Shown here: one piece after another, positions 1 to 64,000 of the stretch
Numbering within the stretch: the stretch's first letter is position 1
Layout of the letters: each line of letters opens with the position of its first letter
From: Candidatus Parcubacteria bacterium
GTDB lineage: Bacteria; Patescibacteriota; Minisyncoccia; Phycocordibacterales; PALSA-1337
Length of the DNA stretch: 64,000 nt
Reading direction: 5' to 3'
Assembly (NCBI GenBank): GCA_039799225.1
Contig: JBDLTF010000001.1
Span: 42,488 to 106,487 of the forward strand
Program-made: the position numbers and the translations under genes
Notes under the pieces: generated by a model
The model's database searches: none
Seen by the model: only the letters and a program-made list of their open reading frames with translations
What the model was told of the DNA's origin: nothing

Positions 1-253
1 GAGCGATCTCCTGCTCAGATAAACCATTAATAAAGGTTATCTTCTGTTCATCGATGACATACGTACCATTCAGAGGATCTGAAAAGGTTCCTTCATTCCC
101 TGCAATCACCGGTGCTTTCGCTTCATTCAAGAAAGTCTTTACTTCACGATACTGCACATTGATGTAGTACATGAGTACTGGCAAAATAATCAAGAAGAAG
201 ATAGCCGCCGCAAGCTTCGAATACCAAGTTACTTCATTAAATTTTATGGTCAT
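1..253 (-). CDS. N-terminal part of a hypothetical membrane-anchored protein; the gene runs off the window start. Translation begins MTIKFNEVTWYSKLAAAIFFLIILPVLMYY...
   Basis: Open minus-strand frame with an ATG at 251-253 and a hydrophobic N-terminal helix. No family recognised. Confidence 0.4.
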   Translation of the reverse strand, partial: MTIKFNEVTWYSKLAAAIFFLIILPVLMYYINVQYREVKTFLNEAKAPVIAGNEGTFSDPLNGTYVIDEQKITFINGLSEQEIA

Positions 254-268
254 AGATTTTATATATTA

Positions 269-432
269 GGATGGGAGATCGCCCGCGACTCTCACTCGGC
301 TACCCGCCTCGTTCGGTCTGGGCACCGCCTCGCGGTTGCTCGTTGCTACTCGCAACATCGCTCCGGCGTTCGATTCTCCTCTCGCATGACACTCAAGTGT
401 CATGCTTACCTCAGTTAGTATACTAGATTTTG
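269..432 (-). repeat. tRNA-Gly-associated GC-rich element, copy 1. It contains a 118-nt core identical to copy 2, is preceded by the 10-nt mimic ggatgggaga of the tRNA 3' end, and ends in a 9-bp hairpin at 385-406.
   Basis: Direct sequence comparison with 1963-2128. The core at 273-390 equals 1972-2089 at 118/118. GC is about 62% against about 45% in the flanks. The segment GTTCGATTCTCC matches the tRNA T-arm. Confidence 0.6.
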
Positions 433-503
433 TGCGGGATGGGAGAATCGAACTCCCGACCACAGTTTGGAAAACTGTTATTATACCATTTAACTAATCC
501 CGC
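433..503 (-). tRNA. tRNA-Gly (anticodon UCC)
   Basis: Manual cloverleaf: acceptor GCGGGAT/ATCCCGC, anticodon stem ACAGT/ACTGT with loop TTTCCAA, T-arm GGGAGTTCGATTCTCCC. No encoded CCA. Confidence 0.7.
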
Positions 504-558
504 TTGGTTCCGCCATAGTAGCAGATTAACGGGAATTTGGAAATATTTTCACTAAGTG

Positions 559-1014
559 CTATTTCCCTGTATCCTCGTGGTGATGTATCGCGTGTTCCTT
601 CTCAACAACCTCCTTGATGATATCAACTTCTTTTTTCATCTCCCGTATAGCGTCTCTGATCTGTCCTATCTCCTTTTCTTCCTCCTCGATCTCCTTCCCT
701 GTCTTATCAGCAGCTTTCTTCTGATGCTTGAGACCACTCATGAGTATTGTATCTCCAATGAAATAAGATACGAAGAGGCCTGTTGCAAGAAGAATTGCCA
801 CCATCAAGATTAGATTGACTGGCTCATAGAATATAAAACCGAGTACTCCCCCTTTTTTCTGGAGCAAATCTGCTGTGTGCCAAACGCCGCGCCAGAAGAG
901 TACTATCGATGTGGCGCCGATGATTGTATAGATGATTGGATAACGGCTCAAATGGCCACGGACCTTATCCTCGAACCTATCAAAAAATAAAATCACTTTG
1001 CGTATCATGGCCAT
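559..1014 (-). CDS. Small membrane protein with two to three TM helices and a C-terminal charged coiled-coil tail (His-rich end)
   Basis: Minus-strand ORF of 151 aa with hydrophobic segments followed by an EEEEKE-rich tail. Confidence 0.45.
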   Translation of the reverse strand: MAMIRKVILFFDRFEDKVRGHLSRYPIIYTIIGATSIVLFWRGVWHTADLLQKKGGVLGFIFYEPVNLILMVAILLATGLFVSYFIGDTILMSGLKHQKKAADKTGKEIEEEEKEIGQIRDAIREMKKEVDIIKEVVEKEHAIHHHEDTGK

Positions 1015-1101
1015 GATTATATCATGTCGACATGCATCTCTCGAACAAGACAGCGTGCGAACTCGTAGAATTTTCGTCTTTATGCTAGGATGTTCTCACA
1101 A

Positions 1102-1175
1102 CGGAGCGTGGTGTAACGGCTAACATACCTGTTTTGGGAACAGGTGACTCCGGGTTCGAGTCCCGGCGCTCCGAC
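1102..1175 (+). tRNA. tRNA-Pro (anticodon UGG)
   Basis: Acceptor CGGAGCG/CGCTCCG, anticodon stem CCTGT/ACAGG with loop TTTGGGA, T-loop GTTCGAGTC. Confidence 0.7.
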
Positions 1176-1182
1176 ACGAAGT

Positions 1183-1207
1183 GACGACGCAAAAACCTCC
1201 ATTTATG
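1183..1207. terminator. Bidirectional rho-independent terminator aaaaacctcca-ttt-atggaggttttt
   Basis: Perfect hairpin flanked by A-run and T-run, between tRNA-Pro (+) and the yraN-like gene (-). Confidence 0.6.
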
Positions 1208-1228
1208 GAGGTTTTTAGGGACTCGAAC

Positions 1229-1606
1229 CTACAATACAACGTTTTTAAGCCATTTCACGCGAGCTCGCCGTACCGAGATGTCCATGTATACGCATAGGAC
1301 GTGAAACTGGAATTCAGAACCTAGTCCCCTATTCGTATCCTCAAGATAACATTCAATTGTACGTCTAAGCCGTTTCAGCTTGAGCGCATGAACATTATCC
1401 TCAGGACGATGACCGTCAACCGAGTATTCATTTCGGACAACAATGCTCTTTACCTCAAAAAAGTGTGTAATCCCTTCCTTGGTAGCTACAATATCCAATT
1501 CACCCCATTTCTTGAGATAGTTCCGGGTGACGATCGAAAACCCCTGTTTCCGGAGAAATACACAGGCTATATCCTCCCCTTTGTCTCCTTTTGTCCTTGT
1601 ATCCAT
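1229..1606 (-). CDS. yraN: YraN/UPF0102 family putative endonuclease
   Basis: 125 aa. Motifs GEDIA..FL..G and DIVA...HFFEVK are typical of UPF0102. Confidence 0.65.
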   Translation of the reverse strand: MDTRTKGDKGEDIACVFLRKQGFSIVTRNYLKKWGELDIVATKEGITHFFEVKSIVVRNEYSVDGHRPEDNVHALKLKRLRRTIECYLEDTNRGLGSEFQFHVLCVYMDISVRRARVKWLKNVVL

Positions 1607-1962
1607 GTTTTTGCTATTATATGGCTATAAATATAGTGTTTCACGTGAAAGTTTCAACATATTTGTCCTGACTTTTAAAATCGAGGGTATTAAAAATGGC
1701 TCTAAATATAGGTTTTACGACAAAATACCGCATCTGTGGACAAAAAATGGGTCAAAACCACGATAATAAGCCATTATTTGTGTCTTTTATACCCACTACC
1801 CACAGAGTTATCCCCAGTTTGTCTCTATAATTGACGATGTTGAGCCATTTTTTAAGGAAATCCCCAAAAAGGACAGTGGACAATCCTTTAAGTACAGAAA
1901 AAGGCGTAAATGATCAATCTTTCTGATTATTCACGCCTTTCCCTTGGTATCTACGGTCTTGG

Positions 1963-2128
1963 TGCGGGTAGGGAGATCGCCCGCGACTCTCACTCGGCTA
2001 CCCGCCTCGTTCGGTCTGGGCACCGCCTCGCGGTTGCTCGTTGCTACTCGCAACATCGCTCCGGCGTTCGATTCTCCTCTCGCATGACGCGTAGGCGTCA
2101 TGCTTACTTACTCGTAATATTGAGCCTG
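1963..2128 (-). repeat. tRNA-Gly-associated GC-rich element, copy 2. It is preceded by the 14-nt mimic tgcgggtagggaga of the tRNA-Gly(GCC) 3' end, and its hairpin at 2082-2103 carries compensatory changes relative to copy 1.
   Basis: 118/118 identity with copy 1 over 1972-2089. The hairpin gcatgacgc-gtag-gcgtcatgc in copy 2 corresponds to gcatgacac-tcaa-gtgtcatgc in copy 1. Confidence 0.6.
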
Positions 2129-2199
2129 TGCGGGTAGGGAGAATCGAACTCCCATCTCGTCCTTGGCAAGGACGCATTTTACCACTAAACTATACCCGC
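2129..2199 (-). tRNA. tRNA-Gly (anticodon GCC)
   Basis: Acceptor GCGGGTA/TACCCGC, anticodon stem CGTCC/GGACG with loop TTGCCAA, T-arm GGGAGTTCGATTCTCCC. Confidence 0.7.
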
Positions 2200-2324
2200 T
2201 TATATCGACGAACATCCACGAGTATATACTATTCTCAAAATATTTCAAAGGGTTTGGGCTTCTGATTTCGGGCAAGCAGTGCTACTATAGCGATGTTACA
2301 CGTGTAACACACCGATCGAAATTT

Positions 2325-2396
2325 GCCCTCGTGGTGAAATGGATATCACAACTGTCTTCGGAACAGTCGTTGGGGGTTCGAGTCCCTCCGAGGGCA
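2325..2396 (+). tRNA. tRNA-Arg (anticodon UCG)
   Basis: Acceptor GCCCTCG/CGAGGGC, anticodon stem ACTGT/ACAGT with loop CTTCGGA, T-loop TTCGAGT. A perfect 14-bp palindrome gttacacgtgtaac lies upstream at 2296-2309. Confidence 0.65.
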
Positions 2397-2439
2397 CACA
2401 ACATCGTAACGGCTAGAACTATAGCCAAAACTACCTAAT

Positions 2440-3933
2440 ATGGCCTCAAAAATAGCAGGAAACAGCGCTATACCACAGGAAATCACAGCTATTATCGAAA
2501 CTCTCGAAAAAGCTGGTTTTCAGGCATACCTCGTCGGAGGATGCGCACGAGATCTCTTCCTTGGACGTGTTCCAAAGGACTGGGATGTCACAACCAACGC
2601 AAAACCTGAACAAATACAGGCGCTTTTCACGAAAACCGTCTATGAAAACACCTTCGGTACTGTCGCCGTCATAAATGAGGCTACCGAAGATCCTAAGCTC
2701 AGGAATGTTGAAGTAACACCGTATCGTCTCGAGTCAGGGTATTCAGATCGACGCCATCCAGACTCCGTGAAATTCAGCGATAAGATAGAGGATGACCTTC
2801 AGCGCCGTGACTTTACGGTCAACGCGATAGCATTGTCCTTGTCCGATGGGGCTATAAAGGACATAATTGACCTATACGGGGGTTTTGCTGATATAAAGGA
2901 CAAATCCATCAGGACCGTGGGAAAACCTCAGGATCGCTTCAATGAGGACGCTCTACGCATGATGCGTGCGATTCGATTTGCAGTGGAACTAGGTTTCACC
3001 ATAGAAGAGGATACATTCTCGGCTATAAAATCTCTCCATACTACAATTCAGCAGGTATCAACCGAGCGTATTCGCGATGAGTTCGTGAAAATACTCATGT
3101 CACCGAGCCCTAAGAGGGGAATCGAACTCCTTCAGGAGGTTGGTATATTGAAGTACTTTATACCTGAGCTGGAGAAGAGTATTGGTGTTACACAGAATCA
3201 GGCTCACGCTTTCACGGTCTGGGAGCACCTTCTACGTAGTCTCCAGCATGCCGCAGACGAGAACTGGAGTCTGGATATACGAATTTCAGCCCTTTTCCAC
3301 GATATCTCAAAGCCTGAGACGAGGCGTGTTTCACGTGGAACATCTCAACCGACGTTTTACGGCCACGAGGTAGTTGGTTCACGTGAAACACGCAAGATAC
3401 TCGAAAGATTGAAGTTTTCACGTGTAATCATCGAGAAAGCGACGAAAATGGTCCGTTGGCACATGTTTTTCTCAGATACAGGCACAATTACACTCTCAGC
3501 TGTACGCCGTATGATAGTAAACGTAGGGAAAGAGAACATCTGGGACCTTATGAACCTCCGTATCTGTGATCGTATAGGTACTGGTAGGCCGAAAGCTGAT
3601 CCGTATCGTCTGAGGAAGTATAAATCAATGGTTGAAGAGGCTTTGCGTGATCCTATTTCGGTCACCATGCTCAATATTGATGGCAAGAGAATTATGGAGG
3701 TAGGGGACATTCCTGCTGGTCCAAAGATTGGTTTGGTGCTCAATGCGCTCATGGAAGAGGTGCTTGAAGATCCAAAACTTAACACTGCAGAATACCTAGA
3801 GAAAAAGACTCTGGCGCTTTTGGCTTTGCCTGAAAAAACGTTGAAGGAGCTTGCTGAAAAAGGAAAAGAGAAGAAAGGGGAGGCTGAAGAACAGGACCTC
3901 GAAACGATTCGTAAGAGACACCACGTCTCCTAG
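2440..3933 (+). CDS. cca: CCA-adding tRNA nucleotidyltransferase / poly(A) polymerase family protein with a C-terminal HD domain
   Basis: 497 aa. N-terminal GGCARDLFLGRVPKDWDVTT nucleotidyltransferase head motif, RFAVELGF, and an HD-domain-like middle region. Sits immediately downstream of a tRNA cluster in which no tRNA encodes CCA. Confidence 0.8.
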   Translation: MASKIAGNSAIPQEITAIIETLEKAGFQAYLVGGCARDLFLGRVPKDWDVTTNAKPEQIQALFTKTVYENTFGTVAVINEATEDPKLRNVEVTPYRLESGYSDRRHPDSVKFSDKIEDDLQRRDFTVNAIALSLSDGAIKDIIDLYGGFADIKDKSIRTVGKPQDRFNEDALRMMRAIRFAVELGFTIEEDTFSAIKSLHTTIQQVSTERIRDEFVKILMSPSPKRGIELLQEVGILKYFIPELEKSIGVTQNQAHAFTVWEHLLRSLQHAADENWSLDIRISALFHDISKPETRRVSRGTSQPTFYGHEVVGSRETRKILERLKFSRVIIEKATKMVRWHMFFSDTGTITLSAVRRMIVNVGKENIWDLMNLRICDRIGTGRPKADPYRLRKYKSMVEEALRDPISVTMLNIDGKRIMEVGDIPAGPKIGLVLNALMEEVLEDPKLNTAEYLEKKTLALLALPEKTLKELAEKGKEKKGEAEEQDLETIRKRHHVS

Positions 3934-3983
3934 GTTTTTGTCTTAAAAGGACACGAATTAAAGTTATCCCCAGATATGTCCTT

Positions 3984-4012
3984 TACAGACATTTCTATAA
4001 GACATATACTTA
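3984..4012 (+). promoter_or_regulatory. Sigma70-like promoter TTTACA-17nt-TATACT
   Basis: Near-consensus -35 and -10 elements with 17-nt spacing inside a 560-bp noncoding region. It would drive a plus-strand transcript that ends at the terminator at 4390-4437. Confidence 0.4.
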
Positions 4013-4019
4013 TCCCAGA

Positions 4020-4437
4020 TCAGTTTGTTATCCGAGGTGATCGCAGAAAAATAATACGGAAAAAATAATCACGGTTCGCGAGTAAGTTCGGTATTATTTT
4101 TCTGCGATCTAAACAAGCTACTGTTCTTTACACAAAGCATGGGTAGGCTTCCACTATTACGGAAGCGAAGAATATATTTTGATTCGACCTTCAATTGCTG
4201 AAGGGCTTGAATGGCGGTGCATTTTTCCTCAAACACAACTTAGCCTCCTTCGGGAGAGCAACTACACTTTAGGAATCCAATGCACACTGTCACCCCAGGA
4301 ATCGTCTGGTCTTGAATCCAAGGATCACCATTTGATCCCCGAGTCTGTGTGACTCACCAAAGTTCTTTCATTCTTCGCAACCAATCGTAGCCGCATCAAG
4401 CGCTTCCAACTGAACCGCAAGATGCGGCTTTTCTTTT
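4020..4437 (+). ncRNA. Candidate structured noncoding RNA of about 410 nt, identity unknown. Contains an 18-bp-arm inverted repeat at 4037-4110 and ends at a plus-strand intrinsic terminator.
   Basis: No ORF of 60 aa or more. Promoter upstream. Terminator gccgcatc...gatgcggc followed by ttttctttt at 4390-4437. RNase P P4 and tmRNA T-arm motifs were searched by eye and not found. Confidence 0.3.
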
Positions 4438-4440
4438 ACC

Positions 4441-4469
4441 AAAAAAGACCGAAAAAACGGTCTTTTTTA
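4441..4469. terminator. Bidirectional terminator aaaaaagaccg-aaaaaa-cggtctttttt, downstream of xth
   Basis: Perfect hairpin with flanking A-run and T-run. Confidence 0.6.
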
Positions 4470-4497
4470 CTATACAGATTGCTGTTGAGCGGTAGAA

Positions 4498-5292
4498 CTA
4501 TCCAATAGTGATTGAAACGGGGCAATGGTCAGAACCCATGACTTCAGGCAAAATCTCAGCCTTTTTGACCTTCTTTTCGAGAATTTTCGACACCAATACG
4601 TAGTCTATTCTCCAACCGACATTGCGTTCACGAGAATGACCGAAGTGGGACCACCAGGTATAGAATCCATTACCTTTGTTGAACAGACGGAAAGTATCAA
4701 CAAAACCGGCATCGACACAATTCTGGAATCCTTCACGCTCTTCATTAGTGAAACCTTTCAAGCCAACATTTTCCTTGGGACGAGCGAGATCATCAGGGGT
4801 ATGAGCTACATTGAGGTCACCACAGAAGATAACAGGCTTCTTCTGCTCCAATTCCTTACAGTAGGCGAGAAATGCAGGGTCCCAGTGCTTGTGGCGGAGG
4901 GGAACGCGGCTCAAATCATCCTTTGCATTGGGTGTATAGACAGTAACAACATAGAAATCCTCGAATTCTGCGGCTATAACACGGCCTTCCGTACGAGGAT
5001 CGCCATATTCATCAGCTTCAAGGCCAAATTTTGTGCATATATGGTCAGGAATATCGTTTATCACCGCGATTGGCTTGGTTTTGGTGAAGATAGCTGTGCC
5101 TGAATAACCCTTTTTGACCGCCGAGTTCCAATATTCCGTGTATTCGGGGAGATCGATGACTGCCTGGCCTTGCTGAGCCTTGGTTTCCTGCAAACAGAAA
5201 ATATCCGGCTTGTGCTCGTTTATAAAAGGGAGGAGGGCGTCCTTCTTGATGACGGCACGAATGCCATTCACATTCCAGGAGATGATTCTCAT
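4498..5292 (-). CDS. xth: Exodeoxyribonuclease III / AP endonuclease
   Basis: 264 aa. MRIISWNVNGIRA...FCLQETK...GDLNVAH...SDHCPV are hallmark Xth/APE motifs. Confidence 0.85.
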   Translation of the reverse strand: MRIISWNVNGIRAVIKKDALLPFINEHKPDIFCLQETKAQQGQAVIDLPEYTEYWNSAVKKGYSGTAIFTKTKPIAVINDIPDHICTKFGLEADEYGDPRTEGRVIAAEFEDFYVVTVYTPNAKDDLSRVPLRHKHWDPAFLAYCKELEQKKPVIFCGDLNVAHTPDDLARPKENVGLKGFTNEEREGFQNCVDAGFVDTFRLFNKGNGFYTWWSHFGHSRERNVGWRIDYVLVSKILEKKVKKAEILPEVMGSDHCPVSITIG

Positions 5293-5348
5293 GGATGAAA
5301 TATAACATAAAAAGAGTCCTGGGGAGGACTCTTGTGAAAATAGTGAGC

Positions 5349-5918
5349 TTATCTAAAACTATTCAACGCCTCACTTGCAGAAAGTAGCTCTCCCACTCCA
5401 TCTTCCTCAGTGAAATGCCCTTTCGCATGTTCAATAATAATTTTTGGATTCAAAGCTTTTTCGAACGCTTCCTTATTCGCTTCTAACGGCACAGACTTGT
5501 CATTATCAGAGAAAATAGCTACGAACTTATCTGACATCTTGCGTATATTCATAAAATCGATCGGCCTTTCTATCCATGGACGAGCAATGTCTTGTTCTTC
5601 TTGAGTTTCGAGATTGGCGACCTGAAGCCACGGGGCGATCAAGATAAGTCCGCCAAGCTTTGATCCTTTATTCATCTCCAAATACCTGAGGATTGCCTGA
5701 CACCCAATACTGTGACCTATGAAATAGGTATCCTGATCGACATAATATACATTCTCCTCCAAGTGCTTGGTCCACGCGTCGATAGTCGGCACACCGGGGT
5801 TCGGCATATCAAGAACAGTTACCTCAAACCCTGCTTCTGTGCCAACTTTCCCCAGCCAAGAAATAAGAGGTTCTTTTGAACTACCATCCCAACCATGAAC
5901 AATTATAAGTCTTTTCAT
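5349..5918 (-). CDS. Alpha/beta hydrolase of the YdeN/RBBP9-like serine hydrolase family
   Basis: 189 aa. N-terminal IIVHGWDGS, nucleophile elbow GHSIGC, and a C-terminal His. Confidence 0.55.
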   Translation of the reverse strand: MKRLIIVHGWDGSSKEPLISWLGKVGTEAGFEVTVLDMPNPGVPTIDAWTKHLEENVYYVDQDTYFIGHSIGCQAILRYLEMNKGSKLGGLILIAPWLQVANLETQEEQDIARPWIERPIDFMNIRKMSDKFVAIFSDNDKSVPLEANKEAFEKALNPKIIIEHAKGHFTEEDGVGELLSASEALNSFR

Positions 5919-5960
5919 GGGCGTATTATATACTTTTAAAATAAAGTCTGCTTCGAACCC

Positions 5961-6926
5961 CTATCTCTTCTTCCCGTGAAACTGTTTGTGTATCCTCTTG
6001 AGCTCACTATCCGTCACGTGAGTATAGACCTGTGTAGTACTTATATCTGCATGGCCGAGAAGCATCTGCACAGAGCGTATGTCAGCACCATTCCCGAGGA
6101 GGTCAGTGGCGAAGCAGTGTCTGATGACGTGCGGCGTAACGCGCTTGGAAATTCCTGCTTTGATAGCGTATTTCTTAACAATACGTTCGATAGAGCGAGT
6201 CGTGAGGGGAGTATCACCTGGATCGAGTTCATCTTTTTTGCCTTTGCCTGACTTTTTTCCATTGGATTTGAGGGTGCGCTCACTGATTTCAACAAAAAGT
6301 GCTTCGCCCATGTCTTGGCGTGCATCGAGATACTTCTTGAGAGCGGCCTTAGCATCAGAGGAGAGGAAGACAGGGCGAACCTTGTCTCCTTTACCGCGAA
6401 TAGGGAATTCATCAGCAGTGAGGTCTATATCGCGGGTGAGGGAACAGAGCTCAGCTACACGAAGGCCCGTAGAGAAGAGGAGTTCGAGAATAGCAGCATC
6501 GCGCAGAGAAGCAGGGGAATCACCGTCAGGAGCATTGAGCAGGCGACGCAATTCATCGGAGGTAATAAGGTCAATCTGACGATGACCTACCTTGGCGAGC
6601 TCGATCATCTCAGGGGAGAGTGACTTCACGCCTCTACGAGCAAGGTATTTCAAGAATACACGCAGAGCAATGAGGTGATAATTCTGAGTGTTCTTCTTGA
6701 GGGTACGGACCTCGGTACGAGTCTTCCAGCCTGGTTGACGATTGAGCCAGAGGCGGAATTCACGCACTTTCTCTGCAGTAATGTCCTCGGGACCCTTAAT
6801 TTTGGCGAAATTCAAGAACTTAGTGATGAAGAAGTCGTAGTTTCGCACTGTTTTCACAGATCGACCCTTCTCGATCTCTATATATTCAAGGAATTGCTGT
6901 TTAAGGTCTCGGATATTATGCGACAT
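5961..6926 (-). CDS. xerD: Tyrosine site-specific recombinase XerC/XerD
   Basis: 321 aa. C-terminal catalytic motifs R..HCFATDLL, GHADISTTQVYTHV, and a conserved ARG-containing box. Confidence 0.8.
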   Translation of the reverse strand: MSHNIRDLKQQFLEYIEIEKGRSVKTVRNYDFFITKFLNFAKIKGPEDITAEKVREFRLWLNRQPGWKTRTEVRTLKKNTQNYHLIALRVFLKYLARRGVKSLSPEMIELAKVGHRQIDLITSDELRRLLNAPDGDSPASLRDAAILELLFSTGLRVAELCSLTRDIDLTADEFPIRGKGDKVRPVFLSSDAKAALKKYLDARQDMGEALFVEISERTLKSNGKKSGKGKKDELDPGDTPLTTRSIERIVKKYAIKAGISKRVTPHVIRHCFATDLLGNGADIRSVQMLLGHADISTTQVYTHVTDSELKRIHKQFHGKKR

Positions 6927-6978
6927 GGCTCTAGTATAGCTTATTTATACGCATTTCGATGTGGAGAATAGAGAATGC

Positions 6979-7012
6979 TTGACAAAAAATGTGGGTGTGC
7001 TATACTTATAGA
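6979..7012 (+). promoter_or_regulatory. Strong sigma70 promoter TTGACA-16nt-TGcTATACT (extended -10)
   Basis: Consensus -35, an extended -10 TG, and TATACT. Confidence 0.55.
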
Positions 7013-7014
7013 CG

Positions 7015-7171
7015 GTTAGTTATGTTGCACCTGCCAAGACGCGCCAAATCAGGCTCTAATAAAGCCGGAAAGGATCACATACTCACTCGGAACCTTCTGT
7101 CGTATTGAAGGCTAGTCGATAAACACCATGTTACCGCGCCACCTCTTCTAAGACTGTGGCGCGGTTTTTTA
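7015..7171 (+). ncRNA. Candidate small RNA or cis-regulatory leader of about 155 nt upstream of rpsO, ending in a strong intrinsic terminator (ccgcgccac...gtggcgcgg + TTTTTT, 7134-7171)
   Basis: Consensus promoter, no ORF, and a GC-rich terminator about 50 bp before the rpsO start. Possible SRP/4.5S-like motif GCCGGAAAGGA, but not confirmed. Confidence 0.35.
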
Positions 7172-7222
7172 TTTACCGAAATCCTTGCATTCCGACCCCA
7201 TTCATGCTACTATGTATAGGCA

Positions 7223-7492
7223 ATGTTAACTACACGACAAAAGACCAAGATTATCAAGGACATCGCCGTCCACGATAAGGATACTGGCTCAGCAGAGGTC
7301 CAGGTTGCTCTCTTGAGCAAGAGGATCGCTGAACTCACCGATCACCTCAAGAAGCACAAGAAGGACAACCACTCACGCCGCGGACTCCTCGGTATGGTTG
7401 CTGATCGCCAGACACATCTCGTCTATCTCAAGAAGAACCACCCTCGCCGCTACTCGGCAGTCCTCAAGAAGTTGGATCTCAAGAAGAAATAA
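7223..7492 (+). CDS. rpsO: 30S ribosomal protein S15
   Basis: 89 aa. LTDHLKKHKKDNHSRRGLL..MV..R..LL.YL is the canonical S15 signature. Confidence 0.9.
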   Translation: MLTTRQKTKIIKDIAVHDKDTGSAEVQVALLSKRIAELTDHLKKHKKDNHSRRGLLGMVADRQTHLVYLKKNHPRRYSAVLKKLDLKKK

Positions 7493-7617
7493 ACTAGACA
7501 AGGCGCCGCAAGGCGTTTCTTGTTATACTAGTCTCTAGTTACGCATTTTAATATTTAGTTAATCCTGTTTAAGGTTTATTTGTGCACTTTTGCATTTTTA
7601 GCTTTGAACTTTTACAT

Positions 7618-8136
7618 ATGTCAGTTATAAAACACAAAGAACAACGCGTCGGTATATTTATCGATGCACAAAACCTCTATCACAGCGGTCGCAATCTCTA
7701 TCATTCAAAGGTAAATTTCGGCGCTATCGTCAAAGAAGCACTCGATGGGCGCAAGCTTGTCCGTGCGGTCGCCTACGTTATTGCCACCGAATCAGGTGAA
7801 GAAACAAGCTTTTTCGAAGCTCTCGAGAAGATGGGTATTGAAACCAAGGTCAAAGACCTTCAAATCTTCAGCTCAGGCGCCAAAAAGGCGGACTGGGACG
7901 TCGGTATGGCTATCGACGCAGTGAAGCTCTCACCAAAGCTCGATGCAGTTATCCTCGTTACCGGTGACGGCGACTTCTGTCCGCTCGTCGAGTATCTTCA
8001 GATGAATCAGGGTTGCCAAGTCGAGGTTGTCTCGTTCGGCAAGTCTACTTCTGCGAAGCTCATCGAGGTATCAGATCACTTCATGGACCTCGACCAGGGT
8101 TCAGGAAAGTATCTCCTCAGAATGGGGAAGAGGTAG
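7618..8136 (+). CDS. NYN-domain (LabA/DUF88-like) protein, a putative RNase, inserted between rpsO and pnp
   Basis: Motifs VGIFIDAQNLYHS, AVILVTGDGDFCPLV. The start is probably the internal ATG at 7618 (MSVIKHK...) rather than 7582. Confidence 0.65.
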   Translation: MSVIKHKEQRVGIFIDAQNLYHSGRNLYHSKVNFGAIVKEALDGRKLVRAVAYVIATESGEETSFFEALEKMGIETKVKDLQIFSSGAKKADWDVGMAIDAVKLSPKLDAVILVTGDGDFCPLVEYLQMNQGCQVEVVSFGKSTSAKLIEVSDHFMDLDQGSGKYLLRMGKR

Positions 8137-8167
8137 TCGTAGCAATCAAAAATCATTTTTGCTACAG

Positions 8168-8194
8168 TAAAGGTGCTTCGCAGCACCTTTTTAC
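8168..8194 (+). terminator. Intrinsic terminator aaaggtgc-ttcg-cagcaccttttt after the NYN gene
   Basis: Hairpin plus T-run. A pnp leader with RBS GGAGG follows. Confidence 0.5.
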
Positions 8195-8272
8195 TAATCT
8201 TAATCGCCTCTAGATAGGCAGATTTGAAGAGTGAACCTCATTCAAACCTGAAATCTGGAGGCGCCCTCATAC

Positions 8273-10483
8273 ATGAATAAGAAAGAATACTCGATCGAGC
8301 TCGGCGGCAAGACGCTCACAGCGGAATTCAATGATCTCGCGGAGAATGCTGATGGATCCGTCATGGTCCGCTATGGCAACACCGTTGTGCTCGCTACTGC
8401 AGTCATGGGCAAACTGAAGGAAGGTGACTTCTTCCCGCTCACTGTCGACTATGAGGAGCGCTTCTACGCAACTGGAAAAATTCTCGGCTCACGATTTGTT
8501 CGCAGGGAAGGGAGGCCATCGACCGAAGCGATTCTTTCTGGTCGCATTGTTGACCGCACTATCCGTCCTCTTTTCAATCAGCACATGCGCAATGAGGTGC
8601 AGGTCATCATTACAACGCTCTCAATAGATCAGGATGATCCTGATGTAGTCTCCGTTATCGCCACATCACTTGCACTGGGAACTTCAAATATTCCTTGGAA
8701 TGGTCCTGTCTCTGCAGTTCGCGTCGCACGTGATGGTAAATGGCTCATCAATCCTGATTTCAAGGCGCGCGAAGAAGCAGGAGTCGTACTCGAGATGGTC
8801 GCGTGTGGAAAAGATGGCACAATCAACATGATTGAGGTCGCTTCGAAAGAAGTCGACGAAGAATCTATGAATGAAGGTCTTGCCAAAGCTTCAGCTGAGA
8901 TCGAGAAGATTCAAGCATGGCAAAAGAAGATCATTGCGGAAATCGGCAAACCCAAGACTGAAGTACAGCTTCCTGAAGCTACACCAGGCACAAAAGAGTT
9001 GTTTCACGCTGAGATTGAGCCAAAATTGGCACAGTATGTCATGAGCTCGACGCCAGGACACAAGAAGATCAATGAGATTAACAAGATGTGGACCGACCTC
9101 TTCACTGAAAAAATCCCTGCGGGCAACCATGCAATGGCACAAGAGGTATTCGAGGAAGCTGTTAATGATCTTCTACATACTGAAGCAATAGAGAACGGAA
9201 AACGCGCCGATGGTCGTGGTATGGATGATGTTCGCTCACTCTTCGCACAGGCAGGTGGTGTTTCACCAATTCTTCACGGATCCGGTATCTTCTACCGTGG
9301 AGGTACTCACATTCTCTCAACACTCACACTCGGTAGTCCCGGAGATGCACAAGTCATCGATGCACTCATCGAGCACGAAGATAAGCGCTTCATGCACCAC
9401 TACAATTTCCCGCCATTCTCTACCGGCGAGACAGGTAGAGTTGGTGGGACCAATCGTCGCATGATCGGACATGGAGCTCTCGCTGAGAAAGCGCTCTTGC
9501 CAATTATTCCTGCAAAAGATGTCTTCCCGTATACCATTCGTCTCGTCTCAGAAGCGATGTCATCGAATGGATCAACTTCGATGGGTTCAGTCTGCGGATC
9601 GACGCTCGCGCTCATGGATGGGGGAGTTCCTATCAAAGCTCCGGTTGCAGGAATTGCGAGCGGCCTTATGATGCGCCCGAAAAAAGGCGGGCAATCATTC
9701 TTGAAGGGTTTACTCGGTGGTGCAGATTATGAATACAAAGTCCTCACTGATATTCAGGGACCAGAAGATCACCACGGCGACATGGATTTCAAAGTCGCAG
9801 GAACTCGCGAGGGAATTACGGCCGTGCAGATGGATGTGAAGGTTGGCGGCATTCCGCTCAAAGTTATTTCTGAAGCATTTGAAAAGGCCAAGGTTGCACG
9901 CTTCAAGATTCTCGATGTTATCGAGAAGGCCATAGCCACACCACGCACGAAGATATCTCCGAATGCGCCCGAAATTATTGTCATGAAGGTGAAGCCTGAC
10001 CAAATCGGCCTTGTTATTGGTTCAGGAGGAAAAACTATCAATGAGATTCGCGACGTCACACATGTCGAAGACATCACTATTGAAGACGATGGATCTATCT
10101 TCATTACTGGCAAGAATGAGACCGCTGCAAAAGCAAAAGAGATTATCTACAACATGACCCGCGAATATATGCCGGGGGAGAAATTCGAAGGGGAAGTGAC
10201 GCGTCTCATGGAATTTGGCGCATTCGTGAAAATCGGCCCGAATGCAGAAGGACTTGTACATGTATCGGAAATGGCTCCATTCCGCGTCGAGAATGTCGAA
10301 ACATACGTGAAAGAAGGTGACAAAGTTCCTGTCGTCGTCAAAGAAGTCGACGAGAAAGGACGTCTCAACCTCTCAATCAAGGCGGCAAATCCTGATTTCT
10401 TCACCAAGAAAGAAGAAGTCCCCAAGCCACCTCGACCACCGCATGCCGCAGGAGGACACCGTGGACCACATAAGAGATTCTAA
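8273..10483 (+). CDS. pnp: Polynucleotide phosphorylase (PNPase)
   Basis: 736 aa. Two RNase PH-like domains, then KH (GKTINEI) and S1 (GEVTRLMEFGAFV) domains. Confidence 0.9.
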   Translation: MNKKEYSIELGGKTLTAEFNDLAENADGSVMVRYGNTVVLATAVMGKLKEGDFFPLTVDYEERFYATGKILGSRFVRREGRPSTEAILSGRIVDRTIRPLFNQHMRNEVQVIITTLSIDQDDPDVVSVIATSLALGTSNIPWNGPVSAVRVARDGKWLINPDFKAREEAGVVLEMVACGKDGTINMIEVASKEVDEESMNEGLAKASAEIEKIQAWQKKIIAEIGKPKTEVQLPEATPGTKELFHAEIEPKLAQYVMSSTPGHKKINEINKMWTDLFTEKIPAGNHAMAQEVFEEAVNDLLHTEAIENGKRADGRGMDDVRSLFAQAGGVSPILHGSGIFYRGGTHILSTLTLGSPGDAQVIDALIEHEDKRFMHHYNFPPFSTGETGRVGGTNRRMIGHGALAEKALLPIIPAKDVFPYTIRLVSEAMSSNGSTSMGSVCGSTLALMDGGVPIKAPVAGIASGLMMRPKKGGQSFLKGLLGGADYEYKVLTDIQGPEDHHGDMDFKVAGTREGITAVQMDVKVGGIPLKVISEAFEKAKVARFKILDVIEKAIATPRTKISPNAPEIIVMKVKPDQIGLVIGSGGKTINEIRDVTHVEDITIEDDGSIFITGKNETAAKAKEIIYNMTREYMPGEKFEGEVTRLMEFGAFVKIGPNAEGLVHVSEMAPFRVENVETYVKEGDKVPVVVKEVDEKGRLNLSIKAANPDFFTKKEEVPKPPRPPHAAGGHRGPHKRF

Positions 10484-10564
10484 ATACCCTATAAATAATC
10501 CTCCGGCAACGGGGGATTATTTATACCTGTCACTAATCTGCAAACTCCTGTTATAATATGAGTA

Positions 10565-12688
10565 ATGAACGACGATCTTCTCACGCCGAAGCCGCAACCG
10601 ACTCCTGCAGAGCCTGACGCCGCACCTGCACCAAATGATACCGAGGAACAAGACACGGTAAGTGACCGAGTTTTCGATTTTACCGATGGAGACATCAAGC
10701 CAGTAAGTGAACTCGATGGCCCAGTCACTCATAAGGTTAACCTCGAAATTGCTGAGGCTCTAAGGAATCCGTCTGCGATTATGAACAGTATGAAGACGGG
10801 CATATCCGTACCAGCCCCTCGACCTGCGACTATTCCTGTCCGCGATCCAATCAACAAACTTGAAGCAGTACTACCACCACCTGTACCTGCAGTTCCAAAA
10901 CCAATTCCTCATCCGCCGATAGATCTTACTATGCAAGCTCCTGCAGTGAAGGTGTACTCACAGATTCCACATGCTCCAACAACGCCACCTCCGGCACCAA
11001 TATCTGCTGTACCTCAACCTGTTTCGAAATTTGTAACCGAAGCTTCTTCTTTCCCAAAAATGCCTGTCGAACCTGCAATTCCTTCGACCCAAAAGACTTC
11101 TGACAACCCTGCTTCAGCCGCAGAATTACAAGAGATCCTCAAGAAGGTACATAGTCAGACCCAAGCAGCTCCGCCGACTATCAGAGAAAACTTGCTCGAC
11201 AAAAATATAGGAAGTCTCGATGCGACCCCGTTTGCCGCACCAACAACTCAACCATCACCTATACCTTCAGCAAATCTGTCTTCTCCGATGAATGCACCAT
11301 CACCGGTCAGTATTCCTGTTTCACAGAAGATACCTGCAATAGATCGCATACAGAGTTCTATACCAAACCCAATAACCAGTGGACCTCAACTCGTACAGAA
11401 TGCACCTGTTCCAATACCTCTCAAAGATATACCCGAATCAATCAACAAAGCACGAACTTCTCCATACAATGCTCCATCGAAGGTAATCGGGGCACGATTG
11501 TCAGACTACACCGCAGATCCTGTCGCTCCAGCTAAGTCACAGAGCTTGCAAGACGCTATCAGTGGTGTACTTCCTGGCGACAAACCTGCTGCGCCGAAGC
11601 CATTCCAAAACCAAGATAGTCCTTTCAAACCTATACGCACATACGAAGGTGACGTCGCTGAAGTCATGTCGCATCGCAGACCATCGACCGCATCAATAGC
11701 AATCGCCGAGGCCAAGAAGGTAGAGGGGGAAGAGCGTATATCGAATGACACTGGACCAAAAAAGGATTCTCAGCTCGTACTCAAGCTCGTCATGGCTTTA
11801 CTCATACTCATACTCTTGGGTGGAGGAGCGTTCGCGGGATATTATTTGTATAGCAAGAGTCCTCTAGCTACTAGTGTTTCAAAAACCCCTGTTCAAGCAT
11901 CTGGCAGGCCTGGAATTGTCCGTGCAGATAGTTATGCAGTGATTCCTATCGACAACCAGCTTCCAACAACTCTACTCTCGCGTATCCGCACTGAAGCGGC
12001 AAAAGAACAAACTCCGGGAACAATCAAGGAGATTATTCTTGCGCGTAAGACAGCTTCTTCGAATGCAGCCACCTTCACACAGATAAGCGCTCCTGAAGCT
12101 ATCTCCGGATTGGATATATCCGTCCCTGACATATTGAAGCGCACCATCACCAATGATTGGATGCTCGGTGTCTATACGAGCCCCACAAATGAAAAGGGAG
12201 CTTTCGCAATTGTCACCACGAACTTCTTCCAGAACGCCTTCGCTGGAATGCTTCAGTGGGAAGCAACTATAGCTGACGACCTCAAACAATTTATATATCC
12301 TTCGAACGTCGCAGGTATAGCAAACTCACGAGATACGAACGTTGCAAGCCCAACCATTGATCTTGAATCGTTGCTACCATCTATCGTACCCGCATCCACA
12401 AGCGCAATTTCCTTGGGCTCAACAACTATTTCACGCTCATCTGCCACATCGACTGCAACTTCAACAATCATCGAGGTTGTAGCTCCACTCAGACCTTACT
12501 TCACACTCCGGGGAACCTTCGAAGACCGTATTATCAAGAACAAGGATGTCCGCGCTTTCCGAACAGAAAATGGATCCATCCTCTTCCTTTATTCATTTAT
12601 AGACAATGCACACCTCGCTTTGGCAAGTGATGAAGCGACTCTTATTGAAGTCTTGACCCGCCTTGAAAGACAGTCTTTGATACGGTAG
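10565..12688 (+). CDS. Single-pass membrane protein with a roughly 400-aa proline/alanine/serine-rich N-terminal region and a roughly 280-aa C-terminal domain
   Basis: 707 aa. One TM helix LVLKLVMALLILILLGGGAFAGYYLY near residue 400. Low-complexity PxP repeats. No family recognised. Confidence 0.5.
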   Translation: MNDDLLTPKPQPTPAEPDAAPAPNDTEEQDTVSDRVFDFTDGDIKPVSELDGPVTHKVNLEIAEALRNPSAIMNSMKTGISVPAPRPATIPVRDPINKLEAVLPPPVPAVPKPIPHPPIDLTMQAPAVKVYSQIPHAPTTPPPAPISAVPQPVSKFVTEASSFPKMPVEPAIPSTQKTSDNPASAAELQEILKKVHSQTQAAPPTIRENLLDKNIGSLDATPFAAPTTQPSPIPSANLSSPMNAPSPVSIPVSQKIPAIDRIQSSIPNPITSGPQLVQNAPVPIPLKDIPESINKARTSPYNAPSKVIGARLSDYTADPVAPAKSQSLQDAISGVLPGDKPAAPKPFQNQDSPFKPIRTYEGDVAEVMSHRRPSTASIAIAEAKKVEGEERISNDTGPKKDSQLVLKLVMALLILILLGGGAFAGYYLYSKSPLATSVSKTPVQASGRPGIVRADSYAVIPIDNQLPTTLLSRIRTEAAKEQTPGTIKEIILARKTASSNAATFTQISAPEAISGLDISVPDILKRTITNDWMLGVYTSPTNEKGAFAIVTTNFFQNAFAGMLQWEATIADDLKQFIYPSNVAGIANSRDTNVASPTIDLESLLPSIVPASTSAISLGSTTISRSSATSTATSTIIEVVAPLRPYFTLRGTFEDRIIKNKDVRAFRTENGSILFLYSFIDNAHLALASDEATLIEVLTRLERQSLIR

Positions 12689-12697
12689 TATAGTGTC

Positions 12698-13057
12698 ATG
12701 AACAAGAAAGATACTGAGCAATTCAAGAAGAAACTTCTCGCCGAAAAGGCGGAGCTCGAAAGTGAGCTTGGGAGCATCGGACGTAAATCACCTGGTACAG
12801 GAGGGTGGGAAGCTACCCCTGGAGACATGCAGGTTGATCCGGCTGATGAGAACGAGGTCGCTGATAAGCTCGAGGAACTCGAGGAGAATACCGGCATCGT
12901 TAGCCAGCTCGATAAGCAGCTGAGCGAAATAGAAGCCGCTCTCGATCGTATTGAGAAGGGGACATACGGAACTTGTGAGACTTGCGGTAAGCCTATAGAA
13001 ATTGAGCGCTTGGAAGCAAACCCTTCCGCACGAGCCTCGATCAAACACTCCCACTAG
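12698..13057 (+). CDS. DksA/TraR-family protein
   Basis: 119 aa. N-terminal coiled coil and a C-terminal CETCGKPI..RL motif. Confidence 0.6.
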   Translation: MNKKDTEQFKKKLLAEKAELESELGSIGRKSPGTGGWEATPGDMQVDPADENEVADKLEELEENTGIVSQLDKQLSEIEAALDRIEKGTYGTCETCGKPIEIERLEANPSARASIKHSH

Positions 13058-13135
13058 GGAGTGTTTTCGCATCTCATCACAATTTCTCTATCGTTTCCTC
13101 ATTATTTCTTCATTTGAGATTGCTATGCTCAAGGG

Positions 13136-14665
13136 ATGAGTATAGCAAGATCATATAGCGCGCAACTTTCTGGTTTGCGCACCGAGATAGTCACGATAGA
13201 GGTCGATATATCGAACGGCCTGCACAATTTTTCCGTGGTCGGACTCGGCGATCGAGCAGTGGAAGAATCCAAAGATCGTATATCAGCCGCGATAAAAAAT
13301 ATCGGCTTCGTATCTCCGAAACAGAAAAATCAAAAAGTAGTGATATCTCTCGCACCTGCCCATGTGCGCAAAGAAGGTCCTTCGTTTGATCTCGCCATGG
13401 CGCTCGCGTATCTTCACGCCTCAGGGGACATCGAGCTTGATGCAGACAACAAGCTCTTCTTGGGAGAGTTATCGCTTGATGGAAAGATCAGGAAAATTGG
13501 CGGGGTACTACCGATACTCTGCCAAGCACCAGCTCATGGGTATACATCTGCATTCATACCCAAAGAAGACGAGGTTGAGGCTTCTCTCGCGCAAAACATA
13601 ACCATCTATGCGGTATCTCACATCAAAGAGATCATAGATCATATGACAGGAACTATACATCTCACGCCAATAGGCACTTCTTCGGTGAATGTTGATACAA
13701 CGGAGTCCAACCATGACATACCTGATATGCACTCCATACGCGGCAATGAAGCTGCGAAAAGAGGTCTCGAGATTGCTGCCGCAGGAGCTCACAATATTAT
13801 TCTATATGGACCTCCTGGCACAGGGAAGACAATGCTCGCTAACGGATTCAGATCCATCATGCCACCACTTTCGTATGAGCAATCTCTCGAGGTTACTAGT
13901 ATATATTCAGCAGCAGGTGAACTGAAGGATGGTAGACTGGTCACCAATCCTCCATTTCGTGCTCCACATCATACAGCCTCATATCCAGCCGTCGTTGGAG
14001 GAGGAAGTTTTCCTCGGCCAGGCGAAGTCACTTTGGCTCATCGTGGCATACTTTTCCTTGATGAATTCCCAGAATTTGACCGAAGCGTCATAGAAGCACT
14101 TCGCCAACCACTCGAGGACCGTTCAATAACTATTTCTCGTGCCCGAGGTATCGTCACATTCCCCGCACAGTGCATACTTATCGCATCAATGAATCCCTGT
14201 CCGTGTGGACTCGGTAAGGAACGAGGGTGTACTTGTCCCGAACATATATTCCGATCATATCGCCGGAGACTGTCGGGACCAATCATGGATCGTATAGATA
14301 TATGGTCGACTGTCGATAAGATTGATTATGATAAGTTGGCTGCTCGAGAATCAGAGTCGGAAGATTCTACAACGATAAGAAAACGGGTTATTGCCGCTCG
14401 TATGCGACAGAAGGCTAGATTTGAGAAAAGTGGACTGACGATTCACTATAACAGCGAAATGGGAGCTGATGATATAGAAAAATGCATAAACATAACTGAT
14501 GATGCCCGAGAATCATTGAAGAATTCTGCAGAGAGGCTCGGAATATCCGGCAGGGCATTCCACCGGACAATCAAAGTTGCTCAAACTATAGCGGATCTCA
14601 CCGGCTCAGATACTATCGAGCGGACACATATCCTTGAGGCACTACAGTATAGAGAAAAATCCTGA
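13136..14665 (+). CDS. comM: YifB/ComM-family Mg-chelatase-like AAA+ ATPase
   Basis: 509 aa. Lon-like N-terminal domain, Walker A GPPGTGKT, Walker B LFLDEFPEF. Confidence 0.8.
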   Translation: MSIARSYSAQLSGLRTEIVTIEVDISNGLHNFSVVGLGDRAVEESKDRISAAIKNIGFVSPKQKNQKVVISLAPAHVRKEGPSFDLAMALAYLHASGDIELDADNKLFLGELSLDGKIRKIGGVLPILCQAPAHGYTSAFIPKEDEVEASLAQNITIYAVSHIKEIIDHMTGTIHLTPIGTSSVNVDTTESNHDIPDMHSIRGNEAAKRGLEIAAAGAHNIILYGPPGTGKTMLANGFRSIMPPLSYEQSLEVTSIYSAAGELKDGRLVTNPPFRAPHHTASYPAVVGGGSFPRPGEVTLAHRGILFLDEFPEFDRSVIEALRQPLEDRSITISRARGIVTFPAQCILIASMNPCPCGLGKERGCTCPEHIFRSYRRRLSGPIMDRIDIWSTVDKIDYDKLAARESESEDSTTIRKRVIAARMRQKARFEKSGLTIHYNSEMGADDIEKCINITDDARESLKNSAERLGISGRAFHRTIKVAQTIADLTGSDTIERTHILEALQYREKS

Positions 14666-14690
14666 GAGGGTAGCTCTCAGGATTTTTGGT
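14662..14690. terminator. Bidirectional terminator cctgagag-ggtag-ctctcagg + ttttt, between the convergent comM and M23 peptidase genes
   Basis: Perfect 8-bp stem plus T-run. Confidence 0.55.
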
Positions 14691-14701
14691 CAAAATATAT
14701 A

Positions 14702-15772
14702 TTAGAAAGGATTTTTCGCGCCGCGAATCTCGAAATGGAGGTGGACACCGGTGACTCCTTGAACTTTTCCTGTCGCACCCATAAGACCGATCTTCTGGCC
14801 TTGCTCGACATTCTGTCCTGCAAGAACGAGGTTCTTAGAAAGGTGTCCGTACACGGTCTGTGTACCGTTATCATGAGAAATAATGATGAGATTTCCATAA
14901 CCGCCATTCCATCCTCCGCTTGAGCTCAAAATTACCTTGCCAGCGGCAGCTGCATATATCGGTGCGCCCATATATGAGGCGAGGTCGACACCGTTATATC
15001 CATGAAGACCTTGTGTCTTGGTACCACCAGATATCGGACGAGTATAGTATCCTGCATAACTTGGACCATTAGTATCGTGCGCGGTATTTCCAGTCGCGAC
15101 ATACTTGGTCTGCACCAATGGTTGTTCTGCATCAGGAATGATGATGACCTGTCCTACAGAAAGCGTTGAACCGAGGGTGAGGTCGTTGTACTGCAACATT
15201 TCACCAACATCAGCCTTGTATTTGAGTGCGATTCCTTTGATAGTATCCCCCTTCTTCACTGCATAGTTGATACCAGTGACTGGCAAGATAACGAGTGTCT
15301 GTCCAGCACGGAGGGAAGTCGATCGAGTGATATCATTGGCCCACATAATTGTATTAACAGAAACATTGAACATGCCAGCAATACCTGAGAGGGTATCGCC
15401 CTCGCGGACGGTATAAAGACTAATCTGAGTATTTGCAGTACTACTCATAAACGAATCGGCAATTGCGACATCAGCGACAAGTGCATTACCTACGACAGGG
15501 ACCACTCCGACGGGCTTCTCTGGGTTCGGATCGATTGCATTGGCGGCCTGTAAGAGGGCAATTGTCTGGGAAGTCCTTCCTGTGGAGCTCTCAACTTTCG
15601 CCGAAACCTTCTCACTTCCGAAGAGAGAACTCATATACGAAACGAGACCCGCATGAGCGGTCTCAGAGAATGTGAATATGGATATGACCGAGATGCTAGC
15701 GATGACCGACCACAAGGTGGCGCGCTTTGCAAAAGATATATTTTGTGTCCTATTTTGTAAGTTATATTTCAT
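14702..15772 (-). CDS. Secreted LysM-domain M23 family metallopeptidase (peptidoglycan hydrolase)
   Basis: 356 aa. Signal peptide, two LysM-like repeats (GDTLSGIA..., GDTIKGIA...), and an M23 HLHFEIR motif. Confidence 0.8.
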   Translation of the reverse strand: MKYNLQNRTQNISFAKRATLWSVIASISVISIFTFSETAHAGLVSYMSSLFGSEKVSAKVESSTGRTSQTIALLQAANAIDPNPEKPVGVVPVVGNALVADVAIADSFMSSTANTQISLYTVREGDTLSGIAGMFNVSVNTIMWANDITRSTSLRAGQTLVILPVTGINYAVKKGDTIKGIALKYKADVGEMLQYNDLTLGSTLSVGQVIIIPDAEQPLVQTKYVATGNTAHDTNGPSYAGYYTRPISGGTKTQGLHGYNGVDLASYMGAPIYAAAAGKVILSSSGGWNGGYGNLIIISHDNGTQTVYGHLSKNLVLAGQNVEQGQKIGLMGATGKVQGVTGVHLHFEIRGAKNPF

Positions 15773-16070
15773 AACATTTGTATCATTTCCGCAAGATGTC
15801 CGCGTGACGGGGATTCAGATTATGATACAGACTCCTCAATAAATAAATGGCCTTGTTAAGCCATATTATTCCCTCTATAGAGAAAGGTACTTATCTAGGG
15901 TATCAGGTGCGGAAGTATTGTCAATGCAAGATATAAACAGTCATTTTATTGGACAAAATGTCAATTAATAGCGTGTGGTAATATTAGAAAAGTGCTCACG
16001 ACTTGGTCGAGGATGGTCACCGATTCGCATACCTCATCGAGGTTCATCTTTTGTATGGTAAACTTCCCCC

Positions 16071-18047
16071 ATGTCCACTCTCAATGACGCTCAACAACGC
16101 GCCGTCGACACCTTCGACGGCCCCGTCCTCATCATCGCTGGAGCTGGGGCAGGTAAGACACGGGTGATCACCCAACGCATCCTCAATCTGATCAAAAAAG
16201 GGGTTGCTCCGCACAATATTCTTGCTATCACCTTCACCAACAAGGCTGCAAAAGAGATGCGTGAACGTGTAAATCACCTTATTGAACAGGATGCGACCCT
16301 GAATGTACCTATTTCATTTCATGAACGACCATTTTTGAGCACATTTCATGCGCTTGGCGTCCATATCATCAGAGAAAACGCTGTTTTGCTCGGTTTAACT
16401 CGCCATTTCACCATCTGTGATCGTGGGGATTCCAAGCGCGCAGTAAAGGATGCCATGGAACAGTGTTCTATCGATCCGAAGAGATTCGACCCAGGAACCA
16501 TGCTCAATATGATATCTCGTGCAAAAGGGGATGGTATGAGTCGTCTAGAGTATGCAGACGCAGCCAATGATCATATGCAAGAAATGGTCGCTCAGGTCTG
16601 GGAGAAGTACGATGCAACCCTGCTCAAAGATAAATCTCTCGACTTTGATGACCTCCTGCTCAAAACCATGCAACTTCTTGCGAACAATCCTCAGGTACGC
16701 GCAAAATATCAGTCTATCTGGAAATATATTCATATCGATGAGTATCAAGACACAAATAAGGTGCAATACAGGATTGCAAAATACCTCGCCGAAAGGCACC
16801 ACAATATTTGCGTAGTGGGTGATGCGGACCAGAATATCTATAGCTGGAGAGGTGCGACCATCGAAAACATCTTGAATTTCGAGAAGGATTACCCAGAAAC
16901 GACCGTTATCGCACTCGAGAAGAATTATCGCTCAACCAAGACCATTCTCGCAGCTGCCAACAGTGTCATCGAGAAAAATCGTTTACGAAAGAAGAAAACT
17001 CTGTACACAGACAATGACGCGGGCGAGAAAATATCACTGAATGCCTCATATACTGAAGTCGATGAAGCGCGCAATATTGCAGACTCTGCGCGAAATATTA
17101 TTGAGAAGGGAACTTCCGCACGAGATATTGCCGTACTCTATCGCGCAAATTTCCAGTCACGAGCCATAGAAGAGGCATTCATCAAGAAAAATATCCCGTA
17201 CCAACTCCTCGGTGTGCGCTTCTTCGAAAGAAAAGAGGTTAAAGACGTGTTGTCATATATTCGCGCAGCGCTTAACAAGGAATCATGGGCTGATATAGGT
17301 AGAGTCATCAATACTCCCGCACGCGGAATAGGGAAGGTTTCCATCGTAAAAATCATGTCAGGAAGATCGGATTTGTTGCCGAGTGCTATGCGAGAAAAGT
17401 TGAGCTCGTTCTGGAAACTCTTGGAGGATATACGTCACGAAATCTATGAGAAGAAGCCTTCTGAGGCGGTGCGTTTCGTCATTCAAGAGACTGGTCTCGA
17501 GCGCATGCTCCGTGCAGGGGACGCAGAAGATGAAGAACGGTTGCTCAACATCCAAGAATTGGTATCTGTCGCGGCTCAATACGATGAATATGTCGCACCG
17601 GAACAACCTGCGGACGCAGTTACGGAAGAGAAGATACCTGCAGGCATCGAGGCTTTCCTTACAAATGCCGCGCTCGCGAGCGACCAAGATGATCTCGAGA
17701 AAGACCATGACGCCGTACGTCTCATGACTGTTCACGCCTCGAAAGGTCTCGAGTTTGACCACGTATTCATCGCCGGCCTTGAGCAGGACCTTTTCCCATT
17801 CAAGCATATGGACGATGAAGGTATGAGCGAATCAGAAAGCGAAGAGGAGCGCCGTCTCTTCTATGTCGCATTGACGCGCGCCCGCAAAAAGGTACATTTG
17901 AGTCATACGCTCATCCGCACCGTCTATGGTGCTCAGCGTGTGAATACCGCATCGGAATTTATCGGGGATATAGAGACATCTCTCATCGAAGACCAAGCTC
18001 CACCTGAGAAACCTTCAGGAGCAAAGGCACTCTTCATTGATTTTTAA
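16071..18047 (+). CDS. UvrD/PcrA-type ATP-dependent DNA helicase
   Basis: 658 aa. Walker A AGAGAGKTRV and the standard SF1 helicase motifs. Confidence 0.85.
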   Translation: MSTLNDAQQRAVDTFDGPVLIIAGAGAGKTRVITQRILNLIKKGVAPHNILAITFTNKAAKEMRERVNHLIEQDATLNVPISFHERPFLSTFHALGVHIIRENAVLLGLTRHFTICDRGDSKRAVKDAMEQCSIDPKRFDPGTMLNMISRAKGDGMSRLEYADAANDHMQEMVAQVWEKYDATLLKDKSLDFDDLLLKTMQLLANNPQVRAKYQSIWKYIHIDEYQDTNKVQYRIAKYLAERHHNICVVGDADQNIYSWRGATIENILNFEKDYPETTVIALEKNYRSTKTILAAANSVIEKNRLRKKKTLYTDNDAGEKISLNASYTEVDEARNIADSARNIIEKGTSARDIAVLYRANFQSRAIEEAFIKKNIPYQLLGVRFFERKEVKDVLSYIRAALNKESWADIGRVINTPARGIGKVSIVKIMSGRSDLLPSAMREKLSSFWKLLEDIRHEIYEKKPSEAVRFVIQETGLERMLRAGDAEDEERLLNIQELVSVAAQYDEYVAPEQPADAVTEEKIPAGIEAFLTNAALASDQDDLEKDHDAVRLMTVHASKGLEFDHVFIAGLEQDLFPFKHMDDEGMSESESEEERRLFYVALTRARKKVHLSHTLIRTVYGAQRVNTASEFIGDIETSLIEDQAPPEKPSGAKALFIDF

Positions 18048-18049
18048 AC

Positions 18050-18847
18050 ATGAAACTATTCGCAAAAAAATCTCTCGGTCAACATTTCTTGAACTCAACA
18101 CATGTGCTTGAGCAAATTATCGCTGCCGCACAACTCGAAAAAGGGAAGCTGGTACTTGAGATAGGACCGGGAACCGGTGTTTTGACACGTGCTCTGTTGG
18201 CAGCAGGCATGAATGTCATCGCAGTCGAAAAGGATACACGCGCCATCGATGTACTCAAAGAAACATTCAAGGAAGAAATGTCTGTTGGAAAATTACATCT
18301 CATTGAAGGAGATATTCTTGAAATGACACCCGAGAAGCTGTCTGAAAATTCTTTGTTACCTTCTTCATACTCCCTTATAGCCAATATCCCTTACTACATA
18401 ACCGGAGCCATCCTCGAAAAATTCCTCGAACATGGTCCACGACCAGACAAGATGGTGCTCCTCGTGCAAAAAGAAGTTGCAGAGCGCATCGTCACGCGTG
18501 ATGGCAAAGAAAGTATCCTTTCAATATCGGTCAAAGCATTTGGTACACCGAAGCTTGTCGCAAAAGTTCCTCCAGGTGCATTCACACCTCCACCAACTGT
18601 CGATTCAGCAATACTCTCTATCACTGACATATCGGACAGACTCTTCACTGAGAAGAATGTTGATATATCGAAATTTTTCTCAATCGTAAAAGCGGGATTT
18701 GCTCACAAAAGAAAATTTGCTATTCGAAATGTTGAGACTGTTCTCGAGAGGGAAGTTGCCGAAGCTGTTTGGAAAAAAACGAATCTCGACCCGAAGATAC
18801 GCGCCGAGGATATCACCATATCAGACTGGCTCAATATCGCTTCGTGA
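18050..18847 (+). CDS. rsmA: 16S rRNA (adenine1518/1519-N6)-dimethyltransferase RsmA/KsgA
   Basis: 265 aa. LGQHFL, SAM-binding motif EIGPGTGVLT, NIPY. Confidence 0.85.
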   Translation: MKLFAKKSLGQHFLNSTHVLEQIIAAAQLEKGKLVLEIGPGTGVLTRALLAAGMNVIAVEKDTRAIDVLKETFKEEMSVGKLHLIEGDILEMTPEKLSENSLLPSSYSLIANIPYYITGAILEKFLEHGPRPDKMVLLVQKEVAERIVTRDGKESILSISVKAFGTPKLVAKVPPGAFTPPPTVDSAILSITDISDRLFTEKNVDISKFFSIVKAGFAHKRKFAIRNVETVLEREVAEAVWKKTNLDPKIRAEDITISDWLNIAS

Positions 18848-18861
18848 TAGAATAGTGGTGC

Positions 18862-19851
18862 ATGAATCAAGAAGGTGGACACAAAAAACTCATACTAACG
18901 ATACTCGTACTCATTCTGCTTCTCATCGTTGCTGGCCTACTGATTCCTTGGAACAAACCTGAGGAAGTCGCCGTAGATACCACTGGAAATGGGACTGTCT
19001 TTTCTCCATTCGAACGTCCTGTAGATCGTGTAGTTGATACTCGATCGCCCGAAACTCCGTATACTTATGTACCTACACTCGAAACTCCAGAGGAGATTCC
19101 TGAGGAGCCGGCTATCGTAAACTCTGCACCAAGAACTCAGTCTTCATTCTATTCCGGAACTCAATCAAGCCAATCTTTCAATATACCCGTCTCGACGAGG
19201 CAAACTGGCGAAGTTGCATACATGGATACTTCTGGGGGAATATATTATGTTCCAACATACTCTCCGAGCCCTTACTATCGACCAACGTATACCTACTCGA
19301 CGAGCACTCGACCAGTAAGTCAGCCAGCAGCGCAAGATGATGGTATGACATTCAAAGAGCTGGACAAAGAAGTCTTCGGTTATATAAGCGGTCTTGGTTG
19401 GACTCAATTGCTTGGTGATACTGGCCAGAAAGTGTATGACATCCTCTATGGAATGTCTCCAAACGGCGGTACTGGAGGTACTATCGGTACATTCTTGCCT
19501 GGAGCAGGGGGTGCTGGAGGAGGAATTGGAGCTCTCGGAGGAGGCGGTATAGGGGGTCTCGGTGGCGGAGGTACTGCTATGGCATTTGGAGGACAAGTAA
19601 CTAGAGTAACCCAGTGTACCTGTGGAAATTCGAGCATGCTCGATATCACTGAAGCGACCGGACAGAATATATCACTCGTTTTCCAGCCAGGAGTGAGCAT
19701 TCTCTACAGGGAAGCGAACATCAACGGCATAGGCCAGAATGTTCTCGGAAATTACACTGCTGGCGGCGCCTGTCTTGTATATCACGGCGAAGATTGCACC
19801 GCTGAAGGTAGTCCTGGAGGCACCATTACCGAGGTTGGGACTTCGAAATAA
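18862..19851 (+). CDS. T4SS-like operon gene 1: membrane-anchored protein with a Pro/Thr/Tyr-rich linker and a Gly-rich repeat (GGTGGTIGTFLPGAGGAGGGIGALGGGGIGG)
   Basis: 329 aa. N-terminal TM, then low-complexity region. Begins 14 nt after rsmA. Confidence 0.5.
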   Translation: MNQEGGHKKLILTILVLILLLIVAGLLIPWNKPEEVAVDTTGNGTVFSPFERPVDRVVDTRSPETPYTYVPTLETPEEIPEEPAIVNSAPRTQSSFYSGTQSSQSFNIPVSTRQTGEVAYMDTSGGIYYVPTYSPSPYYRPTYTYSTSTRPVSQPAAQDDGMTFKELDKEVFGYISGLGWTQLLGDTGQKVYDILYGMSPNGGTGGTIGTFLPGAGGAGGGIGALGGGGIGGLGGGGTAMAFGGQVTRVTQCTCGNSSMLDITEATGQNISLVFQPGVSILYREANINGIGQNVLGNYTAGGACLVYHGEDCTAEGSPGGTITEVGTSK

Positions 19852-19902
19852 AGTCAGAAACAAAAACAGTGATACCTGTCCACAGATACGGCCGAGAATC
19901 TA

Positions 19903-20802
19903 TTGATTTTCTGCTATACTTGTAGTGACATGGCGAGCTATTACCCTCACAAACAGACGGTCTTGATCACGATCGCATGCGTCATAGCCGTAGGCGGCGT
20001 ATTTGTATACGCAAAGCAAGGTTCTAGCCCGAAAAAATCAGACTCAAAACCCTCTGTTTCGACTGATATCAAGGTGGTCTCTTCTGAGAAAATATCCTCC
20101 ACAACGGATTGGCGTCTGAGCTTCATCGACAAGCAGACTCCTTCGACACCAAAACCTATTTCTACTACTCAAGAATCGAAAGACCTTACTCTGACGGATC
20201 AATTCGGCAGAGATTTCTTCGCACGCTACATACAACTCAAGCAAAGCAACCTCATCGAGAATGAATCGTTCGTCGCTGATACGCTCAATCAGTCTATATA
20301 CTCCGCTGCTCAATCAGCTGAACAACCAAAAGCATATACTCTCGCGGATGTTTCCATTCTCGCAAATGCCACTACGGCTCAGATAAAAGCGTATGGTAAT
20401 TCTATCGGTCTAATATTTTCCACTCATGGAGTCGATGGAGATCCTGCAGTCGTTGCAAACGAGGCATTTGAAAAAGGGGATATGAGCTTACTCAAACAGA
20501 TAGACCCTATCATATCTTCATATGAAACTATCACCACCATGCTCAAAAATCTTTCTGTGCCTCAACCGCTCGCTGCATATCATGTAGATCTATTGAATGC
20601 TGTATCGAGCATGGCGAAGACATCTCGTGATATCCGCAATGTTGAAAGCGATCCTATGCAGACGATGGTGTCCGTAAGCGCGTATACCACCGTACAAAAC
20701 TCGCTCACTGTGTCACTCAAGAGTATGAAGTCTTATTTCTCCATCGTTGGTATCTCGTACGTTTCGACGGAGCCTGGTTCGATCTTTTCCCAACTATTAT
20801 AA
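19903..20802 (+). CDS. T4SS-like operon gene 2: membrane-anchored or secreted hypothetical protein
   Basis: 299 aa with an N-terminal TM/signal anchor. Confidence 0.5.
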   Translation: MIFCYTCSDMASYYPHKQTVLITIACVIAVGGVFVYAKQGSSPKKSDSKPSVSTDIKVVSSEKISSTTDWRLSFIDKQTPSTPKPISTTQESKDLTLTDQFGRDFFARYIQLKQSNLIENESFVADTLNQSIYSAAQSAEQPKAYTLADVSILANATTAQIKAYGNSIGLIFSTHGVDGDPAVVANEAFEKGDMSLLKQIDPIISSYETITTMLKNLSVPQPLAAYHVDLLNAVSSMAKTSRDIRNVESDPMQTMVSVSAYTTVQNSLTVSLKSMKSYFSIVGISYVSTEPGSIFSQLL

Positions 20803-20811
20803 AACACACTT

Positions 20812-22416
20812 ATGAATATCATTAACAAAAAAATCGCTTCGGTCCTCATACTCATCGCTTTCGTCATCTCTGGCACTCTCGCAACGCCAGCAACGACCTA
20901 TGCACTTGGAGCGGTTCCCGTCGACACAACATTCAACTTCCATAGCATCCAGCAACAAACGAAGGATTTCGTGCTGAACTCACTCGCATGGAATGTGGCT
21001 AAGATGACGTTGCAGCAGCTCACGACGAGTATCGTGAACTGGATCAACACTGGATTCGAGGGAAGTCCTGCATTCATCGACAACCCTGAGGCATTCTTCC
21101 TTGACCTTGGCGACCAAGTCACTGGAAACTTCATTGCAAACGTCGGACCACTCCAAAGCCTCTGTTCTCCATGGAATATCGACCTCCGTCTCTCACTCGC
21201 ACTCGGACAAACACGTTCAATGAGCGAACGCTATCGCTGTACCTTGAGTACACTCATCGGTAACGCGCAGAATGCGACTATCAATGGCTACAGTATCGAA
21301 GGATTCACTTCTGGCGACTTCGCTCAAGGAGGATGGCCAGCATTCATGATCATGACGAGCGAACCTCGCAACAATCCATACGGATCATATCTTCAGGCGA
21401 AGAGTGACCTCGATCAGCAGATAGCCGCTAAACAAAACTCCGTCAACAGTGACCTCGACAGGGGACAGGGCTTCCTCTCGTGGCAAAAGTGCGTTCCTAC
21501 CAACGTGAACAGCAATACAGGAAATGCATCTTCTCTTGGTCTCAATCAGAACGACCTCGCTCAATTGAATGCAAATGGTTCAGTAAATGCGAACGGTACA
21601 AGCTACAAAACGAGTACTGATCCTGAAACAGGATATACCGTATACGAAACATGCTCCGTACAAACTCCTGGATCGGTCATCAGTGCAGGTCTCAATAAGA
21701 GCCTTGGATCAAGTGTGGACCAGCTCAACCTTGCTGACTCGATCAACGAAATTACGAGTGCACTCTTCGCTCAGCTCATATCTCAAGTCTTCACTAAGGG
21801 TCTCGGTGGAAGCAGTCAAAGGTCAGGTGGTCAGACACAGTCATACATCGAACAACTCAATGCACAGTCGAGAGGTGCTGGTGCATATTCAAACTCGACG
21901 CAGAATATCCAGGCAAGCTACGCAATATATCTCACTGATGCCCAGTCAATCGTCAGCACGTATCAGCAAGCTGTAGGTGCATTCGACACTACCCGCAGTA
22001 GCTTCTCGATTGCACAGGGTTGCTTCCAAGATATCGCTCTCGTAGCAACGAAGCAAACCATCAAGAATGAGGCTCAGCGCAATGCAGATGCAATACAGTC
22101 ACTACTCATCAACCAGTTCGGCCCAGCAGCGCTCATATATTCAGACAAGCTCTCTACAGCAAACAGAATAGTCAGTACGATCAATTCTCGCGTCAATTCG
22201 GCACAGAATATCACCGATGCTCAGAGTGCACAGACTGCTTCGAACCAGTTGCAGGAATTCATCGCCACCCAAGTCCCCGCTATCCAGCAAGGCAAAGATC
22301 TTGGCGCGGCAGATCTTACCGCAGCACGAGCTCAAGCAGCACAATTCAAGACGAATGCTGATCAATATATGAATATGTGTACTTCACTCAAAAGCCAATC
22401 AGGTTCCTCACGATAA
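20812..22416 (+). CDS. T4SS-like operon gene 3: secreted Gln/Ser/Asn-rich hypothetical protein
   Basis: 534 aa with signal peptide ending ...GTLATPATTYA. Confidence 0.5.
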   Translation: MNIINKKIASVLILIAFVISGTLATPATTYALGAVPVDTTFNFHSIQQQTKDFVLNSLAWNVAKMTLQQLTTSIVNWINTGFEGSPAFIDNPEAFFLDLGDQVTGNFIANVGPLQSLCSPWNIDLRLSLALGQTRSMSERYRCTLSTLIGNAQNATINGYSIEGFTSGDFAQGGWPAFMIMTSEPRNNPYGSYLQAKSDLDQQIAAKQNSVNSDLDRGQGFLSWQKCVPTNVNSNTGNASSLGLNQNDLAQLNANGSVNANGTSYKTSTDPETGYTVYETCSVQTPGSVISAGLNKSLGSSVDQLNLADSINEITSALFAQLISQVFTKGLGGSSQRSGGQTQSYIEQLNAQSRGAGAYSNSTQNIQASYAIYLTDAQSIVSTYQQAVGAFDTTRSSFSIAQGCFQDIALVATKQTIKNEAQRNADAIQSLLINQFGPAALIYSDKLSTANRIVSTINSRVNSAQNITDAQSAQTASNQLQEFIATQVPAIQQGKDLGAADLTAARAQAAQFKTNADQYMNMCTSLKSQSGSSR

Positions 22417-22434
22417 TCTACTATCACAGACTCC

Positions 22435-24354
22435 ATGAAACGCTACCTGCCACATCTATCAGCAATTCTCATCCTTATCGCCATCATAGTAGGCGGATTT
22501 GGACATGTGGCAAATGCGGGATCATGTCTACCTATTCCAGGCCAGTGGAATACAAATGATTGTGTCATCGACCTCTTCGGATCTGCTATAGATATATTGC
22601 TTGGAGCAGCATCATGGATACTCGCTCTCTCAGGATATGTGCTCAACTTCTCAATGAAGCTGACACTCAATATCAAGACATTCGTGGATAATACTGGCGC
22701 AATCTATCTCGTCTGGAAATCAATCCGCGATATATCGGGTATGTTCATCATCTTCACCTTGATCTTCGCTGCCATCAAGATGATACTCGCTCCTATAGGA
22801 GTACCTGGTCCGAGTGTCGGAAAACTAATTACGACTGTGGTAACAGCCGGCATATTGATCAACTTCAGCTTCTTCATTGCTGGCCTCGGTATAGATATCT
22901 CCAACGTAATATCTGCACAGCTCTACAAGGTCATAGCGCCTGAAAGTAATATTTCTGGAGACATGAAAGTGAATCCTTCGTCATTGCGTGCGGGTCTCGA
23001 TGGGGGAATATCAGACATATTCATGAGCTCGCTCAAAATACAGAAGCTCTACGAAAGTGGACTTGCCGCTGATCCAGGTCGACAGGATCAAAATCCTGCA
23101 GAGACCACTATTCGAGTCATTTGGTCTGGAATCATCGGTATCGTCATCATGATCACCTCTGCACTCAGCTTCTTCCTCGCTGCGTTAGCATTCATCGTAC
23201 GCTTCGTTATTCTTATATTCCTGCTTGGATTCTCTCCTATCTGGCTTGCCGCGTACGCCATACCAGATCTCAAAAAATATGCCGACATGTGGACGAACAC
23301 ATACAAGAGTCAGCTCATCTTCATGCCGGTATATCTTCTCTTGCTCTATTTCGGCTTGAGTGTGCTTACAAGTGCTGACCTCTTCTGGGCTGGAAGCTTC
23401 GATGGGGCAGGGTGGCAAGAAAAGTTGCTCGTCTTCGGTATTAATGCGGCCTTCGTCATCATCATGCTCAATGCACCACTTCTTGCAGCTCTCAGTATTG
23501 GAGCAATGATGCCTAAGTGGGCGAATAATGTAGGTGCAGGAGCAATATGGAAGAGTGTTGGTGGATGGGCAGGTGGTATAGCTGGCAGAGGTACGATGCG
23601 AGTAACTGGTGCCTCGAAAGTTGATGGTTATCTTGCAAATACCAAGGTCGGTAACACTCAGTGGATGCGTGATCTAAGATCAGTAACAACAGGACCTATT
23701 ACCAAGGCAAAATTTGGTAGTTCAAGGTCTATTGAAGATGTCGACAAACTAGGTAAGGACGTACAATCAAAAGCAAAAGAAATACAGAGGGTCAAAGACA
23801 TTAAAGCTCTTATTGCGAATGGTTCAGCGACACGAGATGAATATGCGAATGTATTCAAATCCGTTAAACCTGCTGACCGCGTAGAGCTGATTGGAAAGGA
23901 TAATCTCAAGAATCCAAGTGTCTGGAAGAACCTTGGAAAGGCTGAGCTCGACGCAATAGAGAAATCAGACAAATTTAGCCCTGATGACATCAGCAGTATA
24001 AAGAATGCCCGCAACGCAGCACTCACCTCAGCAGTAGCTGACGGAAGAAAAGACGACACTAGTCATGTCTTGAAAAATACAAATACGGAGGATTTGGCTG
24101 AAATTATTTCAAGTAACACTGCTATGCTCGCTAATCCAAACTTTATTGGTGAGCTGACATCGGAAAATCTAACAAAGTTGAAAGGTGGCCTCACTGAGCC
24201 TCAGCAACATGAAATAGCAAAAACTATTCTGACATGGCGCAGTGGCCCATCAGATCCAGCGCATCCTGCGGAAGGTTGGATGAAACGCGAAGCGAAAAAG
24301 TGGGTTACTTCGGACGTGACCGCACACGGAAAAACATACGCTCCAGAAGCCTAA
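22435..24354 (+). CDS. T4SS-like operon gene 4: polytopic membrane protein of the VirB6/TrbL type with a hydrophilic C-terminal extension
   Basis: 639 aa. Signal/anchor, then six or more TM helices over about 380 aa, then a Lys-rich soluble tail. This topology is typical of VirB6/TrbL. Confidence 0.5.
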   Translation: MKRYLPHLSAILILIAIIVGGFGHVANAGSCLPIPGQWNTNDCVIDLFGSAIDILLGAASWILALSGYVLNFSMKLTLNIKTFVDNTGAIYLVWKSIRDISGMFIIFTLIFAAIKMILAPIGVPGPSVGKLITTVVTAGILINFSFFIAGLGIDISNVISAQLYKVIAPESNISGDMKVNPSSLRAGLDGGISDIFMSSLKIQKLYESGLAADPGRQDQNPAETTIRVIWSGIIGIVIMITSALSFFLAALAFIVRFVILIFLLGFSPIWLAAYAIPDLKKYADMWTNTYKSQLIFMPVYLLLLYFGLSVLTSADLFWAGSFDGAGWQEKLLVFGINAAFVIIMLNAPLLAALSIGAMMPKWANNVGAGAIWKSVGGWAGGIAGRGTMRVTGASKVDGYLANTKVGNTQWMRDLRSVTTGPITKAKFGSSRSIEDVDKLGKDVQSKAKEIQRVKDIKALIANGSATRDEYANVFKSVKPADRVELIGKDNLKNPSVWKNLGKAELDAIEKSDKFSPDDISSIKNARNAALTSAVADGRKDDTSHVLKNTNTEDLAEIISSNTAMLANPNFIGELTSENLTKLKGGLTEPQQHEIAKTILTWRSGPSDPAHPAEGWMKREAKKWVTSDVTAHGKTYAPEA

Positions 24355-24363
24355 TATCATTAT

Positions 24364-25098
24364 ATGAAGCAAACACCTCAACAATTTAGAGACCTCGCTG
24401 ACTCAGCTGAACTCTACGACCGATCCGAAGCGATTGGCGCGAAATTTGGTCTGCTCATCGACCAAATAGGGGAGTTGGATGCAGAAATTCGCGACATTCT
24501 CAATGGTGTCAGTGATTCGGAAGACTTCATCAAGCACATCATCCAGCGTCTTGAGATAGACCGCGGACTCGCCGAAAAAATAGTAACGGAGGTCAATGTG
24601 GCCGTATTCCAAACACTCAAAGACCAGATGCAGGCACGAACGGATGCTCAGGATATACAAGACTCAATCTCGAGCGTAGAGAAAGTGGGTGATTTCAGGA
24701 TAGAGAAGGATAGAGTGCCTGCAGATCCGAAAGTTACTGCTGCGGATAGGAGCAAGATACTCGATAGTCTCGAAAATCCACCGGCTCAAGGAGGTGCGTA
24801 CCCAAAATCAGTCTCTACAGACCATACTGAACCTCTTGTCGACCATCTTCTTCAAAATTCAGTAGGACAGCTTGCGCCGAAGCCTCACCACGAAGCTCCA
24901 GCTCCAAGCAATCTCCCTGTAGTAGAAGAGATTCCTCTGAAAACACCTGCGCCAACTCCAATAAAAGCTCCAGCACCTACCGCCCCAAAGCCTGTTCAAG
25001 CACCAACACAACCGACAACTACTCCAGAAGTACCGAAAACTCCAGCACCTCAACCAAAAAGGTCTGGACCTGACCCTTATAGGGAACTAGCGAACTAG
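24364..25098 (+). CDS. T4SS-like operon gene 5: soluble protein with a Pro/Ala-rich C-terminus
   Basis: 244 aa. Confidence 0.45.
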   Translation: MKQTPQQFRDLADSAELYDRSEAIGAKFGLLIDQIGELDAEIRDILNGVSDSEDFIKHIIQRLEIDRGLAEKIVTEVNVAVFQTLKDQMQARTDAQDIQDSISSVEKVGDFRIEKDRVPADPKVTAADRSKILDSLENPPAQGGAYPKSVSTDHTEPLVDHLLQNSVGQLAPKPHHEAPAPSNLPVVEEIPLKTPAPTPIKAPAPTAPKPVQAPTQPTTTPEVPKTPAPQPKRSGPDPYRELAN

Positions 25099-25132
25099 CA
25101 CACATTCTCACTTGCCGGTATAATAAAGAGCA

Positions 25133-25564
25133 ATGCGCTATCAAGTCCCCCAATTTATCGAGGTTGAGGACAAGATCTTCGGCCCACTTACCTTGAAACA
25201 GTTCATATATCTCGCCGGCGGGGGAGGTCTCTCATTTTTGGCCTATGTATTTGTCGGTAGTCTCACTATCGCCATAGTACCTATCATTGTCATCATGGCA
25301 ATATCCTCTGCTCTGGCATTCTATCGAATCAATAACAAACCATTCGTTAACATCGTCGAATCTGCATTCAAATACTGGCTCGGTAGCAAGCTCTACATCT
25401 GGAAAAAAGAAGACAGGGCATCACAAACCGCGAAATCAGTTGATGCAGACATCAAGAACTACGCCTCAATCATGGTTCCGAAAATTTCTGATAGTAAGCT
25501 GAAGGATTTGAGTTGGAGCTTGGACATCAAAGAAAGTATGTACTCTGACAAGAAACAAAAATAA
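25133..25564 (+). CDS. T4SS-like operon gene 6: small two-TM protein of the VirB3/PrgI type
   Basis: 143 aa. Two adjacent TM helices, positioned immediately upstream of the VirB4 ORFs as in Gram-positive T4SS loci. Confidence 0.5.
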   Translation: MRYQVPQFIEVEDKIFGPLTLKQFIYLAGGGGLSFLAYVFVGSLTIAIVPIIVIMAISSALAFYRINNKPFVNIVESAFKYWLGSKLYIWKKEDRASQTAKSVDADIKNYASIMVPKISDSKLKDLSWSLDIKESMYSDKKQK

Positions 25565-26205
25565 TGGCTCCCAAACAATCAACAACTCAAGGATTTATAC
25601 CGATACAGGAGATTCGCGACGGCGTAGTCATCCTCAAGAACGGCGGTATGCGCGCAGTCGTCTTGGCGTCGTCTCTCAACTTCGCTCTCAAGTCACAGGA
25701 TGAGCAGAGCTCAATCCTTATGCAGTTCCAGAATTTTGTGAACTCACTCGATTTTTCCATACAAATATTCGTCCAGTCTAAGAAACTCGATATCAGACCA
25801 TACATCGCGCTTCTCGAAGACCGCTACAAAGAACAGGTGAGTGAGCTCATGAAGATTCAGGTTCGTGAATACATCGAATTCATCAAAACATTCGTCGAGA
25901 GTACCAACATCATGTCCAAGAGCTTCTTCGTGGTCATACCCTATGATCCACCTATTATGAGTGGTAGCAAAAATCCTCTCGCCAGCATGTTCCCAGGGAA
26001 GAGTGGTGACAAAACTGCAGCAGAGAGCTCAAATGCAAAATTCCAAGAATATCGCAGCCAACTCGAACAGCGTGTCGGCGTGGTAGAGCAGGGCCTCGTG
26101 CGTTGCGGTGTCCGTGCGGCTGAGCTTGGTACAGAAGAAGTAGTTGAGCTCTTCTACAAACTCTTCAACCCTGGCGAGACGGAGAAGCCAATTCAGATAA
26201 CTTAA
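25564..26205 (+). CDS. VirB4/TrsE-family ATPase, N-terminal segment (split gene)
   Basis: 213 aa. The N-terminus resembles the VirB4 N-terminal domain. It ends with TAA 5 nt before the next ORF, which is in a different frame. Confidence 0.55.
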   Translation: MAPKQSTTQGFIPIQEIRDGVVILKNGGMRAVVLASSLNFALKSQDEQSSILMQFQNFVNSLDFSIQIFVQSKKLDIRPYIALLEDRYKEQVSELMKIQVREYIEFIKTFVESTNIMSKSFFVVIPYDPPIMSGSKNPLASMFPGKSGDKTAAESSNAKFQEYRSQLEQRVGVVEQGLVRCGVRAAELGTEEVVELFYKLFNPGETEKPIQIT

Positions 26206-26210
26206 AAGAT

Positions 26211-28022
26211 ATGTCATTCCTCAACAAACTATTCGGAAAAAAAGAAGCTTCTCCTATCGTCTCAATCCTGCCCGAGGAGATCTATCAGGCTGGCGTCCTC
26301 GAACTCAAGGATGTTATTTCGCCATCAGCGCTCAAGGTGAGTCCGAAGGATATAAATCTCGGAGAAAAAGTTGGTCGCACACTCTTCGTCATCTCATACC
26401 CACGCTTCCTCGATGAGAGCTGGTTCGCGCCAATCATAAACCTCGACAAGATATTCAATATCTCCATATTCATACATCCTGTCGATACTGCGAAGATTTT
26501 GAGGCATTTCCAGAAGAAGGTTGCTGAAGTTCAGAGCCAGATCTCCCATAGGGAAGAGAAGGGTCTCGTTCGTGATCCAGCGCTCGATACCGCATACCAA
26601 GATCTCGAGCAGCTTCGCGATCAGCTCATGCAAGCACAGGAGCACCTCTTCGATGTTGGTGTGTATATTACTCTCTTCGCTGATAATGAGGGTGAGCTCG
26701 ACAAGCTTGAATCAGAGATCAAGTCTATCCTCGAGTCCAAGCTTATCTATGTGAAGCCAGCTCTCTTCCAACAGGAACAGGGATTCAAGTCTGTTATTCC
26801 GATCGCTGACGATCAGCTCGCCGTTCATTCCAAGCTCAACTCGTCACCGCTCTCATCTCTTTTTCCATTCGTCTCATTCGACCTCACCTCAGACAAGGGA
26901 ATCCTCTACGGTATCAACCGTCACAACTCATCACTCGTACTCTTCGATCGCTACTCACTCGAGAACTACAACTCGGTGACTTTCGCCGTTGCCGGTGCTG
27001 GAAAATCCTACAACACCAAGCTTGAGATCCTCCGAACACTCATGTTTGATGTCGACGTCATAGTCATCGACCCTGAGAAGGAATATGAATACATGGCGGA
27101 AGCAACAGGAGGGAAGTACTTCAATATCTCACTCAACTCAGAGCACCACATAAACCCATTCGATCTTCCGATACCACGCGAGGATGAGTCTGGTGCAGAT
27201 GTGCTCCGCTCAAACATCATCAACCTTGTCGGTCTCTTCCGCATCATGTTGGGAGGTCTCACACAAGAAGAAGATGCAATCATAGATCGTGCCATCACTG
27301 AAACTTACGCCCTCAAAGATATCACTCCTGAGGCTGATTTCCGCACCGTCGAACCACCACTTCTCTCCGACTTTGAGCTCGTGCTTGCCGGCATGGAAGG
27401 GGGAGAATCTCTTGTGCAGAGGCTCTCGAAATATACCAAAGGAACTTGGTCAGGCTTCATCAATAGGCCGTCAAACATCGATATCAATAAGAAATTCGCT
27501 GTGTTTTCACTCCGCGACATGGAAGATGAGCTCAAGCCAGTGGCCATGTACATCGTCACACACTACATCTGGAATGCTATCCGCAAGAACCTCAAGAAGC
27601 GCCTTCTTGTTATCGATGAGGCGTGGTGGATGATGAAATCAGAGGACACGGCTTCATTCTTGTTCAGCCTCGCCAAGCGTGGTCGTAAATACTTCCTCGG
27701 TCTCGCCACAATCACTCAGGACGTGGATGACTTCTTGAATTCACCGTATGGACTGCCGATTGTGACCAACTCCTCAATCCAGATTCTTTTGAAACAGTCA
27801 CCAACTGTTATTGATCACGTCCAGAAGACTTTCAACCTCACTGATGAAGAGAAATACCTCTTGCTCGAGTCAGACGTAGGGGAGGGTATATTCTTCGTGG
27901 GTCTCAAGCACGTCGCCATCAAAATCGTCGCCTCATATACTGAAGACCAAATCATCACCACCAACCCTGCTCAGGTTTTGAGCATACAGCAATCAAAGAA
28001 GGATCTTGAGCAGGCTGGGTAA
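26211..28022 (+). CDS. VirB4/TrsE/CagE-family T4SS ATPase (ATPase domain)
   Basis: 603 aa. Walker A FAVAGAGKSY, Walker B RLLVIDEAWWMM, and motif ATITQDVDDF. Confidence 0.75.
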   Translation: MSFLNKLFGKKEASPIVSILPEEIYQAGVLELKDVISPSALKVSPKDINLGEKVGRTLFVISYPRFLDESWFAPIINLDKIFNISIFIHPVDTAKILRHFQKKVAEVQSQISHREEKGLVRDPALDTAYQDLEQLRDQLMQAQEHLFDVGVYITLFADNEGELDKLESEIKSILESKLIYVKPALFQQEQGFKSVIPIADDQLAVHSKLNSSPLSSLFPFVSFDLTSDKGILYGINRHNSSLVLFDRYSLENYNSVTFAVAGAGKSYNTKLEILRTLMFDVDVIVIDPEKEYEYMAEATGGKYFNISLNSEHHINPFDLPIPREDESGADVLRSNIINLVGLFRIMLGGLTQEEDAIIDRAITETYALKDITPEADFRTVEPPLLSDFELVLAGMEGGESLVQRLSKYTKGTWSGFINRPSNIDINKKFAVFSLRDMEDELKPVAMYIVTHYIWNAIRKNLKKRLLVIDEAWWMMKSEDTASFLFSLAKRGRKYFLGLATITQDVDDFLNSPYGLPIVTNSSIQILLKQSPTVIDHVQKTFNLTDEEKYLLLESDVGEGIFFVGLKHVAIKIVASYTEDQIITTNPAQVLSIQQSKKDLEQAG

Positions 28023-28509
28023 CATCATTATGGATACAAATCCCAAAAAGAGAACTCTTGCAAAGATAGTCCTTTTCGGATTTTCTGCAATCGTAGACTT
28101 CGCTCAGGTACTCATAACCTTCACTGGTGTCGGTATAGTGGTGAGTGAAGCGATTGAGATTGCTATGCCATTTGCCTTATTCGCACTATTCACTATATTC
28201 AAGATATCTATCATCAATAAACCGAGAAGAGTGGCATCTATGCTTGCTGTCGGATTTGGAGATGCTTTGACGGGTGGTGTAGCGCCATTTTGGGTATTCG
28301 ATGTCTACTATATATTCCGAGATGTGGCCAGAGAAGACGCCCTTATAAATTCAGAACGAGAACAATCTGAAGCCTTGGCAAACACCACAATGCAGCCTTT
28401 ATACCAAAATGGTGTCAGACAGCCACAATCTCAGCCTAATGAAAGACCACAGAACAAACTCAACAAAAATGGTATCCGAGCACCTGGAGGAGGACTGGTC
28501 AAAAGCTAG
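28006..28509 (+). CDS. T4SS-like operon gene 9: small membrane protein with three TM helices
   Basis: 167 aa. Confidence 0.45.
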   Translation: MSRLGNIIMDTNPKKRTLAKIVLFGFSAIVDFAQVLITFTGVGIVVSEAIEIAMPFALFALFTIFKISIINKPRRVASMLAVGFGDALTGGVAPFWVFDVYYIFRDVAREDALINSEREQSEALANTTMQPLYQNGVRQPQSQPNERPQNKLNKNGIRAPGGGLVKS

Positions 28510-28562
28510 CCTATACACATTTTTCATCGCATATAGAGCGTAATATTGCTAAAATAGAGTCA

Positions 28563-29597
28563 ATGAACTCTCGTTTTCTCTCATTTTTGATTGTATGCAT
28601 TTGCATCTCTTTCTTGTGGGTATCTACTGTTTCAGCCCAGACCATACCTACAGGAATTAGTGGCCTCGTCATCGAGACGTCGTCTTCCAATCCGTACCCA
28701 GGACAGGAGGTAACGGTAACACTCAAAAGCTACTCTATAGACATAGACTCTTCGACTATATCTTGGTCCATAAACGGGAAAGCTGTCCAGAGCGGTATAG
28801 GTACAAAAACCGTCAAAGTAATCGCCCCTGACCTTGGAAAATCATTGGTGGTATCTGTAAGCGCTCGTGCAAGCTCTGGAGCGACAATGTCTGATTCAAT
28901 AACAATAAGCCCAAGCTCCGTCGACATGATAGTGGAATCAGATGGCTATGTGCACCCACTCTTCTCAGGAAAAGTATCTCCACGATATCAGAACGTGGTC
29001 AAAATAATTGCTGTACCACATCTCAGCGCAGCCAACGGAACAGAATACGACCCGAAGACACTCATATATACTTGGAAAAAGGGAAGTACTGTACTCCAAG
29101 ACCAGTCCGGTTATGGTAAACAGTCTATCTATCTCGCAGGAGACATCGTTCCACGACCATACGAGGTGACTGTGTCGATCGCTACGCGTGATGGTGGTGC
29201 ACAAGGACAAGGAACTTTGTCCATCGGCGCAACAAACCCATCAATAGGATTCTATGTCACCGATCCGCTCTACGGAACTTTCTTCAATAAGGCTGTGACT
29301 AACACTGTACGCATAGGTTCAGAGAAGGAGACTTCTGTTCTCGCTGTACCATTCGGATTTAACAAGCCTATAGATGGTATCGGGAATCTTTCATTGACCT
29401 GGCTCATCAACAGTATCAAACACTCTGAACTAGCTTCTAGCCAATCTGTCATTTTGCGCGCACCTGAAGGATCTGCAGGAACATCCAACATACGCCTCGA
29501 TATCAGGAATAGCGATAAGATTCTACAGAGCGCAAGTACTGGATTCTCAGCGAGCTTCACTGGGAATACTGAAAGCGAGGAAGATGTCTCATTCTAA
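28563..29597 (+). CDS. T4SS-like operon gene 10: secreted beta-rich hypothetical protein
   Basis: 344 aa with a signal peptide. Confidence 0.5.
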   Translation: MNSRFLSFLIVCICISFLWVSTVSAQTIPTGISGLVIETSSSNPYPGQEVTVTLKSYSIDIDSSTISWSINGKAVQSGIGTKTVKVIAPDLGKSLVVSVSARASSGATMSDSITISPSSVDMIVESDGYVHPLFSGKVSPRYQNVVKIIAVPHLSAANGTEYDPKTLIYTWKKGSTVLQDQSGYGKQSIYLAGDIVPRPYEVTVSIATRDGGAQGQGTLSIGATNPSIGFYVTDPLYGTFFNKAVTNTVRIGSEKETSVLAVPFGFNKPIDGIGNLSLTWLINSIKHSELASSQSVILRAPEGSAGTSNIRLDIRNSDKILQSASTGFSASFTGNTESEEDVSF

Positions 29598-29606
29598 TCA
29601 TTTCTC

Positions 29607-30764
29607 ATGAATACACTTATGAAAAAAACATGCACACTAGCCTTAGCGACATATATCATCGCCGTATCCATCGCACCGATAACTATATATGCAGATACTG
29701 GATCAAATACCACCTCTGGAAATTCTGTCGCGACCTATACATTGCTTGAACCATTACCTTGTCTCAATGACGGAACACAAAAATGTACGGATGGGGGGAT
29801 AGTTACACAGGTAAACTTCGCCGACTATGTTCGTTATATGTTCAATTTGATTATTGCACTCTCAGCCGTTGCGGCAGTGCTCGTCATTGTCGCTGGAGGA
29901 TTCAAATATGTCACCACCGACTCATTCCAAGGCAAGAATGACGGAAAGAAGATGATACTTGAGGCACTCAAAGGACTTCTGCTGGTACTCTGTTCTTACC
30001 TTATCCTCAGAACAATCGACCCTCGTCTTGTGGATATACCTTCGACAATAGTGAAGCCTCTTCCGATCAGTTATCAAAAAGGAGTGACTTACGGTTATTT
30101 CGACCAGCTCGCATCAGAAGCTAGCAAGTATAATGCGAATGATCGAGCAGCCGTACTCGCTCGAGAAGTAGCGAAGAAACAGACTCAGGATCTCAAAAAT
30201 CAGCTGGATATAATTGACGAGAAGCTAGGAAAAATATACAGCGGTGATGCAGAAGCGACTCAGGAAGAAATAAATTCACTGAGTAAACAACGTGCGCTTA
30301 TTTCTGATCAGATAAATGGAACTATTTCTGAGGCAACAATACAAAATGCTATTGCTATATACAACGCACAAATGCGAAATGTGGTTGACCCTAAGGATGA
30401 AGTCACTCTCGACACGATAGAAGCCTACCTGAATAACATTCAGAAAGTGAATGCTTCAACACAAGAACAACTCAACAAGAATTTGAATGAAGAGACACCT
30501 GAGCAGAAAGAAAAGCTCGCAAATGAAAAATCCTATTCGGAAGCTAGAATACTCATAGTGAAATACGAACATTTCACCACTTCGCTCGATCCAAAAGCAG
30601 TTGATGCTGCAATAGCAAAACTGAATTCACTAAAGACAACCACTATCGCATCGATTACTGACAAAACACGAAGAGATGAATTGACCAGCGCTGCAGATAA
30701 AGCGATCGAGAGCTTGAAGGCAAGCATTAGCACTGACGCTTATGATGGTGGTGTAATGTATTAA
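29607..30764 (+). CDS. T4SS-like operon gene 11: signal peptide plus two hydrophobic helices separated by a short loop (VirB2/TrbC-pilin-like topology), then a roughly 230-aa coiled-coil extension
   Basis: 385 aa. Confidence 0.4.
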   Translation: MNTLMKKTCTLALATYIIAVSIAPITIYADTGSNTTSGNSVATYTLLEPLPCLNDGTQKCTDGGIVTQVNFADYVRYMFNLIIALSAVAAVLVIVAGGFKYVTTDSFQGKNDGKKMILEALKGLLLVLCSYLILRTIDPRLVDIPSTIVKPLPISYQKGVTYGYFDQLASEASKYNANDRAAVLAREVAKKQTQDLKNQLDIIDEKLGKIYSGDAEATQEEINSLSKQRALISDQINGTISEATIQNAIAIYNAQMRNVVDPKDEVTLDTIEAYLNNIQKVNASTQEQLNKNLNEETPEQKEKLANEKSYSEARILIVKYEHFTTSLDPKAVDAAIAKLNSLKTTTIASITDKTRRDELTSAADKAIESLKASISTDAYDGGVMY

Positions 30765-30777
30765 TCGATAGATTTCT

Positions 30778-32100
30778 ATGAAAAAAATCCTCCCCGTACT
30801 CCTCATATTCCTCATCCTCGCAGCCACGGGGTATTGGTATTTCTTCATGCGCACATCAACAACTGGTACAACACCTGATACGACTGGAACTGATCAGCAG
30901 GGAGGATTCCAGCCATTTGGAAGACCTTCAACAGGAGGTCAGCAAGGAACAGAGACCGGGAGCATTCCTGTAGTTTCAACAAGCACTGATGTATCAACTC
31001 CAGTCAAAATACCCACCCTCCGCCTCTTGAGTGCTACGCCTGTCGGAGGATACGGCGCCAGCACGACCGCTAGCACGACCGTTATACGTTGGGTAGATCG
31101 CGGAAGGGGCAACATATACGAGGCACGTGGTAACACTCTCGATACCATCACTATATCCAATACCATCGTTCCAAGGATATACCAAAGTATATGGAATAAG
31201 GCCGCAAATGCATTTATCGCTTCAACACTCGACGAGGATGGAGCATCTATAGGCTCAGTCTACGCCGACATCAAAGCCCGCATCATTCCCAAGGCTGCTA
31301 CAAGCACCTCGGCCACAAGCACACCTAGACTCGGACTTGGAGTAGGGGCGGATGGGCAGACTATCACTCCTTATGAGCTTAAGGGTAAAAACCTTCCTGA
31401 GAATATCGTTGCATACGCCGCATCTCCGAAGAGAGACAAACTTTTCATGCTTGTCGATGATAATGGTACTGGCATAGGCTATGTATCCACATTCGATGGA
31501 AAGTCCGTGACTCAGATCTTCAGCACTCCACTCACCCAACTCAATGTAGAATGGCCTGAGGAGAATACGATTGCTCTAACAACAAAGGGTACAGCTAGCG
31601 AAGGGGGGTACCTCTACTTTGTTAACGCAAAGACAGGTATCTGGAGTAAAATTCTCGGTCCACTCGCGGGTATAAGTACTCGTGTGAGTACTGATGCCAA
31701 GCGTGTACTTGTATCTACCACCGGTAGCAACAAGAATGTTCTTGCGAGTATTTATACCGTTGCCGACAAGAAGGGTATAGATGCAATCGTCAGAACACTC
31801 GCCGACAAATGTATTTGGGGTAATTTCTATAAAGAAATGGTGTACTGTGCGACACCATCACAACCAACAGCAGGAATATATCCTGATGACTGGTACACAG
31901 GAACTATTTCGACCGTAGACAAGATATGGCAGATCAACGGAGCAACGGGGGAGATTCAACTCGTCTCTTCTATAATCGATACTTCCGACCGTGTCATCAA
32001 TGCATTCAATCTCGGTCTAGATCAGAAGGACAACTTCCTCTTCTTCATGAATAAAGATGACTTATCTCTCTGGTCACTCGACTTGGTTTCAAGCAACTAG
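30778..32100 (+). CDS. T4SS-like operon gene 12: membrane-anchored or secreted hypothetical protein
   Basis: 440 aa with an N-terminal TM. Confidence 0.5.
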   Translation: MKKILPVLLIFLILAATGYWYFFMRTSTTGTTPDTTGTDQQGGFQPFGRPSTGGQQGTETGSIPVVSTSTDVSTPVKIPTLRLLSATPVGGYGASTTASTTVIRWVDRGRGNIYEARGNTLDTITISNTIVPRIYQSIWNKAANAFIASTLDEDGASIGSVYADIKARIIPKAATSTSATSTPRLGLGVGADGQTITPYELKGKNLPENIVAYAASPKRDKLFMLVDDNGTGIGYVSTFDGKSVTQIFSTPLTQLNVEWPEENTIALTTKGTASEGGYLYFVNAKTGIWSKILGPLAGISTRVSTDAKRVLVSTTGSNKNVLASIYTVADKKGIDAIVRTLADKCIWGNFYKEMVYCATPSQPTAGIYPDDWYTGTISTVDKIWQINGATGEIQLVSSIIDTSDRVINAFNLGLDQKDNFLFFMNKDDLSLWSLDLVSSN

Positions 32101-32114
32101 AATAGCTTGGTAAC

Positions 32115-32145
32115 AAAAAAGCACATCTCTCAATGTGCTTTTTTG
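32115..32145. terminator. Bidirectional terminator aaaaaagcacat-ctctca-atgtgctttttt between the convergent operon and yidC
   Basis: Perfect hairpin with A/T runs. Confidence 0.6.
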
Positions 32146-32154
32146 TTACTGGAA

Positions 32155-32895
32155 CTATTTATTTATATGTTTCTTACGAATATAGAGTTCTTGAGCGAGA
32201 GTGAAGAGAGTGCTTGTTGACCAATAGATAGCGATGATAGCTGCTGCTTGAGGGAATCTGGACGGAATAAGCCAATACGTCGAAGCGAATGCGAGGATAG
32301 GGAGCAAATACTTCATCTGCTTGTTCATCGAGTTCGATATCTGACTTGCGGCATCATTGGTATTCGAAGGAGCTGTAGGCTTTGATGCAAGTGAGTATTT
32401 AAGCTGAAAATACTGTATACCTGCGGTTATAAGCGACAATATAAGACTTTTTTGTGTAAGATCCACGAGACCAAGGAAATGTGTCTTGATTATAGGTACC
32501 GATATGAAGCTATAGAGATATTCAGGATGAATATCTGGAATAATCTTATAGAAGACCGAGATGATAGCGAAGAGAACGGGAAGTTGTATGAAGACAAGGA
32601 GGACACCAGAGAATGGTTTAACACCTTTGGACTTGTAGAGCTCCATAATCTTAAGAGCTTGAGTCTGCTTATCCTTCCCATACTGAGCTCTGATCTGAGC
32701 GGCCTCAGGCTCGATATCCTTCATTTTGACCTGAGTAAGCAAAGAAGCCTTCGAGAGGGGGTAGAGAACGAGCTTCACGAGCACAGTAAACACGATGACA
32801 GCAATACCGACATCAATCCATGGAACAAGGTCCATAATACCGATAAGGCCGTTATAGAGCGGGCGGAATATAATTTCATTGTACATGCCGTACAT
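32155..32895 (-). CDS. yidC: Membrane protein insertase YidC (short Gram-positive-type form)
   Basis: 246 aa. Five TM helices and conserved position downstream of rnpA. Confidence 0.8.
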   Translation of the reverse strand: MYGMYNEIIFRPLYNGLIGIMDLVPWIDVGIAVIVFTVLVKLVLYPLSKASLLTQVKMKDIEPEAAQIRAQYGKDKQTQALKIMELYKSKGVKPFSGVLLVFIQLPVLFAIISVFYKIIPDIHPEYLYSFISVPIIKTHFLGLVDLTQKSLILSLITAGIQYFQLKYSLASKPTAPSNTNDAASQISNSMNKQMKYLLPILAFASTYWLIPSRFPQAAAIIAIYWSTSTLFTLAQELYIRKKHINK

Positions 32896-32896
32896 A

Positions 32897-33232
32897 CTAC
32901 CTCAAAAGACCTGCTTTCACAAAGAGATCCTTGATGTCTGCAGCGATATCAACTTGTTTTGCATTCAACACAGTCTGCTTGGCAAATACTGCAGCATGAA
33001 CACCTGGCTTGATCGATGCTTTGATTGTACGCACAGCTTCATAAGCCTTTCTACGGATCTTATTGCGCATCGTCGCTGTCTTCGATACTTTCTGTGGAGT
33101 TACTGCAGCTACTCGGATATCTGGCATTCCCGATACTGCACGTATGAGAAAAAGGGAAGAGTGGAATACTCTTCCTTTTTCCATAACGGAGTCGAATTGT
33201 TCAACAGAGAGCCTCTGTGAACGTGAAAGCAT
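32897..33232 (-). CDS. rnpA: RNase P protein component
   Basis: 111 aa, basic. Conserved position in the rpmH-rnpA-yidC operon. Confidence 0.8.
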   Translation of the reverse strand: MLSRSQRLSVEQFDSVMEKGRVFHSSLFLIRAVSGMPDIRVAAVTPQKVSKTATMRNKIRRKAYEAVRTIKASIKPGVHAAVFAKQTVLNAKQVDIAADIKDLFVKAGLLR

Positions 33233-33235
33233 GGC

Positions 33236-33370
33236 TTAAACAGCGACGCGAGTGCGTCCCTTTGCGCGGCGGCGAGCAAGAACCTTGCGGCCTGGGGCAG
33301 TCTTCATACGGACACGGAATCCGTGTGACTTTGCGCGCTTGCGCTTGTTCGGGTTATAGGTGAATGACAT
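33236..33370 (-). CDS. rpmH: 50S ribosomal protein L34
   Basis: 44 aa, below the ORF-track cutoff. Manual translation gives [44 protein letters not shown]. Confidence 0.85.
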
Positions 33371-33423
33371 AGGTGCATACTATAAATCAAAACTGATAAT
33401 TTCGCAAGTATTTAGAGTTTCTA

Positions 33424-33541
33424 CTAGAACACAAGGAAAGATGTGTGCAAACTGCCATGTAGGCACAGTGAATTACATATAATGTCCTCCAAGAAACTTT
33501 GCCGGTATGGCAGTTTGCACACATCTTTCCTTGTGTTCTAG
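33424..33541. promoter_or_regulatory. Perfect 35-bp inverted repeat (ctagaacacaaggaaagatgtgtgcaaactgccat, arms at 33424-33458 and 33507-33541) in the rpmH-dnaA intergenic region. Putative oriC or dnaA-promoter element, flanked by DnaA-box-like TTATCAACA.
   Basis: Exact reverse-complement match of 35 nt around a 48-nt spacer. Confidence 0.5.
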
Positions 33542-33628
33542 TTGTCCCCAACTTATCAACATAAATTTTATCTCTCCACAAGTTTGCAAATCTATAAACA
33601 GGTATATACTTACTGGGCATCAAATCCT

Positions 33629-34975
33629 ATGAATGACTTCACGAAAATGTGGCAAACTGCGCTCATAGAGATAGAGACTGCCGTCTCCCAAGCTAATTTT
33701 TCAACCTGGTTCAAAGATATCAAGATACTGCGCGAGGATGAGGGGGTAGTCTATCTCGGGGTTCCGAACTCATTTACTCATGAGTGGCTCCAAAAGAAGT
33801 TCCATAACTCGATTTTGCGTATTTTGCGCCAAATGAATGAGCGTGTTCGTGCTCTTGAGTACGTGATCGTCAAAGAAGAGGGTAAGGGGGGACACCAAGC
33901 CAAGAAGGATGCCTTGAATATGCCTACAATCGCGATGCCTTTGCAGGATTTCTATATAAACAGGGAGGACAACCTCAATCCTCGCTATACATTCGAGTCT
34001 CTGGTCGTTGGACCATTCAATGAAGTCGCTCATGCTGCTTCCCAGAGCGTTGTGAAGGCTCCAGGACAGTCATATAACCCACTCTTCATATACGGACAGA
34101 CTGGTCGTGGTAAGACTCATATGATTCAGGCTGTCGGAAATCAGATAAAGAGCCTATTCCCAGACAAGAAAGTCTTCTATCTAACCTCGGAAAGGTTCGG
34201 TTCTGAGCTTTTTGCAGCAATTCAAGAGGCGAAGGTTCAAGCATTCAAGGATAGATACAGGAAGTATGACGTTATTATTATGGACGACGTTCAATTCTTC
34301 GCAGGAAAGGAGAAATTCCAAGAGGAACTATTCCATTTCTTCAATACATTCTATGATTCTGCTCGTCAGCTCGTATTCTCGTCAGATAAGCACCCAAATG
34401 TCATCCCTGGCCTTGAAGATCGTCTCAAGGGTAGATTCAACGCAGGAATGATTATAGATATACCTGAGCCTGATCAGGAATCCCGTATGATGATTGTGCG
34501 TACGAAGTGTACTCCACACAATATAACCCTCTCTGATGACGTAATCGACTATATAGCATCATCTATAGAGGACAATATCCGCGAGATAGAAGGTATCATC
34601 AATGTGATTGCCTGCCAGACTCAGCTCAAGAACAGGGAACTAAGTCTCAATGAGATTAAGAATATCCTCAAAAACAACGTAAAACCTAAGAAGATGATGT
34701 CTGTAAAGGATGTTGTGAAGATCGTATCTGAGTTCTATAACATCGATGAGGATAGTATATACAACAAAACTCGTCGAAAGGAGGTTGTAAGGCCTCGTCA
34801 GGTAGTCATGTACATCTTAAGAGAGGATTTCGGCATATCATTCCCTTCTATAGGAGAGAAACTTGGAGGAAGAGATCATACGACTGTTATCCACTCATAT
34901 GAGAAGATGCGAGAGGAGATAAAAACTGATCAATTACTCTCTCAGGAGATTACCCAAGTCCGTACGATGCTGTAG
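33629..34975 (+). CDS. dnaA: Chromosomal replication initiator DnaA
   Basis: AAA+ Walker A GQTGRGKTH, box VII, and a C-terminal HTH. The real start is probably MNDFTKMWQ at 33629, not the upstream 33542. Confidence 0.9.
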   Translation: MNDFTKMWQTALIEIETAVSQANFSTWFKDIKILREDEGVVYLGVPNSFTHEWLQKKFHNSILRILRQMNERVRALEYVIVKEEGKGGHQAKKDALNMPTIAMPLQDFYINREDNLNPRYTFESLVVGPFNEVAHAASQSVVKAPGQSYNPLFIYGQTGRGKTHMIQAVGNQIKSLFPDKKVFYLTSERFGSELFAAIQEAKVQAFKDRYRKYDVIIMDDVQFFAGKEKFQEELFHFFNTFYDSARQLVFSSDKHPNVIPGLEDRLKGRFNAGMIIDIPEPDQESRMMIVRTKCTPHNITLSDDVIDYIASSIEDNIREIEGIINVIACQTQLKNRELSLNEIKNILKNNVKPKKMMSVKDVVKIVSEFYNIDEDSIYNKTRRKEVVRPRQVVMYILREDFGISFPSIGEKLGGRDHTTVIHSYEKMREEIKTDQLLSQEITQVRTML

Positions 34976-35200
34976 TTGGGGAAAAGTCTGTGAATAAGTT
35001 GTATATAGAGTAGGAAAAGTCTGTGGGTAAACCGATAAGTAATACACATAAACATCTCAGGAAAAAACCAGATAAAAACTTTCAACAAGATGTTTAAAAT
35101 AAAAAACCTATAGCACTCATATCTGAAGCCATTAAATTAATTTATACACATACCCACAGGACTAATAACGAATGTGTGATTAAATAAATAAAAAACTACT
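34976..35200. promoter_or_regulatory. Putative oriC: AT-rich dnaA-dnaN spacer with DnaA-box-like 9-mers TGTGAATAA, TGTGGGTAA, and CCACAGG on the opposite strand
   Basis: Boxes one mismatch from TTATCCACA, AT-rich runs (the DNA unwinding element), and a position typical of Firmicutes-type origins. Confidence 0.5.
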
Positions 35201-36307
35201 ATGAAGATAGATATTGGATTCAAAAAACTGAAAGACACGATCCAACTCATAGAAAGAGTTGCAGGGAAGCATCAGACATTGCCTGTGCTCTCATGTATTC
35301 TCATAGAAGTAGATAAGAATACTGCCACATTCAAGGCGACCAATCTGGATGTTGGGGTAGAGGTTGTTGTTCCTGTTAAATCAGATGGTTCAGGTACTAT
35401 AGCTGTTCCAGCCCACACTATATCTTCATTCATCTCTCAGGCGAGTGATCAGAATCAAATCATATCTATTGAAGTTATATCAGGAAATGCTCATATCAAG
35501 ACTAATAAGTCGAAAGGAGTTATAAAAACACTTCCAGTAGATGATTTTCCTTCTATACCAAAAGTCTCTGATGGTCAGGAATATTCAATCTCCCCAGAAG
35601 TATTCATTCAGGGATTGAGCTCAGTTTCATACAGCGCATCAATATCGAGTGTAAAGCCAGAACTTTCGAGTATATATGTGTACAAAGATGGGGAATACCT
35701 CACATTTGTGGCGACTGACTCATTCCGTCTTGCTGAGAAAAAGATCAAGAATGGAAGCGGATCGAAGGTTGTTGATACATTGATACCATTTAAGAATACT
35801 CAAGATATTATACGCATACTCCAGAGTATGGGTTCTTCGGTGACAGTTAGAGCGAATAAGAATCTTATCTCATTTGAGAATGATGGGGTATATATAGTAT
35901 CGCGTGTTATTGATGGAGTATTTCCTGATTATAGACAAATTATCCCTAAGGCATTCACTACTGAAGTTGTAGCTCTTAAACAAGATATTCTCAACTCATT
36001 GAAGATATCGAATATTTTCTCTGATAAATTCAATCAAGTTCATCTTACTATAGATCCAAAAGGTAAAATGTTTGAGATACAGACCAAGAATAGTGATATT
36101 GGAGAAAATCAAACACTTGTAGATGCTGCTCTGACAGGGGATAGAATGGAGATTAACTTCAACTATAGATATCTCATAGATGGATTCCAGTCGATAGATG
36201 CCGACAGTGTATCTCTACAACTCAATGGTTTGAATCGTCCTGTGGTCATTAAACCAGTGTCAGGTGACCAAACATTCCTCTACCTAGTGATGCCGATGAA
36301 CAGATAG
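35201..36307 (+). CDS. dnaN: DNA polymerase III beta sliding clamp
   Basis: 368 aa with a three-domain clamp pattern, downstream of dnaA. Confidence 0.85.
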   Translation: MKIDIGFKKLKDTIQLIERVAGKHQTLPVLSCILIEVDKNTATFKATNLDVGVEVVVPVKSDGSGTIAVPAHTISSFISQASDQNQIISIEVISGNAHIKTNKSKGVIKTLPVDDFPSIPKVSDGQEYSISPEVFIQGLSSVSYSASISSVKPELSSIYVYKDGEYLTFVATDSFRLAEKKIKNGSGSKVVDTLIPFKNTQDIIRILQSMGSSVTVRANKNLISFENDGVYIVSRVIDGVFPDYRQIIPKAFTTEVVALKQDILNSLKISNIFSDKFNQVHLTIDPKGKMFEIQTKNSDIGENQTLVDAALTGDRMEINFNYRYLIDGFQSIDADSVSLQLNGLNRPVVIKPVSGDQTFLYLVMPMNR

Positions 36308-36568
36308 ATGCTTAATATATCTGAATTCTTCAAGAGGGTGCAGGGAAAGCATGCGAAAGAAGTCGTCGTAAGGACTTCTGTATGTGATGCTATACGTAAG
36401 TATGCAGGATTTGATATCCCTATGGAGAAGGTTAATTTCAATTCAGATACAGTAGTTCTTGAAGGACTTACTGCAATGCAAAAATCTCAGATCTATATCA
36501 AGAAGCAAGCTATTCTCGACGAAGCCAATTCTCAGCAGTCTATTCGTGTGATAGGGGATATTAGGTAG
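36308..36568 (+). CDS. Small protein after dnaN, possibly DUF721/DciA-like
   Basis: 86 aa. Only the position and size suggest this. Confidence 0.3.
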   Translation: MLNISEFFKRVQGKHAKEVVVRTSVCDAIRKYAGFDIPMEKVNFNSDTVVLEGLTAMQKSQIYIKKQAILDEANSQQSIRVIGDIR

Positions 36569-36570
36569 CT

Positions 36571-36684
36571 TCACAGAGCAGCGCGCATGTGTGCGGCAAC
36601 GCTGCATGCGCAGCTTCTTGAAATCATTTACATTTGTTCACTTCGCATGCAGCGTTGCCGCACACATGCGCGCTGCTCTGTGAT
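36571..36684. repeat. Giant perfect palindrome, element A: 40-bp arms tcacagagcagcgcgcatgtgtgcggcaacgctgcatgcg around a 34-nt AT-rich loop
   Basis: Exact reverse-complement arms. GC-rich. Shares the core GCGCATGTGTGCG(G)CAAC with the element at 51292-51410. Confidence 0.7.
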
Positions 36685-36696
36685 GATACTTATTTA

Positions 36697-39270
36697 CTAA
36701 CGGATAGAGAAGGTAGTCGAAGCAGTGGTCTTGTTGAAGATATTATCGTAGAGGGTCACAGAGAGTGTATTATCACCAGACAAGTTTCCTATATCTGAAG
36801 GGAAGAATGAGATGTTGAGAGGATCCTTCTCTGAAGTGAGAATATATTTACCATTGATGTATACCTCTGTCTTTCGTGCTGGGTAAGCGCCAGATACATT
36901 GAGTTTTATATTCAAGCTCTCACCTGACCCTATAGATACTCCTTGTGTTGGAGATATAAATGATACATGTGGGGATTTGTCAGGGAGGTGTATATCATCG
37001 GTGGCGGTAGGTATATCTATAGATGTGGCTTCTTTGAAGTCGGGATGCTCCTTCTGATAGTTTTCGAACCATTTCCTGACGCCGTATTCCCAGTATTCAT
37101 ACTGAGAATCATTGTTTGGATCCTTAGGAGCTTCACCACGAGGATCAATCTTGTTGATCCAATGGAGGATACTGTGAACATTGTTGAAAGCAACTTCTTT
37201 TCTAGTCTCAACCGGTGTGTATTCCGTTGCGATCTTTCCAGAAACAGAGTCTTTCCAGTATGATATGCCACCTTGCCATATACCACGCAATACAGGTTTA
37301 TTATCAGAGAGTGGGGGAGGAGGAGTCTGAAAATTCTCCGGAGGGAATGTATCGGCAACTTGAGACATGAATGCTCCCCAAACTGGTGCAATGATGAGAC
37401 CAGCTATATTTTGCTTCCTCGGAGTGGTGTCATTCTTTCCTGCCCAGGCTCCAACGACGAGGTTTGGTGTATAACCGACAGCCCACACGTCACGATAATC
37501 GTTGGTAGTACCAGTCTTGATGGCGACTTGGCGACCAACACTTTCACCGATAGGTTTGAGACTCTCCATGCGTACATTGGTGTCTGACAATATATCTGAT
37601 ATCTGGCGAGCAATCTCAGGCTTGAGTGCTTCTGTTGGGGTAGGAGATTCTGCGCTCTCAAGGATGGTTCCTTTGCTATCTTCTACGCGCAAAACTGACC
37701 TATATGGGTTGCGCATACCATCGTTGGCAAATACACCGTATGCACTCGTAAGCTCGAGAAGAGATACTTCACCACCTCCAAGCACGAGAGTGAGACCGTA
37801 TCGATCGGGCTCAGTAAGACTGGTGATACCCATATCTTCGGCGGTCTGAATCGATCTGTTGATTCCGGCGAGATAGAGAGCTTTCACCGCTGGTATGTTT
37901 CTAGAATGGGCCAGAGCCTCTCTGATAGTCATAGGACCTGGGAATGTATGATCGTATTCATCAGGTGAGTAACATACCTTTTTTGGATCTTCACCGTCCT
38001 TTTTAGGTTTACTTTCAACAGTACACTCAGTCGAGAATTCTGTTTCAACATCGAAGAGTACAGTCTCAGGCGTATATCCTCTCTCGAATGCTGTCGCGTA
38101 GACGAATGGCTTGAATGTGGATCCAGGCTGACGCTTAGCAAGAGCAATATTGAAATTTCCATCTATTTTTGGATCGAAGTAGTCTCGTGATCCAACCATA
38201 GTGAGTATGTCACCAGTTTTGGGATCGATAGCAACCATTGCAGTGTTACTTGCATTGAAGTTACTTTCGAGAGATGGTGTGAATTTTACGATCACATCCT
38301 CAGCCTTTTCTTGCATACCATAGTCGAGAGTGGTTATGATGCGCAAACCACCACTACTCACCATTTCTTCTCCGTATTTTTGAGTGACATAATCTTTTAC
38401 GAACATAACGAAGTGAGGTGCGCGGAGGCTTGAGTCATTCTTGGAGAGGAAAGTCACCTCTTCTGCAACAGCTGAATCACGTTCTTCTTCTGATATAAGC
38501 TTAAGATCAAGCATGCGCTTCAATACAAGCCTCTGTCTGCCGGTAAGGTCATCTCGATGTGTACCATACGGAGAATAATATGTTGGTGCCTGAGGTATCG
38601 CGGCGAGATAGGCAGCTTGAGCCAAAGTTACATCTTTTGCGGCTCTACCGAAGAATGCACGGCTCGCTTCTTCAACACCGAAGATAGTACCTCCATATGA
38701 GGTGTCATTGAGGTATGTTTCAAGGATTTGATCCTTGCTCATGACGCGGGTGAGCTTCACTGCGATAACCCACTCCTTGATCTTACGGGTGATAGTTTTG
38801 TCTTTGGTGAGAAGGGAGTTCTTCACGACCTGTTGAGTGATCGTAGACGCTCCTTGACCGTATCCACCAGTCGCGAGGTTCGCGAGCACGGCGCGGATGA
38901 TAGATGTCGGTTCGATGCCGATGTTGGTATAGAAATCAGAATCCTCAATAGCGATGGTTGCTTGCTGGATGAGTGGCGAGATTCCAGCAAGGGGAAGGGC
39001 AGTGCGCTTCGCATCTCTGCCAGTATCATAGAGGAGTATGGTGCCGGTTCGGTCATATATCTTGGTCGACTCGATGATCTTCCTATTCTGGAATGAATCG
39101 AGGTCTGGCATCTCAAGAGTTGCTACCCAGAGAGCTACTAAACCGGTCACTATGAATGCGCCAGAAATAGCCAAAATGATGGCTGATTTTGCGTGAGGAT
39201 GGAGATGTTTCTTTTTGTGGTGGGACATATTGCTAATAGTAGCAAATACCCCCACATGGCGAAAGGACAA
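36697..39270 (-). CDS. Class A penicillin-binding protein (bifunctional glycosyltransferase/transpeptidase, PBP1A-like)
   Basis: 857 aa. GT51 motifs EDSDFY and GASTITQQ, transpeptidase motifs STFKP, SRN and KTGT. Confidence 0.85.
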   Translation of the reverse strand: MSFRHVGVFATISNMSHHKKKHLHPHAKSAIILAISGAFIVTGLVALWVATLEMPDLDSFQNRKIIESTKIYDRTGTILLYDTGRDAKRTALPLAGISPLIQQATIAIEDSDFYTNIGIEPTSIIRAVLANLATGGYGQGASTITQQVVKNSLLTKDKTITRKIKEWVIAVKLTRVMSKDQILETYLNDTSYGGTIFGVEEASRAFFGRAAKDVTLAQAAYLAAIPQAPTYYSPYGTHRDDLTGRQRLVLKRMLDLKLISEEERDSAVAEEVTFLSKNDSSLRAPHFVMFVKDYVTQKYGEEMVSSGGLRIITTLDYGMQEKAEDVIVKFTPSLESNFNASNTAMVAIDPKTGDILTMVGSRDYFDPKIDGNFNIALAKRQPGSTFKPFVYATAFERGYTPETVLFDVETEFSTECTVESKPKKDGEDPKKVCYSPDEYDHTFPGPMTIREALAHSRNIPAVKALYLAGINRSIQTAEDMGITSLTEPDRYGLTLVLGGGEVSLLELTSAYGVFANDGMRNPYRSVLRVEDSKGTILESAESPTPTEALKPEIARQISDILSDTNVRMESLKPIGESVGRQVAIKTGTTNDYRDVWAVGYTPNLVVGAWAGKNDTTPRKQNIAGLIIAPVWGAFMSQVADTFPPENFQTPPPPLSDNKPVLRGIWQGGISYWKDSVSGKIATEYTPVETRKEVAFNNVHSILHWINKIDPRGEAPKDPNNDSQYEYWEYGVRKWFENYQKEHPDFKEATSIDIPTATDDIHLPDKSPHVSFISPTQGVSIGSGESLNIKLNVSGAYPARKTEVYINGKYILTSEKDPLNISFFPSDIGNLSGDNTLSVTLYDNIFNKTTASTTFSIR

Positions 39271-39332
39271 TAGGAGCTAGATTATCTCAGTTCTGATTCT
39301 TACAAAAAAGAGGCTCAAGGCCTCCTTACTTG

Positions 39333-39596
39333 TTATTCTTCCCAGCGATCTCCGAAAGGATTGAGTTCCTCTCCATCGAGTGAAAGCTCTTCTCCCGCAA
39401 GCTCGTCATCTTCAGCTGGAGCCGCGAGAGGATCTTCTTCAACCTTCTCGTCTGTTCCTCCGAGAATAGGTTCGTGCTCTTCTATCTCGATAGGTTTCTT
39501 CGCTTTGGCAGCAGGAGCATCTTCACGATGTTCCTCAGCCTCATCGTGTTCCTCGACGATAGGATCGACTTTCTTTGTTTTTTTGGCCGTTGGCAT
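39333..39596 (-). CDS. Small highly acidic hypothetical protein
   Basis: 87 aa, E/D-rich, lying between ruvC and the PBP gene. Confidence 0.3.
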   Translation of the reverse strand: MPTAKKTKKVDPIVEEHDEAEEHREDAPAAKAKKPIEIEEHEPILGGTDEKVEEDPLAAPAEDDELAGEELSLDGEELNPFGDRWEE

Positions 39597-39740
39597 ACCT
39601 ATAAATTAACCTTATAACTTCTTGTTGGATAGTTGTAACAAAGTCTTTTTATTTTGGCAATCAGAGGGAGCTGTGGATATCCGGGAGTGCGTCACTCCCG
39701 AGCAATCCCCGAAGGGGACAACCGGGAGGTTTTTGTGACT

Positions 39741-40214
39741 TTAGCGACTACACGCCGCATGTGTCAGCGCCACCGCTATAGCGTCATATTCGTCATCTAC
39801 AGTCTTTTTTGCAGGAATATCTATGAGGAGATGAACCATCTTGATGATGCGTTCTTTGTCACTTTTTCCATCACTCGTGATAGCCGACTTGATCTCCATA
39901 GGACCATACTCGTGAACAGGGATTCCTGCGCGTACTGCCTCGTAAATGATGATGCCACGCGCTTCAGAGACTCGCATAGCAGTCTTCTGGTTCTTGGTTA
40001 TGAAAAGAGTTTCCAGAGCCATGGCGTCAGGCTTGTATTCAGCAATGATACGTGCAACTTCTGCGCCAACTGCATGGAAACGGTTGTAAATAGAATCTTT
40101 GGCTGAAGTCTGTAAACAACCAGAGTAGAGAAGGTTCTCGCGACCCTTTGAAGGTTTTTCGATGACGGCAATGCCGAGGCGATCGTATCCAGGATCTATA
40201 CCGAGAATTATCAT
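39741..40214 (-). CDS. ruvC: Holliday junction resolvase RuvC
   Basis: 157 aa. MIILGIDPGYDRLGIAV. Confidence 0.85.
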   Translation of the reverse strand: MIILGIDPGYDRLGIAVIEKPSKGRENLLYSGCLQTSAKDSIYNRFHAVGAEVARIIAEYKPDAMALETLFITKNQKTAMRVSEARGIIIYEAVRAGIPVHEYGPMEIKSAITSDGKSDKERIIKMVHLLIDIPAKKTVDDEYDAIAVALTHAACSR

Positions 40215-40253
40215 GGGTTAAGTATAGCGCACACATTTCTGTGTGCGCTCGAA

Positions 40254-40784
40254 TTACTCCGCGTTTGTGAAGACTTCCTGCACCTCATCGTTCTCTTCAA
40301 GTTCTTCAGCGAGCTTGGTGAGGAGTTCAATATCAGCATCTTCGAGTGGCATGGTGGTGGTTGCATTCCAGACGTTACCTTCTTTCTTGAATGCCCATGA
40401 GGCACTCCCTGGGGAGGCGAGCTCGTATCCATTCTTGGAGAGAATATGTTTAACCTCTTGAGCAGCCTTGTTCCTGTTATCAGTGAGGGCCTCTATGAGG
40501 ATTGCGACGCCACCAGGACCATATGCCTCGTAGACGATTGATTCCATATCGGCGGAATTGTCAGTGGTCGCCTTCTTGATGGCGCGATCAATAGTGTCGT
40601 TGGGCATATTCTCAGCACGTGCTTTTTCAATAGCAGCTGCAAGGCCAGGGGAAGAGAGAACACCCTTAGCCTTCTTGGCCTCTACAGTGACGAGGCGTAC
40701 GAGCTTACCGAATGACTTACTCTTCTGAGCGTCATTCTTAGCTTTTATGTGCTTTATCTTGGAATATTTATTATGGCCGGACAT
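40254..40784 (-). CDS. yebC: YebC/PmpR-family transcriptional regulator (short form)
   Basis: 176 aa. N-terminal HNKYSKIKH... Confidence 0.75.
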   Translation of the reverse strand: MSGHNKYSKIKHIKAKNDAQKSKSFGKLVRLVTVEAKKAKGVLSSPGLAAAIEKARAENMPNDTIDRAIKKATTDNSADMESIVYEAYGPGGVAILIEALTDNRNKAAQEVKHILSKNGYELASPGSASWAFKKEGNVWNATTTMPLEDADIELLTKLAEELEENDEVQEVFTNAE

Positions 40785-40789
40785 GGTTT

Positions 40790-41053
40790 TTATTTAAGAG
40801 TAGAAACTATTATGGATACAAGAAAAAGTATTATTAATATCACACCAGCATATTTTGCCCAAATCCTCTCCTTTCTAATTTGTACCGAAGACACAAGACC
40901 GAACAAAGATAATACAAAAGCAAAAATCTCAGCATAATTAGGTCCACCAAATGATCCCTCTATATTAATTACTATAAAGAAAAAAATAGTAGATACCAAG
41001 GATACACAGAAAAGTGTAGTCGAAAAAATATTCCAGTATTTTTTTTTGTTCAT
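40790..41053 (-). CDS. Small three-TM membrane protein
   Basis: 87 aa, hydrophobic. Confidence 0.35.
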   Translation of the reverse strand: MNKKKYWNIFSTTLFCVSLVSTIFFFIVINIEGSFGGPNYAEIFAFVLSLFGLVSSVQIRKERIWAKYAGVILIILFLVSIIVSTLK

Positions 41054-41078
41054 ATATTTGTTTGTTAATTATAAGTAA

Positions 41079-42089
41079 TCATAACAACTTCATCGCACCC
41101 TTTTCTCCAAGATGCGCATATGCCTTATCTGTTGCGGTGCGTCCTCTCGGTGTTCTTTCGAGCAAACCAAGTTGAATCAGATACGGTTCGTACACTTCTT
41201 CGACAGTCGCTTGTTCCTCAGAGAGTGCTGCGGCAATAGTGCCAAGACCGACTGGTCCGCCGCCAAATTTATTTATAATCACTTTCAATATCTCACGATC
41301 AGCCGCGGTAAGGCCGAGTGTGTCGACGCCGAGCATGGTGAGAGCCTTCTCGACCACCTCTTTCGTAAGGGAAGTCTTGTGGATCTGCGCATAGTCGCGA
41401 CACCTCTTGAGATGGTAGTTGGCTGTACGGGGAGTGAAGCGTGAGCGGATAGCAATTTCGGTCACTGCATCGTCATGAATCTCAATGTCGAGAATTTTCG
41501 CAGACCTCTTGATGATCTTGGCGATTTCATCATCAGTGTAAAATTCAAGCTTGAACACTCCTCCAGAGAAGCGGGAGCGCAAAGGTGCGGAAATCATAGC
41601 TATCCTTGTGGTTGCGGCGATGAGGGTAAATGGTGGGAGGTCGAGCTGGATAGTCCTTGCTGATGGCCCTTTGCCTATGATAATATCGAGCGTCCCGGAC
41701 TCCATGGCAGGGTAGAGGACTTCTTCGATAGCTTTGTTCAATCGATGAATCTCATCGATGAAGAGAATGTCGCCTGAAGAGAGGTTTGTGACGATAGAGG
41801 CAAGGTCACCAACTTTCAAGATCGCAGGACCCGAAGTCACCTTCATTTGAGAGCCCGTTTCCTTGGCTATAAGGTGCGCCAGAGTCGTTTTACCAAGACC
41901 TGGTGGGCCATAGAAGAGAATGTGTTCAGGAGGATGTTTACGCTCTTGGGCAGCAGTCAGGAGGATATGGAGGTTATCCTTGATGTTCTTCTGGCCTATA
42001 TACTCATCCCAACGTCCAGGACGGAGAGTTTGATCGAGGAATCCAGCATCTTTCTCGACTTCAGGGGTATTTGGAGGGGGTATTGACAT
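41079..42089 (-). CDS. ruvB: Holliday junction branch-migration ATPase RuvB
   Basis: 336 aa. Walker A GPPGLGKTTLA. Confidence 0.9.
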   Translation of the reverse strand: MSIPPPNTPEVEKDAGFLDQTLRPGRWDEYIGQKNIKDNLHILLTAAQERKHPPEHILFYGPPGLGKTTLAHLIAKETGSQMKVTSGPAILKVGDLASIVTNLSSGDILFIDEIHRLNKAIEEVLYPAMESGTLDIIIGKGPSARTIQLDLPPFTLIAATTRIAMISAPLRSRFSGGVFKLEFYTDDEIAKIIKRSAKILDIEIHDDAVTEIAIRSRFTPRTANYHLKRCRDYAQIHKTSLTKEVVEKALTMLGVDTLGLTAADREILKVIINKFGGGPVGLGTIAAALSEEQATVEEVYEPYLIQLGLLERTPRGRTATDKAYAHLGEKGAMKLL

Positions 42090-42126
42090 TTTTGATAGGG
42101 TATGCTAAGATACTCTTGAAGTCATA

Positions 42127-42470
42127 TAGGTAGTGTATAATATACATATCAGGAATGCGAACGACAGGTGTCGCATTTTTCTATGTCCACACTAGCGATA
42201 GACATGCCCATTTCGAACTCGTGAACCTCTAAGCAATGGCCTTCCCAGGTTTGGGTATAGTGCTAAGGACATTTTGGTTGCAATGCTTGCATTGCGTACT
42301 GAAATTATCCTCGGGACTCTACCTCGCTTGGCGCATCATGCGCCGAGATATTGCTTAGAGATTCTCTAGTTTGAAGAGATTGTTCTACTGAACATCCTAC
42401 TCCTCGACCCGTCTAGAAATCAATGGGGAAAAGTTCCAGCGCACGCCTTTGACAGGGAAGTCAAAGGCGT
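42127..42470 (+). ncRNA. Candidate plus-strand noncoding RNA of about 340 nt, located between two minus-strand genes
   Basis: Extended -10 promoter gtgTATAAT at about 42128-42140. No ORF above 20 aa. Ends in a plus-strand intrinsic terminator cgcctttgac-aggga-agtcaaaggcg + tttt at about 42434-42465. Confidence 0.3.
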
Positions 42471-42485
42471 TTTCGCTACATGAGA

Positions 42486-42809
42486 CTAACGAAGTTTGGT
42501 TCCAGACTTACGGAGACCTTCTTGGAACGAATGTTGTGCATTAGTGAGATCGGATTGAGCTTTGAGTTTTGCACGCTGAATTTCAGCAATCTTTGCTTTG
42601 AGCTTCGGTATATCTGATTCGGTGGCGTAGAGTTCATGTCTATCAATTTCAACCTTCTTCTGCAATTGAGGAATTTCTTGTTTCAACTGCGCCGCTTTTG
42701 CTTCATGCGCACGGAGCTCTTCTTGGATTGAAGTCAATTCATGAATCTCTTCTTTTATCTGGTTTTGAAGCTGCTGAACCATTTCTGTAACATTCTTTGG
42801 ATTATTCAT
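42486..42809 (-). CDS. Coiled-coil protein immediately downstream of pilB
   Basis: 107 aa, heptad-rich, 12-nt gap from the PilB stop. Confidence 0.45.
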   Translation of the reverse strand: MNNPKNVTEMVQQLQNQIKEEIHELTSIQEELRAHEAKAAQLKQEIPQLQKKVEIDRHELYATESDIPKLKAKIAEIQRAKLKAQSDLTNAQHSFQEGLRKSGTKLR

Positions 42810-42821
42810 GGGTAGATATTA

Positions 42822-44495
42822 TTAGTCTGTCAGCGCAATCACTCTTTCAAGCTCACTCATCGATGTAACACCCTGCAATATCTTGAGTGTACCATCTTGC
42901 TTCATAGTGAGAATACCTTGGCCTGCAGCAGCAGTCCAAATCTCACGCTCGCTCGGGTTTAGTTCCACAGCGTCCTCAATCTTCTTATTGGTGAGGATGG
43001 CTTCATAGATACCGATACGGCCCTTGTAGCCAGTTTTGTTACACTTCTCGCACCCGACAGAGATCCACATCTTAGAACGATCAGCAGGGACGAGAGATCT
43101 ATCTTCGATAGTTTGGACGGTTGTCTCGATATTCTGCTGGATGTCACCCTCGACAGGAACTTCTTTCTTACAATTTTCACAGAGCTTACGAACAAGGCGC
43201 TGGGCCATTGCAACGCGAATGGCGGATGTGAGCACCTTTGAGTTCACACCGAGGTCGATGAGGCGAGGATAGGTTCCTGCAGCGTCGTTGGTATGGAGGG
43301 TAGAGAACACAAGGTGACCGGTCAAAGCGGAATTCACTGCGATATCAGCCGTCTCGTTGTCGCGGATTTCACCGACCATGATGATGTCAGGGTCTTGGCG
43401 AACGGCGGCACGGAGTCCTTCAAGGAAGTTATATCCCTTGTCGTTGACCTGTGTCTGAACGATACCAGGGAGGTGGTATTCGATAGGGTCTTCGATGGTG
43501 ACAATCTTGATTTGAGGATTGTGCACCTTTTTCAAGAATGAATAGAGCGTGGTCGTCTTTCCAGAACCGGTCGGACCAGTAGTGAGAATCATACCGTCAG
43601 GTCGCTCGATCTCTTTGAGCAATATATCGAGAAGTTTTTTATTGATACCTAGAGACTCGAGAGGGACATCAATAGATTTCGGATTGAGGAGACGCATCAC
43701 GACTGATTCATTGTATGCGCCTGGCAATATAGAGACACGGACTTCGATGTCGCCGATAGGGAGGCGGATACTGAAGCGTCCATCCTGAGAATCTTTCTTG
43801 ATATTGAGCTTCATTCCCGAAATGAGCTTGATGCGAGAAAGGATGAGGCCATATGTTTCGTTGTCGAAACGAGTCACTTCTTGCAAGACACCGTCGAGAC
43901 GGTAGCGGAGCTGAACATATTTCTCCTCAGGTTCAAGGTGGATGTCTGATGCGTCGATGGCGAGTGCTCCAGCGACGGCAGTCTCAAGAATGCGGGACAC
44001 GCGATAACTCTTCTTTCCAGACAGAGTGTTCTCAAGAATGGAGACAATAACAGGAAGACTCTTAGCCTCCTTCACAATTGCGGCGATGTCGTCATTTGAG
44101 ATTTCAAGTGATCCAGCCTTGCTCTCATAAGCGAATGAGAGGTCTTTGTACATCTTCCATGCTTTTTCGAGACTCTGGGTGGAGGCTATGTAGAGTTCAG
44201 GATTGTATCCTTTGGTCTTAAGGTCGGCGATGACAGCGGCAACCTTCTCGTCTTGTGGATTGCGCGCGGCAACCTTGATTCTTTTGTCTATGAGCGCAAA
44301 TCCAGCCGTCTGAGTCTTGCGTGCGTCATCTTCCTTGATGAGGCGTAGAGCGTCAGAGTTCACGGGTGTACCGAGGAGATTTACATATTCAACACCATAT
44401 TTACCAGAAAGGATCTGGACGAGGTCTTCCTCCTCCTTGTGGAGGAGTTGATCGAGCCTCCTCTTCTGCTTATCTTCGTCGAAAGTGATGGTCAT
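42822..44495 (-). CDS. pilB: Type IV pilus assembly / type II secretion ATPase of the GspE/PilB family
   Basis: Walker A TGPTGSGKTTT, Asp and His boxes, C-terminal tetracysteine zinc motif. The start is probably MTITFDEDK at 44495. Confidence 0.85.
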   Translation of the reverse strand: MTITFDEDKQKRRLDQLLHKEEEDLVQILSGKYGVEYVNLLGTPVNSDALRLIKEDDARKTQTAGFALIDKRIKVAARNPQDEKVAAVIADLKTKGYNPELYIASTQSLEKAWKMYKDLSFAYESKAGSLEISNDDIAAIVKEAKSLPVIVSILENTLSGKKSYRVSRILETAVAGALAIDASDIHLEPEEKYVQLRYRLDGVLQEVTRFDNETYGLILSRIKLISGMKLNIKKDSQDGRFSIRLPIGDIEVRVSILPGAYNESVVMRLLNPKSIDVPLESLGINKKLLDILLKEIERPDGMILTTGPTGSGKTTTLYSFLKKVHNPQIKIVTIEDPIEYHLPGIVQTQVNDKGYNFLEGLRAAVRQDPDIIMVGEIRDNETADIAVNSALTGHLVFSTLHTNDAAGTYPRLIDLGVNSKVLTSAIRVAMAQRLVRKLCENCKKEVPVEGDIQQNIETTVQTIEDRSLVPADRSKMWISVGCEKCNKTGYKGRIGIYEAILTNKKIEDAVELNPSEREIWTAAAGQGILTMKQDGTLKILQGVTSMSELERVIALTD

Positions 44496-44645
44496 TGATG
44501 TACAGTATAGCGACAAGTGAGGACTTGTGGAAGCTCGCTTACACAAAGTCCGAGCGCGGATGATATATGAGCGGAGCGAATATTTCGCAAAAAAGGGAGC
44601 TGTGTCGTGCGGATAAGAGCTCTCAACTAAGCCATGGGAAGCCTA

Positions 44646-44675
44646 TTGACTTTCATCATATAAATGTGATATAAT
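44646..44675 (+). promoter_or_regulatory. Sigma70-like promoter TTGACT-18nt-TGaTATAAT for the secreted-protein gene
   Basis: Near-consensus -35 and extended -10 elements. Confidence 0.45.
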
Positions 44676-44730
44676 ATACTATAGAAAAGCATATGCGACG
44701 CAATTCCGCGTCACATGAACAAAAGGTTTT

Positions 44731-45315
44731 ATGAAGAAGATCCTTGTCATCATTATCGCGACGATCGTCGCAATCGTTCCTGTTGCCAACGCGCAACAAG
44801 GGAGTCAGAAAAGTCCGGGCGTCACCATCTACAGTGCTGATGGCACGAAGAGTGACATTGGCATTGGAGGCTCACCGAGTAAGACGTGTGTGCGTTTGTG
44901 TAAATGTTCCCGCCATACCGTCACCGTCAAGAAAGTGGTTGGCCCGACATACACATGGACGTCGCCTCAAGGTACTCCGTGTGCTCCCGCCAATACAGTG
45001 GTCGTGGTGCAACAAGTAGTTTCGCAGCCGACCTATGTGGTTCAGCCAAGATGTACAGAGACTCCAGGGCGAGTATGGGGCATGACGTTCCCGTTTGTCG
45101 CTTCCGCAGGAATTGGCATCAGCACGTACCCGAGCTCGTATTATTCGGAAACGTACTGGCAGCATGATTCTCGGTATCAGGAACGCTACAACATGGCGGC
45201 GACCAGATATGGATATGATAGTCGTCGTTCTGGTGGTCAGAGCTTCAACAATAATCCGTACGGTTCACGTCCTTCTGTTGGAGATATGTATGGCCACAGT
45301 GGCCGTCGTCGATAA
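44731..45315 (+). CDS. Secreted Cys-, Tyr- and Arg-containing hypothetical protein
   Basis: 194 aa with signal peptide MKKILVIIIATIVAIVPVANA. Confidence 0.5.
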   Translation: MKKILVIIIATIVAIVPVANAQQGSQKSPGVTIYSADGTKSDIGIGGSPSKTCVRLCKCSRHTVTVKKVVGPTYTWTSPQGTPCAPANTVVVVQQVVSQPTYVVQPRCTETPGRVWGMTFPFVASAGIGISTYPSSYYSETYWQHDSRYQERYNMAATRYGYDSRRSGGQSFNNNPYGSRPSVGDMYGHSGRRR

Positions 45316-45318
45316 TCA

Positions 45319-45882
45319 GTGGTAATCGCAAGTAGTGCCCGCGCTTTCTCTTTCGAGAGAAGGCGCGGTTTTTATTTACCCGGGAAGCTTGCTGATTATC
45401 TTCTGCCTGCTAGTATTAGCGCACTGATGAAACACACCTCTCATTCTCTGGAAGAGACAGCGCAGATCGCCCATGGATGGCTTGCGTCTATTTCGAAGAA
45501 GAAACTTACGAACGAGGCAACAGTCGTCGGTCTTTCTGGTCATCTCGGCGCAGGGAAGACTGCTTTTACGAAATGTATAGCCAAAGAATTTGGTATTGCT
45601 GAAGATGTGACGAGTCCAACGTTTGTCATCATGAAGATATATCCGGTAGATTCTGCCAAGAATTTCCCCTGGAAGAAATTGGTGCACATCGATGCATATC
45701 GTTTCGAGCGCGCCCAAGAATTGGAATCAATCGATTTTGAGAAATATGCGGCAGATCCAGACAACCTTATTTTGATTGAGTGGCCGGAGAATGTGAAGGA
45801 GATGGTGGAGAATCTGGAGGGATATTCACAGATACATTTCAGCGCCGGAGACGGGGATACAGAGAGAGTGGTCGAATTCTAG
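45319..45882 (+). CDS. tsaE: tRNA threonylcarbamoyladenosine biosynthesis protein TsaE (YjeE)
   Basis: 187 aa. P-loop GHLGAGKT and SPTF motif. Confidence 0.75.
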   Translation: MVIASSARAFSFERRRGFYLPGKLADYLLPASISALMKHTSHSLEETAQIAHGWLASISKKKLTNEATVVGLSGHLGAGKTAFTKCIAKEFGIAEDVTSPTFVIMKIYPVDSAKNFPWKKLVHIDAYRFERAQELESIDFEKYAADPDNLILIEWPENVKEMVENLEGYSQIHFSAGDGDTERVVEF

Positions 45883-45923
45883 ACATCGTTCATTCTAGCC
45901 CTATTCTGGTGTACAATGCCCCT

Positions 45924-48464
45924 ATGTCACCAGCCAAGAAAAAGTCCTCACAGAAGGGCGCACAGGAGACCAAGAGGCTGGTCTTGCTGGATTCTCACGC
46001 CATACTCCATCGTGCCTATCACGCCCTACCTGATTTCTCGACAGCGCGTGGTGAACCTACCGGAGCACTCTATGGCCTCTCAGCCATGCTTATTAGTATC
46101 ATCGAGCAGCTCAAGCCTGACTATGTGGTCGCGTGTTATGACCTCAAAGGCCCTACATTCCGCCATGAGGCGTACAAGGCGTACAAAGCTCAGCGTAAGG
46201 ATATAGATGATGACCTCATCACGCAGATCAATAGGTCGCCCGACATATTCAAGTCATTGGATGTGCCGATTTATAGTAAAGAAGGATTTGAAGCGGACGA
46301 TATGCTCGGTACTATTGTCGAACAAGTGAAGGCACAGAATGCTTCCAAGAAAAGTGGGCCGAAGATCGAAATTGTTATCGCATCGGGAGATATGGATACC
46401 CTTCAGCTTGTACGCGGCAAAGACGTGCAGGTGTACACACTCAAGAAGGGTATCAAGGATACGATTATTTATGATGAGGATATGGTTCGTGAACGATTTG
46501 GATTTGGCCCTGAACTCATTCCTGACTATAAGGGTCTTCGTGGTGATCCGTCAGATAATATTATTGGTGTGAAAGGTATTGGTGAGAAGACAGCGACGAT
46601 TCTCATCACGACATTTGGAACGATGGAGAAGATGTATAAGGAATTGGAAGCTGGTCATGAGAAAAAGTTCTTGGATGCAGGAATCACGCCGCGCATTGTT
46701 CAGCTTTTGAAAGATAACAAAGAAGAGGCGGAATTTAGCAAGATGCTCGCGACTATCAATAGGAAGGCGCCAGTGGAATTTGTTGTGCCAGAAAAAACAT
46801 TTAAGGAAGGTCTTGATATCAAGAAGGTAACGGCGTTGTGGACTCAGCTTGAATTTAGAATGTTGATACAGAGGTTGCAGAAGGTCGTCGGCGGTGGGGG
46901 TTCAGGAGCAGCAACAGAGGAAAGTAGATTCGCTCAGGGTACGCCGTCTGCGTCTGCTGACGCAGCGGCTCGTTCTCCTTCGCCTACGCTCAGTCCGAAA
47001 CGTCCTTCAGAACCTCTCCCTCCAGGCGAAACGCCAGTGGTGACTTCGCTCTTTAATAGCAATATAGATCAGAAACTGCTTAAGGAGACGTTGCTTGCGT
47101 TGTGGCTAGTGAATTCGAATCTGACCAATCCGACATTGGAGGATCTGCTCAATTTTGGTAACACGGATGAATTTGAGAAGGCGAGAGAGGTGGTGTATAT
47201 AGAGTTGGATAAGAGAAATCTCCGCAAGGTGTATGAGGATATTGAACTTCCACTTATTCCGATTACGGATAAGATGGAGGAACGCGGTATCAAAGTAGAT
47301 AAGATTCTCTTGGAAGATCTCGGTAAGAAGTATCATGCGAAGGCGAATCAGTTGCAGAAGGAGATTTGGAAACTCGCGGATATGGAATTTAACATCAGCT
47401 CGCCCAAGCAACTTGGTGAAGTGCTTTTCGATAAGCTTGGATTGACGGCAAAAGGCATGAAGAAAACTGCTGGTGGCGCACGCTCTACCAAAGAATCCGA
47501 GTTGGAGAAGCTTGTTGATTTGCATCCTATCGTGAAGCTCATCTTCGAATACCGTGAACTCACCAAGCTTCTCTCTACATATATAGACGCTATTCCGCCG
47601 CTGCTCGATAAGGGTAATCGTCTTCATTCACATCTGGTTTCTGCTGGATCTGCGACAGGTCGTATGGCTTCGATCAATCCGAATCTTCAGAATATTCCGA
47701 TCAAGACAGAACTTGGTAAGGCGATCAGGTATGCGTTCGTCGCTGAGAAAGGGTACAAGCTCTGCAGTTTCGACTATTCGCAGATAGAGCTTCGTATTGC
47801 GGCATTTATTTCTGGTGATCAGAAAATGATTGAAATCTTCAAGGGTGGAGAGGATGTGCATGCGTCAGTGGCTTCGTTTGTCTTCAAGGTGCCGCAGGAT
47901 AAGGTCAATCATGAGATGCGTCGTCAGGCCAAGGCGATCAACTTCGGCATGCTCTATGGTATGGGCGTCACCTCTCTCCAGAAGAGCATCGGTACAGATC
48001 GTCCGACAGCTCAGAAATTCTATGACGACTATTTCCAGACATTCTCGACGCTGGCGGACTATTTGAATGGAGTGAAGGCGGAGACTGCTCGTCGCGGATA
48101 TACAGAGACATTCTTCGGTCGTCGTAGGTATTTCGAGGGGATCAAGTCCAAGATTCCGTACATTCGTGCACAAGCTGAGCGTATGGCTATCAACGCGCCA
48201 ATTCAAGGTACTGAAGCGGATGTGATCAAGATCGCGATGATCAGGGTGGATGAATATATCAAGAAGGAGGGGCTTGAGAATGATGTGCATGCGTTGCTTC
48301 AGGTGCATGATGAACTTGTGTATGAGATCAAGAATGAGAAAGCTGAAACGGTTTCCAAAGAGATTGAGAAAATCATGGAAGGAGTGATGAGTCTCGAAGA
48401 TACGAAGGGTATTAGGCTTCGTGCTGATGGGGCGATAGGGGAGACTTGGGGTGAGTTGAAGTAA
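45924..48464 (+). CDS. polA: DNA polymerase I
   Basis: 5'-3' exonuclease domain followed by the polymerase domain (motif A DYSQIELR, motif B RRQAKAINFGMLYG, motif C VHDE). The start is probably MSPAKKK at 45924; the 45780 ORF start overlaps tsaE. Confidence 0.85.
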   Translation: MSPAKKKSSQKGAQETKRLVLLDSHAILHRAYHALPDFSTARGEPTGALYGLSAMLISIIEQLKPDYVVACYDLKGPTFRHEAYKAYKAQRKDIDDDLITQINRSPDIFKSLDVPIYSKEGFEADDMLGTIVEQVKAQNASKKSGPKIEIVIASGDMDTLQLVRGKDVQVYTLKKGIKDTIIYDEDMVRERFGFGPELIPDYKGLRGDPSDNIIGVKGIGEKTATILITTFGTMEKMYKELEAGHEKKFLDAGITPRIVQLLKDNKEEAEFSKMLATINRKAPVEFVVPEKTFKEGLDIKKVTALWTQLEFRMLIQRLQKVVGGGGSGAATEESRFAQGTPSASADAAARSPSPTLSPKRPSEPLPPGETPVVTSLFNSNIDQKLLKETLLALWLVNSNLTNPTLEDLLNFGNTDEFEKAREVVYIELDKRNLRKVYEDIELPLIPITDKMEERGIKVDKILLEDLGKKYHAKANQLQKEIWKLADMEFNISSPKQLGEVLFDKLGLTAKGMKKTAGGARSTKESELEKLVDLHPIVKLIFEYRELTKLLSTYIDAIPPLLDKGNRLHSHLVSAGSATGRMASINPNLQNIPIKTELGKAIRYAFVAEKGYKLCSFDYSQIELRIAAFISGDQKMIEIFKGGEDVHASVASFVFKVPQDKVNHEMRRQAKAINFGMLYGMGVTSLQKSIGTDRPTAQKFYDDYFQTFSTLADYLNGVKAETARRGYTETFFGRRRYFEGIKSKIPYIRAQAERMAINAPIQGTEADVIKIAMIRVDEYIKKEGLENDVHALLQVHDELVYEIKNEKAETVSKEIEKIMEGVMSLEDTKGIRLRADGAIGETWGELK

Positions 48465-48468
48465 TCAT

Positions 48469-49206
48469 ATGCTCTACGTATTTCACGGCACAGATATAGC
48501 CTCCGCAGTGACCAAAGCAACCTCTCTGGTGGATTCACTGCGTACCAAGCGTCCTGATGCATCATATGTACGCGTTGAGGCGTCTCAGTGGAGTCCTTCT
48601 ATCATCGAGGAACATATTGGCGGACAGGGACTCTTCTCAAATAAATACATCATCTACCTTGATCGTGTGACAGAGAATGCAGAAGCAAAAGAATCATTCG
48701 CTGAATTTGTATCAGTCATGGCTGAGTCGACGAACATATTCATCGTCTTGGAAGGGAAGCTCAATGCGGAATTGAAAAAAGCATTTGAGAAGCATGCTGA
48801 GAAAATGGTTGAGTGTGAGAAAAAAGAAGCTGTTAAAAGTTTCGGTGCTGCTTCAGGAGAGTTCAACATCTTCGCGCTTGCCGATGCGGTCGGAGCTCGA
48901 GATCCATTCAAGGCTTGGTCGGTCTATCGTCAGGCAGTCGACGAAGGGAATGAACCGGAGAGTATTATCGGTACACTTTTCTGGCAGGTGAAGTCTATGA
49001 AGCTTGCGGCGGATGCGAAGAGTGCAGGCGAATCTGGCTTGAGTCCGTTCGTGTTTACGAAGGCAAAAAAGGCAGCAGGAAATTATTCAGGAGATGAACT
49101 TGGTAGGCTTACGGACAAGTTGATCTCGATATATCACGATGCACATCGAGGTATGTGTGATGCGGAGTTGGCGGTGGAGAGAGTGATGCTCGACTTGAAG
49201 AAGTAG
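48469..49206 (+). CDS. Possible DNA polymerase III delta subunit-like protein
   Basis: 245 aa. MLYVFHG start, short helical domains, and a position after polA. Confidence 0.35.
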   Translation: MLYVFHGTDIASAVTKATSLVDSLRTKRPDASYVRVEASQWSPSIIEEHIGGQGLFSNKYIIYLDRVTENAEAKESFAEFVSVMAESTNIFIVLEGKLNAELKKAFEKHAEKMVECEKKEAVKSFGAASGEFNIFALADAVGARDPFKAWSVYRQAVDEGNEPESIIGTLFWQVKSMKLAADAKSAGESGLSPFVFTKAKKAAGNYSGDELGRLTDKLISIYHDAHRGMCDAELAVERVMLDLKK

Positions 49207-49320
49207 GTTTTTGTGGTAATGTATGCTCTGAGGCAAGTATCGCTGAAATTCTGGTCGAAAATATTTCGTCGCTCACGCGACAAAATATCTTTCGATCCGA
49301 ATTTCGCAAAACCGAAATTC

Positions 49321-49393
49321 GCGCCCATAGCTCAGTCGGTAGAGCAACTCCCTTTTAAGGAGTGGGTCGTTGGTTCGATTCCAACTGGGCGCA
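49321..49393 (+). tRNA. tRNA-Lys (anticodon UUU)
   Basis: Acceptor GCGCCCA/TGGGCGC, anticodon loop CTTTTAA, T-loop GGTTCGATTCC. Preceded by the palindrome cgaatttcg-caaaac-cgaaattcg. Confidence 0.8.
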
Positions 49394-49401
49394 CAAAAAT
49401 A

Positions 49402-49770
49402 CTAGAGAGGCATGTCGAACGCAAATCGACCAGCACCAAGGAACATAAGAGCAACTGCCATGGCGAGAAGAAGGACATAATAATTCACACCACTGGTGAG
49501 AAACTCCTTGTGGCGAATCTTGAGAGCAAGCTTGATTACAAGGATGACTGCATTGATGAGTGCGGCCACTTGAGTCCAAAGACCGATGATGAGAAATACT
49601 GAGACGAGTATTTCTATACCACCATATACCTTGGTATTACTACCAGAACTGTTACCTCTACCAAGAACCTTCTGGTAACCGAAATAGGCGAGTGTGAGGC
49701 CAAGTACAACGCGCAAGATGAATGGCGCGAGCTGTTCATATGAGAGGAGAGCGGGGAATACTGAAAGCAT
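49402..49770 (-). CDS. DoxX-family membrane protein
   Basis: 122 aa with four TM helices; N-terminus is DoxX-like. Confidence 0.65.
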   Translation of the reverse strand: MLSVFPALLSYEQLAPFILRVVLGLTLAYFGYQKVLGRGNSSGSNTKVYGGIEILVSVFLIIGLWTQVAALINAVILVIKLALKIRHKEFLTSGVNYYVLLLAMAVALMFLGAGRFAFDMPL

Positions 49771-49839
49771 GGTAATGAGTGTTTATTGCGTAATATGCGT
49801 AGTATAGTAGATTTGAGAGACAATTACTAATTATCCGAG

Positions 49840-50340
49840 ATGACCAATAACCAAGATACAACGACCAAGAATGTCCTGGAGATCAGGGTTATTTTGGATA
49901 ACATACGCAGTGTCCATAACGTGGGCTCCATATTCCGCACAGCTGACGCGGCGGGAGTATCGAAGCTATACCTTGTTGAAACTACACCTACGCCAGTCGA
50001 CCGCTTTGGCAGAAAAAGGAAAGATGTGGCGAAGGTCTCATTGGGGGCGGAAGATTCTATTCCTTGGGAGCATGTGGTGGATATAACGAAGACGATACAA
50101 GCACTCAAAAAAGAAGGATTCACTATTGTTGCGCTCGAGCAAGATGAGAAGTCTGTTGATTATCAATCTGTAAATTCAAAGAATAAGATTGCGCTCATTC
50201 TTGGAAATGAAGTTGGAGGTATTTCGAAAGAGATTCTTAAACTAGTCGATGTAATCATCGAGATACCTATGGCAGGGAAGAAAGAGTCCTTGAATGTATC
50301 GGTGGCTGCGGGGATCGCACTGTTTCAACTCAATCGCTGA
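49840..50340 (+). CDS. SpoU/TrmH-family RNA 2'-O-methyltransferase
   Basis: 166 aa. LDNIRSVHNVGSIFRTADAAGV, and a C-terminal SLNVSVAAGIALF. Confidence 0.75.
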   Translation: MTNNQDTTTKNVLEIRVILDNIRSVHNVGSIFRTADAAGVSKLYLVETTPTPVDRFGRKRKDVAKVSLGAEDSIPWEHVVDITKTIQALKKEGFTIVALEQDEKSVDYQSVNSKNKIALILGNEVGGISKEILKLVDVIIEIPMAGKKESLNVSVAAGIALFQLNR

Positions 50341-51245
50341 TGTGTATCGCAGAAGTGAGTACCTCTACCGCCAAGAACAATTCTGACAATCTTTCCGCCA
50401 CATCCTCTCTTCTCACATATCGATCCTGTTCTCTGGTACGCGCGATGTTTTTCGTGGAATTCTCCTTTGTTTCCATGAATGTTTCTATAATCTGACGTCG
50501 AGTCTCCGCCGAAGTTAATTCCTTTTGAAAGTGTTTGTTTCACTGCTGTGTAGAGTGATTTCATCTCTTTCACAGGTATGTTCGATACTTTCTGTACCGG
50601 ATGTATGCCTGCGCGCCAGAGTGATTCGTCCGCATATATATTTCCGATGCCTGCGATGATGCCCTGATCCATCAAGACTTGTTTGATCTTGCCATTCGGT
50701 TTGAGTTTCAATCTCGAAGCGAACTTCTCGAAGGTGAAGGTGTCATGCAATGGTTCGGGGCCAATAGTATTCAGATGATCTGAATCATGCAGCGTCTTCG
50801 AATCAATCAGTGTCACCTTGGCGAATTTCCTCACATCAGAAAGAGCGAGATGTTTTTTGTTCGAGAATGAAAGCATGAAATGAACATGTTTGTTGAACGG
50901 ATCTTTTAGCGACTCAGGTTCAATCGCTTCCCAAGGATCTTTTTTCATATCTTTGTTGAAATGATATCGACCATACAGAAGGTGACCGGTCATCTTGAGA
51001 TGCACGAGTAGGGTAGAACCATTCGAGAGACCTATCAATATATTCTTCGCACGTCGCTCGGCCGAAATGATTTTCGTATCAATAATCTGTTTTCTCATCT
51101 GCGCAAAATACGAACGATCTTTGATTGTTTCAGAACCTTTGAAATGCACGCTGTCATAATCAGACCATGCATCCACTATATGAAGACCGATCACGTTCTC
51201 ACGTAATCCATTTACTGTTGTCTGTACTTCGGGGAGTTCGGGCAT
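50325..51245 (-). CDS. mutM: Formamidopyrimidine-DNA glycosylase
   Basis: 306 aa. N-terminal MPELPEV, C-terminal zinc finger CxxC...CxxC. Confidence 0.85.
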   Translation of the reverse strand: MPELPEVQTTVNGLRENVIGLHIVDAWSDYDSVHFKGSETIKDRSYFAQMRKQIIDTKIISAERRAKNILIGLSNGSTLLVHLKMTGHLLYGRYHFNKDMKKDPWEAIEPESLKDPFNKHVHFMLSFSNKKHLALSDVRKFAKVTLIDSKTLHDSDHLNTIGPEPLHDTFTFEKFASRLKLKPNGKIKQVLMDQGIIAGIGNIYADESLWRAGIHPVQKVSNIPVKEMKSLYTAVKQTLSKGINFGGDSTSDYRNIHGNKGEFHEKHRAYQRTGSICEKRGCGGKIVRIVLGGRGTHFCDTHQRLS

Positions 51246-51291
51246 ATCTCAAGTTAAGAGCAAACGAGCGCAAAGCGCAAGTTAGTGTTAT

Positions 51292-51410
51292 AGACACCCC
51301 GCAGGCGGCGCATGTGTGCGCAACATGGTACACGTAGTTTCTTAATATAATCTATACCTGTTCACTGCGTGTACCATGTTGCGCACACATGCGCCGCCTG
51401 CGGGGTGTCT
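51292..51410. repeat. Giant perfect palindrome, element B: 43-bp arms agacaccccgcaggcggcgcatgtgtgcgcaacatggtacacg around a 33-nt AT-rich loop, lying between divergent genes
   Basis: Exact reverse-complement arms. Shares the GCGCATGTGTGCG...CAAC core with 36571-36684. Confidence 0.7.
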
Positions 51411-51430
51411 GCTATACTATGTGCAATATT

Positions 51431-52687
51431 ATGCGCCACTATATAGCCCTCGCTATCCTCATAAGCTTATTCCTGACGCCCTGGATGGCGACTCATTTTC
51501 CTGAACAAGCTGCTCGCCTCGCGGGATATATTGAGAATGTAGGAAGTCAGATTGCCGCAATAGTGACTCACAACCCACGTACCATTGCAGGGCTCCAGAA
51601 GAAGTATTCCGTGGACGCGGAGAGGGGAAGAGCGAAGATTCGAGTGGTCCTCATTCCTGGTCATGAGCCTGGATATGGTGGTGCGGAGTACGGCGATCTC
51701 AAAGAGCGCGATCTCACTGTGCAGCTTGCTGGTGAACTCGCGAATTTCCTTCGTATGAACAGTAAATATGAAGTTGTTATTGCACGCGACGATAAGGCGT
51801 GGAATCCTATTTTCCAGAACTATTTCGATAATTCATGGGACAGCATTATTGAATGGCAGAAGGCTCACAAAGCTGAGTCTCTCCGCCAGGTCACAGAGGT
51901 GGATACAGATTTTGTACCCAAGGTGCACCATAACAGTGCACCCAATGATGTTGCATATCGTCTCTACGGTATTACCAAGTGGTCCAATGAGAACGCAGTC
52001 GACATAGCCGTACATATTCACTTCAATGATTACCCAGGTCACGGATGGAAAATTCCTGGAGAGTACAGCGGGTTCTCTATATATGTTCCAGAAGCCCAGT
52101 ATTTGAACAGCACCACGACGCGTGCTATCGCGGAGACAGTCTTCAAGCGTCTGGCGAAATACAATGCAGTTTCTGATTTTCAGGGAGAATCAGCCGGCAT
52201 CGTCGACGAACGAGAGCTTATAGCTATCGGTGCAAATAATACTGCTGACGCGGCAAGCTTACTTGTCGAGTATGCATATCTCTATGAACAGCAGATCGCA
52301 AATCCAGAGACACGTACGCTCGCGCTCAAGGACCTAGCTTACCAAACATACCTTGGTCTCGAGGATTTCTTCAATCAAGGCAAGGCAACAGTCGCCTCGA
52401 CAGCATATGATACGTTGACCCTTCCTCATACATGGAGTAGTCCACTCTCAGAGACAGTTGCATCTATGGGTGATGTGTATGCGCTTCAGACCGCACTTCT
52501 TCTCGATGGTGTGTATCCTCCAGGAAACAGAAGCAAGAATGATTGTCCACGCACGGGGAAGATAGGTCCATGCACGAAGGAGGCTATCAAGGAGTTTCAA
52601 AATAAATATGGTTTGGAGGTAACAGGTACAATAGGCCCTAAGACATTGGAGAAGCTCAACGGCCTCTATTCAGTGAAGCCTATTTAA
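51431..52687 (+). CDS. N-acetylmuramoyl-L-alanine amidase (Amidase_3) with a C-terminal peptidoglycan-binding domain
   Basis: MurNAc-LAA motifs (IPGHEPG, GAEY.., HFN), C-terminal PG_binding_1-like LQTALLLDG...TGTIGPKT. The start is set at 51431 because the 51389 start lies inside the palindrome arm. Confidence 0.7.
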   Translation: MRHYIALAILISLFLTPWMATHFPEQAARLAGYIENVGSQIAAIVTHNPRTIAGLQKKYSVDAERGRAKIRVVLIPGHEPGYGGAEYGDLKERDLTVQLAGELANFLRMNSKYEVVIARDDKAWNPIFQNYFDNSWDSIIEWQKAHKAESLRQVTEVDTDFVPKVHHNSAPNDVAYRLYGITKWSNENAVDIAVHIHFNDYPGHGWKIPGEYSGFSIYVPEAQYLNSTTTRAIAETVFKRLAKYNAVSDFQGESAGIVDERELIAIGANNTADAASLLVEYAYLYEQQIANPETRTLALKDLAYQTYLGLEDFFNQGKATVASTAYDTLTLPHTWSSPLSETVASMGDVYALQTALLLDGVYPPGNRSKNDCPRTGKIGPCTKEAIKEFQNKYGLEVTGTIGPKTLEKLNGLYSVKPI

Positions 52688-53966
52688 CAGACAGCATTTT
52701 CTGGAGCTCTTCTTTTGCAATCTTTGCATCACTCCACGAAGTCTTCGTTCCTTTTGGTCCCATGATGTAGGGGTCAGTTCCTTTTCCGGTGATGAGTACA
52801 GCGTCTCCTGTCTTCGCTCGCTTCACGGCTTCATGTATAGCTTCACGGCGATCCATGATGATCGTTGGTCGCTGAGTTGATACTCCTTTCGCTACATCGT
52901 CGACTATTTTCTTCGGATCTTCATCGTACGGATCTTCATCAGTGAGAATGATTTCTGCGCAATAGGTGTCTGCTATCTTGCCCATGATTTCGCGCTTGCT
53001 CGTGTCACGTCCGCCGCCAGTTCCACCGAGAACACAGATGTTTCTTGAGGATTGAAATACTTGATAGAGCTTCTCGAGAGAGTCAGCAGTGTGAGCGTAG
53101 TCGACAATGACAGTGAAGTCCTGTCCTGCTTCTATTTTCTGTACGCGACCAGGTATGCCGTTGAATCCTTCGATTGCACGAATTATTTCTTGAGTACCAA
53201 CACCTTGGCTTTTGGCTGCAGTGATGGCCGCAGTAATGTTGTAGAGATTGAAGAGGCCAGAGAGGTGGGAACGTACGCGTCTGCCATCGAGAGTGAATTC
53301 CAACCCTTCCTTTTTGATTTCATACGGCTCGACATCGTGGATACTGAAGCTCATCTTCTTATCTGCGCCACACTCCATGAAGCGGTCACTTTCTGTATCG
53401 TCAGCATTAACTATGAGTGTGCGATTTTCTTTCTTGGACTTACCGAGCTGGCGTGCGATAGAAAGCTTGGACTGTGCATAGTTCTCATACGAACCATGTG
53501 CCTCAATATGTTCAGGAGAGAGGTTGGTGAAAACGAACGCATCCATCTGGATGAAGCGGTGACGATGAAGGAGTGCACCCTGTGATGTCATCTCCATAAT
53601 CATGTACTGACAATCGTTGTTGACCGCTTTCCTAATAATTTTCTGTATGAAGAATCGTCCCGGCATACTCATCTTGTAGAGATTGTCAGAAGAGATGTCG
53701 CCGACCTTGAAGCGGATAGTGTTCGAGACAGCAGTTTTGTACCCAGCTTCTTCGAGAATTGAGTTCAAGATTTCGACAGTCGAGCTCTTACCCTTGGTGC
53801 CGGTAATGGCAATGACTTTGATGTCGCGCGAAGGGAAGCGGTACCAGAGCGCCGCTGCAAATGACAGAGTCCAGTGGTATGCCGGCTGGAGGAAGCTAAA
53901 TAGCTTGGTAGGGATGTGTCTGCGAACCTTGTCGAGAGTAGCGTCGAGCATATGTTTGGTGTTCAC
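52680..53966 (-). CDS. murE: Mur ligase family protein, probably UDP-MurNAc-tripeptide synthetase MurE
   Basis: 428 aa. P-loop ITGTKGKSST, with Mur ligase middle and C-terminal domains. Confidence 0.65.
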   Translation of the reverse strand: MNTKHMLDATLDKVRRHIPTKLFSFLQPAYHWTLSFAAALWYRFPSRDIKVIAITGTKGKSSTVEILNSILEEAGYKTAVSNTIRFKVGDISSDNLYKMSMPGRFFIQKIIRKAVNNDCQYMIMEMTSQGALLHRHRFIQMDAFVFTNLSPEHIEAHGSYENYAQSKLSIARQLGKSKKENRTLIVNADDTESDRFMECGADKKMSFSIHDVEPYEIKKEGLEFTLDGRRVRSHLSGLFNLYNITAAITAAKSQGVGTQEIIRAIEGFNGIPGRVQKIEAGQDFTVIVDYAHTADSLEKLYQVFQSSRNICVLGGTGGGRDTSKREIMGKIADTYCAEIILTDEDPYDEDPKKIVDDVAKGVSTQRPTIIMDRREAIHEAVKRAKTGDAVLITGKGTDPYIMGPKGTKTSWSDAKIAKEELQKMLSVK

Positions 53967-53974
53967 AGTATGTA

Positions 53975-54559
53975 TTATCTCCCGAGTTCTTTCAATGCCG
54001 CTTTAACTTTCTTTCCTGTATCAGAAATGTCAGGAGAAATCTTCTTGAGCGCGTCTCTCGCCTCGTCGGTCTCGTAGCCGAGCGCGCGAAGAGCTTCGAG
54101 TGCGTCCATATCGCTCGACATGCCAGCTGAGAGGGTAGGGTCGTCAGAGTGGAATGATGCACCAGCAATCTTGTCTTTCAATTCAAGAACAATCTTCTCT
54201 GCAGTTTTCTTGCCGATACCAGAAACTTTCACAAGATGTGCGACCGATCCACTTCTGATTGAGCTTGCGAGTGTATCTACGGACACGAGTGACAGAATAT
54301 TCAAAGCACTCTTCGGACCTATTCCGGAAATCCCTATGAGGAGCTCGAAGAATGAACGTTCCTTCTGAGTAGTGAATCCATAGAGATCGAGTGCATCCTC
54401 ACGAACGATGAGGTGTGCCCAAAAGGTTACTTCCTGGCCAGTTTTCAGGGTGTGGATGGTGTCATCGGTCGTATAGACCTTATAGCCAAGGCCATTCATG
54501 TCGAGGACGGCATATCGGGAGCCAAGCTCAAGTATGGGGCCACGAAGGTAGGAGATCAT
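53975..54559 (-). CDS. ruvA: Holliday junction DNA helicase subunit RuvA
   Basis: 194 aa. MISYLRG N-terminal OB domain and HhH motifs. Confidence 0.85.
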   Translation of the reverse strand: MISYLRGPILELGSRYAVLDMNGLGYKVYTTDDTIHTLKTGQEVTFWAHLIVREDALDLYGFTTQKERSFFELLIGISGIGPKSALNILSLVSVDTLASSIRSGSVAHLVKVSGIGKKTAEKIVLELKDKIAGASFHSDDPTLSAGMSSDMDALEALRALGYETDEARDALKKISPDISDTGKKVKAALKELGR

Positions 54560-54658
54560 GGGGAAAGTATAGCAGATTTACTGTAGAGGGCATCTTGTAG
54601 GGTGAATGGTGCTTTACTTCTTCATTCTAATATGGTACCTTTCTCTCACACACAAACA

Positions 54659-54923
54659 TATGCCTATTACCTCATCAGCTCACAAAGCACTCCGCGCCTC
54701 AAAGAAGAAGCGCGTCTTCAATCTTCGCCGCAAGTCAGCTATAGAGAAGAACATGAAGGAGTTCCGCAAGCTCGTATCCGCAAAGGATAAGAAAGCTGCA
54801 GAGAAGCTCGTCCCGACTATCTACCAGACTCTCGATAAGGCTGCAAAGACCGGTTACATCAAGGCTAACACCGCTAGCCGTACCAAGTCCCGCGTCATGG
54901 CGGCTTTGAAGAAGCTCGCATAA
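54659..54923 (+). CDS. rpsT: 30S ribosomal protein S20
   Basis: MPITSSAHKALRASKKKR... is the S20 signature. The start is probably the ATG at 54659, not 54606. Confidence 0.85.
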
Positions 54924-54934
54924 TACGGGCCCGC

Positions 54935-55006
54935 GCCCTCATCGTTCAATGGATAGGACGCAAGATTGCGGATCTTGCAATGTAGGTTCGATTCCTACTG
55001 AGGGCA
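54935..55006 (+). tRNA. tRNA-Arg (anticodon GCG, unusual)
   Basis: Acceptor GCCCTCA/TGAGGGC, anticodon stem CAAGA/TCTTG with loop TTGCGGA, T-arm GTAGGTTCGATTCCTAC. Confidence 0.55.
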
Positions 55007-55015
55007 CCTGAGAGA

Positions 55016-55041
55016 AAAATCCAACCTACGTTGGATTTTTT
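55016..55041 (+). terminator. Intrinsic terminator aaaatccaac-ctac-gttggatttttt
   Basis: Perfect hairpin plus T-run. Nearly identical to the terminator at 63466-63500. Confidence 0.6.
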
Positions 55042-55123
55042 GATTCCTACGGTTTTTTCATGCAATATCATGTCATATTTGGCAATGTAAGACGCCCGCA
55101 ACTCCAACCGTCAGTAGAGAGAC

Positions 55124-55306
55124 ATGAAGAAATACCGGAGACACATCAAACTAACGATTTACGTATTGGTGGCGATAAATATCGCCTTTTTGTTGGGTGC
55201 GTTATATCGCCTGTATTCGGAGAATAAGATATTGAAGAGCCTAATTGAGAGTAGGGCAGATAACAAAATAGGCAGTGAATATACTGCCTATAATGCGAGT
55301 GTATAA
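55124..55306 (+). CDS. Small single-TM hypothetical protein
   Basis: 60 aa. Weak call. Confidence 0.25.
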   Translation: MKKYRRHIKLTIYVLVAINIAFLLGALYRLYSENKILKSLIESRADNKIGSEYTAYNASV

Positions 55307-55318
55307 TCTATTCCTGTA

Positions 55319-56308
55319 CTAGAGAGCGTCTGAAGATTCTTCGGCGAGATCTAGAGCATCTTTTGCGAGGTCCAGAGCTTCACTATAGTCCTCATCATCA
55401 AATGCTGTACGCGCCTTGTCGTACTTCGCGCGTGCATCGTCATAGAGGTCGCGGGCATCGTCGACATTGTCTTCATCTTCATCAGCATCAGAGATATCCT
55501 CACGGGCTTGGCTGATCGCTTTCTTAGCGTCACTAATCGCTTCTTCAGCATCTTGTTTATCTTCGTCTGCATCAAGATCTTCTACGGAGTTCTCGACGTA
55601 GTTCTTTGCCTTATTGGCGAGACTGGTTGCCTGAGTGAAATCGTTGTCGAAATAGGCTATGACAGCGTCTATAAATCTCTCCTTAGCCTTCTCAAGCTTA
55701 TCTCTCATATCAGAAACTTCATCGGCCGTTGCGTCACCATCATCTTCTGCATCGTCAATCTTCTCGTCAGCATCCTTGATGGAATCAGAGACGCTCTTCA
55801 AAAGTTTCTTTGCGCCTGAGTCAGATGAAGAAGATGCTGGTATAGCGGTTGCAGTGCTAGAGACGCTTCCTACAGGGGAGATGACAGTCGTTGAGCCTGA
55901 GGTTGTCGTATTCGAGCCGACCAAGCTTGCGCTCGCGGTGATAGTAGTCGAGGTAGGCTTCTTGACCTTGGTTTCATATGTTGCGCGGGAAAGAGGTCCG
56001 AAAGTACCTGTTGCTGGATATATTCCCATAGCAATTTGCCACTTCTTCACAGCCTCAGCAGTCTTCTCTCGGAAAAGAGTAGTCTCGCCTCCTATAGATC
56101 CAGGACCTGAGCTGGCGATGATATATCCATTTGCATTCAAGTATCTCTGGAGACAGCGAACTTCTTCGCTGGTTGATCCTATTGAGAGGTCAAATATGAA
56201 TGAACAAGATTCTTCAGCTGCTGCGGAAGACGGAATGATAAAAAGTGACAGAGCAACAATCGTCGAGCTGATAATGCTAAATTTTGTATATGGCGTTTTC
56301 ATGCCCAT
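55319..56308 (-). CDS. Secreted protein with a putative peptidoglycan-binding domain, a Ser/Thr-rich linker and a long acidic helical-repeat region
   Basis: 329 aa. Signal peptide; the RYLNANGY...GPLSRATYE region resembles PG_binding_1; D/E-rich repeats. Lies downstream of the pilin gene. Confidence 0.5.
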   Translation of the reverse strand: MGMKTPYTKFSIISSTIVALSLFIIPSSAAAEESCSFIFDLSIGSTSEEVRCLQRYLNANGYIIASSGPGSIGGETTLFREKTAEAVKKWQIAMGIYPATGTFGPLSRATYETKVKKPTSTTITASASLVGSNTTTSGSTTVISPVGSVSSTATAIPASSSSDSGAKKLLKSVSDSIKDADEKIDDAEDDGDATADEVSDMRDKLEKAKERFIDAVIAYFDNDFTQATSLANKAKNYVENSVEDLDADEDKQDAEEAISDAKKAISQAREDISDADEDEDNVDDARDLYDDARAKYDKARTAFDDEDYSEALDLAKDALDLAEESSDAL

Positions 56309-56340
56309 AAGTATAGCGCATGGAGTGAAAGGGGCAACGC

Positions 56341-57216
56341 CTATTGAATTCCTGCCAATTCTCGGGCACGACTCTCTTCAGCATAGAGCCTATCTACTTC
56401 CACCGCTGTCAGTGAAGCGGGGTATACGGCGGCATTGGCGATGAGTCCGGTGTACTTATGTCCTAAACCTGATGATCCCCACCTTTTTGCGCCGATGGAG
56501 AGCTCTCCTATATCCGTGTAATATCCAAAGGAGTCATAAGGTCCAAGGTCTTCCAATTTGCCCTTAGCAACAATCTTCCCGTCGACATATAGTGTTGTAC
56601 CATTAGTAACTCCAATCTGGGTCGTCATGGTGACTTGGTGCCACTTGTCATCATTGACTGGTAGAGAACTCTTCAAGACAGGAGGGCACGATCCTTGCAA
56701 TGTTCCCCAATATGCATAACCAGTACCGCCGCCATATGCTGCAAGGTAGCCTCCTGGACAAAGTGCCATTCCATAGTAGCTATAGAATGAGAGGATAGTT
56801 TGGTAGTCGCCCACTACATCTGTACTTGTTTTTATCCAAGCTGATAGAGTGACGTTTTTTGTGTACAAGGATGTCGAAGTGCCATTTGTAAATGTTGCAT
56901 ACTGAGTATTGCCATTGAGTGACAATGATTTTCCGGACCCGAGATAATAGCGATCTGAAACGTATGGAGGATTTCCAACAAGGACTGCTGTCATAGTAGT
57001 TCCCGAATCATTAGCTGTAGTGTTATTGAAACTCCAGAAGCCCAATGCTTGGTCGCCATATCCCTGATGCACATGAGTAGCAAAGATGACTCCACCAGCG
57101 ATACGTCCACGGTCGCGAGCATCTCTCGTCGAGGCGATGACTATAGAAGCAAGCATGCCGATGATAGAGATCACCACAAGAAGCTCGATGAGCGTGAAGC
57201 CGCGCGCATATTTCAT
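56341..57216 (-). CDS. Type IV pilin / pseudopilin with a large C-terminal globular (lectin-like) domain
   Basis: N-terminal prepilin motif KYARGFTLIELLVVISIIGMLASIV (processing site G|FTLIE). Confidence 0.75.
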   Translation of the reverse strand: MKYARGFTLIELLVVISIIGMLASIVIASTRDARDRGRIAGGVIFATHVHQGYGDQALGFWSFNNTTANDSGTTMTAVLVGNPPYVSDRYYLGSGKSLSLNGNTQYATFTNGTSTSLYTKNVTLSAWIKTSTDVVGDYQTILSFYSYYGMALCPGGYLAAYGGGTGYAYWGTLQGSCPPVLKSSLPVNDDKWHQVTMTTQIGVTNGTTLYVDGKIVAKGKLEDLGPYDSFGYYTDIGELSIGAKRWGSSGLGHKYTGLIANAAVYPASLTAVEVDRLYAEESRARELAGIQ

Positions 57217-57256
57217 GCACGTATTATACCTTTTTTAAAAGGTATAGTCCTGTGAT

Positions 57257-58555
<1,299 letters not shown>

Positions 58556-58660
58556 TTAAGTGGAATAATAGGCGCATTATATAGATTAAATAACCAAGAT
58601 ACAAGAAACAAAACCTCAAGCTGAAATCTTGGTTATTGTATCTTGGTTATTGGTGATTCA

Positions 58661-59167
58661 TCAGAATCCCAATCTCTCCAATATATGCTTTATCACAGAC
58701 TCTCGATGTTCAGTCTCCGCGATGTAGGAGAGCATGATTTCGCGAACTTTCTCAGGGTCAATCTCGTCGAGATATATGACGATGAGTGACATGAATGTCT
58801 TGCGCGACTTTATGATGAGCTTGTGAGGAAATTCATCATGAGGTATCCAGAACGATTCGAGAGATAGGAATGGATAGAGGACATCATCAGCGACGATACC
58901 ACGGTCTGTGATGCCATAGGTGATGAAGCGGGGAGGACGCGAAGCGTGCAAGACGAGTGCAACGGCCGCTGTGATCACGAAGATTCCTGTAATGGTATTT
59001 CCGAAAATAAACGCGACTGCTGCCATTGCAAGAGTGACGACACCGACTGCCCAATACCAGTCAGGCTTCTTCTCTATGTAGAAGTGTTCGGGTGCGGTCC
59101 AAGAGATGAGAGGATCTGTTGCCATGCGAAGAATTATAGCGTCAAACGAGGACATGTGGAAGTGCAC
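58661..59167 (-). CDS. Hypothetical two-TM membrane protein
   Basis: 168 aa. Confidence 0.4.
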   Translation of the reverse strand: MHFHMSSFDAIILRMATDPLISWTAPEHFYIEKKPDWYWAVGVVTLAMAAVAFIFGNTITGIFVITAAVALVLHASRPPRFITYGITDRGIVADDVLYPFLSLESFWIPHDEFPHKLIIKSRKTFMSLIVIYLDEIDPEKVREIMLSYIAETEHRESVIKHILERLGF

Positions 59168-59221
59168 GACACTTACACAGTGTCCGAGTGGAGATGATAT
59201 ATGAAGCGAAGCGAATATAAC

Positions 59222-59258
59222 ATAACGAGCGCAGACGATATATTCGCTGCGCTCGTTA
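59222..59258 (-). terminator. Hairpin taacgagcgcag...ctgcgctcgtta downstream of tRNA-Ser
   Basis: 12-bp inverted repeat just past the tRNA 3' end. Confidence 0.4.
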
Positions 59259-59264
59259 ACTGTG

Positions 59265-59351
59265 CGGATGGGGTGAGATTCGAACTCACGGCCCCCTTAC
59301 GAGGGCGACGGTTTTCAAGACCGTTGCCTTAGACCACTCAGCCACCCATCC
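59265..59351 (-). tRNA. tRNA-Ser (anticodon UGA) with a long variable arm
   Basis: Acceptor GGATGGG/CCCATCC, anticodon loop CTTGAAA, extra arm GCCCTCGTAAGGGGGC, T-loop GTTCGAATC. Confidence 0.7.
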
Positions 59352-59415
59352 GTGTCACGCCATCATAAAGGAAAAACTGTTGTTTCGCAATGGTTTTGTG
59401 ATACTGTTGTGAGTA

Positions 59416-59802
59416 ATGGAAAAACGTATCCTCGGAATCGATTTCGGCACGAAAAGGATAGGTGTGGCGGTCTCGGACCAGTCACGCCAGTTTGCGCTAC
59501 CTCTCGTGGTGGTGAAGAACAGTGAATTGGCAGTAAAAGAAGTGTATGAGATTGCTCGCCAACATGAGACTGTCGAAGTTGTAATGGGGGAGTCTCGTAA
59601 CTACAAACAAGAACCGAATGCGATCTTCGAAGAGGCTGACGCATTTAAAAAACAACTAGAAAGTCTTGGGCTCATCGTATATCTCGAGCTCGAATTCATG
59701 ACGAGCATGCAAGCGGAACGATTCCAAGGTAAGACTGACATGACGGATGCGAGTGCTGCCGCACTTATTTTGCAAAGTTATTTGGATAGGACAAAAATCT
59801 GA
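59416..59802 (+). CDS. ruvX: YqgF/RuvX putative pre-16S rRNA nuclease
   Basis: 128 aa. ILGIDFGTKRIGVAVSD. Confidence 0.8.
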   Translation: MEKRILGIDFGTKRIGVAVSDQSRQFALPLVVVKNSELAVKEVYEIARQHETVEVVMGESRNYKQEPNAIFEEADAFKKQLESLGLIVYLELEFMTSMQAERFQGKTDMTDASAAALILQSYLDRTKI

Positions 59803-59814
59803 TATACTCAGCCC

Positions 59815-60222
59815 ATGATTACCTACGATGATTTCAAAAAGGTAGAGATTCGTGCAGGGAAGATACTTTCTGCCGAGAAGATTCCTGATACTGACAAGCT
59901 CCTCAAGTTGTCAGTCGATTTCGGTATGAAGACCCAGCCAGTGAAGGTCACTACTCCAGTAGAACCTGTGCCAGGAGTCGAAGTTCCGCCTGCAGTCGAG
60001 ACAATTCCTGATATCCGTCAAATTGTTTCAGGTATATCCATGTATTTCCCCGATGCAGCGACGCTCGTCGGTAAGACTTGCATGTTTGTCACCAACCTCG
60101 AGCCACGAAATATCAAAGGACATGAAAGTAACGGTATGCTTTTTGCAGTGTCTGATGCTAGTGGAAATTTTTCTCTTCTCGAACCGAACGCATCTATTCA
60201 GCCGGGTACCAAGGCAGCCTAA
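59815..60222 (+). CDS. tRNA-binding (Trbp111/CsaA/EMAP-like OB-fold) domain protein
   Basis: 135 aa. FKKVEIRAGKILSAEKIPDTDKLLKLSVDFG with an unusual Pro/Val-rich insert. Confidence 0.55.
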   Translation: MITYDDFKKVEIRAGKILSAEKIPDTDKLLKLSVDFGMKTQPVKVTTPVEPVPGVEVPPAVETIPDIRQIVSGISMYFPDAATLVGKTCMFVTNLEPRNIKGHESNGMLFAVSDASGNFSLLEPNASIQPGTKAA

Positions 60223-60252
60223 ATAGTTGTACAGATTCCCGCCTGCGCGGGA

Positions 60253-60885
60253 ATGACACAAACAATGTTTCAACTTCTCCACAACCTCTTTGACCCCCAA
60301 TCCCTCATTGCTACATTGGGTACTCTTGGAGTTATTGTAATCATATTTGTCGAGACAGGTCTTTTCTTCGGATTCTTTTTCCCTGGGGATTCGCTGTTGT
60401 TCACTGCGGGTTTTCTCGCCTCACAAGGATACGTGTCATTCGCAGGGCTTCTGGTAGGAACATTCATTGCAGCAGTTGTAGGGGATAGTCTCGGATATGC
60501 ATTTGGTAAGAAGATTGGTCCCGCACTCTTTTCAAAAGAAAATTCCGCTATATTCAACAAACAACATATCGCCCGAGCGCAGCAATTTTATGAGAAGCAT
60601 GGCAAGAAGACGATCATTCTGGCGCGCTTCATGCCGATCATACGCACGTTCGCTCCGATCGTGGCAGGAATCGGCACTATGCCATATCGAACATTCATTA
60701 CATTTAATATTATCGGTGCATTCATTTGGACATGGGGCATGCTCTGGCTCGGATATGGCCTCGGAGCACTTATACCCAACCCTGATAGATATGTCATACC
60801 GGTTGTCATAGTTATAATCCTCGTTTCTTCAGCACCTGCAGTGAAAGAAATAGTGAAAGAGGGGATAAAGCGCTGGAAATCATAA
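60253..60885 (+). CDS. dedA: DedA/SNARE-associated family membrane protein
   Basis: 210 aa. FFPGDSLLFTAGFLA motif. Confidence 0.75.
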   Translation: MTQTMFQLLHNLFDPQSLIATLGTLGVIVIIFVETGLFFGFFFPGDSLLFTAGFLASQGYVSFAGLLVGTFIAAVVGDSLGYAFGKKIGPALFSKENSAIFNKQHIARAQQFYEKHGKKTIILARFMPIIRTFAPIVAGIGTMPYRTFITFNIIGAFIWTWGMLWLGYGLGALIPNPDRYVIPVVIVIILVSSAPAVKEIVKEGIKRWKS

Positions 60886-60938
60886 GCACAGTTGTCCAAC
60901 CGCTTCATTCGTCATTCTAGATACGGTATACTTATGGC

Positions 60939-61919
60939 ATGAATACGCGTTCGCTCCTCTTCAAGCTCTTTCCTCCTCCTACATTCCTCGTCATGCCGCA
61001 TGCGGGACTCGATATCTCCGATGACGCTATTCGTTGTATCGAATATCGTAGATCTGGTGGCAGACTTGTTATATCAAAACATGCAGTGAAGGAATTGCCT
61101 GCTGGCCTTATCGATGGGGGAGATATCAAAGATGAGAAGGCGTTCGTTACTATACTCAAGAAGTTCGCGCAGGATAATGAACTTTCATACGTGAAGGTTT
61201 CTCTGCCAGAAGAGAAAGCGTATCTATTCCAGACTGATGTACCAAGTTCTGATTTCCGTTCGATTGCCCAGAATATAGAGTTCAAGCTTGATCAGAATGT
61301 TCCGTTGTCTGCTGCTGACGCAATCTTCCAGTTTGATCTCATGCCCAAAGTAGTTACTGGAGATACATTGCGCGCAAGTGTGTCCGTCGTGCCTCGTACC
61401 TATGTTGAACATCATGTCTCTCTACTACGCGAGGCAGGAATTTCTATTGTTGCGTACGAAGTTGCTCCAAAAGCAATCGTCACTGCATACGAGCCGGCCG
61501 ATTCCCAAGGAACTCATCTCATCGTCCATATCATGCGTAAGAAGAGTGGTCTCTATATAGTCTCCGAAGGAGTAGTCTGCTTCACTTCCACGATTGTATG
61601 GGGTAGTGACAATCTCGATGATACAACGTCCGACCAAGGGAAGGCTCTCATCGCAGAAATCGCACGTGTACATGCATATTGGATGACTCATGCCGATGTT
61701 CACGCGGCTATATCTGAAGTTGTCGTTGTTGGTTCGAAGGCAGAAGCCTGTGAATCCATCATCCGCAACCAGAGCGAAGATGTGGTCGCTCACACTGTTC
61801 TGCCGGATGTATGGCACAATGCCTTCAATACGAATTCGTATGTACCTCCAATCACTAAATCAGAATCATTCGAGTACGCCATCGCTGCAGGACTTGCTCT
61901 ATCATCACCTATACTATGA
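60939..61919 (+). CDS. pilM: Type IV pilus assembly protein PilM (actin-like)
   Basis: 326 aa. GLDISDDAIRCIEY start, with size and operon context next to the single-TM pilN/pilO-like genes. The true start may be the internal Met (MPHAGLDI). Confidence 0.6.
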   Translation: MNTRSLLFKLFPPPTFLVMPHAGLDISDDAIRCIEYRRSGGRLVISKHAVKELPAGLIDGGDIKDEKAFVTILKKFAQDNELSYVKVSLPEEKAYLFQTDVPSSDFRSIAQNIEFKLDQNVPLSAADAIFQFDLMPKVVTGDTLRASVSVVPRTYVEHHVSLLREAGISIVAYEVAPKAIVTAYEPADSQGTHLIVHIMRKKSGLYIVSEGVVCFTSTIVWGSDNLDDTTSDQGKALIAEIARVHAYWMTHADVHAAISEVVVVGSKAEACESIIRNQSEDVVAHTVLPDVWHNAFNTNSYVPPITKSESFEYAIAAGLALSSPIL

Positions 61920-62458
61920 GACACAGTTTCCTCCCATCTCAAGATCAGAAGGCTCTCAAGAAGAGGTATCGCCTCCACGCGACCGTTGTAGCCCTCTTCC
62001 TGTTGTCAGTCGTCGGTATTATAGGTATCGGATCACTTTTCCCCGCATATGTTGAAGTTTCTTTTGAAGAGAGAGATCAGAATGCATCACTGAAAGACGG
62101 TGCTGATAAGGAGGGAGTACAGAGTATCGCGGATATAATCAGTGAATTGCAGAGTGATGCAATCCTTACTCGTGAACTTTCGAATACTCTTACAGAAGAA
62201 CGATCATCCGATTTCATCAAAGAAGTCATATCGGCACGAGCATCAGTGAAGGTGCACTCTATTAGTATTCCTGAAGTTTCTACGACGAGTGCAGTAATCG
62301 TTATTCAAGGCATCGCTCCTACACGTGAGTCGCTCGTCTCATTCAAGACTCGTCTCGAGGGACTCGCCAATGGCAACAAGGTCGAGCTCCCTATATCCGA
62401 ACTCGCTAAGAGCAAAGATATTCCATTCTCATTCAAGTTTACACGCTTACTACCATGA
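61916..62458 (+). CDS. pilN: PilN-like single-TM pilus assembly protein
   Basis: 180 aa. N-terminal TM and a 4-nt overlap with pilM. Confidence 0.45.
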   Translation: MRHSFLPSQDQKALKKRYRLHATVVALFLLSVVGIIGIGSLFPAYVEVSFEERDQNASLKDGADKEGVQSIADIISELQSDAILTRELSNTLTEERSSDFIKEVISARASVKVHSISIPEVSTTSAVIVIQGIAPTRESLVSFKTRLEGLANGNKVELPISELAKSKDIPFSFKFTRLLP

Positions 62459-63018
62459 AGCATCATCATAGCCATACAGCTTTGCTCGTGATTGCCTGCT
62501 CGACGATGATTTTCGTCTATGCTGTTTACGGATATATGCGCCATCGTATCTCGGTATCTCTCAATCGAGTGATAGAAAGCAGACAGCTCGTGGCTGAACG
62601 AGACCTTTCTTTGCAGAAACAAGATAGCTTGGCTGCTCTCTATTCCGAATCAACCCCTGATCGATCAGAAGCGAGAGGTCTCTTCGTTCCTGAGAATTCT
62701 ACAATCTCATTTATCGAATCAATCGAAGCGTTGGGATCGAGCTCAGGAAGTATTGTTCAATTATCCGCGATAGAAGCCGATCCTCCAGTTGTAGGTTCCA
62801 CCATAGGTCGTATCCGCGTCCACGTTGAGGCTCAAGGATCGTGGTGGGCCGTTATGAAGACAGTCATGCTTGCCGAAGATCTTCCGTATGGAGTATCAAT
62901 CAAAAATCTCCGCATCGACTCTTCCTCAGGACAGGGGAGTAAAGATGAGGCTGCTTGGAAAGCATCATTTGCTATCGAGGCACTTATGATGAAACCGGTA
63001 ACAAAAGCTCAGCCATAA
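62455..63018 (+). CDS. pilO: PilO-like single-TM pilus assembly protein
   Basis: 187 aa. N-terminal TM and a 4-nt overlap with the previous gene. Confidence 0.4.
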   Translation: MKHHHSHTALLVIACSTMIFVYAVYGYMRHRISVSLNRVIESRQLVAERDLSLQKQDSLAALYSESTPDRSEARGLFVPENSTISFIESIEALGSSSGSIVQLSAIEADPPVVGSTIGRIRVHVEAQGSWWAVMKTVMLAEDLPYGVSIKNLRIDSSSGQGSKDEAAWKASFAIEALMMKPVTKAQP

Positions 63019-63023
63019 AAGTC

Positions 63024-63350
63024 ATGAATATACTCAATCATCGTCATATATCATCGCGCCAACAGCAGGACCCACTATTTCGTCGTATTTGGGGTGACCC
63101 ATATCTTGATTGGTCTATCATGCTTGCGTGTGTGGCAATTCTTATCGTTACGATGACCTTTCTTGGATATAGGGTCTACGTTCATACATATGATGCGTTG
63201 CGAGCTCCGCTCACTCCTACGAGTGGTAGTAACAAAGCAGTGTTCGATGAAGAGACACTTTCGAAAGTTCTAGGTAATTTCAGGGCTCGTTCATCAGCTC
63301 GAGCAGAGATCATTCGTGGTACGGGTATACCGGGTGATCCGTCGATATAG
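63024..63350 (+). CDS. Small single-TM protein at the end of the pilMNO operon
   Basis: Start is probably MNILNHRH at 63024. Confidence 0.35.
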   Translation: MNILNHRHISSRQQQDPLFRRIWGDPYLDWSIMLACVAILIVTMTFLGYRVYVHTYDALRAPLTPTSGSNKAVFDEETLSKVLGNFRARSSARAEIIRGTGIPGDPSI

Positions 63351-63389
63351 TGTTCAATAGCGTCTAAATGTGCTAATTTTTGTGCATAC

Positions 63390-63461
63390 GCCCTTGTAGT
63401 TCAATGGATAGAACAGCGGACTTCTAAGCCGTTGATCGTGGTTCGATTCCACGCAAGGGCA
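63390..63461 (+). tRNA. tRNA-Arg (anticodon UCU)
   Basis: Acceptor GCCCTTG/CAAGGGC, anticodon loop CTTCTAA, T-arm CGTGGTTCGATTCCACG. Confidence 0.6.
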
Positions 63462-63465
63462 CATG

Positions 63466-63500
63466 AGAGAAAAAACCAACCTACGTTGGTTTTTTCGATT
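63466..63500. terminator. Bidirectional terminator aaaaaaccaac-ctac-gttggtttttt between convergent tRNAs
   Basis: Perfect hairpin. Paralogous to 55016-55041. Confidence 0.6.
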
Positions 63501-63505
63501 ATATG

Positions 63506-63579
63506 TGGGCGATACAGGACTTGAACCTGTGACCTTCATGGTGTAAACATGTTGCTCTACCAACTGAGCTAATCGCCCA
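63506..63579 (-). tRNA. tRNA-Val (anticodon UAC)
   Basis: Acceptor TGGGCGA/TCGCCCA, anticodon loop TTTACAC, T-loop GGTTCAAGTCC. Confidence 0.6.
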
Positions 63580-63620
63580 TAATGCTTGCTACAAACCATA
63601 CATTACCGTATATTCATCAC

Positions 63621-64000
63621 ATGAGCAATGAACTCCCTGATATTAAGGTCCTTTATGAGGATGCTGGTTGTGTCGTGATCGACAAGCCTGCAGGTCTCAT
63701 GGTGCACCCAGATGGTCGCGATAAGGGCCCTTTTCTTACTGATTGGGTGATGTTGAAGTATCCTGATGCAGTCAATGTGGGAGAACATACGCGTACTCCT
63801 GATGGGGAACCGATATTGCGCCCAGGTATCGTGCATCGTCTCGATCGTGAGACGTCTGGCGCGTTGATCGTCGCAAAGACTGCCGAGGCGCACGCATCTC
63901 TCAAAGCTCAATTTCAGGCTCGTACGGTTACCAAGAAATATCTCGCATTCGTGTGGGGAGAGGTCGTAGAGGAGTTTGGTACCATCTCACGCCCAATCGG
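63621..64000 (+). CDS. RluA-family pseudouridine synthase; the gene runs off the window end
   Basis: Manual translation gives MSNELPDIKVLYEDAGCVVIDKPAGLMVHP...GIVHRLDRETSGALIVAKT, the catalytic HRLD motif. Not in the ORF track. Confidence 0.7.
   Translation, partial: MSNELPDIKVLYEDAGCVVIDKPAGLMVHPDGRDKGPFLTDWVMLKYPDAVNVGEHTRTPDGEPILRPGIVHRLDRETSGALIVAKTAEAHASLKAQFQARTVTKKYLAFVWGEVVEEFGTISRPI

Follow-up and report, generated by a model that had tools for sequence, protein, structure and literature searches.

A previously undescribed family of folded, non-coding elements in the tRNA trailers of Paceibacteria

We report that tRNA trailers in Paceibacteria (CPR bacteria) harbor a family of folded, non-coding elements that has not been described before. 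It was recognized from two copies in a 64-kb stretch of Candidatus Parcubacteria DNA (64,000 nt; hereafter the window), each of which follows a tRNA-Gly gene. Our preferred reading, to which we assign a probability of roughly one half, is that the element is a new structured RNA module of tRNA trailers and that recombination on tRNA homology spreads it.

The two host genes were located with ARAGORN and Rfam, and the features of both copies are collected in Table 1. As originally predicted from inspection of the window, each copy lies directly 3' of its tRNA-Gly gene, and the core is identical between them at 118 of 118 nt (273-390 and 1971-2088). It falls within a longer repeat pair of 137 nt at 96% identity (273-409 and 1971-2107). 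The core is GC-rich, as had been claimed, with a measured value of 65% in place of the 62% given at the time (window, 46%). It was also noted that the core is open in four of six reading frames. A 36-mer taken from the core occurs twice in the 64 kb and in none of 100 shuffles, and an unfiltered covariance-model scan of the window returned the same two copies and nothing more. The tRNA-end repeats at the far end of each copy were present as described: the repeat of copy 1, GGATGGGAGA, has the predicted length of 10 nt (269-278 = 437-446), and that of copy 2, GTGCGGGTAGGGAGA, is 15 nt (1962-1976 = 2128-2142), one longer than predicted. The T-arm-like segment in the opposite orientation was likewise found, with GTTCGATTCTCC at 368-379 and 2066-2077 complementary to the tRNA T arm and an extended match of 18 nt at 89%; it forms the 5' strand of the helix that closes the element. 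The two 9-bp hairpins do differ by a compensatory pair (A-T versus G-C), together with three of four loop bases. The hairpin had been taken for the end of the element and instead sits inside it, between the linker and the inverted T-arm segment.

Table 1. Positions of the two copies, their host genes and the displaced terminator in the window.
Feature	Position	Strand	Remarks
Host tRNA-Gly(UCC), copy 1	432..503	-	intact, invariant in relatives; ARAGORN, Rfam, alignment
Linker, copy 1, tRNA 3' end to hairpin	406..431	-	about 50-60% like copy 2 linker
P-alpha hairpin, copy 1	384..405	-	9-bp stem, 4-nt loop
IR-left, copy 1, 5' strand of closing helix P1	368..383	-	inverted repeat; helix 1 covariation
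P2 arm, copy 1	327..367	-	helix PA (GCC/GGC), invariant GGA/GA internal loop, helix PB (GCG/CGC), apical hairpin
P3 arm, copy 1	281..326	-	long hairpin, tandem G-A mismatches, GGGUA loop
IR-right, copy 1, 3' strand of P1	269..280	-	CGA + TCTCCCATCC
Host tRNA-Gly(GCC), copy 2	2128..2199	-	proximal copy without encoded CCA (..GCAC/AGG, slash at the junction)
Linker, copy 2	2104..2127	-	probable degenerate antisense-acceptor remnant (..CGAGTAAG)
P-alpha hairpin, copy 2	2082..2103	-	one compensatory pair and loop changed relative to copy 1
IR-left (antisense T arm), copy 2	2066..2081	-	inverted repeat; covariation
P2 arm, copy 2	2025..2065	-	covariation, per-sequence folds
P3 arm, copy 2	1979..2024	-	covariation, per-sequence folds
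IR-right, copy 2	1962..1978	-	CGA + TCTCCCTACCCGCAC; holds the 15-nt direct repeat
Native intrinsic terminator of tRNA-Gly(GCC)	1900..1940	-	inverted repeat; orthologous hairpin in L001, L004, L005

On the tRNA-sense strand, the IR-left of copy 1 reads GAGAGGAGAATCGAAC, which is antisense to the T loop and T stem of the tRNA, and the IR-right of this copy directly repeats the T-stem and acceptor 3' strand of tRNA-Gly(UCC). The start codon of the gene downstream of this copy is at position 253. Its linker holds a 10-nt palindrome, TAGTATACTA, and the ..GAGGTAAG in the linker is probably a degenerate remnant of an antisense acceptor strand, judging from family members that have GTGCGGGTA there. 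Alignment indicates that the IR-right of copy 2 is the ancestral tRNA 3' end, which keeps its encoded CCA and leads into the native trailer and terminator; the insertion has pushed this terminator downstream.

We then assessed how widely the element occurs. A covariance model (R1) applied to 1.02 Mb gave 33 matches in 19 of the genomes sampled, all of them Paceibacteria; unrelated GC-rich loci score at most 13.7 bits. Further copies abutting tRNA 3' ends in related genomes had been proposed as a check, and all 33 matches lie downstream of a tRNA gene on the same strand, at 13-186 nt from its 3' end, an arrangement expected by chance for approximately 3% of positions. The host tRNAs are Gly-GCC, Gly-UCC, Arg-UCG and Pro-UGG, and the element measures about 130-190 nt. 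Clustering of the copies was mixed, with some grouping by genome across host tRNAs and others by host tRNA across genomes. In approximately 20 of the 33 copies, a strong terminator-like hairpin with a T-run stands between the tRNA and the element, and these palindromes are long, perfect and extend into the tRNA 3' end; neither window copy has a terminator at this position.

The element did not match known families or collections. In Rfam 15 scans, also proposed earlier, only tRNAs reached threshold, and nothing overlapped the element in region 150-2450 even at E <= 10. No copy was recovered by blastn against phage and plasmid collections. Exact scans with 20-23-mers of the core gave no hits in viral contigs, and none in GTDB genomes for GGCGTTCGATTCTCCTCTCG. 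Fifteen core 20-23-mer matches in JGI metagenomes were set aside as chance (20-26 nt, in contigs of 58-73% GC, with no tRNA context), as were nine viral-contig matches to a degenerate core pattern (at most 21 bits, no nearby tRNAs), the best of which falls within a 333-aa ORF. A six-frame translation of the element found no mis-called ORFs over other copies among 5.8 billion proteins. A small protein was considered and rejected, given that the 45-56-aa core ORF on the tRNA strand varies in its ends between copies and that family indels break its frame. No such element is described in the literature searched, including a paper on tRNA introns in Patescibacteria (PMC13011429).

The family has a common fold that consists of a closing helix (P1), a hairpin, a conserved GGA/GA internal loop and two arms. 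Folding with a covariation analysis across homologues had been suggested at the outset, and the covariation is strong: 94% of cells are paired, compared with 28-48% when partners are slid, compensatory changes occur in 15 of 16 pairs, and the observed values were reached in none of 500 shuffles. The P2 and P3 hairpins take the same fold in every member despite very different sequences, where the pairs come from per-sequence folds and the MAFFT register of the P2 stem differs between subfamilies. Most members have a hairpin of unrelated sequence at the P-alpha position. Internal loops and tetraloops are invariant across the family, with a P2 tetraloop of the ANYA type. Fold z-scores were -4.1 for a window copy and -6.8 for L083.

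The structure is conserved on the tRNA-sense strand. For 22 of 22 members this strand gives the more stable fold (mean difference to the antisense strand, 8.4 kcal/mol), the covariance-model pairs include 26 G.U against 12 A.C, and the P2 and P3 arms hold 39 G.U pairs against one A.C mismatch. Compensatory changes and a strand-specific G.U bias, the two generic marks of a structured non-coding RNA, are therefore both present. Because the conserved structure sits on the tRNA-sense strand, an RNA co-transcribed with the tRNA as its 3' trailer, one of three candidates originally put forward, is the best reading. The strand bias is not in itself proof of RNA, since G.T pairs are also tolerated in folded single-stranded DNA. 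The conserved core likely has a protein partner.

The P1 helix was found to track the host tRNA. IR-left reads GGAGAATCGAAC at Gly, GAGGGATTCGAAC at Arg and CCTGGATTCGAAC at Pro genes; the antisense acceptor matches the host tRNA at 9 of 9 positions in L083, L077, L067 and L078; and in 11 copies IR-right is identical to the 3' end of the host tRNA for 13 nt or more. The direct repeat begins between C56 and T60 and ends at C74 or A76, with lengths of 10, 15, 19 and 21 nt or more. Past C74, CCA is retained in the distal copy and lost from the proximal one in window copy 2, L083 and L041. Insertion junctions fall within tRNA-derived homology, and the ends of the inserted DNA in copy 2 (AGGCTCAAT.. 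/ ..GCGGGCGA) are not inverted repeats. The pairing of IR-left reaches the discriminator and C74, and in L061 it takes in CCA as well. Many copies, both window copies among them, show decay in the acceptor part of P1, and the Arg subfamily has no tRNA-like P1 whatsoever. Priming by a mature tRNA at a retroviral-type primer-binding site was rejected, as IR-left complements the gene trailer and not CCA where CCA is unencoded.

Sites with and without the element were compared among relatives. The four closest (L001, L004, L005/6 and L007/8; 94-82% CCA-enzyme identity to the window) keep both tRNA-Gly genes and their synteny and lack the element, which makes its sites polymorphic. By blastn, window segments 1229-1976 and 2128-2309 both map onto L001 and share 1772-1786 there, and manual alignment agrees that the distal repeat and flank of copy 2 are orthologous to the native tRNA end and trailer of L001. 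The same pattern of insertion was seen between L030 and L032 (90% identity), with a 21-nt repeat and the native trailer TAGGATA after the distal copy. Presence also varies between L041 and L028, and between L063 and L068/L074. The predicted tie between insertion and tRNA 3' ends is thus borne out by the empty sites and by the position of every member. Orthologous copies are kept at the same tRNA across genomes with 73-82% CCA-enzyme identity, and truncated relics were found in L068, in the second unit of L030-Pro and in L090. The element combines long vertical persistence with gain and loss between near relatives.

We also examined the surroundings of the copies for mobility genes. Among the approximately 47 ORFs of the window there is no reverse transcriptase, transposase or HUH enzyme; the sole recombinase is a syntenic Xer-type gene, and RuvABC is present. 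The Xer gene is syntenic with or without the element and is the only integrase beside any of the 33 copies, none of which carries cargo. Neither the window nor approximately 1 Mb of loci yielded a parent transposase-encoding element sharing these ends.

Along the tRNA strand, the order is the tRNA, a variable linker (often with a long palindromic terminator-like hairpin), an antisense acceptor 3' strand, P-alpha, an antisense T stem and T loop, the P2 arm, the P3 arm, a direct copy of the host tRNA from T-loop C56 to the 3' end, and the native trailer. The antisense and direct tRNA copies pair to form P1. Based on these results, we propose the following history. The element would be transcribed with the tRNA or by read-through from it, and the transcript would fold as RNA into a three-way junction clamped by P1, a clamp that may keep the additional tRNA-derived strands from disturbing the folding of the real tRNA. 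New copies would arise by homology-dependent copying between tRNA loci or alleles, without a dedicated transposase, through template switching, unequal gene conversion or transformation. One junction would coincide with the 3' terminus of the tRNA and the other would lie within its T loop or T stem, segments that tRNAs share, and this placement would create the target-derived direct repeat. Recombination between the direct repeats could delete the element precisely and restore the empty site.

Several observations sit less easily with this trailer-RNA module. No promoter is evident for the element, and the terminator-like hairpin ahead of it in approximately 20 of 33 copies means that expression of a sense RNA would depend on read-through. 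The palindromes that continue into the tRNA end resemble DNA-level inverted duplication more than selection on RNA. In the thermodynamic optimum of the tRNA-plus-element transcript, the tRNA T arm is paired with IR-left, so the clamp idea relies on co-transcriptional folding. Homology-driven hitch-hiking alone does not account for a conserved, elaborate core with invariant loops, and the pairing of identical cores with linkers about 50-60% alike calls for later gene conversion of the core or for separate donors.

An unlikely alternative is that the functional form is a folded single-stranded DNA, a non-autonomous mobile site similar to attC, the CTX-phage attP hairpin or REPINs. The IR-left/IR-right stem would then imitate the double-stranded 3' end of the target tRNA gene, and a tyrosine recombinase or HUH enzyme encoded elsewhere would mobilize the element in trans. 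By analogy with CTX phage, the order tRNA, linker, IR-left, approximately 95-nt loop, IR-right and native trailer would be expected from a one-strand exchange between a folded hairpin and a tRNA gene. The strand specificity of the structure is consistent with this, as are the position of the sense strand as lagging-strand template (given dnaA/dnaN at 33.5-36.3 kb), the perfect palindromes that take in the tRNA end, the patchy presence and decaying copies, and the terminators that argue against RNA expression. Against it, the 64-kb window and the 13-kb loci hold no candidate enzyme besides the universally syntenic Xer gene, and a circle of approximately 150 nt as substrate would be unprecedented. 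A single-crossover model also needs one element-derived repeat, whereas both are host-specific in the window copies with identical cores, and several features are more usual in RNA, namely the 39 G.U-type pairs, the tandem G-A motifs and the conserved tetraloops.

The systems on which this alternative is modelled resemble the element in part. The outer boxes of attC are R''/L''...L'/R', with RYYYAAC and GTTRRRY. Like attC and CTX-phage attP(+), the element has inverted half-sites approximately 60-100 nt apart that pair in one strand, structure conserved above sequence, and a strand bias; it differs in targeting a tRNA gene end in place of attI or dif, in lacking R and L boxes and in having motifs more conserved than those of attC. 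An integron attC was rejected, with ATCGAAC at the inner end of IR-left as a near-match only and with no cassette array or IntI context. REPIN/REP and small palindromic repeats are short, intergenic and non-autonomous, lie 3' of transcription units and are co-transcribed (PMC3116915, PMC2817692). The element shares with REPIN/REP, ERIC, Correia and Rickettsia palindromic elements a short, non-coding and multi-copy nature, long hairpins and variable presence between strains. REPIN arms are element-specific sequences (GTAG-type) recognized by a RAYT transposase, whereas the arms here are the host tRNA 3' end and change with the host among Gly, Arg and Pro. The element also occurs exclusively behind tRNA genes and has a conserved three-way junction with invariant loops in place of a simple spacer. 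Given its host-derived arms, and with no RAYT, transposase or Y1/HUH gene in the window, a REPIN/REP identity was rejected.

Next in rank, and in our view doubtful, is a host-beneficial gene for a trans-acting small RNA with tRNA-like ends, which would yield a stable RNA of approximately 130 nt with a protein partner. P1 would mimic the acceptor and T stems of the neighboring tRNA, RNase P and RNase Z, possibly with the CCA-adding enzyme, would release the RNA, and the polymorphism would reflect loss and duplication in an ordinary gene family. The persistence of orthologous copies in streamlined genomes and the invariant internal loops and tetraloops fit such a gene. So does the tRNA-like topology of intact copies, with an acceptor-like helix, a hairpin branch on the 5' strand, a T-like helix and an uninterrupted 3' strand; distal copies, moreover, terminate in CCA where the gene encoded CCA. 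The pairing of IR-left with the discriminator and C74 (CCA in L061) speaks against it, as the 3' end is then not single-stranded as in substrates of RNase P, RNase Z and the CCA enzyme; a helix also stands in place of the T loop. The decay of the acceptor part of P1, the Arg subfamily, the nearest relatives without the element, the truncated relics and the want of an evident promoter also count against it. RNAs that derive from or lie beside tRNA transcripts, or imitate the acceptor/T stack, include 3'ETS-leuZ of E. coli and, among tRNA-like RNAs released by RNase P/Z, mascRNA and the tRNA-like domain of tmRNA. The element resembles such 3' external transcribed spacers and tRNA-like RNAs in being non-coding and in the acceptor-like and T-like helices of its intact copies; it differs in having no T loop or elbow mimic and in a 3' end paired through the discriminator. 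The Rfam tmRNA and mascRNA models showed no similarity to it, with weak mascRNA matches to real tRNAs only.

We consider it quite improbable that the element is a mobile element free of protein genes that finds its target by base pairing. IR-left would serve as a guide by pairing with a tRNA gene or transcript over the stretch from the T loop to the 3' end, and the three-way-junction core would recruit or provide the copying activity. An RNA gene on the opposite strand, convergent with the tRNA and sharing a bidirectional terminator, with a tRNA-like 3' end of its own, appears very improbable. Approximately 20 copies do place a bidirectional terminator exactly at the expected gene end, and that strand ends in T loop, T stem, acceptor 3' strand and terminator, as a tRNA gene does; yet this strand came out as the less stable one for 22 of 22 members, C.A mismatches would replace the 39 G.U pairs in P2 and P3, and no convincing promoter lies upstream in the window.

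The original prediction also named an integrase attachment-site remnant. Integrases that target tRNA genes classically leave direct repeats that span the tRNA from its T loop to its 3' end. Such repeats are confirmed here behind an intact tRNA, as in tyrosine-integrase islands and phages, and the element could in principle be an attL/attR remnant, a cis-mobilizable mini-element. This reading is largely refuted: the interior evolves by RNA-type compensatory changes, unlike double-stranded DNA arm sites, the insert is 130-190 nt with no integrase or cargo in 33 of 33 copies, the repeat length varies, and both repeats are host-tRNA-specific while the cores are identical, an outcome that a single site-specific crossover cannot produce.

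Other classes of element were also considered. The third original candidate, a miniature mobile element, finds no support as a classical miniature transposon or MITE: the inserted ends are not inverted repeats, the duplications (10, 15, 19 and 21 nt) are not fixed, and no transposase was found in the window or in approximately 1 Mb of loci. Casposons, which use a Cas1 integrase, insert at the 3' end of tRNA genes with a target duplication of 14-15 bp, and the tRNA 3'-end target and 15-nt duplication of copy 2 recall them; a casposon derivative was rejected for its lack of terminal inverted repeats and Cas1, its duplications of 10-21 nt or more and a size 50-100 times smaller. A retron shares closing inverted repeats, a short conserved hairpin and a long variable hairpin (msr-msd), and was excluded, since neither the window nor the neighborhood of any copy holds a reverse transcriptase gene. 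Group I introns are common in Patescibacteria tRNAs (PMC13011429). A group I intron was rejected here, as the element has no Rfam match, its core of approximately 95 nt is shorter than a P3-P9 catalytic core of approximately 200 nt or more, and the tRNA upstream is complete and not interrupted.

These results add a well-supported, unannotated family of structured-RNA-like elements to the Patescibacteria, in whose tiny genomes one would not expect a conserved non-coding structure to be idle. The element is partly built from its host tRNA, as a direct and an inverted copy of the 3' end, and offers a tractable case of transposase-free colonization of tRNA genes and of palindrome-driven template switching at gene ends. 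Its additional tRNA 3'-end copies look like att sites of integrases, by which callers of genomic islands and prophages could be misled, and its open frames may give rise to false gene calls. Should the core bind a protein or be catalytic, it would represent a new tRNA-linked ribonucleoprotein or mobility mechanism; and were IR-left to act as a guide, the element would be a guide-carrying parasite, made of RNA or single-stranded DNA, that homes to tRNAs and has no described counterpart in bacteria.

In the window, each of the two tRNA-Gly genes was found to carry a 137-nt repeat on its 3' side, with 96% identity between copy 1 (behind tRNA-Gly(UCC)) and copy 2 (behind tRNA-Gly(GCC)) and a core identical at 118 of 118 positions. 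The GC content of the core was 65% vs 46% for the window. A 36-mer from the core occurred twice in the window and never in shuffles, and a filter-free covariance-model run on the 64 kb returned these two copies only. The far end of each copy is a direct repeat of its own tRNA 3' end, GGATGGGAGA in copy 1 and GTGCGGGTAGGGAGA in copy 2. Both copies also contain GTTCGATTCTCC in the orientation opposite to the tRNA, as seen from inverted-repeat matches, and a 9-bp hairpin in which one compensatory pair distinguishes them. The original prediction had described all of these features (the paired repeats, the far-end tRNA copies, the inverted T-arm-like segment and the compensated hairpin), and it was right except for small numbers. 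It was noted that the core is open in four of the six reading frames, and ORFs of 45-75 aa cross the element and enter the tRNA. No homologues of these ORFs were found among 5.8 billion proteins, and they are a likely origin of false gene calls.

Coordinates of the two element copies and of other features in the window
Feature	Position (nt)	Strand	Remark
Start codon of conserved downstream gene	253
Copy 1, far-end direct repeat	269-278		equals 437-446
Copy 1, identical core	273-390
Copy 1, repeat	273-409
tRNA-Gly(UCC)	432-503	minus
ORFs over copy 1	266-463; 271-426
tRNA-Pro(UGG)	1102-1175	plus
ORFs over copy 2	1910-2137; 1931-2101
Copy 2, encoded CCA in distal repeat	1958-1969
Copy 2, far-end direct repeat	1962-1976		equals 2128-2142
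Copy 2, identical core	1971-2088
Copy 2, repeat	1971-2107
tRNA-Gly(GCC)	2128-2199	minus	present 3' end at 2128-2135
CCA-adding enzyme gene	2440-3933
Block of co-oriented genes	18862-32100
PrgI-family protein	25133-25564
VirB4/TraG-type ATPase	26211-28022
dnaA-dnaN origin region	33542-36307

The neighbouring CCA-adding enzyme placed the window in Patescibacteria/Paceibacterota. The syntenic loci of the closest relatives (CCA-adding enzyme identity of 94, 92, 88 and 82%) possess the same four tRNA genes and flanking genes, with no trace of the element by blastn. Window segments 1229-1976 and 2128-2309 both meet L001, one of the orthologous loci from relatives (numbered with an L throughout), at the same bases (1772-1786); the single tRNA 3' end of L001 thus corresponds to two in the window, 151 nt apart. 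The sequence after the distal repeat of copy 2 is the orthologue of the L001 native trailer (21/33 identical, equal length) and terminator. This distal repeat retains the encoded CCA (GCACCAAG; GCACCA), and the functional tRNA-Gly(GCC) now ends GCAC/AGG, its encoded CCA having been removed by the insertion. The same loss from the proximal tRNA with retention in the distal copy was observed in L083 (Gly-UCC) and L041 (Arg). As a result, tRNA-Gly(GCC) is now dependent on the CCA-adding enzyme, whose gene lies 240 nt away. Presence or absence of the element differs in four pairs of relatives at 86-94% protein identity. Both states occur in the Hainich H41 wells, with L024 empty and L037 filled; L034 (chromosome OY969557.1) and L095 (chromosome CP174360.1) were classed as negatives, and L083, L030, L092 and L100, from MAGs, as carriers. 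The empty orthologous sites in the closest relatives support, in modified form, the proposal of a miniature tRNA-linked insertion.

Exact-word scans of public collections recovered no family members. Diverged homologues at 85-72% identity were found by blastn and nhmmer over 80 orthologous loci from GTDB genomes, gathered via the CCA enzyme. A covariance model built from 18 homologues gave 33 matches in 19 genomes over the 1.02 Mb searched. Whether further copies always abut tRNA genes had been left as a check, and all 33 matches have a same-strand tRNA gene 13-186 nt upstream of them, an arrangement that only approximately 3% of positions would show by chance. The hosts were tRNA-Gly(GCC) (n = 11), tRNA-Gly(UCC) (n = 8), tRNA-Arg(UCG) (n = 11) and tRNA-Pro(UGG) (n = 3). 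Unrelated GC-rich contigs reached at most 13.7 bits with the model. Because the Arg-hosted copies lack the T-arm-like ends of the model and were still detected, the tRNA linkage is not caused by tRNA-like model sequence.

Along the tRNA-sense strand, the tRNA is followed by a variable linker, an antisense copy of the acceptor 3' strand (e.g. GTGCGGGTG), the P-alpha hairpin, whose sequence is unrelated between copies, an antisense copy of the T stem and T loop, and AA(A/C). The P2 arm then comprises helix PA, an invariant GGA/GA internal loop, helix PB, an 8-9-bp stem and an ANYA-type tetraloop (AGCA, ACCA or AGUA). After GG(G) comes the long P3 hairpin; in most copies its base is GGUCG...UGACC with a conserved G.U, a single base bulges out, and the tip is often C-GACG-G. 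The host tRNA is then repeated in direct orientation from T-loop C56 onwards to its 3' end (plus CCA where gene-encoded), and the native trailer comes next. The antisense copy (IR-left) pairs with the direct copy (IR-right) as the closing helix P1. The minimum-energy fold of L083 gives P1a, P-alpha, P1b and P3 (z = -6.8). The window copies retain an intact T-arm part of P1, and the acceptor part has decayed in the linker to ..CGAGTAAG / ..GAGGTAAG.

Several copies were found to be interrupted or truncated. In the Arg-hosted copy closest to the window copies (L037:3177-3230, tRNA-sense; 85% identity), IR-right is interrupted by 40 nt comprising two small palindromes, GATGTACATC and CGAAACCT..AGGTTTCG, nested within the element, and a second partial T-arm copy follows. 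Truncated relics occur in L068, L090 and a second unit at L030-Pro, the copy behind tRNA-Pro. The L068 relic, downstream of tRNA-Arg (5777-5851), lacks the P2 arm but retains a P3-like hairpin and an antisense T arm specific to its host (GGCAGGAATCGAAGCC); the model missed it, and the 33 copies are thus a lower bound.

Selection maintains the structure on the strand of the tRNA. Covariation, which the original prediction had named as a check, was seen as changes on both sides in 15 of 16 pairs of the model alignment, with 94% of cells paired vs 28-48% with slid partners; none of 500 shuffles reached the observed pairing values. RNAalifold on an independent MAFFT alignment gave compensatory changes in 8/9 pairs. 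The P2 and P3 arms share the same fold in all 29 strong members, with unrelated stem sequences. The tRNA-sense strand was more stable than the antisense strand in 22/22 members (mean 8.4 kcal/mol; p = 5e-7), and G.U outnumbered A.C both among the model pairs (26 vs 12) and in the P2/P3 arms (39 vs 1 mismatch). From this stability and G.U excess, the folded molecule has the polarity of the tRNA transcript, which favours RNA as that molecule. Single-stranded DNA of the tRNA-sense strand may instead be the folded form; this strand is here also the lagging-strand template, given dnaA and dnaN at 33.5-36.3 kb. We assign a probability of roughly 0.9 to the family, its tRNA context and its structure being real.

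P1 differs in sequence according to the host tRNA. Next to tRNA-Gly, IR-left is GGAGAATCGAAC; the tRNA-Arg copy of L037 has GAGGGATTCGAAC and the tRNA-Pro copy of L030 has CCTGGATTCGAAC at this place, and in L061 IR-left tracks the unusual T loop of its host. The antisense acceptor matches the host at 9/9 positions in L083, L077, L067 and L078, and in 11 copies IR-right agrees with 13-16 nt of the host 3' end. In genes lacking an encoded CCA, IR-left runs on as the complement of the gene's trailer, often via a long perfect palindromic terminator-like hairpin. The template was therefore the gene and not mature tRNA, a finding that suggests inverted duplication at the DNA level, or palindrome correction, and rules out models with mature tRNA as the primer of synthesis. 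It was also noted that the linkers of L083, L073, L080, L100, L102 and L061 contain unusually long, perfect, terminator-like palindromes (arms of 14-20 bp) directly behind the tRNA genes, each extending at one end into the final bases of the tRNA and at the other into the inverted copy of those bases.

The simplest account of the spread would be copying by homology, through template switching, unequal gene conversion or allelic replacement after DNA uptake, and exact loss could proceed via recombination between the direct repeats. The closest copy lies at another tRNA of the same genome for the window, L030, L100 and L092, and at the same tRNA of other genomes for Gly-UCC in L083, L065 and L071 and for the Arg subfamily. 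One junction always coincides with the 3' terminus of the tRNA (following C74 or A76) and the other falls in the T loop or T stem, so that both lie within sequence common to donor and recipient tRNA loci. An RNA form with homology-driven spread seems to us about an even bet. A dedicated mobility enzyme is argued against by these shared junctions, the ends of the inserted DNA, which are not inverted repeats, the variable direct-repeat length (10, 15, 19 or 21 nt and upwards, where the long ones, in L030-Pro and L041, are a second truncated unit and a duplicated trailer) and a search of the approximately 47 window ORFs and the surroundings of all copies, which turned up neither a reverse transcriptase, a transposase or an HUH enzyme nor an additional integrase. 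No group II introns were reported in a survey of 95 complete Patescibacteria genomes (PMC13011429). The integrase attachment-site remnant of the original prediction was rejected, as both repeats are host-specific although the window cores are identical, which speaks against any single site-specific crossover.

We favour the element as an RNA module of the tRNA trailer, a predicted role that retains, in modified form, the earlier idea of a structured 3'-trailer RNA on the strength of the compensated sense-strand fold. In the window there is no terminator between tRNA and element. Copy 1 separates tRNA-Gly(UCC) from a conserved downstream gene that starts 14-35 nt after the tRNA in relatives, so transcription must cross the element. 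P1 would occupy both tRNA-derived strands; left unclamped, these strands can invade the tRNA in modelled folds. For the tRNA-plus-element transcript (window 1958-2199), the minimum-energy (equilibrium) structure departs from the cloverleaf: IR-left captures the T arm, the distal 3'-end copy captures the 5' acceptor strand, and the whole resembles a "giant tRNA" into which the element is inserted. A specific partner is suggested by the tetraloops, the conserved G.U and the invariance of the GGA/GA loop. Counting against the trailer-RNA reading are the strong terminator-like hairpin in front of the element in approximately 20 of the 33 copies, the acceptor part of P1, which pairs through the discriminator and is not tRNA-like, and the lack of an evident promoter for the element.

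Other features of these tRNA loci were also recorded. An unrelated mini-palindrome (TACTTCG..hairpin..CGAAGT with GCGGGCA/GCAGGCA, the last part being antisense to the tRNA's last bases) lies 3' of both tRNA-Gly genes in L004 (3116-3160 and 4628-4697) and after the distal tRNA-end copy in L041 (approximately 4280-4325), all in tRNA-sense trailers. The initial 20-45 nt of the two tRNA-Gly trailers were closer to each other than to their orthologues in all genomes examined, a sequence pattern suggesting that the tRNA-Gly 3' flanks may evolve in concert. The tRNA-Pro(UGG) gene is plus-strand in L001, L004 and the window; in L005 (3763-3836) and L007 (3842-3915) it is inverted, with synteny otherwise conserved, and so is tRNA-Arg(UCG) in L007. 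Local inversions confined to one tRNA gene seem common at these loci. Further along the window, a block of approximately 10 co-oriented genes, mostly without Pfam matches but with a PrgI-family protein and a VirB4/TraG-type ATPase among them, forms a type IV secretion-like or conjugation-like cluster adjoining yidC and the dnaA-dnaN origin region.

The Rfam 15 scan that had been proposed returned no match to a known family, even at E <= 10; phage and plasmid collections gave no matches, and the literature searched held no comparable element. The size, location and hairpin form of the element recall REPIN- and ERIC-type palindromic intergenic repeats, its direct repeat from T loop to 3' end recalls tRNA-targeting islands, and its two inverted half-sites around a loop of approximately 95 nt recall attC and CTX-phage attP hairpins, but the element fails the defining tests of each. 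We rate it among the small structured intergenic elements or trailer RNAs, and its unusual feature is a closing helix built from, and co-varying with, the 3' end of the host tRNA.

Follow-up and report, generated by a model that had tools for sequence, protein, structure and literature searches.

The window, a 64-kb stretch of DNA, carries cca and xth as convergent genes whose 3' ends are separated by a gap of 560 bp. The features of this gap and its flanks are given below together with two genes from further along the window.

2440–3933, plus strand: cca, with PolyA_pol and HD domains
3961–3972, plus strand: DnaA-box-like element AAGTTATCCCCA; the box itself, at 3964–3972, has one mismatch to TTATCCACA, and relatives have the perfect consensus
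3978–3987, plus strand: extended −35 element GTCCTTTACA, with the hexamer TTTACA at 3982–3987; nearly invariant in the family
4005–4010, plus strand: −10 element TATACT, 17 nt after the −35
4017–4437, plus strand: predicted primary transcript, a structured ncRNA of ~421 nt
4441–4468, both strands: bidirectional hairpin A6-GACCG-N6-CGGTC-T6, with 11 of 11 pairs
4498–5292, minus strand: xth, with an Exo_endo_phos domain
32897–33232: rnpA (rpmH is also present)
33542–34975: DnaA, with Bac_DnaA_C, the box-reading HTH domain

An initial annotation described the gap as a noncoding island without an ORF, in a genome with gaps otherwise of 10–60 nt. The latter statement was too general, as gaps have a median of ~40 nt but a dozen are longer than 200 nt, and tRNAs, small genes, or oriC occupy several of these. 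The noncoding description stands insofar as no ORF is conserved, although short ORFs exist, the longest being of 55–57 aa with GTG or TTG starts. When related genomes were checked for a protein-coding gene at this position, no conserved ORF or peptide was found in 67 oriented gaps searched on both strands, and only promoter DNA aligned as a “peptide” in this small-ORF comparison. Most mRNAs here are leaderless and lack a Shine-Dalgarno sequence, and in the leaderless genes of the window a TAnnnT-type −10 element stands 6–8 nt before the ATG. Unlike these neighbors, the ncRNA gene has no ATG, GTG, or TTG 6–8 nt after its −10. A protein-coding or leaderless mRNA was rejected on the lack of a conserved peptide and of an initiation codon opening the transcript.

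The promoter TTTACA-17-TATACT of the initial annotation is present, at 3982–4010 rather than 3984–4012. Across the family the promoter module consists of AAGTTATCCACA (the DnaA-box consensus), 5 or 15 nt, GTCCTTTACA, 16–17 nt, and TAnnnT. The predicted promoter is of the sigma-70 type, for which a spacer of 16–18 nt is expected, and its hexamers and spacer are kept in relatives; the −35/−10 spacer is 16–17 nt in 128 of 137 loci, with TAnnnT as the −10. The promoter module is the most conserved DNA of the gap and is better conserved than the flanking protein genes. Neither this conservation nor the box-like element upstream of the −35 had been noticed initially. The loci, of up to ~14 kb each, gave one exact-pattern match to the module apiece, and use of the module elsewhere was rejected on this single copy per locus. 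The scan returned 2 promoter-like sites against 1.0 expected by chance and 3 terminator-like sites against 0.8, and consensus matches alone are weak evidence. It is on the comparative data that we regard the features as more than chance.

Of 80 genome loci from related Paceibacteria, 75 have the module no more than 1.1 kb from the stop codon of cca, on the plus strand in 29 and on the minus strand in 46, and whichever its orientation the promoter is directed into the cca-xth gap. The same single-copy module was found at most ~1 kb from the end of cca in most of 120 metagenome contigs, and most of these matches again have cca and/or xth as neighbors. Metagenome matches outside the cca context were chance hits in coding DNA, with the exception of L081. 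The RNA family is kept across cca identities down to 58%. Across the sampled Paceibacteria (Parcubacteria) lineage, each genome has a single copy of the gene, which follows cca directly. A riboswitch, T-box, or other leader was rejected, the RNA being flanked by the 3' ends of convergent genes and flipping its orientation while its position is constant.

The DnaA-box consensus is conserved across bacteria. The perfect 9-mer TTATCCACA occurs in 58 of the 80 genome loci, and most loci match the consensus at 9/9 positions inside the conserved 12-mer AAGTTATCCACA. The window copy, TTATCCCCA, has one mismatch. It is the best-conserved DnaA-type box of the window, above those at oriC. The distance from box to GTCC is 3–7 nt in 97 of 137 loci and 14–16 nt in the remaining 40; no locus has 8–13 nt. 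The two box spacings (5 and 15 bp) differ by one helical turn, and this 10-bp periodicity suggests that a protein is bound at the box. From the consensus identity, the phasing, and the presence in the window of a canonical DnaA with a box-binding domain, we infer that the 9-mer is a DnaA box. A palindrome, GTCCTTTA...TAAAGGAC, adjoins the box and hints at a further regulator. The origin of replication lies at dnaA-dnaN, at the GC-skew minimum (~32–35 kb) and ~30 kb from the gap, and has DnaA-box-like 9-mers of its own; an oriC or DnaA-titration site at the cca-xth gap was therefore rejected, there being only a single box here.

The TTATCCACA element could instead bind some other factor or be part of an extended promoter, in which case the ncRNA gene would be real but not coupled to replication. 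In favor of this, each promoter has only one box, the copy in the window is off consensus, and there is the adjacent palindrome with its hint of a further regulator. However, the 9/9 match in most loci within AAGTTATCCACA, the 10-bp periodic spacing, and the encoded canonical DnaA with its box-reading HTH domain all point to DnaA, and we consider a different factor possible but rather doubtful.

In the favored reading, transcription from this promoter yields a structured RNA. The predicted start is A4017, which belongs to a conserved CAGA and stands 7 nt downstream of the −10, and the predicted end is the U-tract. RNAs of the family are 215–470 nt long and end in a long CCGCG...CGCGG-U(n) hairpin. 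The predicted parts of the RNA in the window are as follows.

4023–4118, plus strand: P1 domain, with an outer stem of 4023–4029 paired with 4112–4118
4039–4061 with 4087–4109, plus strand: P1a, with 23-nt arms that are 96% complementary
4123–4129, plus strand: Y1, single-stranded GUUCUUU (family consensus G-N-U-C-U-U-U)
4141–4166, plus strand: GGGUAGGCUUCC segment, with a local hairpin GCUUCC/GGAAGC
4165–4173 (GCGAAGAAU) with 4370–4378 (AUUCUUCGC), plus strand: P3, a long-range helix closing the central domain
4183–4315, plus strand: central domain
4186–4199 with 4297–4311, plus strand: P4
4212–4220 with 4284–4292, plus strand: P5
4243–4249 with 4252–4259, plus strand: P6 hairpin
4322–4338 and 4341–4355, plus strand: two small predicted hairpins, variable in sequence among relatives
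4362–4369, plus strand: Y2, a second GUUCUUUC motif, directly 5' of the P3 3' strand; group A
4389–4437, plus strand: long conserved hairpin of the terminator type, GCCGCAUC...GAUGCGGC enclosing an inner hairpin; U-tract at 4430–4437

The conserved architecture runs from the P1 domain through the single-stranded GNUCUUU motif and a P2 region to the P3 helix around the central domain and, last, the terminator hairpin. The P1 outer stem encloses an invariant CCGAGG (4032–4037) and the long variable hairpin P1a. Nucleotides C18, G19, and A20 of the P1 domain are invariant, and the outer stem (helix 1) shows double changes in 6 of its 7 pairs. The inverted repeat initially placed at 4037–4110 corresponds to P1a and is present, with arms of 23 rather than 18 nt. 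A GNTCTTT motif is found no more than 170 nt from the start in 108 of 128 RNAs, compared with 9 of 128 shuffled sequences. The GGGUAGGCUUCC segment contains GGUAGG, which does not vary within group A. Two further interactions, pairing of Y1 with the purine strand of P3 and a pseudoknot between CCGAGG and the terminator loop, were each seen in some sequences only and were rejected.

At the 3' end, the stem-loop at 4389–4429 is followed by UUUUCUUUU, as expected of an intrinsic terminator; the plus-strand terminator of the initial annotation begins at 4389 rather than 4390. The CCGCG...CGCGG-U(n) hairpin is kept in most family members, and its CCGC/GCGG stem is invariant in group A1. In some group B loci the RNA terminator abuts the cca stop codon. 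The separate bidirectional terminator is also present, ending at 4468 rather than 4469. It is most simply read as the intrinsic terminator of xth on the minus strand, because of its position 30 nt past the stop codon of xth, and as a back-up stop for the RNA; the likely role for xth had previously been missed. All features of the initial annotation were thus recovered, with coordinates shifted by 0–2 nt.

The predicted folding of the sequence was compared with that of shuffles, giving z = −7.9 for the plus strand and −6.4 for the minus strand. RNAalifold detected compensatory changes in 33 of 43 pairs. Of the helix cells, 91.7% were paired (37–47% in slid controls), with a covariation score of 0.457 against ~0.1; across tests ~89–92% of cells were paired as opposed to 32–52% in slid controls, and 0 of 500 shuffles matched the observed values. 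A comparative alignment for covariation, proposed with the initial annotation, showed compensatory changes in the helices, with double changes in 28 of 30 pairs of the central domain among 35 sequences. Compensatory substitution therefore exceeds the controls, as expected of a structured ncRNA. P3 was judged by comparing cognate with non-cognate duplexes, an MAFFT alignment of the joined strands being unsuited to pair counting; the cognate duplexes had a mean of −17.5 kcal/mol against −9.5 for non-cognate ones, and the cognate partner was best in 12 of 18 cases. G-U pairs outnumber A-C pairs by 75 to 27, which fixes the RNA on the plus strand.

A covariance model of the central domain, R1, scores 105 bits in the window. 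It recovered 17 group A loci on which it had not been trained and 4 flipped group B1 loci, with one hit in each and always on the strand of the promoter. The central domain helices P4–P6 are found in group A only, and weakly in B1. The middle of the RNA is different and shorter in groups B2 and B3, showing that part of the structure is lineage-specific. In group B2, 20 of 34 pairs have compensatory changes, including those of a helix equivalent to P3. The earlier proposal of a structured RNA of ~410 nt running from the promoter to the plus-strand terminator is supported for the predicted transcript, the promoter, 5' end, helices, and terminator of which are kept in >100 related loci.

A classical trans-acting base-pairing sRNA, with GNUCUUU as a seed for purine-rich mRNA segments, would likewise be transcribed from a promoter of its own, end at a Rho-independent terminator, and contain a single-stranded, invariant motif of 6–7 nt, here with a second copy in group A. 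However, typical seed sRNAs are far smaller than this RNA and have much simpler structures, and its conservation persists over cca identities down to 58%. The mostly leaderless mRNAs have no Shine-Dalgarno sequence to occlude. When the window was scanned for mRNAs with which the conserved single-stranded motifs might pair, no credible target emerged; the best duplex, located 5' of the promoter that serves a leaderless pilB-like gene, involved non-conserved bases and was rejected. We consider such an sRNA unlikely, and a short-seed antisense sRNA, a cis-regulator, or an mRNA less likely in general than a protein-binding or regulatory RNA acting in trans.

No match to any Rfam 15 family was obtained at the gathering score for the ncRNA in the window or in 16 loci. 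At E ≤ 10 or E ≤ 5, three divergent members (that of the window, L043, and L074) gave no meaningful match, the permissive matches being at chance level only (snoRNAs, miRNAs, and the like). These scans, of the Infernal/Rfam type originally suggested, covered RNase P RNA, tmRNA, and 6S RNA. ARAGORN found no tmRNA in positions 1–8000 and Rfam matched none, and the SRP RNA domain IV motif (RF00169/RF01854) was unmatched in the window, the 16 loci, L043, and L074. Inspection by eye had also failed to match RNase P RNA or tmRNA. Apparent likenesses to sequences of T-box, PyrR-site, Y RNA, and tmRNA were rejected as none is conserved across the family. A literature search for such an RNA in CPR bacteria found nothing. 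The initial annotation had left a choice between a divergent RNase P RNA or tmRNA, a 6S-like RNA, and something new; the evidence disfavors the first three and, as far as sequence comparison goes, favors a new family that is absent from the catalogued ones (Rfam 15).

In RNase P RNA, tmRNA, SRP RNA, and 6S RNA the 5' and 3' ends pair with each other. The 5' end of the cca-xth ncRNA pairs locally (4023–4029 with 4112–4118) and its 3' end is the terminator hairpin, with no helix between the two. This bears on the possibility that the RNA is abundant and binds RNA polymerase, as a functional counterpart of 6S RNA or Ms1. That role would suit a structured RNA that occurs across the clade as a stand-alone unit, with a strong predicted promoter, in a reduced genome; 6S RNA sequences are poorly conserved and often missed by Rfam, and no 6S RNA was detected by Rfam in the window or the loci. 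However, the consensus fold is multi-domain, lacking the rod with a central bubble and the closing stem, and the RNA is of 215–470 nt with the terminator hairpin as an integral conserved part, unlike 6S RNA. We regard this analogy as improbable.

An RNase P RNA gene, rnpB, too diverged for the Rfam models is a still weaker candidate. The P1 helix of RNase P RNA is formed from its 5' and 3' ends, and P4 involves CR-I GAGGAAAGUCC and CR-V ACAGAA..GGCUUA. GGGUAGGCU and GGAUGAAA show a putative short resemblance to the E. coli L15 region and CR-IV, respectively, as does GAAGCC/GGCUUCA to P4; the size of 215–470 nt would fit, and tRNA genes and the tRNA-maturation gene cca adjoin. Since rnpA and rpmH are encoded, some RNase P RNA must exist, and Rfam located none anywhere in the 64-kb window. 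Divergence is documented for the RNase P RNAs of CPR bacteria, 10 of 35 having been missed at standard cut-offs (PMC8172020). However, RF00010 still found those diverged RNAs, whereas neither it nor RF00011 aligned to the three divergent members of the present family even at E ≤ 10. There is no P1 of paired ends, CR-I and CR-V are absent, and the P4-like pairs, which should be invariant, show free covariation (CC/GG, UC/GA, UU/AA). The order of motifs is unlike that of RNase P RNA, and conservation across the family does not extend to the middle of the RNA. We therefore strongly disfavor RNase P RNA, which is kept as a rival because rnpA is encoded, the RNA was not located in the 64 kb, and CPR versions are diverged.

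That the gap has no dedicated product, being a terminator spacer for cca and xth or a decayed gene or small ORF, would fit the need of convergent genes for terminators, the probable service of the 4441–4468 hairpin to xth, and the RNA terminator abutting cca in some group B loci, but is already contradicted by the comparative data: a promoter module better kept than the neighboring protein genes that flips yet always points into the gap, covarying internal helices, and no conserved ORF.

On balance we favor, with moderate confidence, the interpretation that 4017–4437 on the plus strand is an independent gene for a structured ncRNA of an uncatalogued family that probably acts in trans and would be expressed from a DnaA-coupled promoter. 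DnaA bound at the upstream box, which is constrained to one face of the helix, would modulate, and probably activate, transcription of the ncRNA, the level of which would thereby be coupled to replication-initiation status. The RNA is probably a trans-acting regulatory RNA of the protein-binding or RNP type, and its internal loops, together with the pyrimidine motif(s) that are invariant, may be the contact sites. A more specific proposal, which we advance only tentatively, is that it is a DnaA-gated, Paceibacteria-specific housekeeping RNA linking replication-initiation status to RNA/tRNA metabolism in the ultra-small CPR cells as an RNP scaffold, a protein sequestrator, or a ribozyme; here the GNUCUUU motif(s) and the CCGAGG bulge would provide the functional contacts.

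The genomes of CPR/Patescibacteria are tiny and encode very few regulators, and to our knowledge hardly any of their ncRNAs beyond rRNA, tRNA, and the universal RNPs have been characterized. The class-wide fixed position and the covarying multi-domain fold (215–470 nt) make it likely that the cca-xth ncRNA does something central in Paceibacteria cells. The conserved phased box gives rise to the testable idea that DnaA is a transcription factor for a structured RNA, and the family is a covariance-model target for the annotation of CPR genomes and the mining of metatranscriptomes.

Among known systems, the orphan large RNAs (raiA motif RNA, OLE, ROOL/GOLLD, and HEARO) are, like the cca-xth ncRNA, stand-alone units of several hundred nt. 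They share with it a covariation-backed multi-helix fold with conserved loop or junction nucleotides, and restriction to a clade with near-universality inside it. The biochemical function of the raiA motif RNA is unknown (PMC10861870). The cca-xth ncRNA matches none of them in Rfam 15 and differs in its CPR/Paceibacteria host, its synteny with cca, and its DnaA-box-phased promoter. Bacterial RNase P RNA is similar in size, tRNA-gene neighborhood, and housekeeping-like distribution, and its partner RnpA is encoded in the window; the ncRNA differs in having no Rfam match, no end-pairing P1, and no CR-I or CR-V, and in a center that varies across the family. With 6S RNA and Ms1 it has in common a stand-alone gene of the abundant type, a strong predicted promoter, and a global role that would be plausible for a small genome, but the rod-and-bubble and closing stem are missing and no Rfam 6S or Ms1 model matches.

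DnaA-box-controlled promoters are known for dnaA, nrdAB, sda, and similar genes. The promoter described here shares with them a TTATCCACA 9-mer by a sigma-70 promoter, placed for possible contact with RNA polymerase. It differs in that the product is a structured ncRNA rather than a replication or repair protein, and in its single box, strict 5/15-bp phasing, and class-wide conservation. CcnA of Caulobacter is a cell-cycle-regulated ncRNA (PMC8959179), and the synthesis of the cca-xth ncRNA would likewise be tied to the replication/cell-cycle machinery. However, CcnA is a short, CtrA-linked, base-pairing sRNA of unrelated sequence encoded at the origin, whereas the cca-xth ncRNA is much larger and lies ~30 kb from oriC.

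The cca and xth genes converge on an intergenic gap of 564 bp, and neither needs a promoter within it. The initial annotation had placed a promoter, an inverted repeat, a plus-strand terminator and a second hairpin in this gap. All four were recovered by scans, with small coordinate shifts.

2440-3933, plus strand: cca, with PolyA_pol head, RNA-binding and HD domains
3982-4010, plus strand: promoter TTTACA-17-TATACT (promoter scan)
4039-4061 with 4087-4109: inverted repeat, 23-nt arms, 96% complementary (inverted-repeat scan)
4389-4429, plus strand: terminator-type hairpin, then TTTTCTTTT (terminator and inverted-repeat scans)
4441-4468: perfect A6-stem-T6 hairpin (inverted-repeat scan)
4498-5292, minus strand: xth, Exo_endo_phos family

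Taken alone, the promoter and terminator matches reach only ~2-fold the shuffled expectation. The predicted plus-strand fold of the gap is exceptional (z = -7.9). The absence of an ORF also held: the longest frames span 55-57 aa and start at GTG or TTG, and no peptide in the transcribed region is conserved among relatives. The hairpin at 4441-4468 lies outside the conserved RNA and is most simply read as the xth terminator.

Using the cca protein as the query, 80 loci were collected from Paceibacteria/Parcubacteria genomes, including Taylor-, Nomura-, Zambryski-, Kaiser- and Adlerbacteria (cca identity 58-88%). Nearly all have the order cca, ORF-poor gap of 280-1040 nt, convergent xth. Loci L002, L003, L010 and others are TPA_asm records titled "uncultured Candidatus Saccharibacteria bacterium"; they are closely related to Taylorbacteria/Paceibacteria (cca 60-80% identical, synteny shared), and the label looks generic or wrong. 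By BLASTN the best-conserved piece of the window's gap is the promoter region (3962-4038), the hairpins being less so. The same piece is found in more distant loci, but there at the xth end of the gap and on the other strand.

The promoter module, as defined with an iterated nhmmer profile, has the order AAGTTATCCACA, short spacer, T-GTCCTTTACA, ~16-17 nt, TAnnnT, 5-6 nt, CAGA(y)C...TCCGAGGT; the -35/-10 spacer region often holds a GTCCTTTA..TAAAGGAC palindrome. The profile matches 75 of the 80 loci at ≤1.1 kb from the cca stop codon (plus strand in 29, minus strand in 46), directed into the gap in every case. Each locus has a single exact match to the pattern, and scanning metagenomes with the pattern yielded 120 further contigs, in most of which cca and/or xth adjoin the match. 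The RNA unit is single copy, fixed in its cca/xth neighbourhood and found on either strand but always pointing into the gap, and in this it behaves like an autonomous gene inverted in place during evolution.

Metagenome matches away from cca/xth were rejected as chance matches within coding DNA, with the exception of contig L081 (Ga0208010_1000100). Its site at 8633-8662 (box, GTCCTTTACA, GTCTTTTA, TACAAT) is the only match outside the cca context to resemble a real promoter of the module type, and a leaderless-looking ORF follows it instead of the RNA. Some relatives (L063, L018, L075, L030 and L067) carry extra small ORFs between the RNA gene and xth. The insertion in L063 resembles, as judged by eye, a ribbon-helix-helix plus RelE/ParE toxin-antitoxin pair, and that in L030 is a 535-aa ORF. 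The RNA gene stays beside cca despite these insertions, indicating linkage to cca rather than xth.

The 9-mer upstream of the -35 element is the canonical DnaA-box consensus TTATCCACA, present in the window as TTATCCCCA at 3964-3972. Across 137 loci the -35/-10 spacing is 16-17 nt (in 128 of them) with a TAnnnT -10 element. The box stands 3-7 nt from GTCC in 97 of the loci (peak 5) and 14-16 nt from it in 40 (peak 15), while distances of 8-13 nt never occur. The two classes lie one helical turn apart, and such phasing is the signature of a bound protein obliged to face the polymerase. We infer that this protein is DnaA, which would tune or activate transcription of the RNA gene. The window encodes a canonical DnaA in its origin region.

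32155-36307: origin region, including yidC on the minus strand
32897-33232, minus strand: rnpA
33236-33370, minus strand: rpmH
33542-34975, plus strand: dnaA, with the box-reading C-terminal domain
35201-36307, plus strand: dnaN, beside dnaA

The gap itself is ruled out as oriC, since dnaA-dnaN, the cumulative GC-skew minimum (~32 kb) and a cluster of four one-mismatch DnaA boxes (34887-35150) all lie ~30 kb away. The annotated dnaA start coincides exactly with the end of an inverted repeat at 33423-33542 (47-nt arms, 91% complementary, 26-nt loop), possibly a structure that serves regulation or the origin.

No start codon follows the -10 of the gap promoter. At many window genes (e.g. starts at 5918, 6926, 10565, 40214, 54559 and 57216) a -10 element of the same type (TATAAT/TATACT) ends 6-8 nt upstream of the ATG without a Shine-Dalgarno sequence, and so leaderless mRNAs appear to be in wide use in this organism.

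A second DnaA-box-like 9-mer of the same TTATCCCCA variant (1801-1832, AGTTATCCCCAGTTTGTCTCTATAAT) overlaps the -35 position of a promoter-like site (TATAAT) in the ORF-poor stretch 1607-1957, upstream of a tRNA-Gly-associated element. Two copies of this G+C-rich (~58%) element, 271-426 and 1958-2105, directly adjoin the minus-strand tRNA-Gly(tcc) (432-503) and tRNA-Gly(gcc) (2128-2199). They share 118 identical nt, followed by a hairpin differing by compensatory changes (CATGACAC..GTGTCATG versus CATGACGC..GCGTCATG), and at its far end each copy duplicates the 3' T-stem/acceptor sequence of the tRNA that it adjoins. The element has no Rfam match; related copies occur in loci L014, L018, L007 and L077. 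Possible identities are an unknown RNA and a small element of a mobile or tRNA-targeting kind.

The predicted RNA is 360-470 nt long in group A, which includes the window, and 215-310 nt in the more distant groups B. In almost all loci it ends in a long hairpin, (A/G)(A/C)CCGCG...40-55 nt...CGCGG, and a U-tract. The structured RNA proposed in the initial annotation is supported by comparative alignment. In 18 group-A RNAs (MAFFT, RNAalifold) the consensus has 43 pairs, 33 with compensatory changes; 91.7% of cells are paired versus 37-47% with partners slid, and the covariation score of 0.457 (~0.1 in controls) was reached by 0 of 500 shuffles. A long-range helix, P3 (4165-4173 with 4370-4378), was overlooked by sequence alignment; its cognate duplexes average -17.5 versus -9.5 kcal/mol for non-cognate ones, and the cognate is best in 12 of 18. 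Group B2 follows the same plan (P1 hairpin, motif, P2 hairpin, P3, terminator), and 20 of its 34 pairs covary.

A covariance model of the central domain, P4-P6, scores 105 bits at 4183-4315 and finds exactly one match per locus, on the promoter's strand, including 17 untrained group-A loci and four flipped group-B1 loci. Counted over these 35 distinct sequences, double changes are seen at 28 of 30 pairs and pairing extends to 88.7% of cells (32-52% in slid controls), in an alignment that is model-fitted and leans towards structure. The excess of G-U over A-C pairs (75 to 27) fixes the plus strand. With the comparative helices imposed, the window RNA folds near-optimally (-129.0 versus an MFE of -133.2 kcal/mol). 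The single-stranded motif G-N-U-C-U-U-U occurs at a distance of 11-138 nt (median 54) from the start in 108 of 128 RNAs, compared with 9 of 128 shuffled ones; in group A it recurs once, ahead of the terminator.

The initial annotation had allowed for a divergent known RNA. Rfam 15 returned only tRNAs from the whole 64-kb window and, at E ≤ 10, only chance-level snoRNA and miRNA matches in the gap; ARAGORN found no tmRNA. We found no published description of such an RNA. The RNA could be a base-pairing sRNA, but its size, structural complexity and breadth of conservation, as well as the leaderless mRNAs, are hard to square with that reading, and a target scan gave no credible target. That the RNA is the organism's RNase P RNA is very improbable; we retain this reading because rnpA is encoded in the window and rnpB was not located by the Rfam scan. 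The snippets GGGUAGGCU, GGAUGAAA and GAAGCC/GGCUUCA, which look RNase P-like, are short and in the wrong order, and GAAGCC/GGCUUCA covaries instead of staying invariant. Diverged RNase P RNAs of CPR genomes are reported to keep the conserved features and to be retrieved still by RF00010 below its cut-offs (PMC8172020), whereas three representatives scanned here gave no RNase P alignment at permissive E-values. The convergence of the flanking genes on the gap, together with the flip in orientation, rules out a cis-regulatory role.

The gap thus holds an autonomous, single-copy, clade-wide gene, with a conserved predicted sigma-70-type promoter carrying the phased TTATCCACA element and a conserved putative terminator. 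Its predicted product is a covarying multi-domain RNA with invariant single-stranded motifs, no ORF and no known family, which probably works in trans, most likely by binding protein or within an RNP. The regulatory context of the gene is unusual and testable. In RNase P RNA, tmRNA, SRP RNA and 6S RNA the 5' and 3' ends pair together, whereas the ends of the present RNA do not, which argues that it is none of these. We regard it as a new family within a known general kind, the stand-alone structured bacterial ncRNA.

Follow-up and report, generated by a model that had tools for sequence, protein, structure and literature searches.

A truncated transcription unit between xer and rpsO in a Parcubacteria genome, probably an internally deleted descendant of a small-ORF mRNA

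The locus treated here is a spacer of 296 nt between two divergent genes, one coding for a tyrosine recombinase of the XerD/XerA type (xer), the other for ribosomal protein S15 (rpsO). The window, by which we mean the whole stretch of 64,000 nt that was analysed, has in this spacer a promoter of consensus type, a stretch with two hairpins and an intrinsic terminator, all directed towards rpsO, and after these a second promoter just in front of rpsO. The coordinates are presented in Table 1. On the far side of rpsO an NYN-domain protein gene (7582-8136, plus strand; 98% amino acid identity with the related loci L082 and L084) lies before pnp, which codes for polynucleotide phosphorylase (8273-10483). 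The classic rpsO-pnp pair is thus interrupted in this lineage by a gene for a putative RNase-fold (NYN) protein. The xer gene looks leaderless, like rpsO (see below): a minus-strand TATACT at 6938-6933 ends 6 nt before its ATG (region 6927-6940), and a TATACT/TACAAT-like box is found at the same position in relatives.

Table 1. Features of the xer-rpsO spacer and its flanking genes (positions in the window)
Feature	Position	Strand	Basis
xer, divergent XerD/XerA-like tyrosine recombinase	5961..6926	-	NCBIfam XerD 232.6 bits, XerA 225.5 bits (above cut-off 220)
Unit promoter, TTGACA-16-TGcTATACT, extended -10 at 6998-7006	6979..7006	+	consensus scan; conserved in L082, L084 and L162
5' transcript remnant: degenerate 5' arm of ancestral stem-loop, ACGGTTAGTTATGTT, against ACGAATTGATGATCTTT in relatives	7012..7026	+	alignments
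Deletion junction	7022..7035	+	MAFFT alignments; nhmmer profile
Hairpin A, TCAGGCT / loop CTAATAA / AGCCGGA	7049..7069	+	two compensatory pairs, G-C<->A-U and C-G<->U-A (RNAalifold, four sequences)
Single-stranded SD-like GGAAAGGA, no start codon after it in window or relatives	7067..7074	+	alignments; segment likened to SRP domain IV
Most conserved block, with hairpin B and tail CTAGTCGATAAACACCAT	7087..7129	+	33 of 43 columns invariant, four sequences
Hairpin B, CCTTC 7093-7097 / GAAGG 7107-7111	7093..7111	+	one compensatory C-G<->G-C
Intrinsic terminator, 10-bp stem 7133-7142 / 7156-7165, 13-nt loop, T6 7165-7170	7133..7170	+	RNAfold
rpsO promoter, TTGCAT 7185-7190, 17-nt spacer, TGcTACTAT 7205-7213, ending 9 nt before ATG	7185..7213	+	
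rpsO, ribosomal protein S15, 89 aa	7223..7492	+	Pfam Ribosomal_S15 recorded for the identical gene in L081

The unit begins with TTGACA at 6979-6984, followed by a 16-nt spacer which carries a TG at 6998-6999 and by TATACT at 7001-7006. The initial annotation had called this promoter near-perfect, and the consensus scan agrees: it scores 11 out of 12 plus the TG and is the sole site of such quality between 5000 and 9000. The combination of TTGACA with TGnTAnnnT occurs only three times in the 64-kb window, both strands included, and the unit promoter is one of the three. The strong terminator with its six T's ahead of rpsO is also there as described, with a stem one pair longer than the 9 bp first given: ACCGCGCCAC pairs with GTGGCGCGGT by eight G-C and two A-U pairs, and 52 nt separate the end of the T run from the rpsO ATG at 7223. 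RNAfold gives -19.1 kcal/mol over the 45 nt ahead of the T run, hairpin included. A simple hairpin scan missed the terminator because the loop is longer than the limit of 8 nt used in that scan. Both signals are more than chance matches, since the promoter position recurs in relatives and the pairing of the terminator stem is kept by compensatory change. In most of the 20 related loci with a unit, a consensus promoter stands at a distance of 37-41 nt from the xer ATG (53 nt in the window), and the terminators of L082 and L162 show a compensatory C-G<->U-A change (RNAalifold, four sequences).

Placed from the position of the -10 box, the predicted RNA starts at about 7012-7014 and runs to about 7170, i.e., roughly 159 nt from 7012. 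Its folding energy as a whole is not exceptional (z = -1.44), and the minimum free energy fold consists of several hairpins plus the terminator. The stretch was first described as free of ORFs, which is essentially true: a mechanical ORF of 39 codons (6989..7108) begins upstream of the -10 box, and the ATG inside it at 7023 leaves 28 codons with neither an SD site nor a family match. From these signals we infer that a strong promoter and a strong terminator delimit an independent transcription unit at 6979-7170, which is transcribed and terminated as predicted and should yield an abundant RNA of about 159 nt.

The two other consensus promoters of the window were also looked at. One, TTGACA-17-TGCTAAGAT at 42083-42111 (plus strand), points into an ORF-free spacer of about 400 nt (42083-42485) which is flanked by minus-strand ORFs (41079..42089 and 42486..42809) and has, on the plus strand, a hairpin followed by T5 at about 42155-42178 and a hairpin followed by T4 at about 42446-42474; Rfam gave no match in this spacer, neither at the gathering threshold nor at E<=5. 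The other, TTGACA-16-TGATACCCT, is on the minus strand (region 15924-15770) and is followed by a small hairpin, GGCCTTGTTAAGCC, and by about 150 nt with no obvious ORF before the next gene.

Related loci were collected in two ways. An S15 protein query gave 80 loci from metagenome-assembled genomes of Patescibacteria (Paceibacteria/Taylorbacteria-like), and closer relatives came from a metagenome scan with the Xer protein, except for L162, which was found through a peptide match (P0003). L081, which stems from the sequencing run SRR30127145, is identical to the window over the unit region. The divergent xer-rpsO pair is conserved throughout the group, with 111 loci once redundancy is removed. 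In 59 of these the spacer is at most 140 nt, in 20 it holds a unit with a strict consensus promoter, and in the remaining 32 it holds something else, either protein genes or decayed sequence. Close relatives of the window are among those with empty spacers: L001 (Xer 87%), which has a spacer of 108 nt and no unit, as well as L002, L003, L085 and L090. Other deletions are found as well: L031, for instance, lacks the first of the units which are present in L035. A blastn search with the window unit against the first 80 loci returned the promoter boxes only.

The long spacers suggest that this stretch is a general hotspot of insertion and turnover in the group. Spacers of 0.4-2.3 kb were seen in L014, L037, L063, L067, L073, L074, L078, L111, L141, L145 and L157, and those from the first search (L014 to L078) contain unrelated ORFs of 70-270 codons. 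L035 has a second, different small-ORF unit at about 337-594 of the transcript, with 40 codons (MKT...NSGIFAG), which L031 shares at 81% nucleotide identity; there is thus room in the spacer for more than one micro-gene. In L082 and L083 the stretch from the xer start to the unit promoter is lengthened by two insertions (about 40 and 32 nt), within the first 120 nt or so after the xer ATG, which are absent from the window, L084 and L162. An integron-like or mobile cassette carried beside the tyrosine recombinase was considered and rejected: the recombinase scores as the housekeeping XerD/XerA type, the vertical homology of the units tracks relatedness (L082-L084-L162-window, L023-L026, L031-L035, L051-L053), and inspection of the spacer alignments by eye gave no attC-like or repeat boundaries.

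The rpsO gene has a promoter of its own. Of 129 related loci, 121 have an extended -10 box (TGnTAnnnT) whose end lies 6-10 nt ahead of the rpsO ATG, and 72 of these have it at exactly 9 nt, as does the window. A -35 box of TTGC type stands about 17 nt ahead of the extended -10 in the loci listed, and the extended -10 is found in all the loci with a spacer so short that nothing else would fit. Because the box ends so close to the start codon, the rpsO mRNA is predicted to be essentially leaderless and would not include the RNA of the window unit.

The initial annotation had offered two readings of the spacer, a small RNA or a leader. The stand-alone unit with its strong promoter and terminator agrees with the first, and the second does not hold. 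As a transcription-attenuation leader, the strong upstream promoter would drive rpsO, and binding of S15 would favour the terminator. The unit does adjoin rpsO on the same strand, the terminator is close to the gene, and the S15 regulators on record are structurally diverse (Slinger et al. 2014, PMC4137082). However, the same paper describes the known regulators as portions of the rpsO mRNA which encompass its ribosome-binding site (PMC4137082), and the window unit lies outside the rpsO 5' UTR, with both the terminator and the rpsO promoter in between. With a promoter after the terminator, as in nearly all the loci just mentioned, rpsO has no 5' UTR to carry a regulator and its mRNA no ribosome-binding region to occlude, and this leaves the leader and attenuator reading unsupported. 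It should be noted that the unit does not co-occur with rpsO: the 59 of 111 loci with the shortest spacers have only the rpsO promoter there. Nor is an alternative antiterminator structure conserved, no S15 model is among the Rfam matches with E<=10 for 6900-7300, and the homologous unit of the relatives is a small-ORF mRNA (see below). The attenuation-leader reading is thereby largely refuted, and we regard it as very improbable; the window unit most likely has no cis role for rpsO.

Known RNA families were searched for at several levels. The Rfam scan of the whole window at the gathering threshold found tRNAs only. For 6900-7300 even the relaxed scan (E<=10), which covers the check proposed at the outset for SRP, 6S and S15-leader models, returned chance matches to the terminator hairpin and none of these families. 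A gathering-threshold scan of 20 loci with long spacers gave nothing, ARAGORN found neither tRNA nor tmRNA genes in 27 loci, and a scan of 10 loci at E<=1 gave only sub-threshold hammerhead matches far from the spacer. These latter resemble the type III hammerhead (RF00008) with 39.8, 34.8 and 29.7 bits (gathering score 48.5; E = 4e-5 to 0.03), and they lie at 5384-5438 (minus) and 333-387 (plus) in L084 and at 5332-5407 (minus) in L082. The minus-strand sites are about 1.9 kb past the xer stop, the plus-strand site of L084 is on the rpsO side, and no counterpart was found in the window between 2400 and 11000. A degenerate rRNA fragment was also tried as an identity, as UUGAUCCUUG resembles the 5' end of 16S rRNA, and rejected, as the motif is an arm of a local hairpin.

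A 4.5S (SRP) RNA had been mentioned as possible on account of the segment GCCGGAAAGGA, which is indeed present, at 7064-7074. Taken more broadly, the RNA could be a divergent housekeeping RNA (SRP/4.5S, 6S or similar) which the Rfam models miss in this phylum; the consensus promoter, the terminator, a length in the range of 6S and 4.5S RNA and this very segment would fit. Against this, the GGAA is not conserved (CCAGAAAGG in L084), and since the GCC ahead of it is the 3' arm of a hairpin in the alignment, GCCGGAAAGGA does not form a closed tetraloop; the SD-like part is single-stranded on the 3' side of hairpin A. No SRP, 6S or other covariance model matches at E<=10, the fold has several hairpins and is not rod-like as for 6S RNA, the locus lacks the unit in most relatives, close ones included, and the homologues are three times longer and have an ORF. 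The SRP suggestion is not supported, and a housekeeping RNA of any such kind is very improbable. For annotation this means that the ORF-free stretch should not be labelled S15 leader, SRP RNA or 6S RNA.

The nearest relatives which carry a unit are L082/L083 (Xer 89% amino acid identity by tblastn, 91% in a global alignment), L162 (88%) and L084 (84%). Their spacers are much longer than that of the window (618 nt in L082/L083, 538 nt in L162 and 540 nt in L084), and they contain a version of the unit of 410-470 nt. This full-length form consists of the promoter, a 5' stem-loop, an SD site (GAAAGG), an ORF of 39-43 codons beginning MN[SG]PPN, a 3' UTR with two hairpins and the terminator; at its 5' end the transcript has a long composite hairpin based on the conserved motif (A/G)UUGAUC. 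For convenience we call the class the Xer-rpsO spacer small-ORF unit of Paceibacteria, a class defined in this analysis and not a published family.

The case for coding consists of three distinct close sequences and a short N-terminal motif in distant loci. In L082 and L162 the ORF has 39 codons and a common stop, the peptides are 56% identical and dN/dS is about 0.5; L084 has an in-frame extension of 12 nt. The arrangement SD-N4-13-ATG-(1-3 codons)-CCN-CCN is found in 11 of 18 promoter-bearing units; in 500 dinucleotide shuffles it came up 0.45 times on average and 4 times at most. Both proline codons vary freely at their third positions, and the small residue before them changes from one serine codon family to another. 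Such variation is a sign that selection acts on the peptide start, M-N-[S/A/G]-P-P-[N/K]. Pairing of the conserved CCNCC with an anti-SD sequence was considered as its cause; with third positions that vary freely, Pro-Pro codons are the preferred explanation. Beyond this start the ORF, like the 3' part, diverges rapidly among the more distant loci, and the distance from ORF to terminator varies from about 10 to 240 nt in related units. The peptides belong to no Pfam or NCBIfam family; a word-index search found only the L082-type peptide itself, and an exhaustive HMMER search added one homologue, P0003, which led to L162. The unit family as such is described neither in Rfam, Pfam and NCBIfam nor in the Patescibacteria small-RNA literature searched.

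When the window is aligned with L082, L084 and L162 (MAFFT), the promoter, the last 130 nt or so of the transcript, the terminator and the rpsO promoter are in common, and about 285 nt of the relatives are missing from the window, comprising the 3' arm of the 5' stem-loop, the SD site and the whole ORF of 39-43 codons. When the three full-length spacers are made into an nhmmer profile, the window matches it at model positions 1-81 (E = 1e-11) and 366-544 (E = 1.5e-39) and nowhere else. The distant loci L023, L004 and L026 match the profile beyond the promoter and have the same architecture, from which it follows that the long form came first and that the window form is derived.

Compared with the class as a whole, the window has the consensus promoter next to the xer start and directed towards rpsO, and its 3' UTR and terminator are homologous to those of the relatives (pairwise identity 74-79%). 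Of the (A/G)UUGAUC stem-loop there is only a degenerate 5' arm, and the SD site and the M-N-x-P-P ORF are absent. The window unit is for this reason a truncated derivative and not an intact member. The initial annotation would have counted a lack of conservation in relatives as a refutation of its proposal, and this is half the case: conservation extends to the promoter and the 3' two-thirds of the sequence, and to a narrow subclade only; the homologous unit there is three times longer and contains an ORF. By kind, the spacer unit is an ordinary lineage-specific small-ORF transcript, of which the window has a truncated copy.

We consider it probable, with a good margin for error, that the structure and evolution of the window unit are explained by its being an internally deleted descendant of a small-ORF mRNA. 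The ancestor would have been an mRNA of 410-470 nt filling the spacer between the Xer recombinase and rpsO, as in the nearest relatives. A deletion of about 285 nt took the stem-loop and the entire ORF and fused the first 15 nt or so of the transcript to the 3' UTR; the sequences themselves show this deletion, as they show the anatomy, the homology, the separate promoter of rpsO and the patchy distribution. The sigma-70-type consensus promoter would still start an RNA at 7012-7014, presumably firing constitutively and strongly, and the strong intrinsic terminator would end it near 7170, while rpsO would be transcribed separately and essentially leaderless. The RNA made today would then be the old 3' UTR, i.e., hairpin A, the SD-like GGAAAGGA and hairpin B in the 43-nt block, plus the terminator.

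The deletion could also have created a new gene, if the 28 codons from the ATG at 7023 to the TGA at 7108 (MLHLPRRAKSGSNKAGKDHILTRNLLSY) were translated. This ORF exists as the in-frame part of 6989..7108, its ATG is about 10 nt from the predicted start site, and leaderless or near-leaderless mRNAs appear to be common in the lineage. It is, however, a fusion product with no counterpart in the relatives, where the frame differs and is closed, and the missing SD site and family match already mentioned count against it as well. Such a peptide is very hard to believe in.

What the deletion left behind is best called a stump: we infer that it is the remnant of a gene and either non-functional or at most endowed with the function of the old 3' UTR module. 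The number of window-specific substitutions in the retained module is 9, against 2, 10 and 8 specific to the three relatives, and there are none in the block 7087-7129. Window-specific substitutions are not in excess, so that relaxed constraint does not show; the deletion may be recent, or else the module may still be of use and under selection. Any estimate of the strength of constraint is uncertain because identity at four-fold sites differs between the neighbouring genes, 0.45-0.51 in xer versus 0.65-0.79 in the NYN gene adjoining rpsO.

The last alternative is that the stump is a functional trans-acting sRNA, in which the 3' UTR module acts alone and is now the primary transcript of a strong promoter. 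Hairpins A and B, the single-stranded tail CUAGUCGAUAAACACC and the terminator are conserved, the 43-nt block is free of changes specific to the window, and substitutions unique to the window are no commoner in the module than those of relatives with an intact unit. In each of the three hairpins compensatory changes preserve the pairing, and promoter and terminator are intact. On the other hand, a recent deletion could alone explain this conservation, the z of the whole RNA is modest, and the module is not recognisable outside the narrow subclade, within which L001 has lost the unit entirely. A target search in the 64-kb window gave nothing, the complement of the conserved tail matching only itself. 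From the sequences at hand a functional sRNA appears unlikely, although clearly less so than the leader, the housekeeping RNA or the 28-codon peptide.

In the divergent Xer-rpsO spacer of Paceibacteria, small genes with a presumably strong expression have repeatedly been gained, have decayed and have been lost. The natural alleles, i.e., full, ORF-deleted and empty, could help to find out whether it is the peptide or the RNA through which such micro-genes act, in organisms for which experimental genetics hardly exists. The locus is also further evidence for the frequency of consensus extended -10 promoters and leaderless mRNAs in the group. A bolder proposal, to which we give a rather low probability, is that these units form a new Paceibacteria family, strongly promoted and fast-evolving, with a 5' stem-loop and a stall-prone MNxPP(N/K) ORF, of which the window copy would be an ORF-less allele with 7087-7129 still serving as regulatory RNA. 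If this were true the MNxPP family could be a small protein, a dual-function RNA or a sensor of translation speed (proline/EF-P).

It remains to compare the unit with known systems. Like the S15 leaders (the E. coli pseudoknot, RF00114, and the Geobacillus, Thermus and Rhizobiales types) it lies just upstream of rpsO on the same strand and has hairpins. Unlike them it is cut off from a leaderless rpsO by a terminator and a second promoter, and it is missing from most relatives. It is similar to SRP (4.5S) and 6S RNA in size and in having a strong promoter, a terminator and a segment with GGAA; in contrast to these RNAs it has no covariance-model match at E<=10 and is conserved neither at the locus nor in sequence.

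Small-ORF mRNAs and dual-function sRNAs such as SgrS/SgrT, RNAIII/hld and SR1/SR1P are closer to the full-length relatives, which are likewise short, strongly promoted and terminator-bounded, with a short ORF between a structured 5' end and a structured 3' part. However, the spacer units have no sequence or family relation to them, and the window copy has no ORF. The mgtP and mgtL leader peptides of Salmonella are rich in proline codons and sense the speed of translation, and motifs of the M-N-x-P-P type are known to stall ribosomes without EF-P. The related units have a similarly proline-rich start, M-N-x-P-P-(N/K/W/P), in an ORF upstream of an intrinsic terminator. In the spacer units, by contrast, the distance from ORF to terminator is variable, no alternative pairing is conserved and the downstream gene has its own promoter, and again the window copy is ORF-less.

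Regulatory sRNAs can also be derived from 3' UTRs, for instance CpxQ, SroC and DapZ. The window unit is likewise the 3' UTR of an mRNA with its terminator and has a conserved single-stranded stretch before that terminator, but here the 3' UTR has been joined to a promoter by a genomic deletion and not by processing or an internal promoter.
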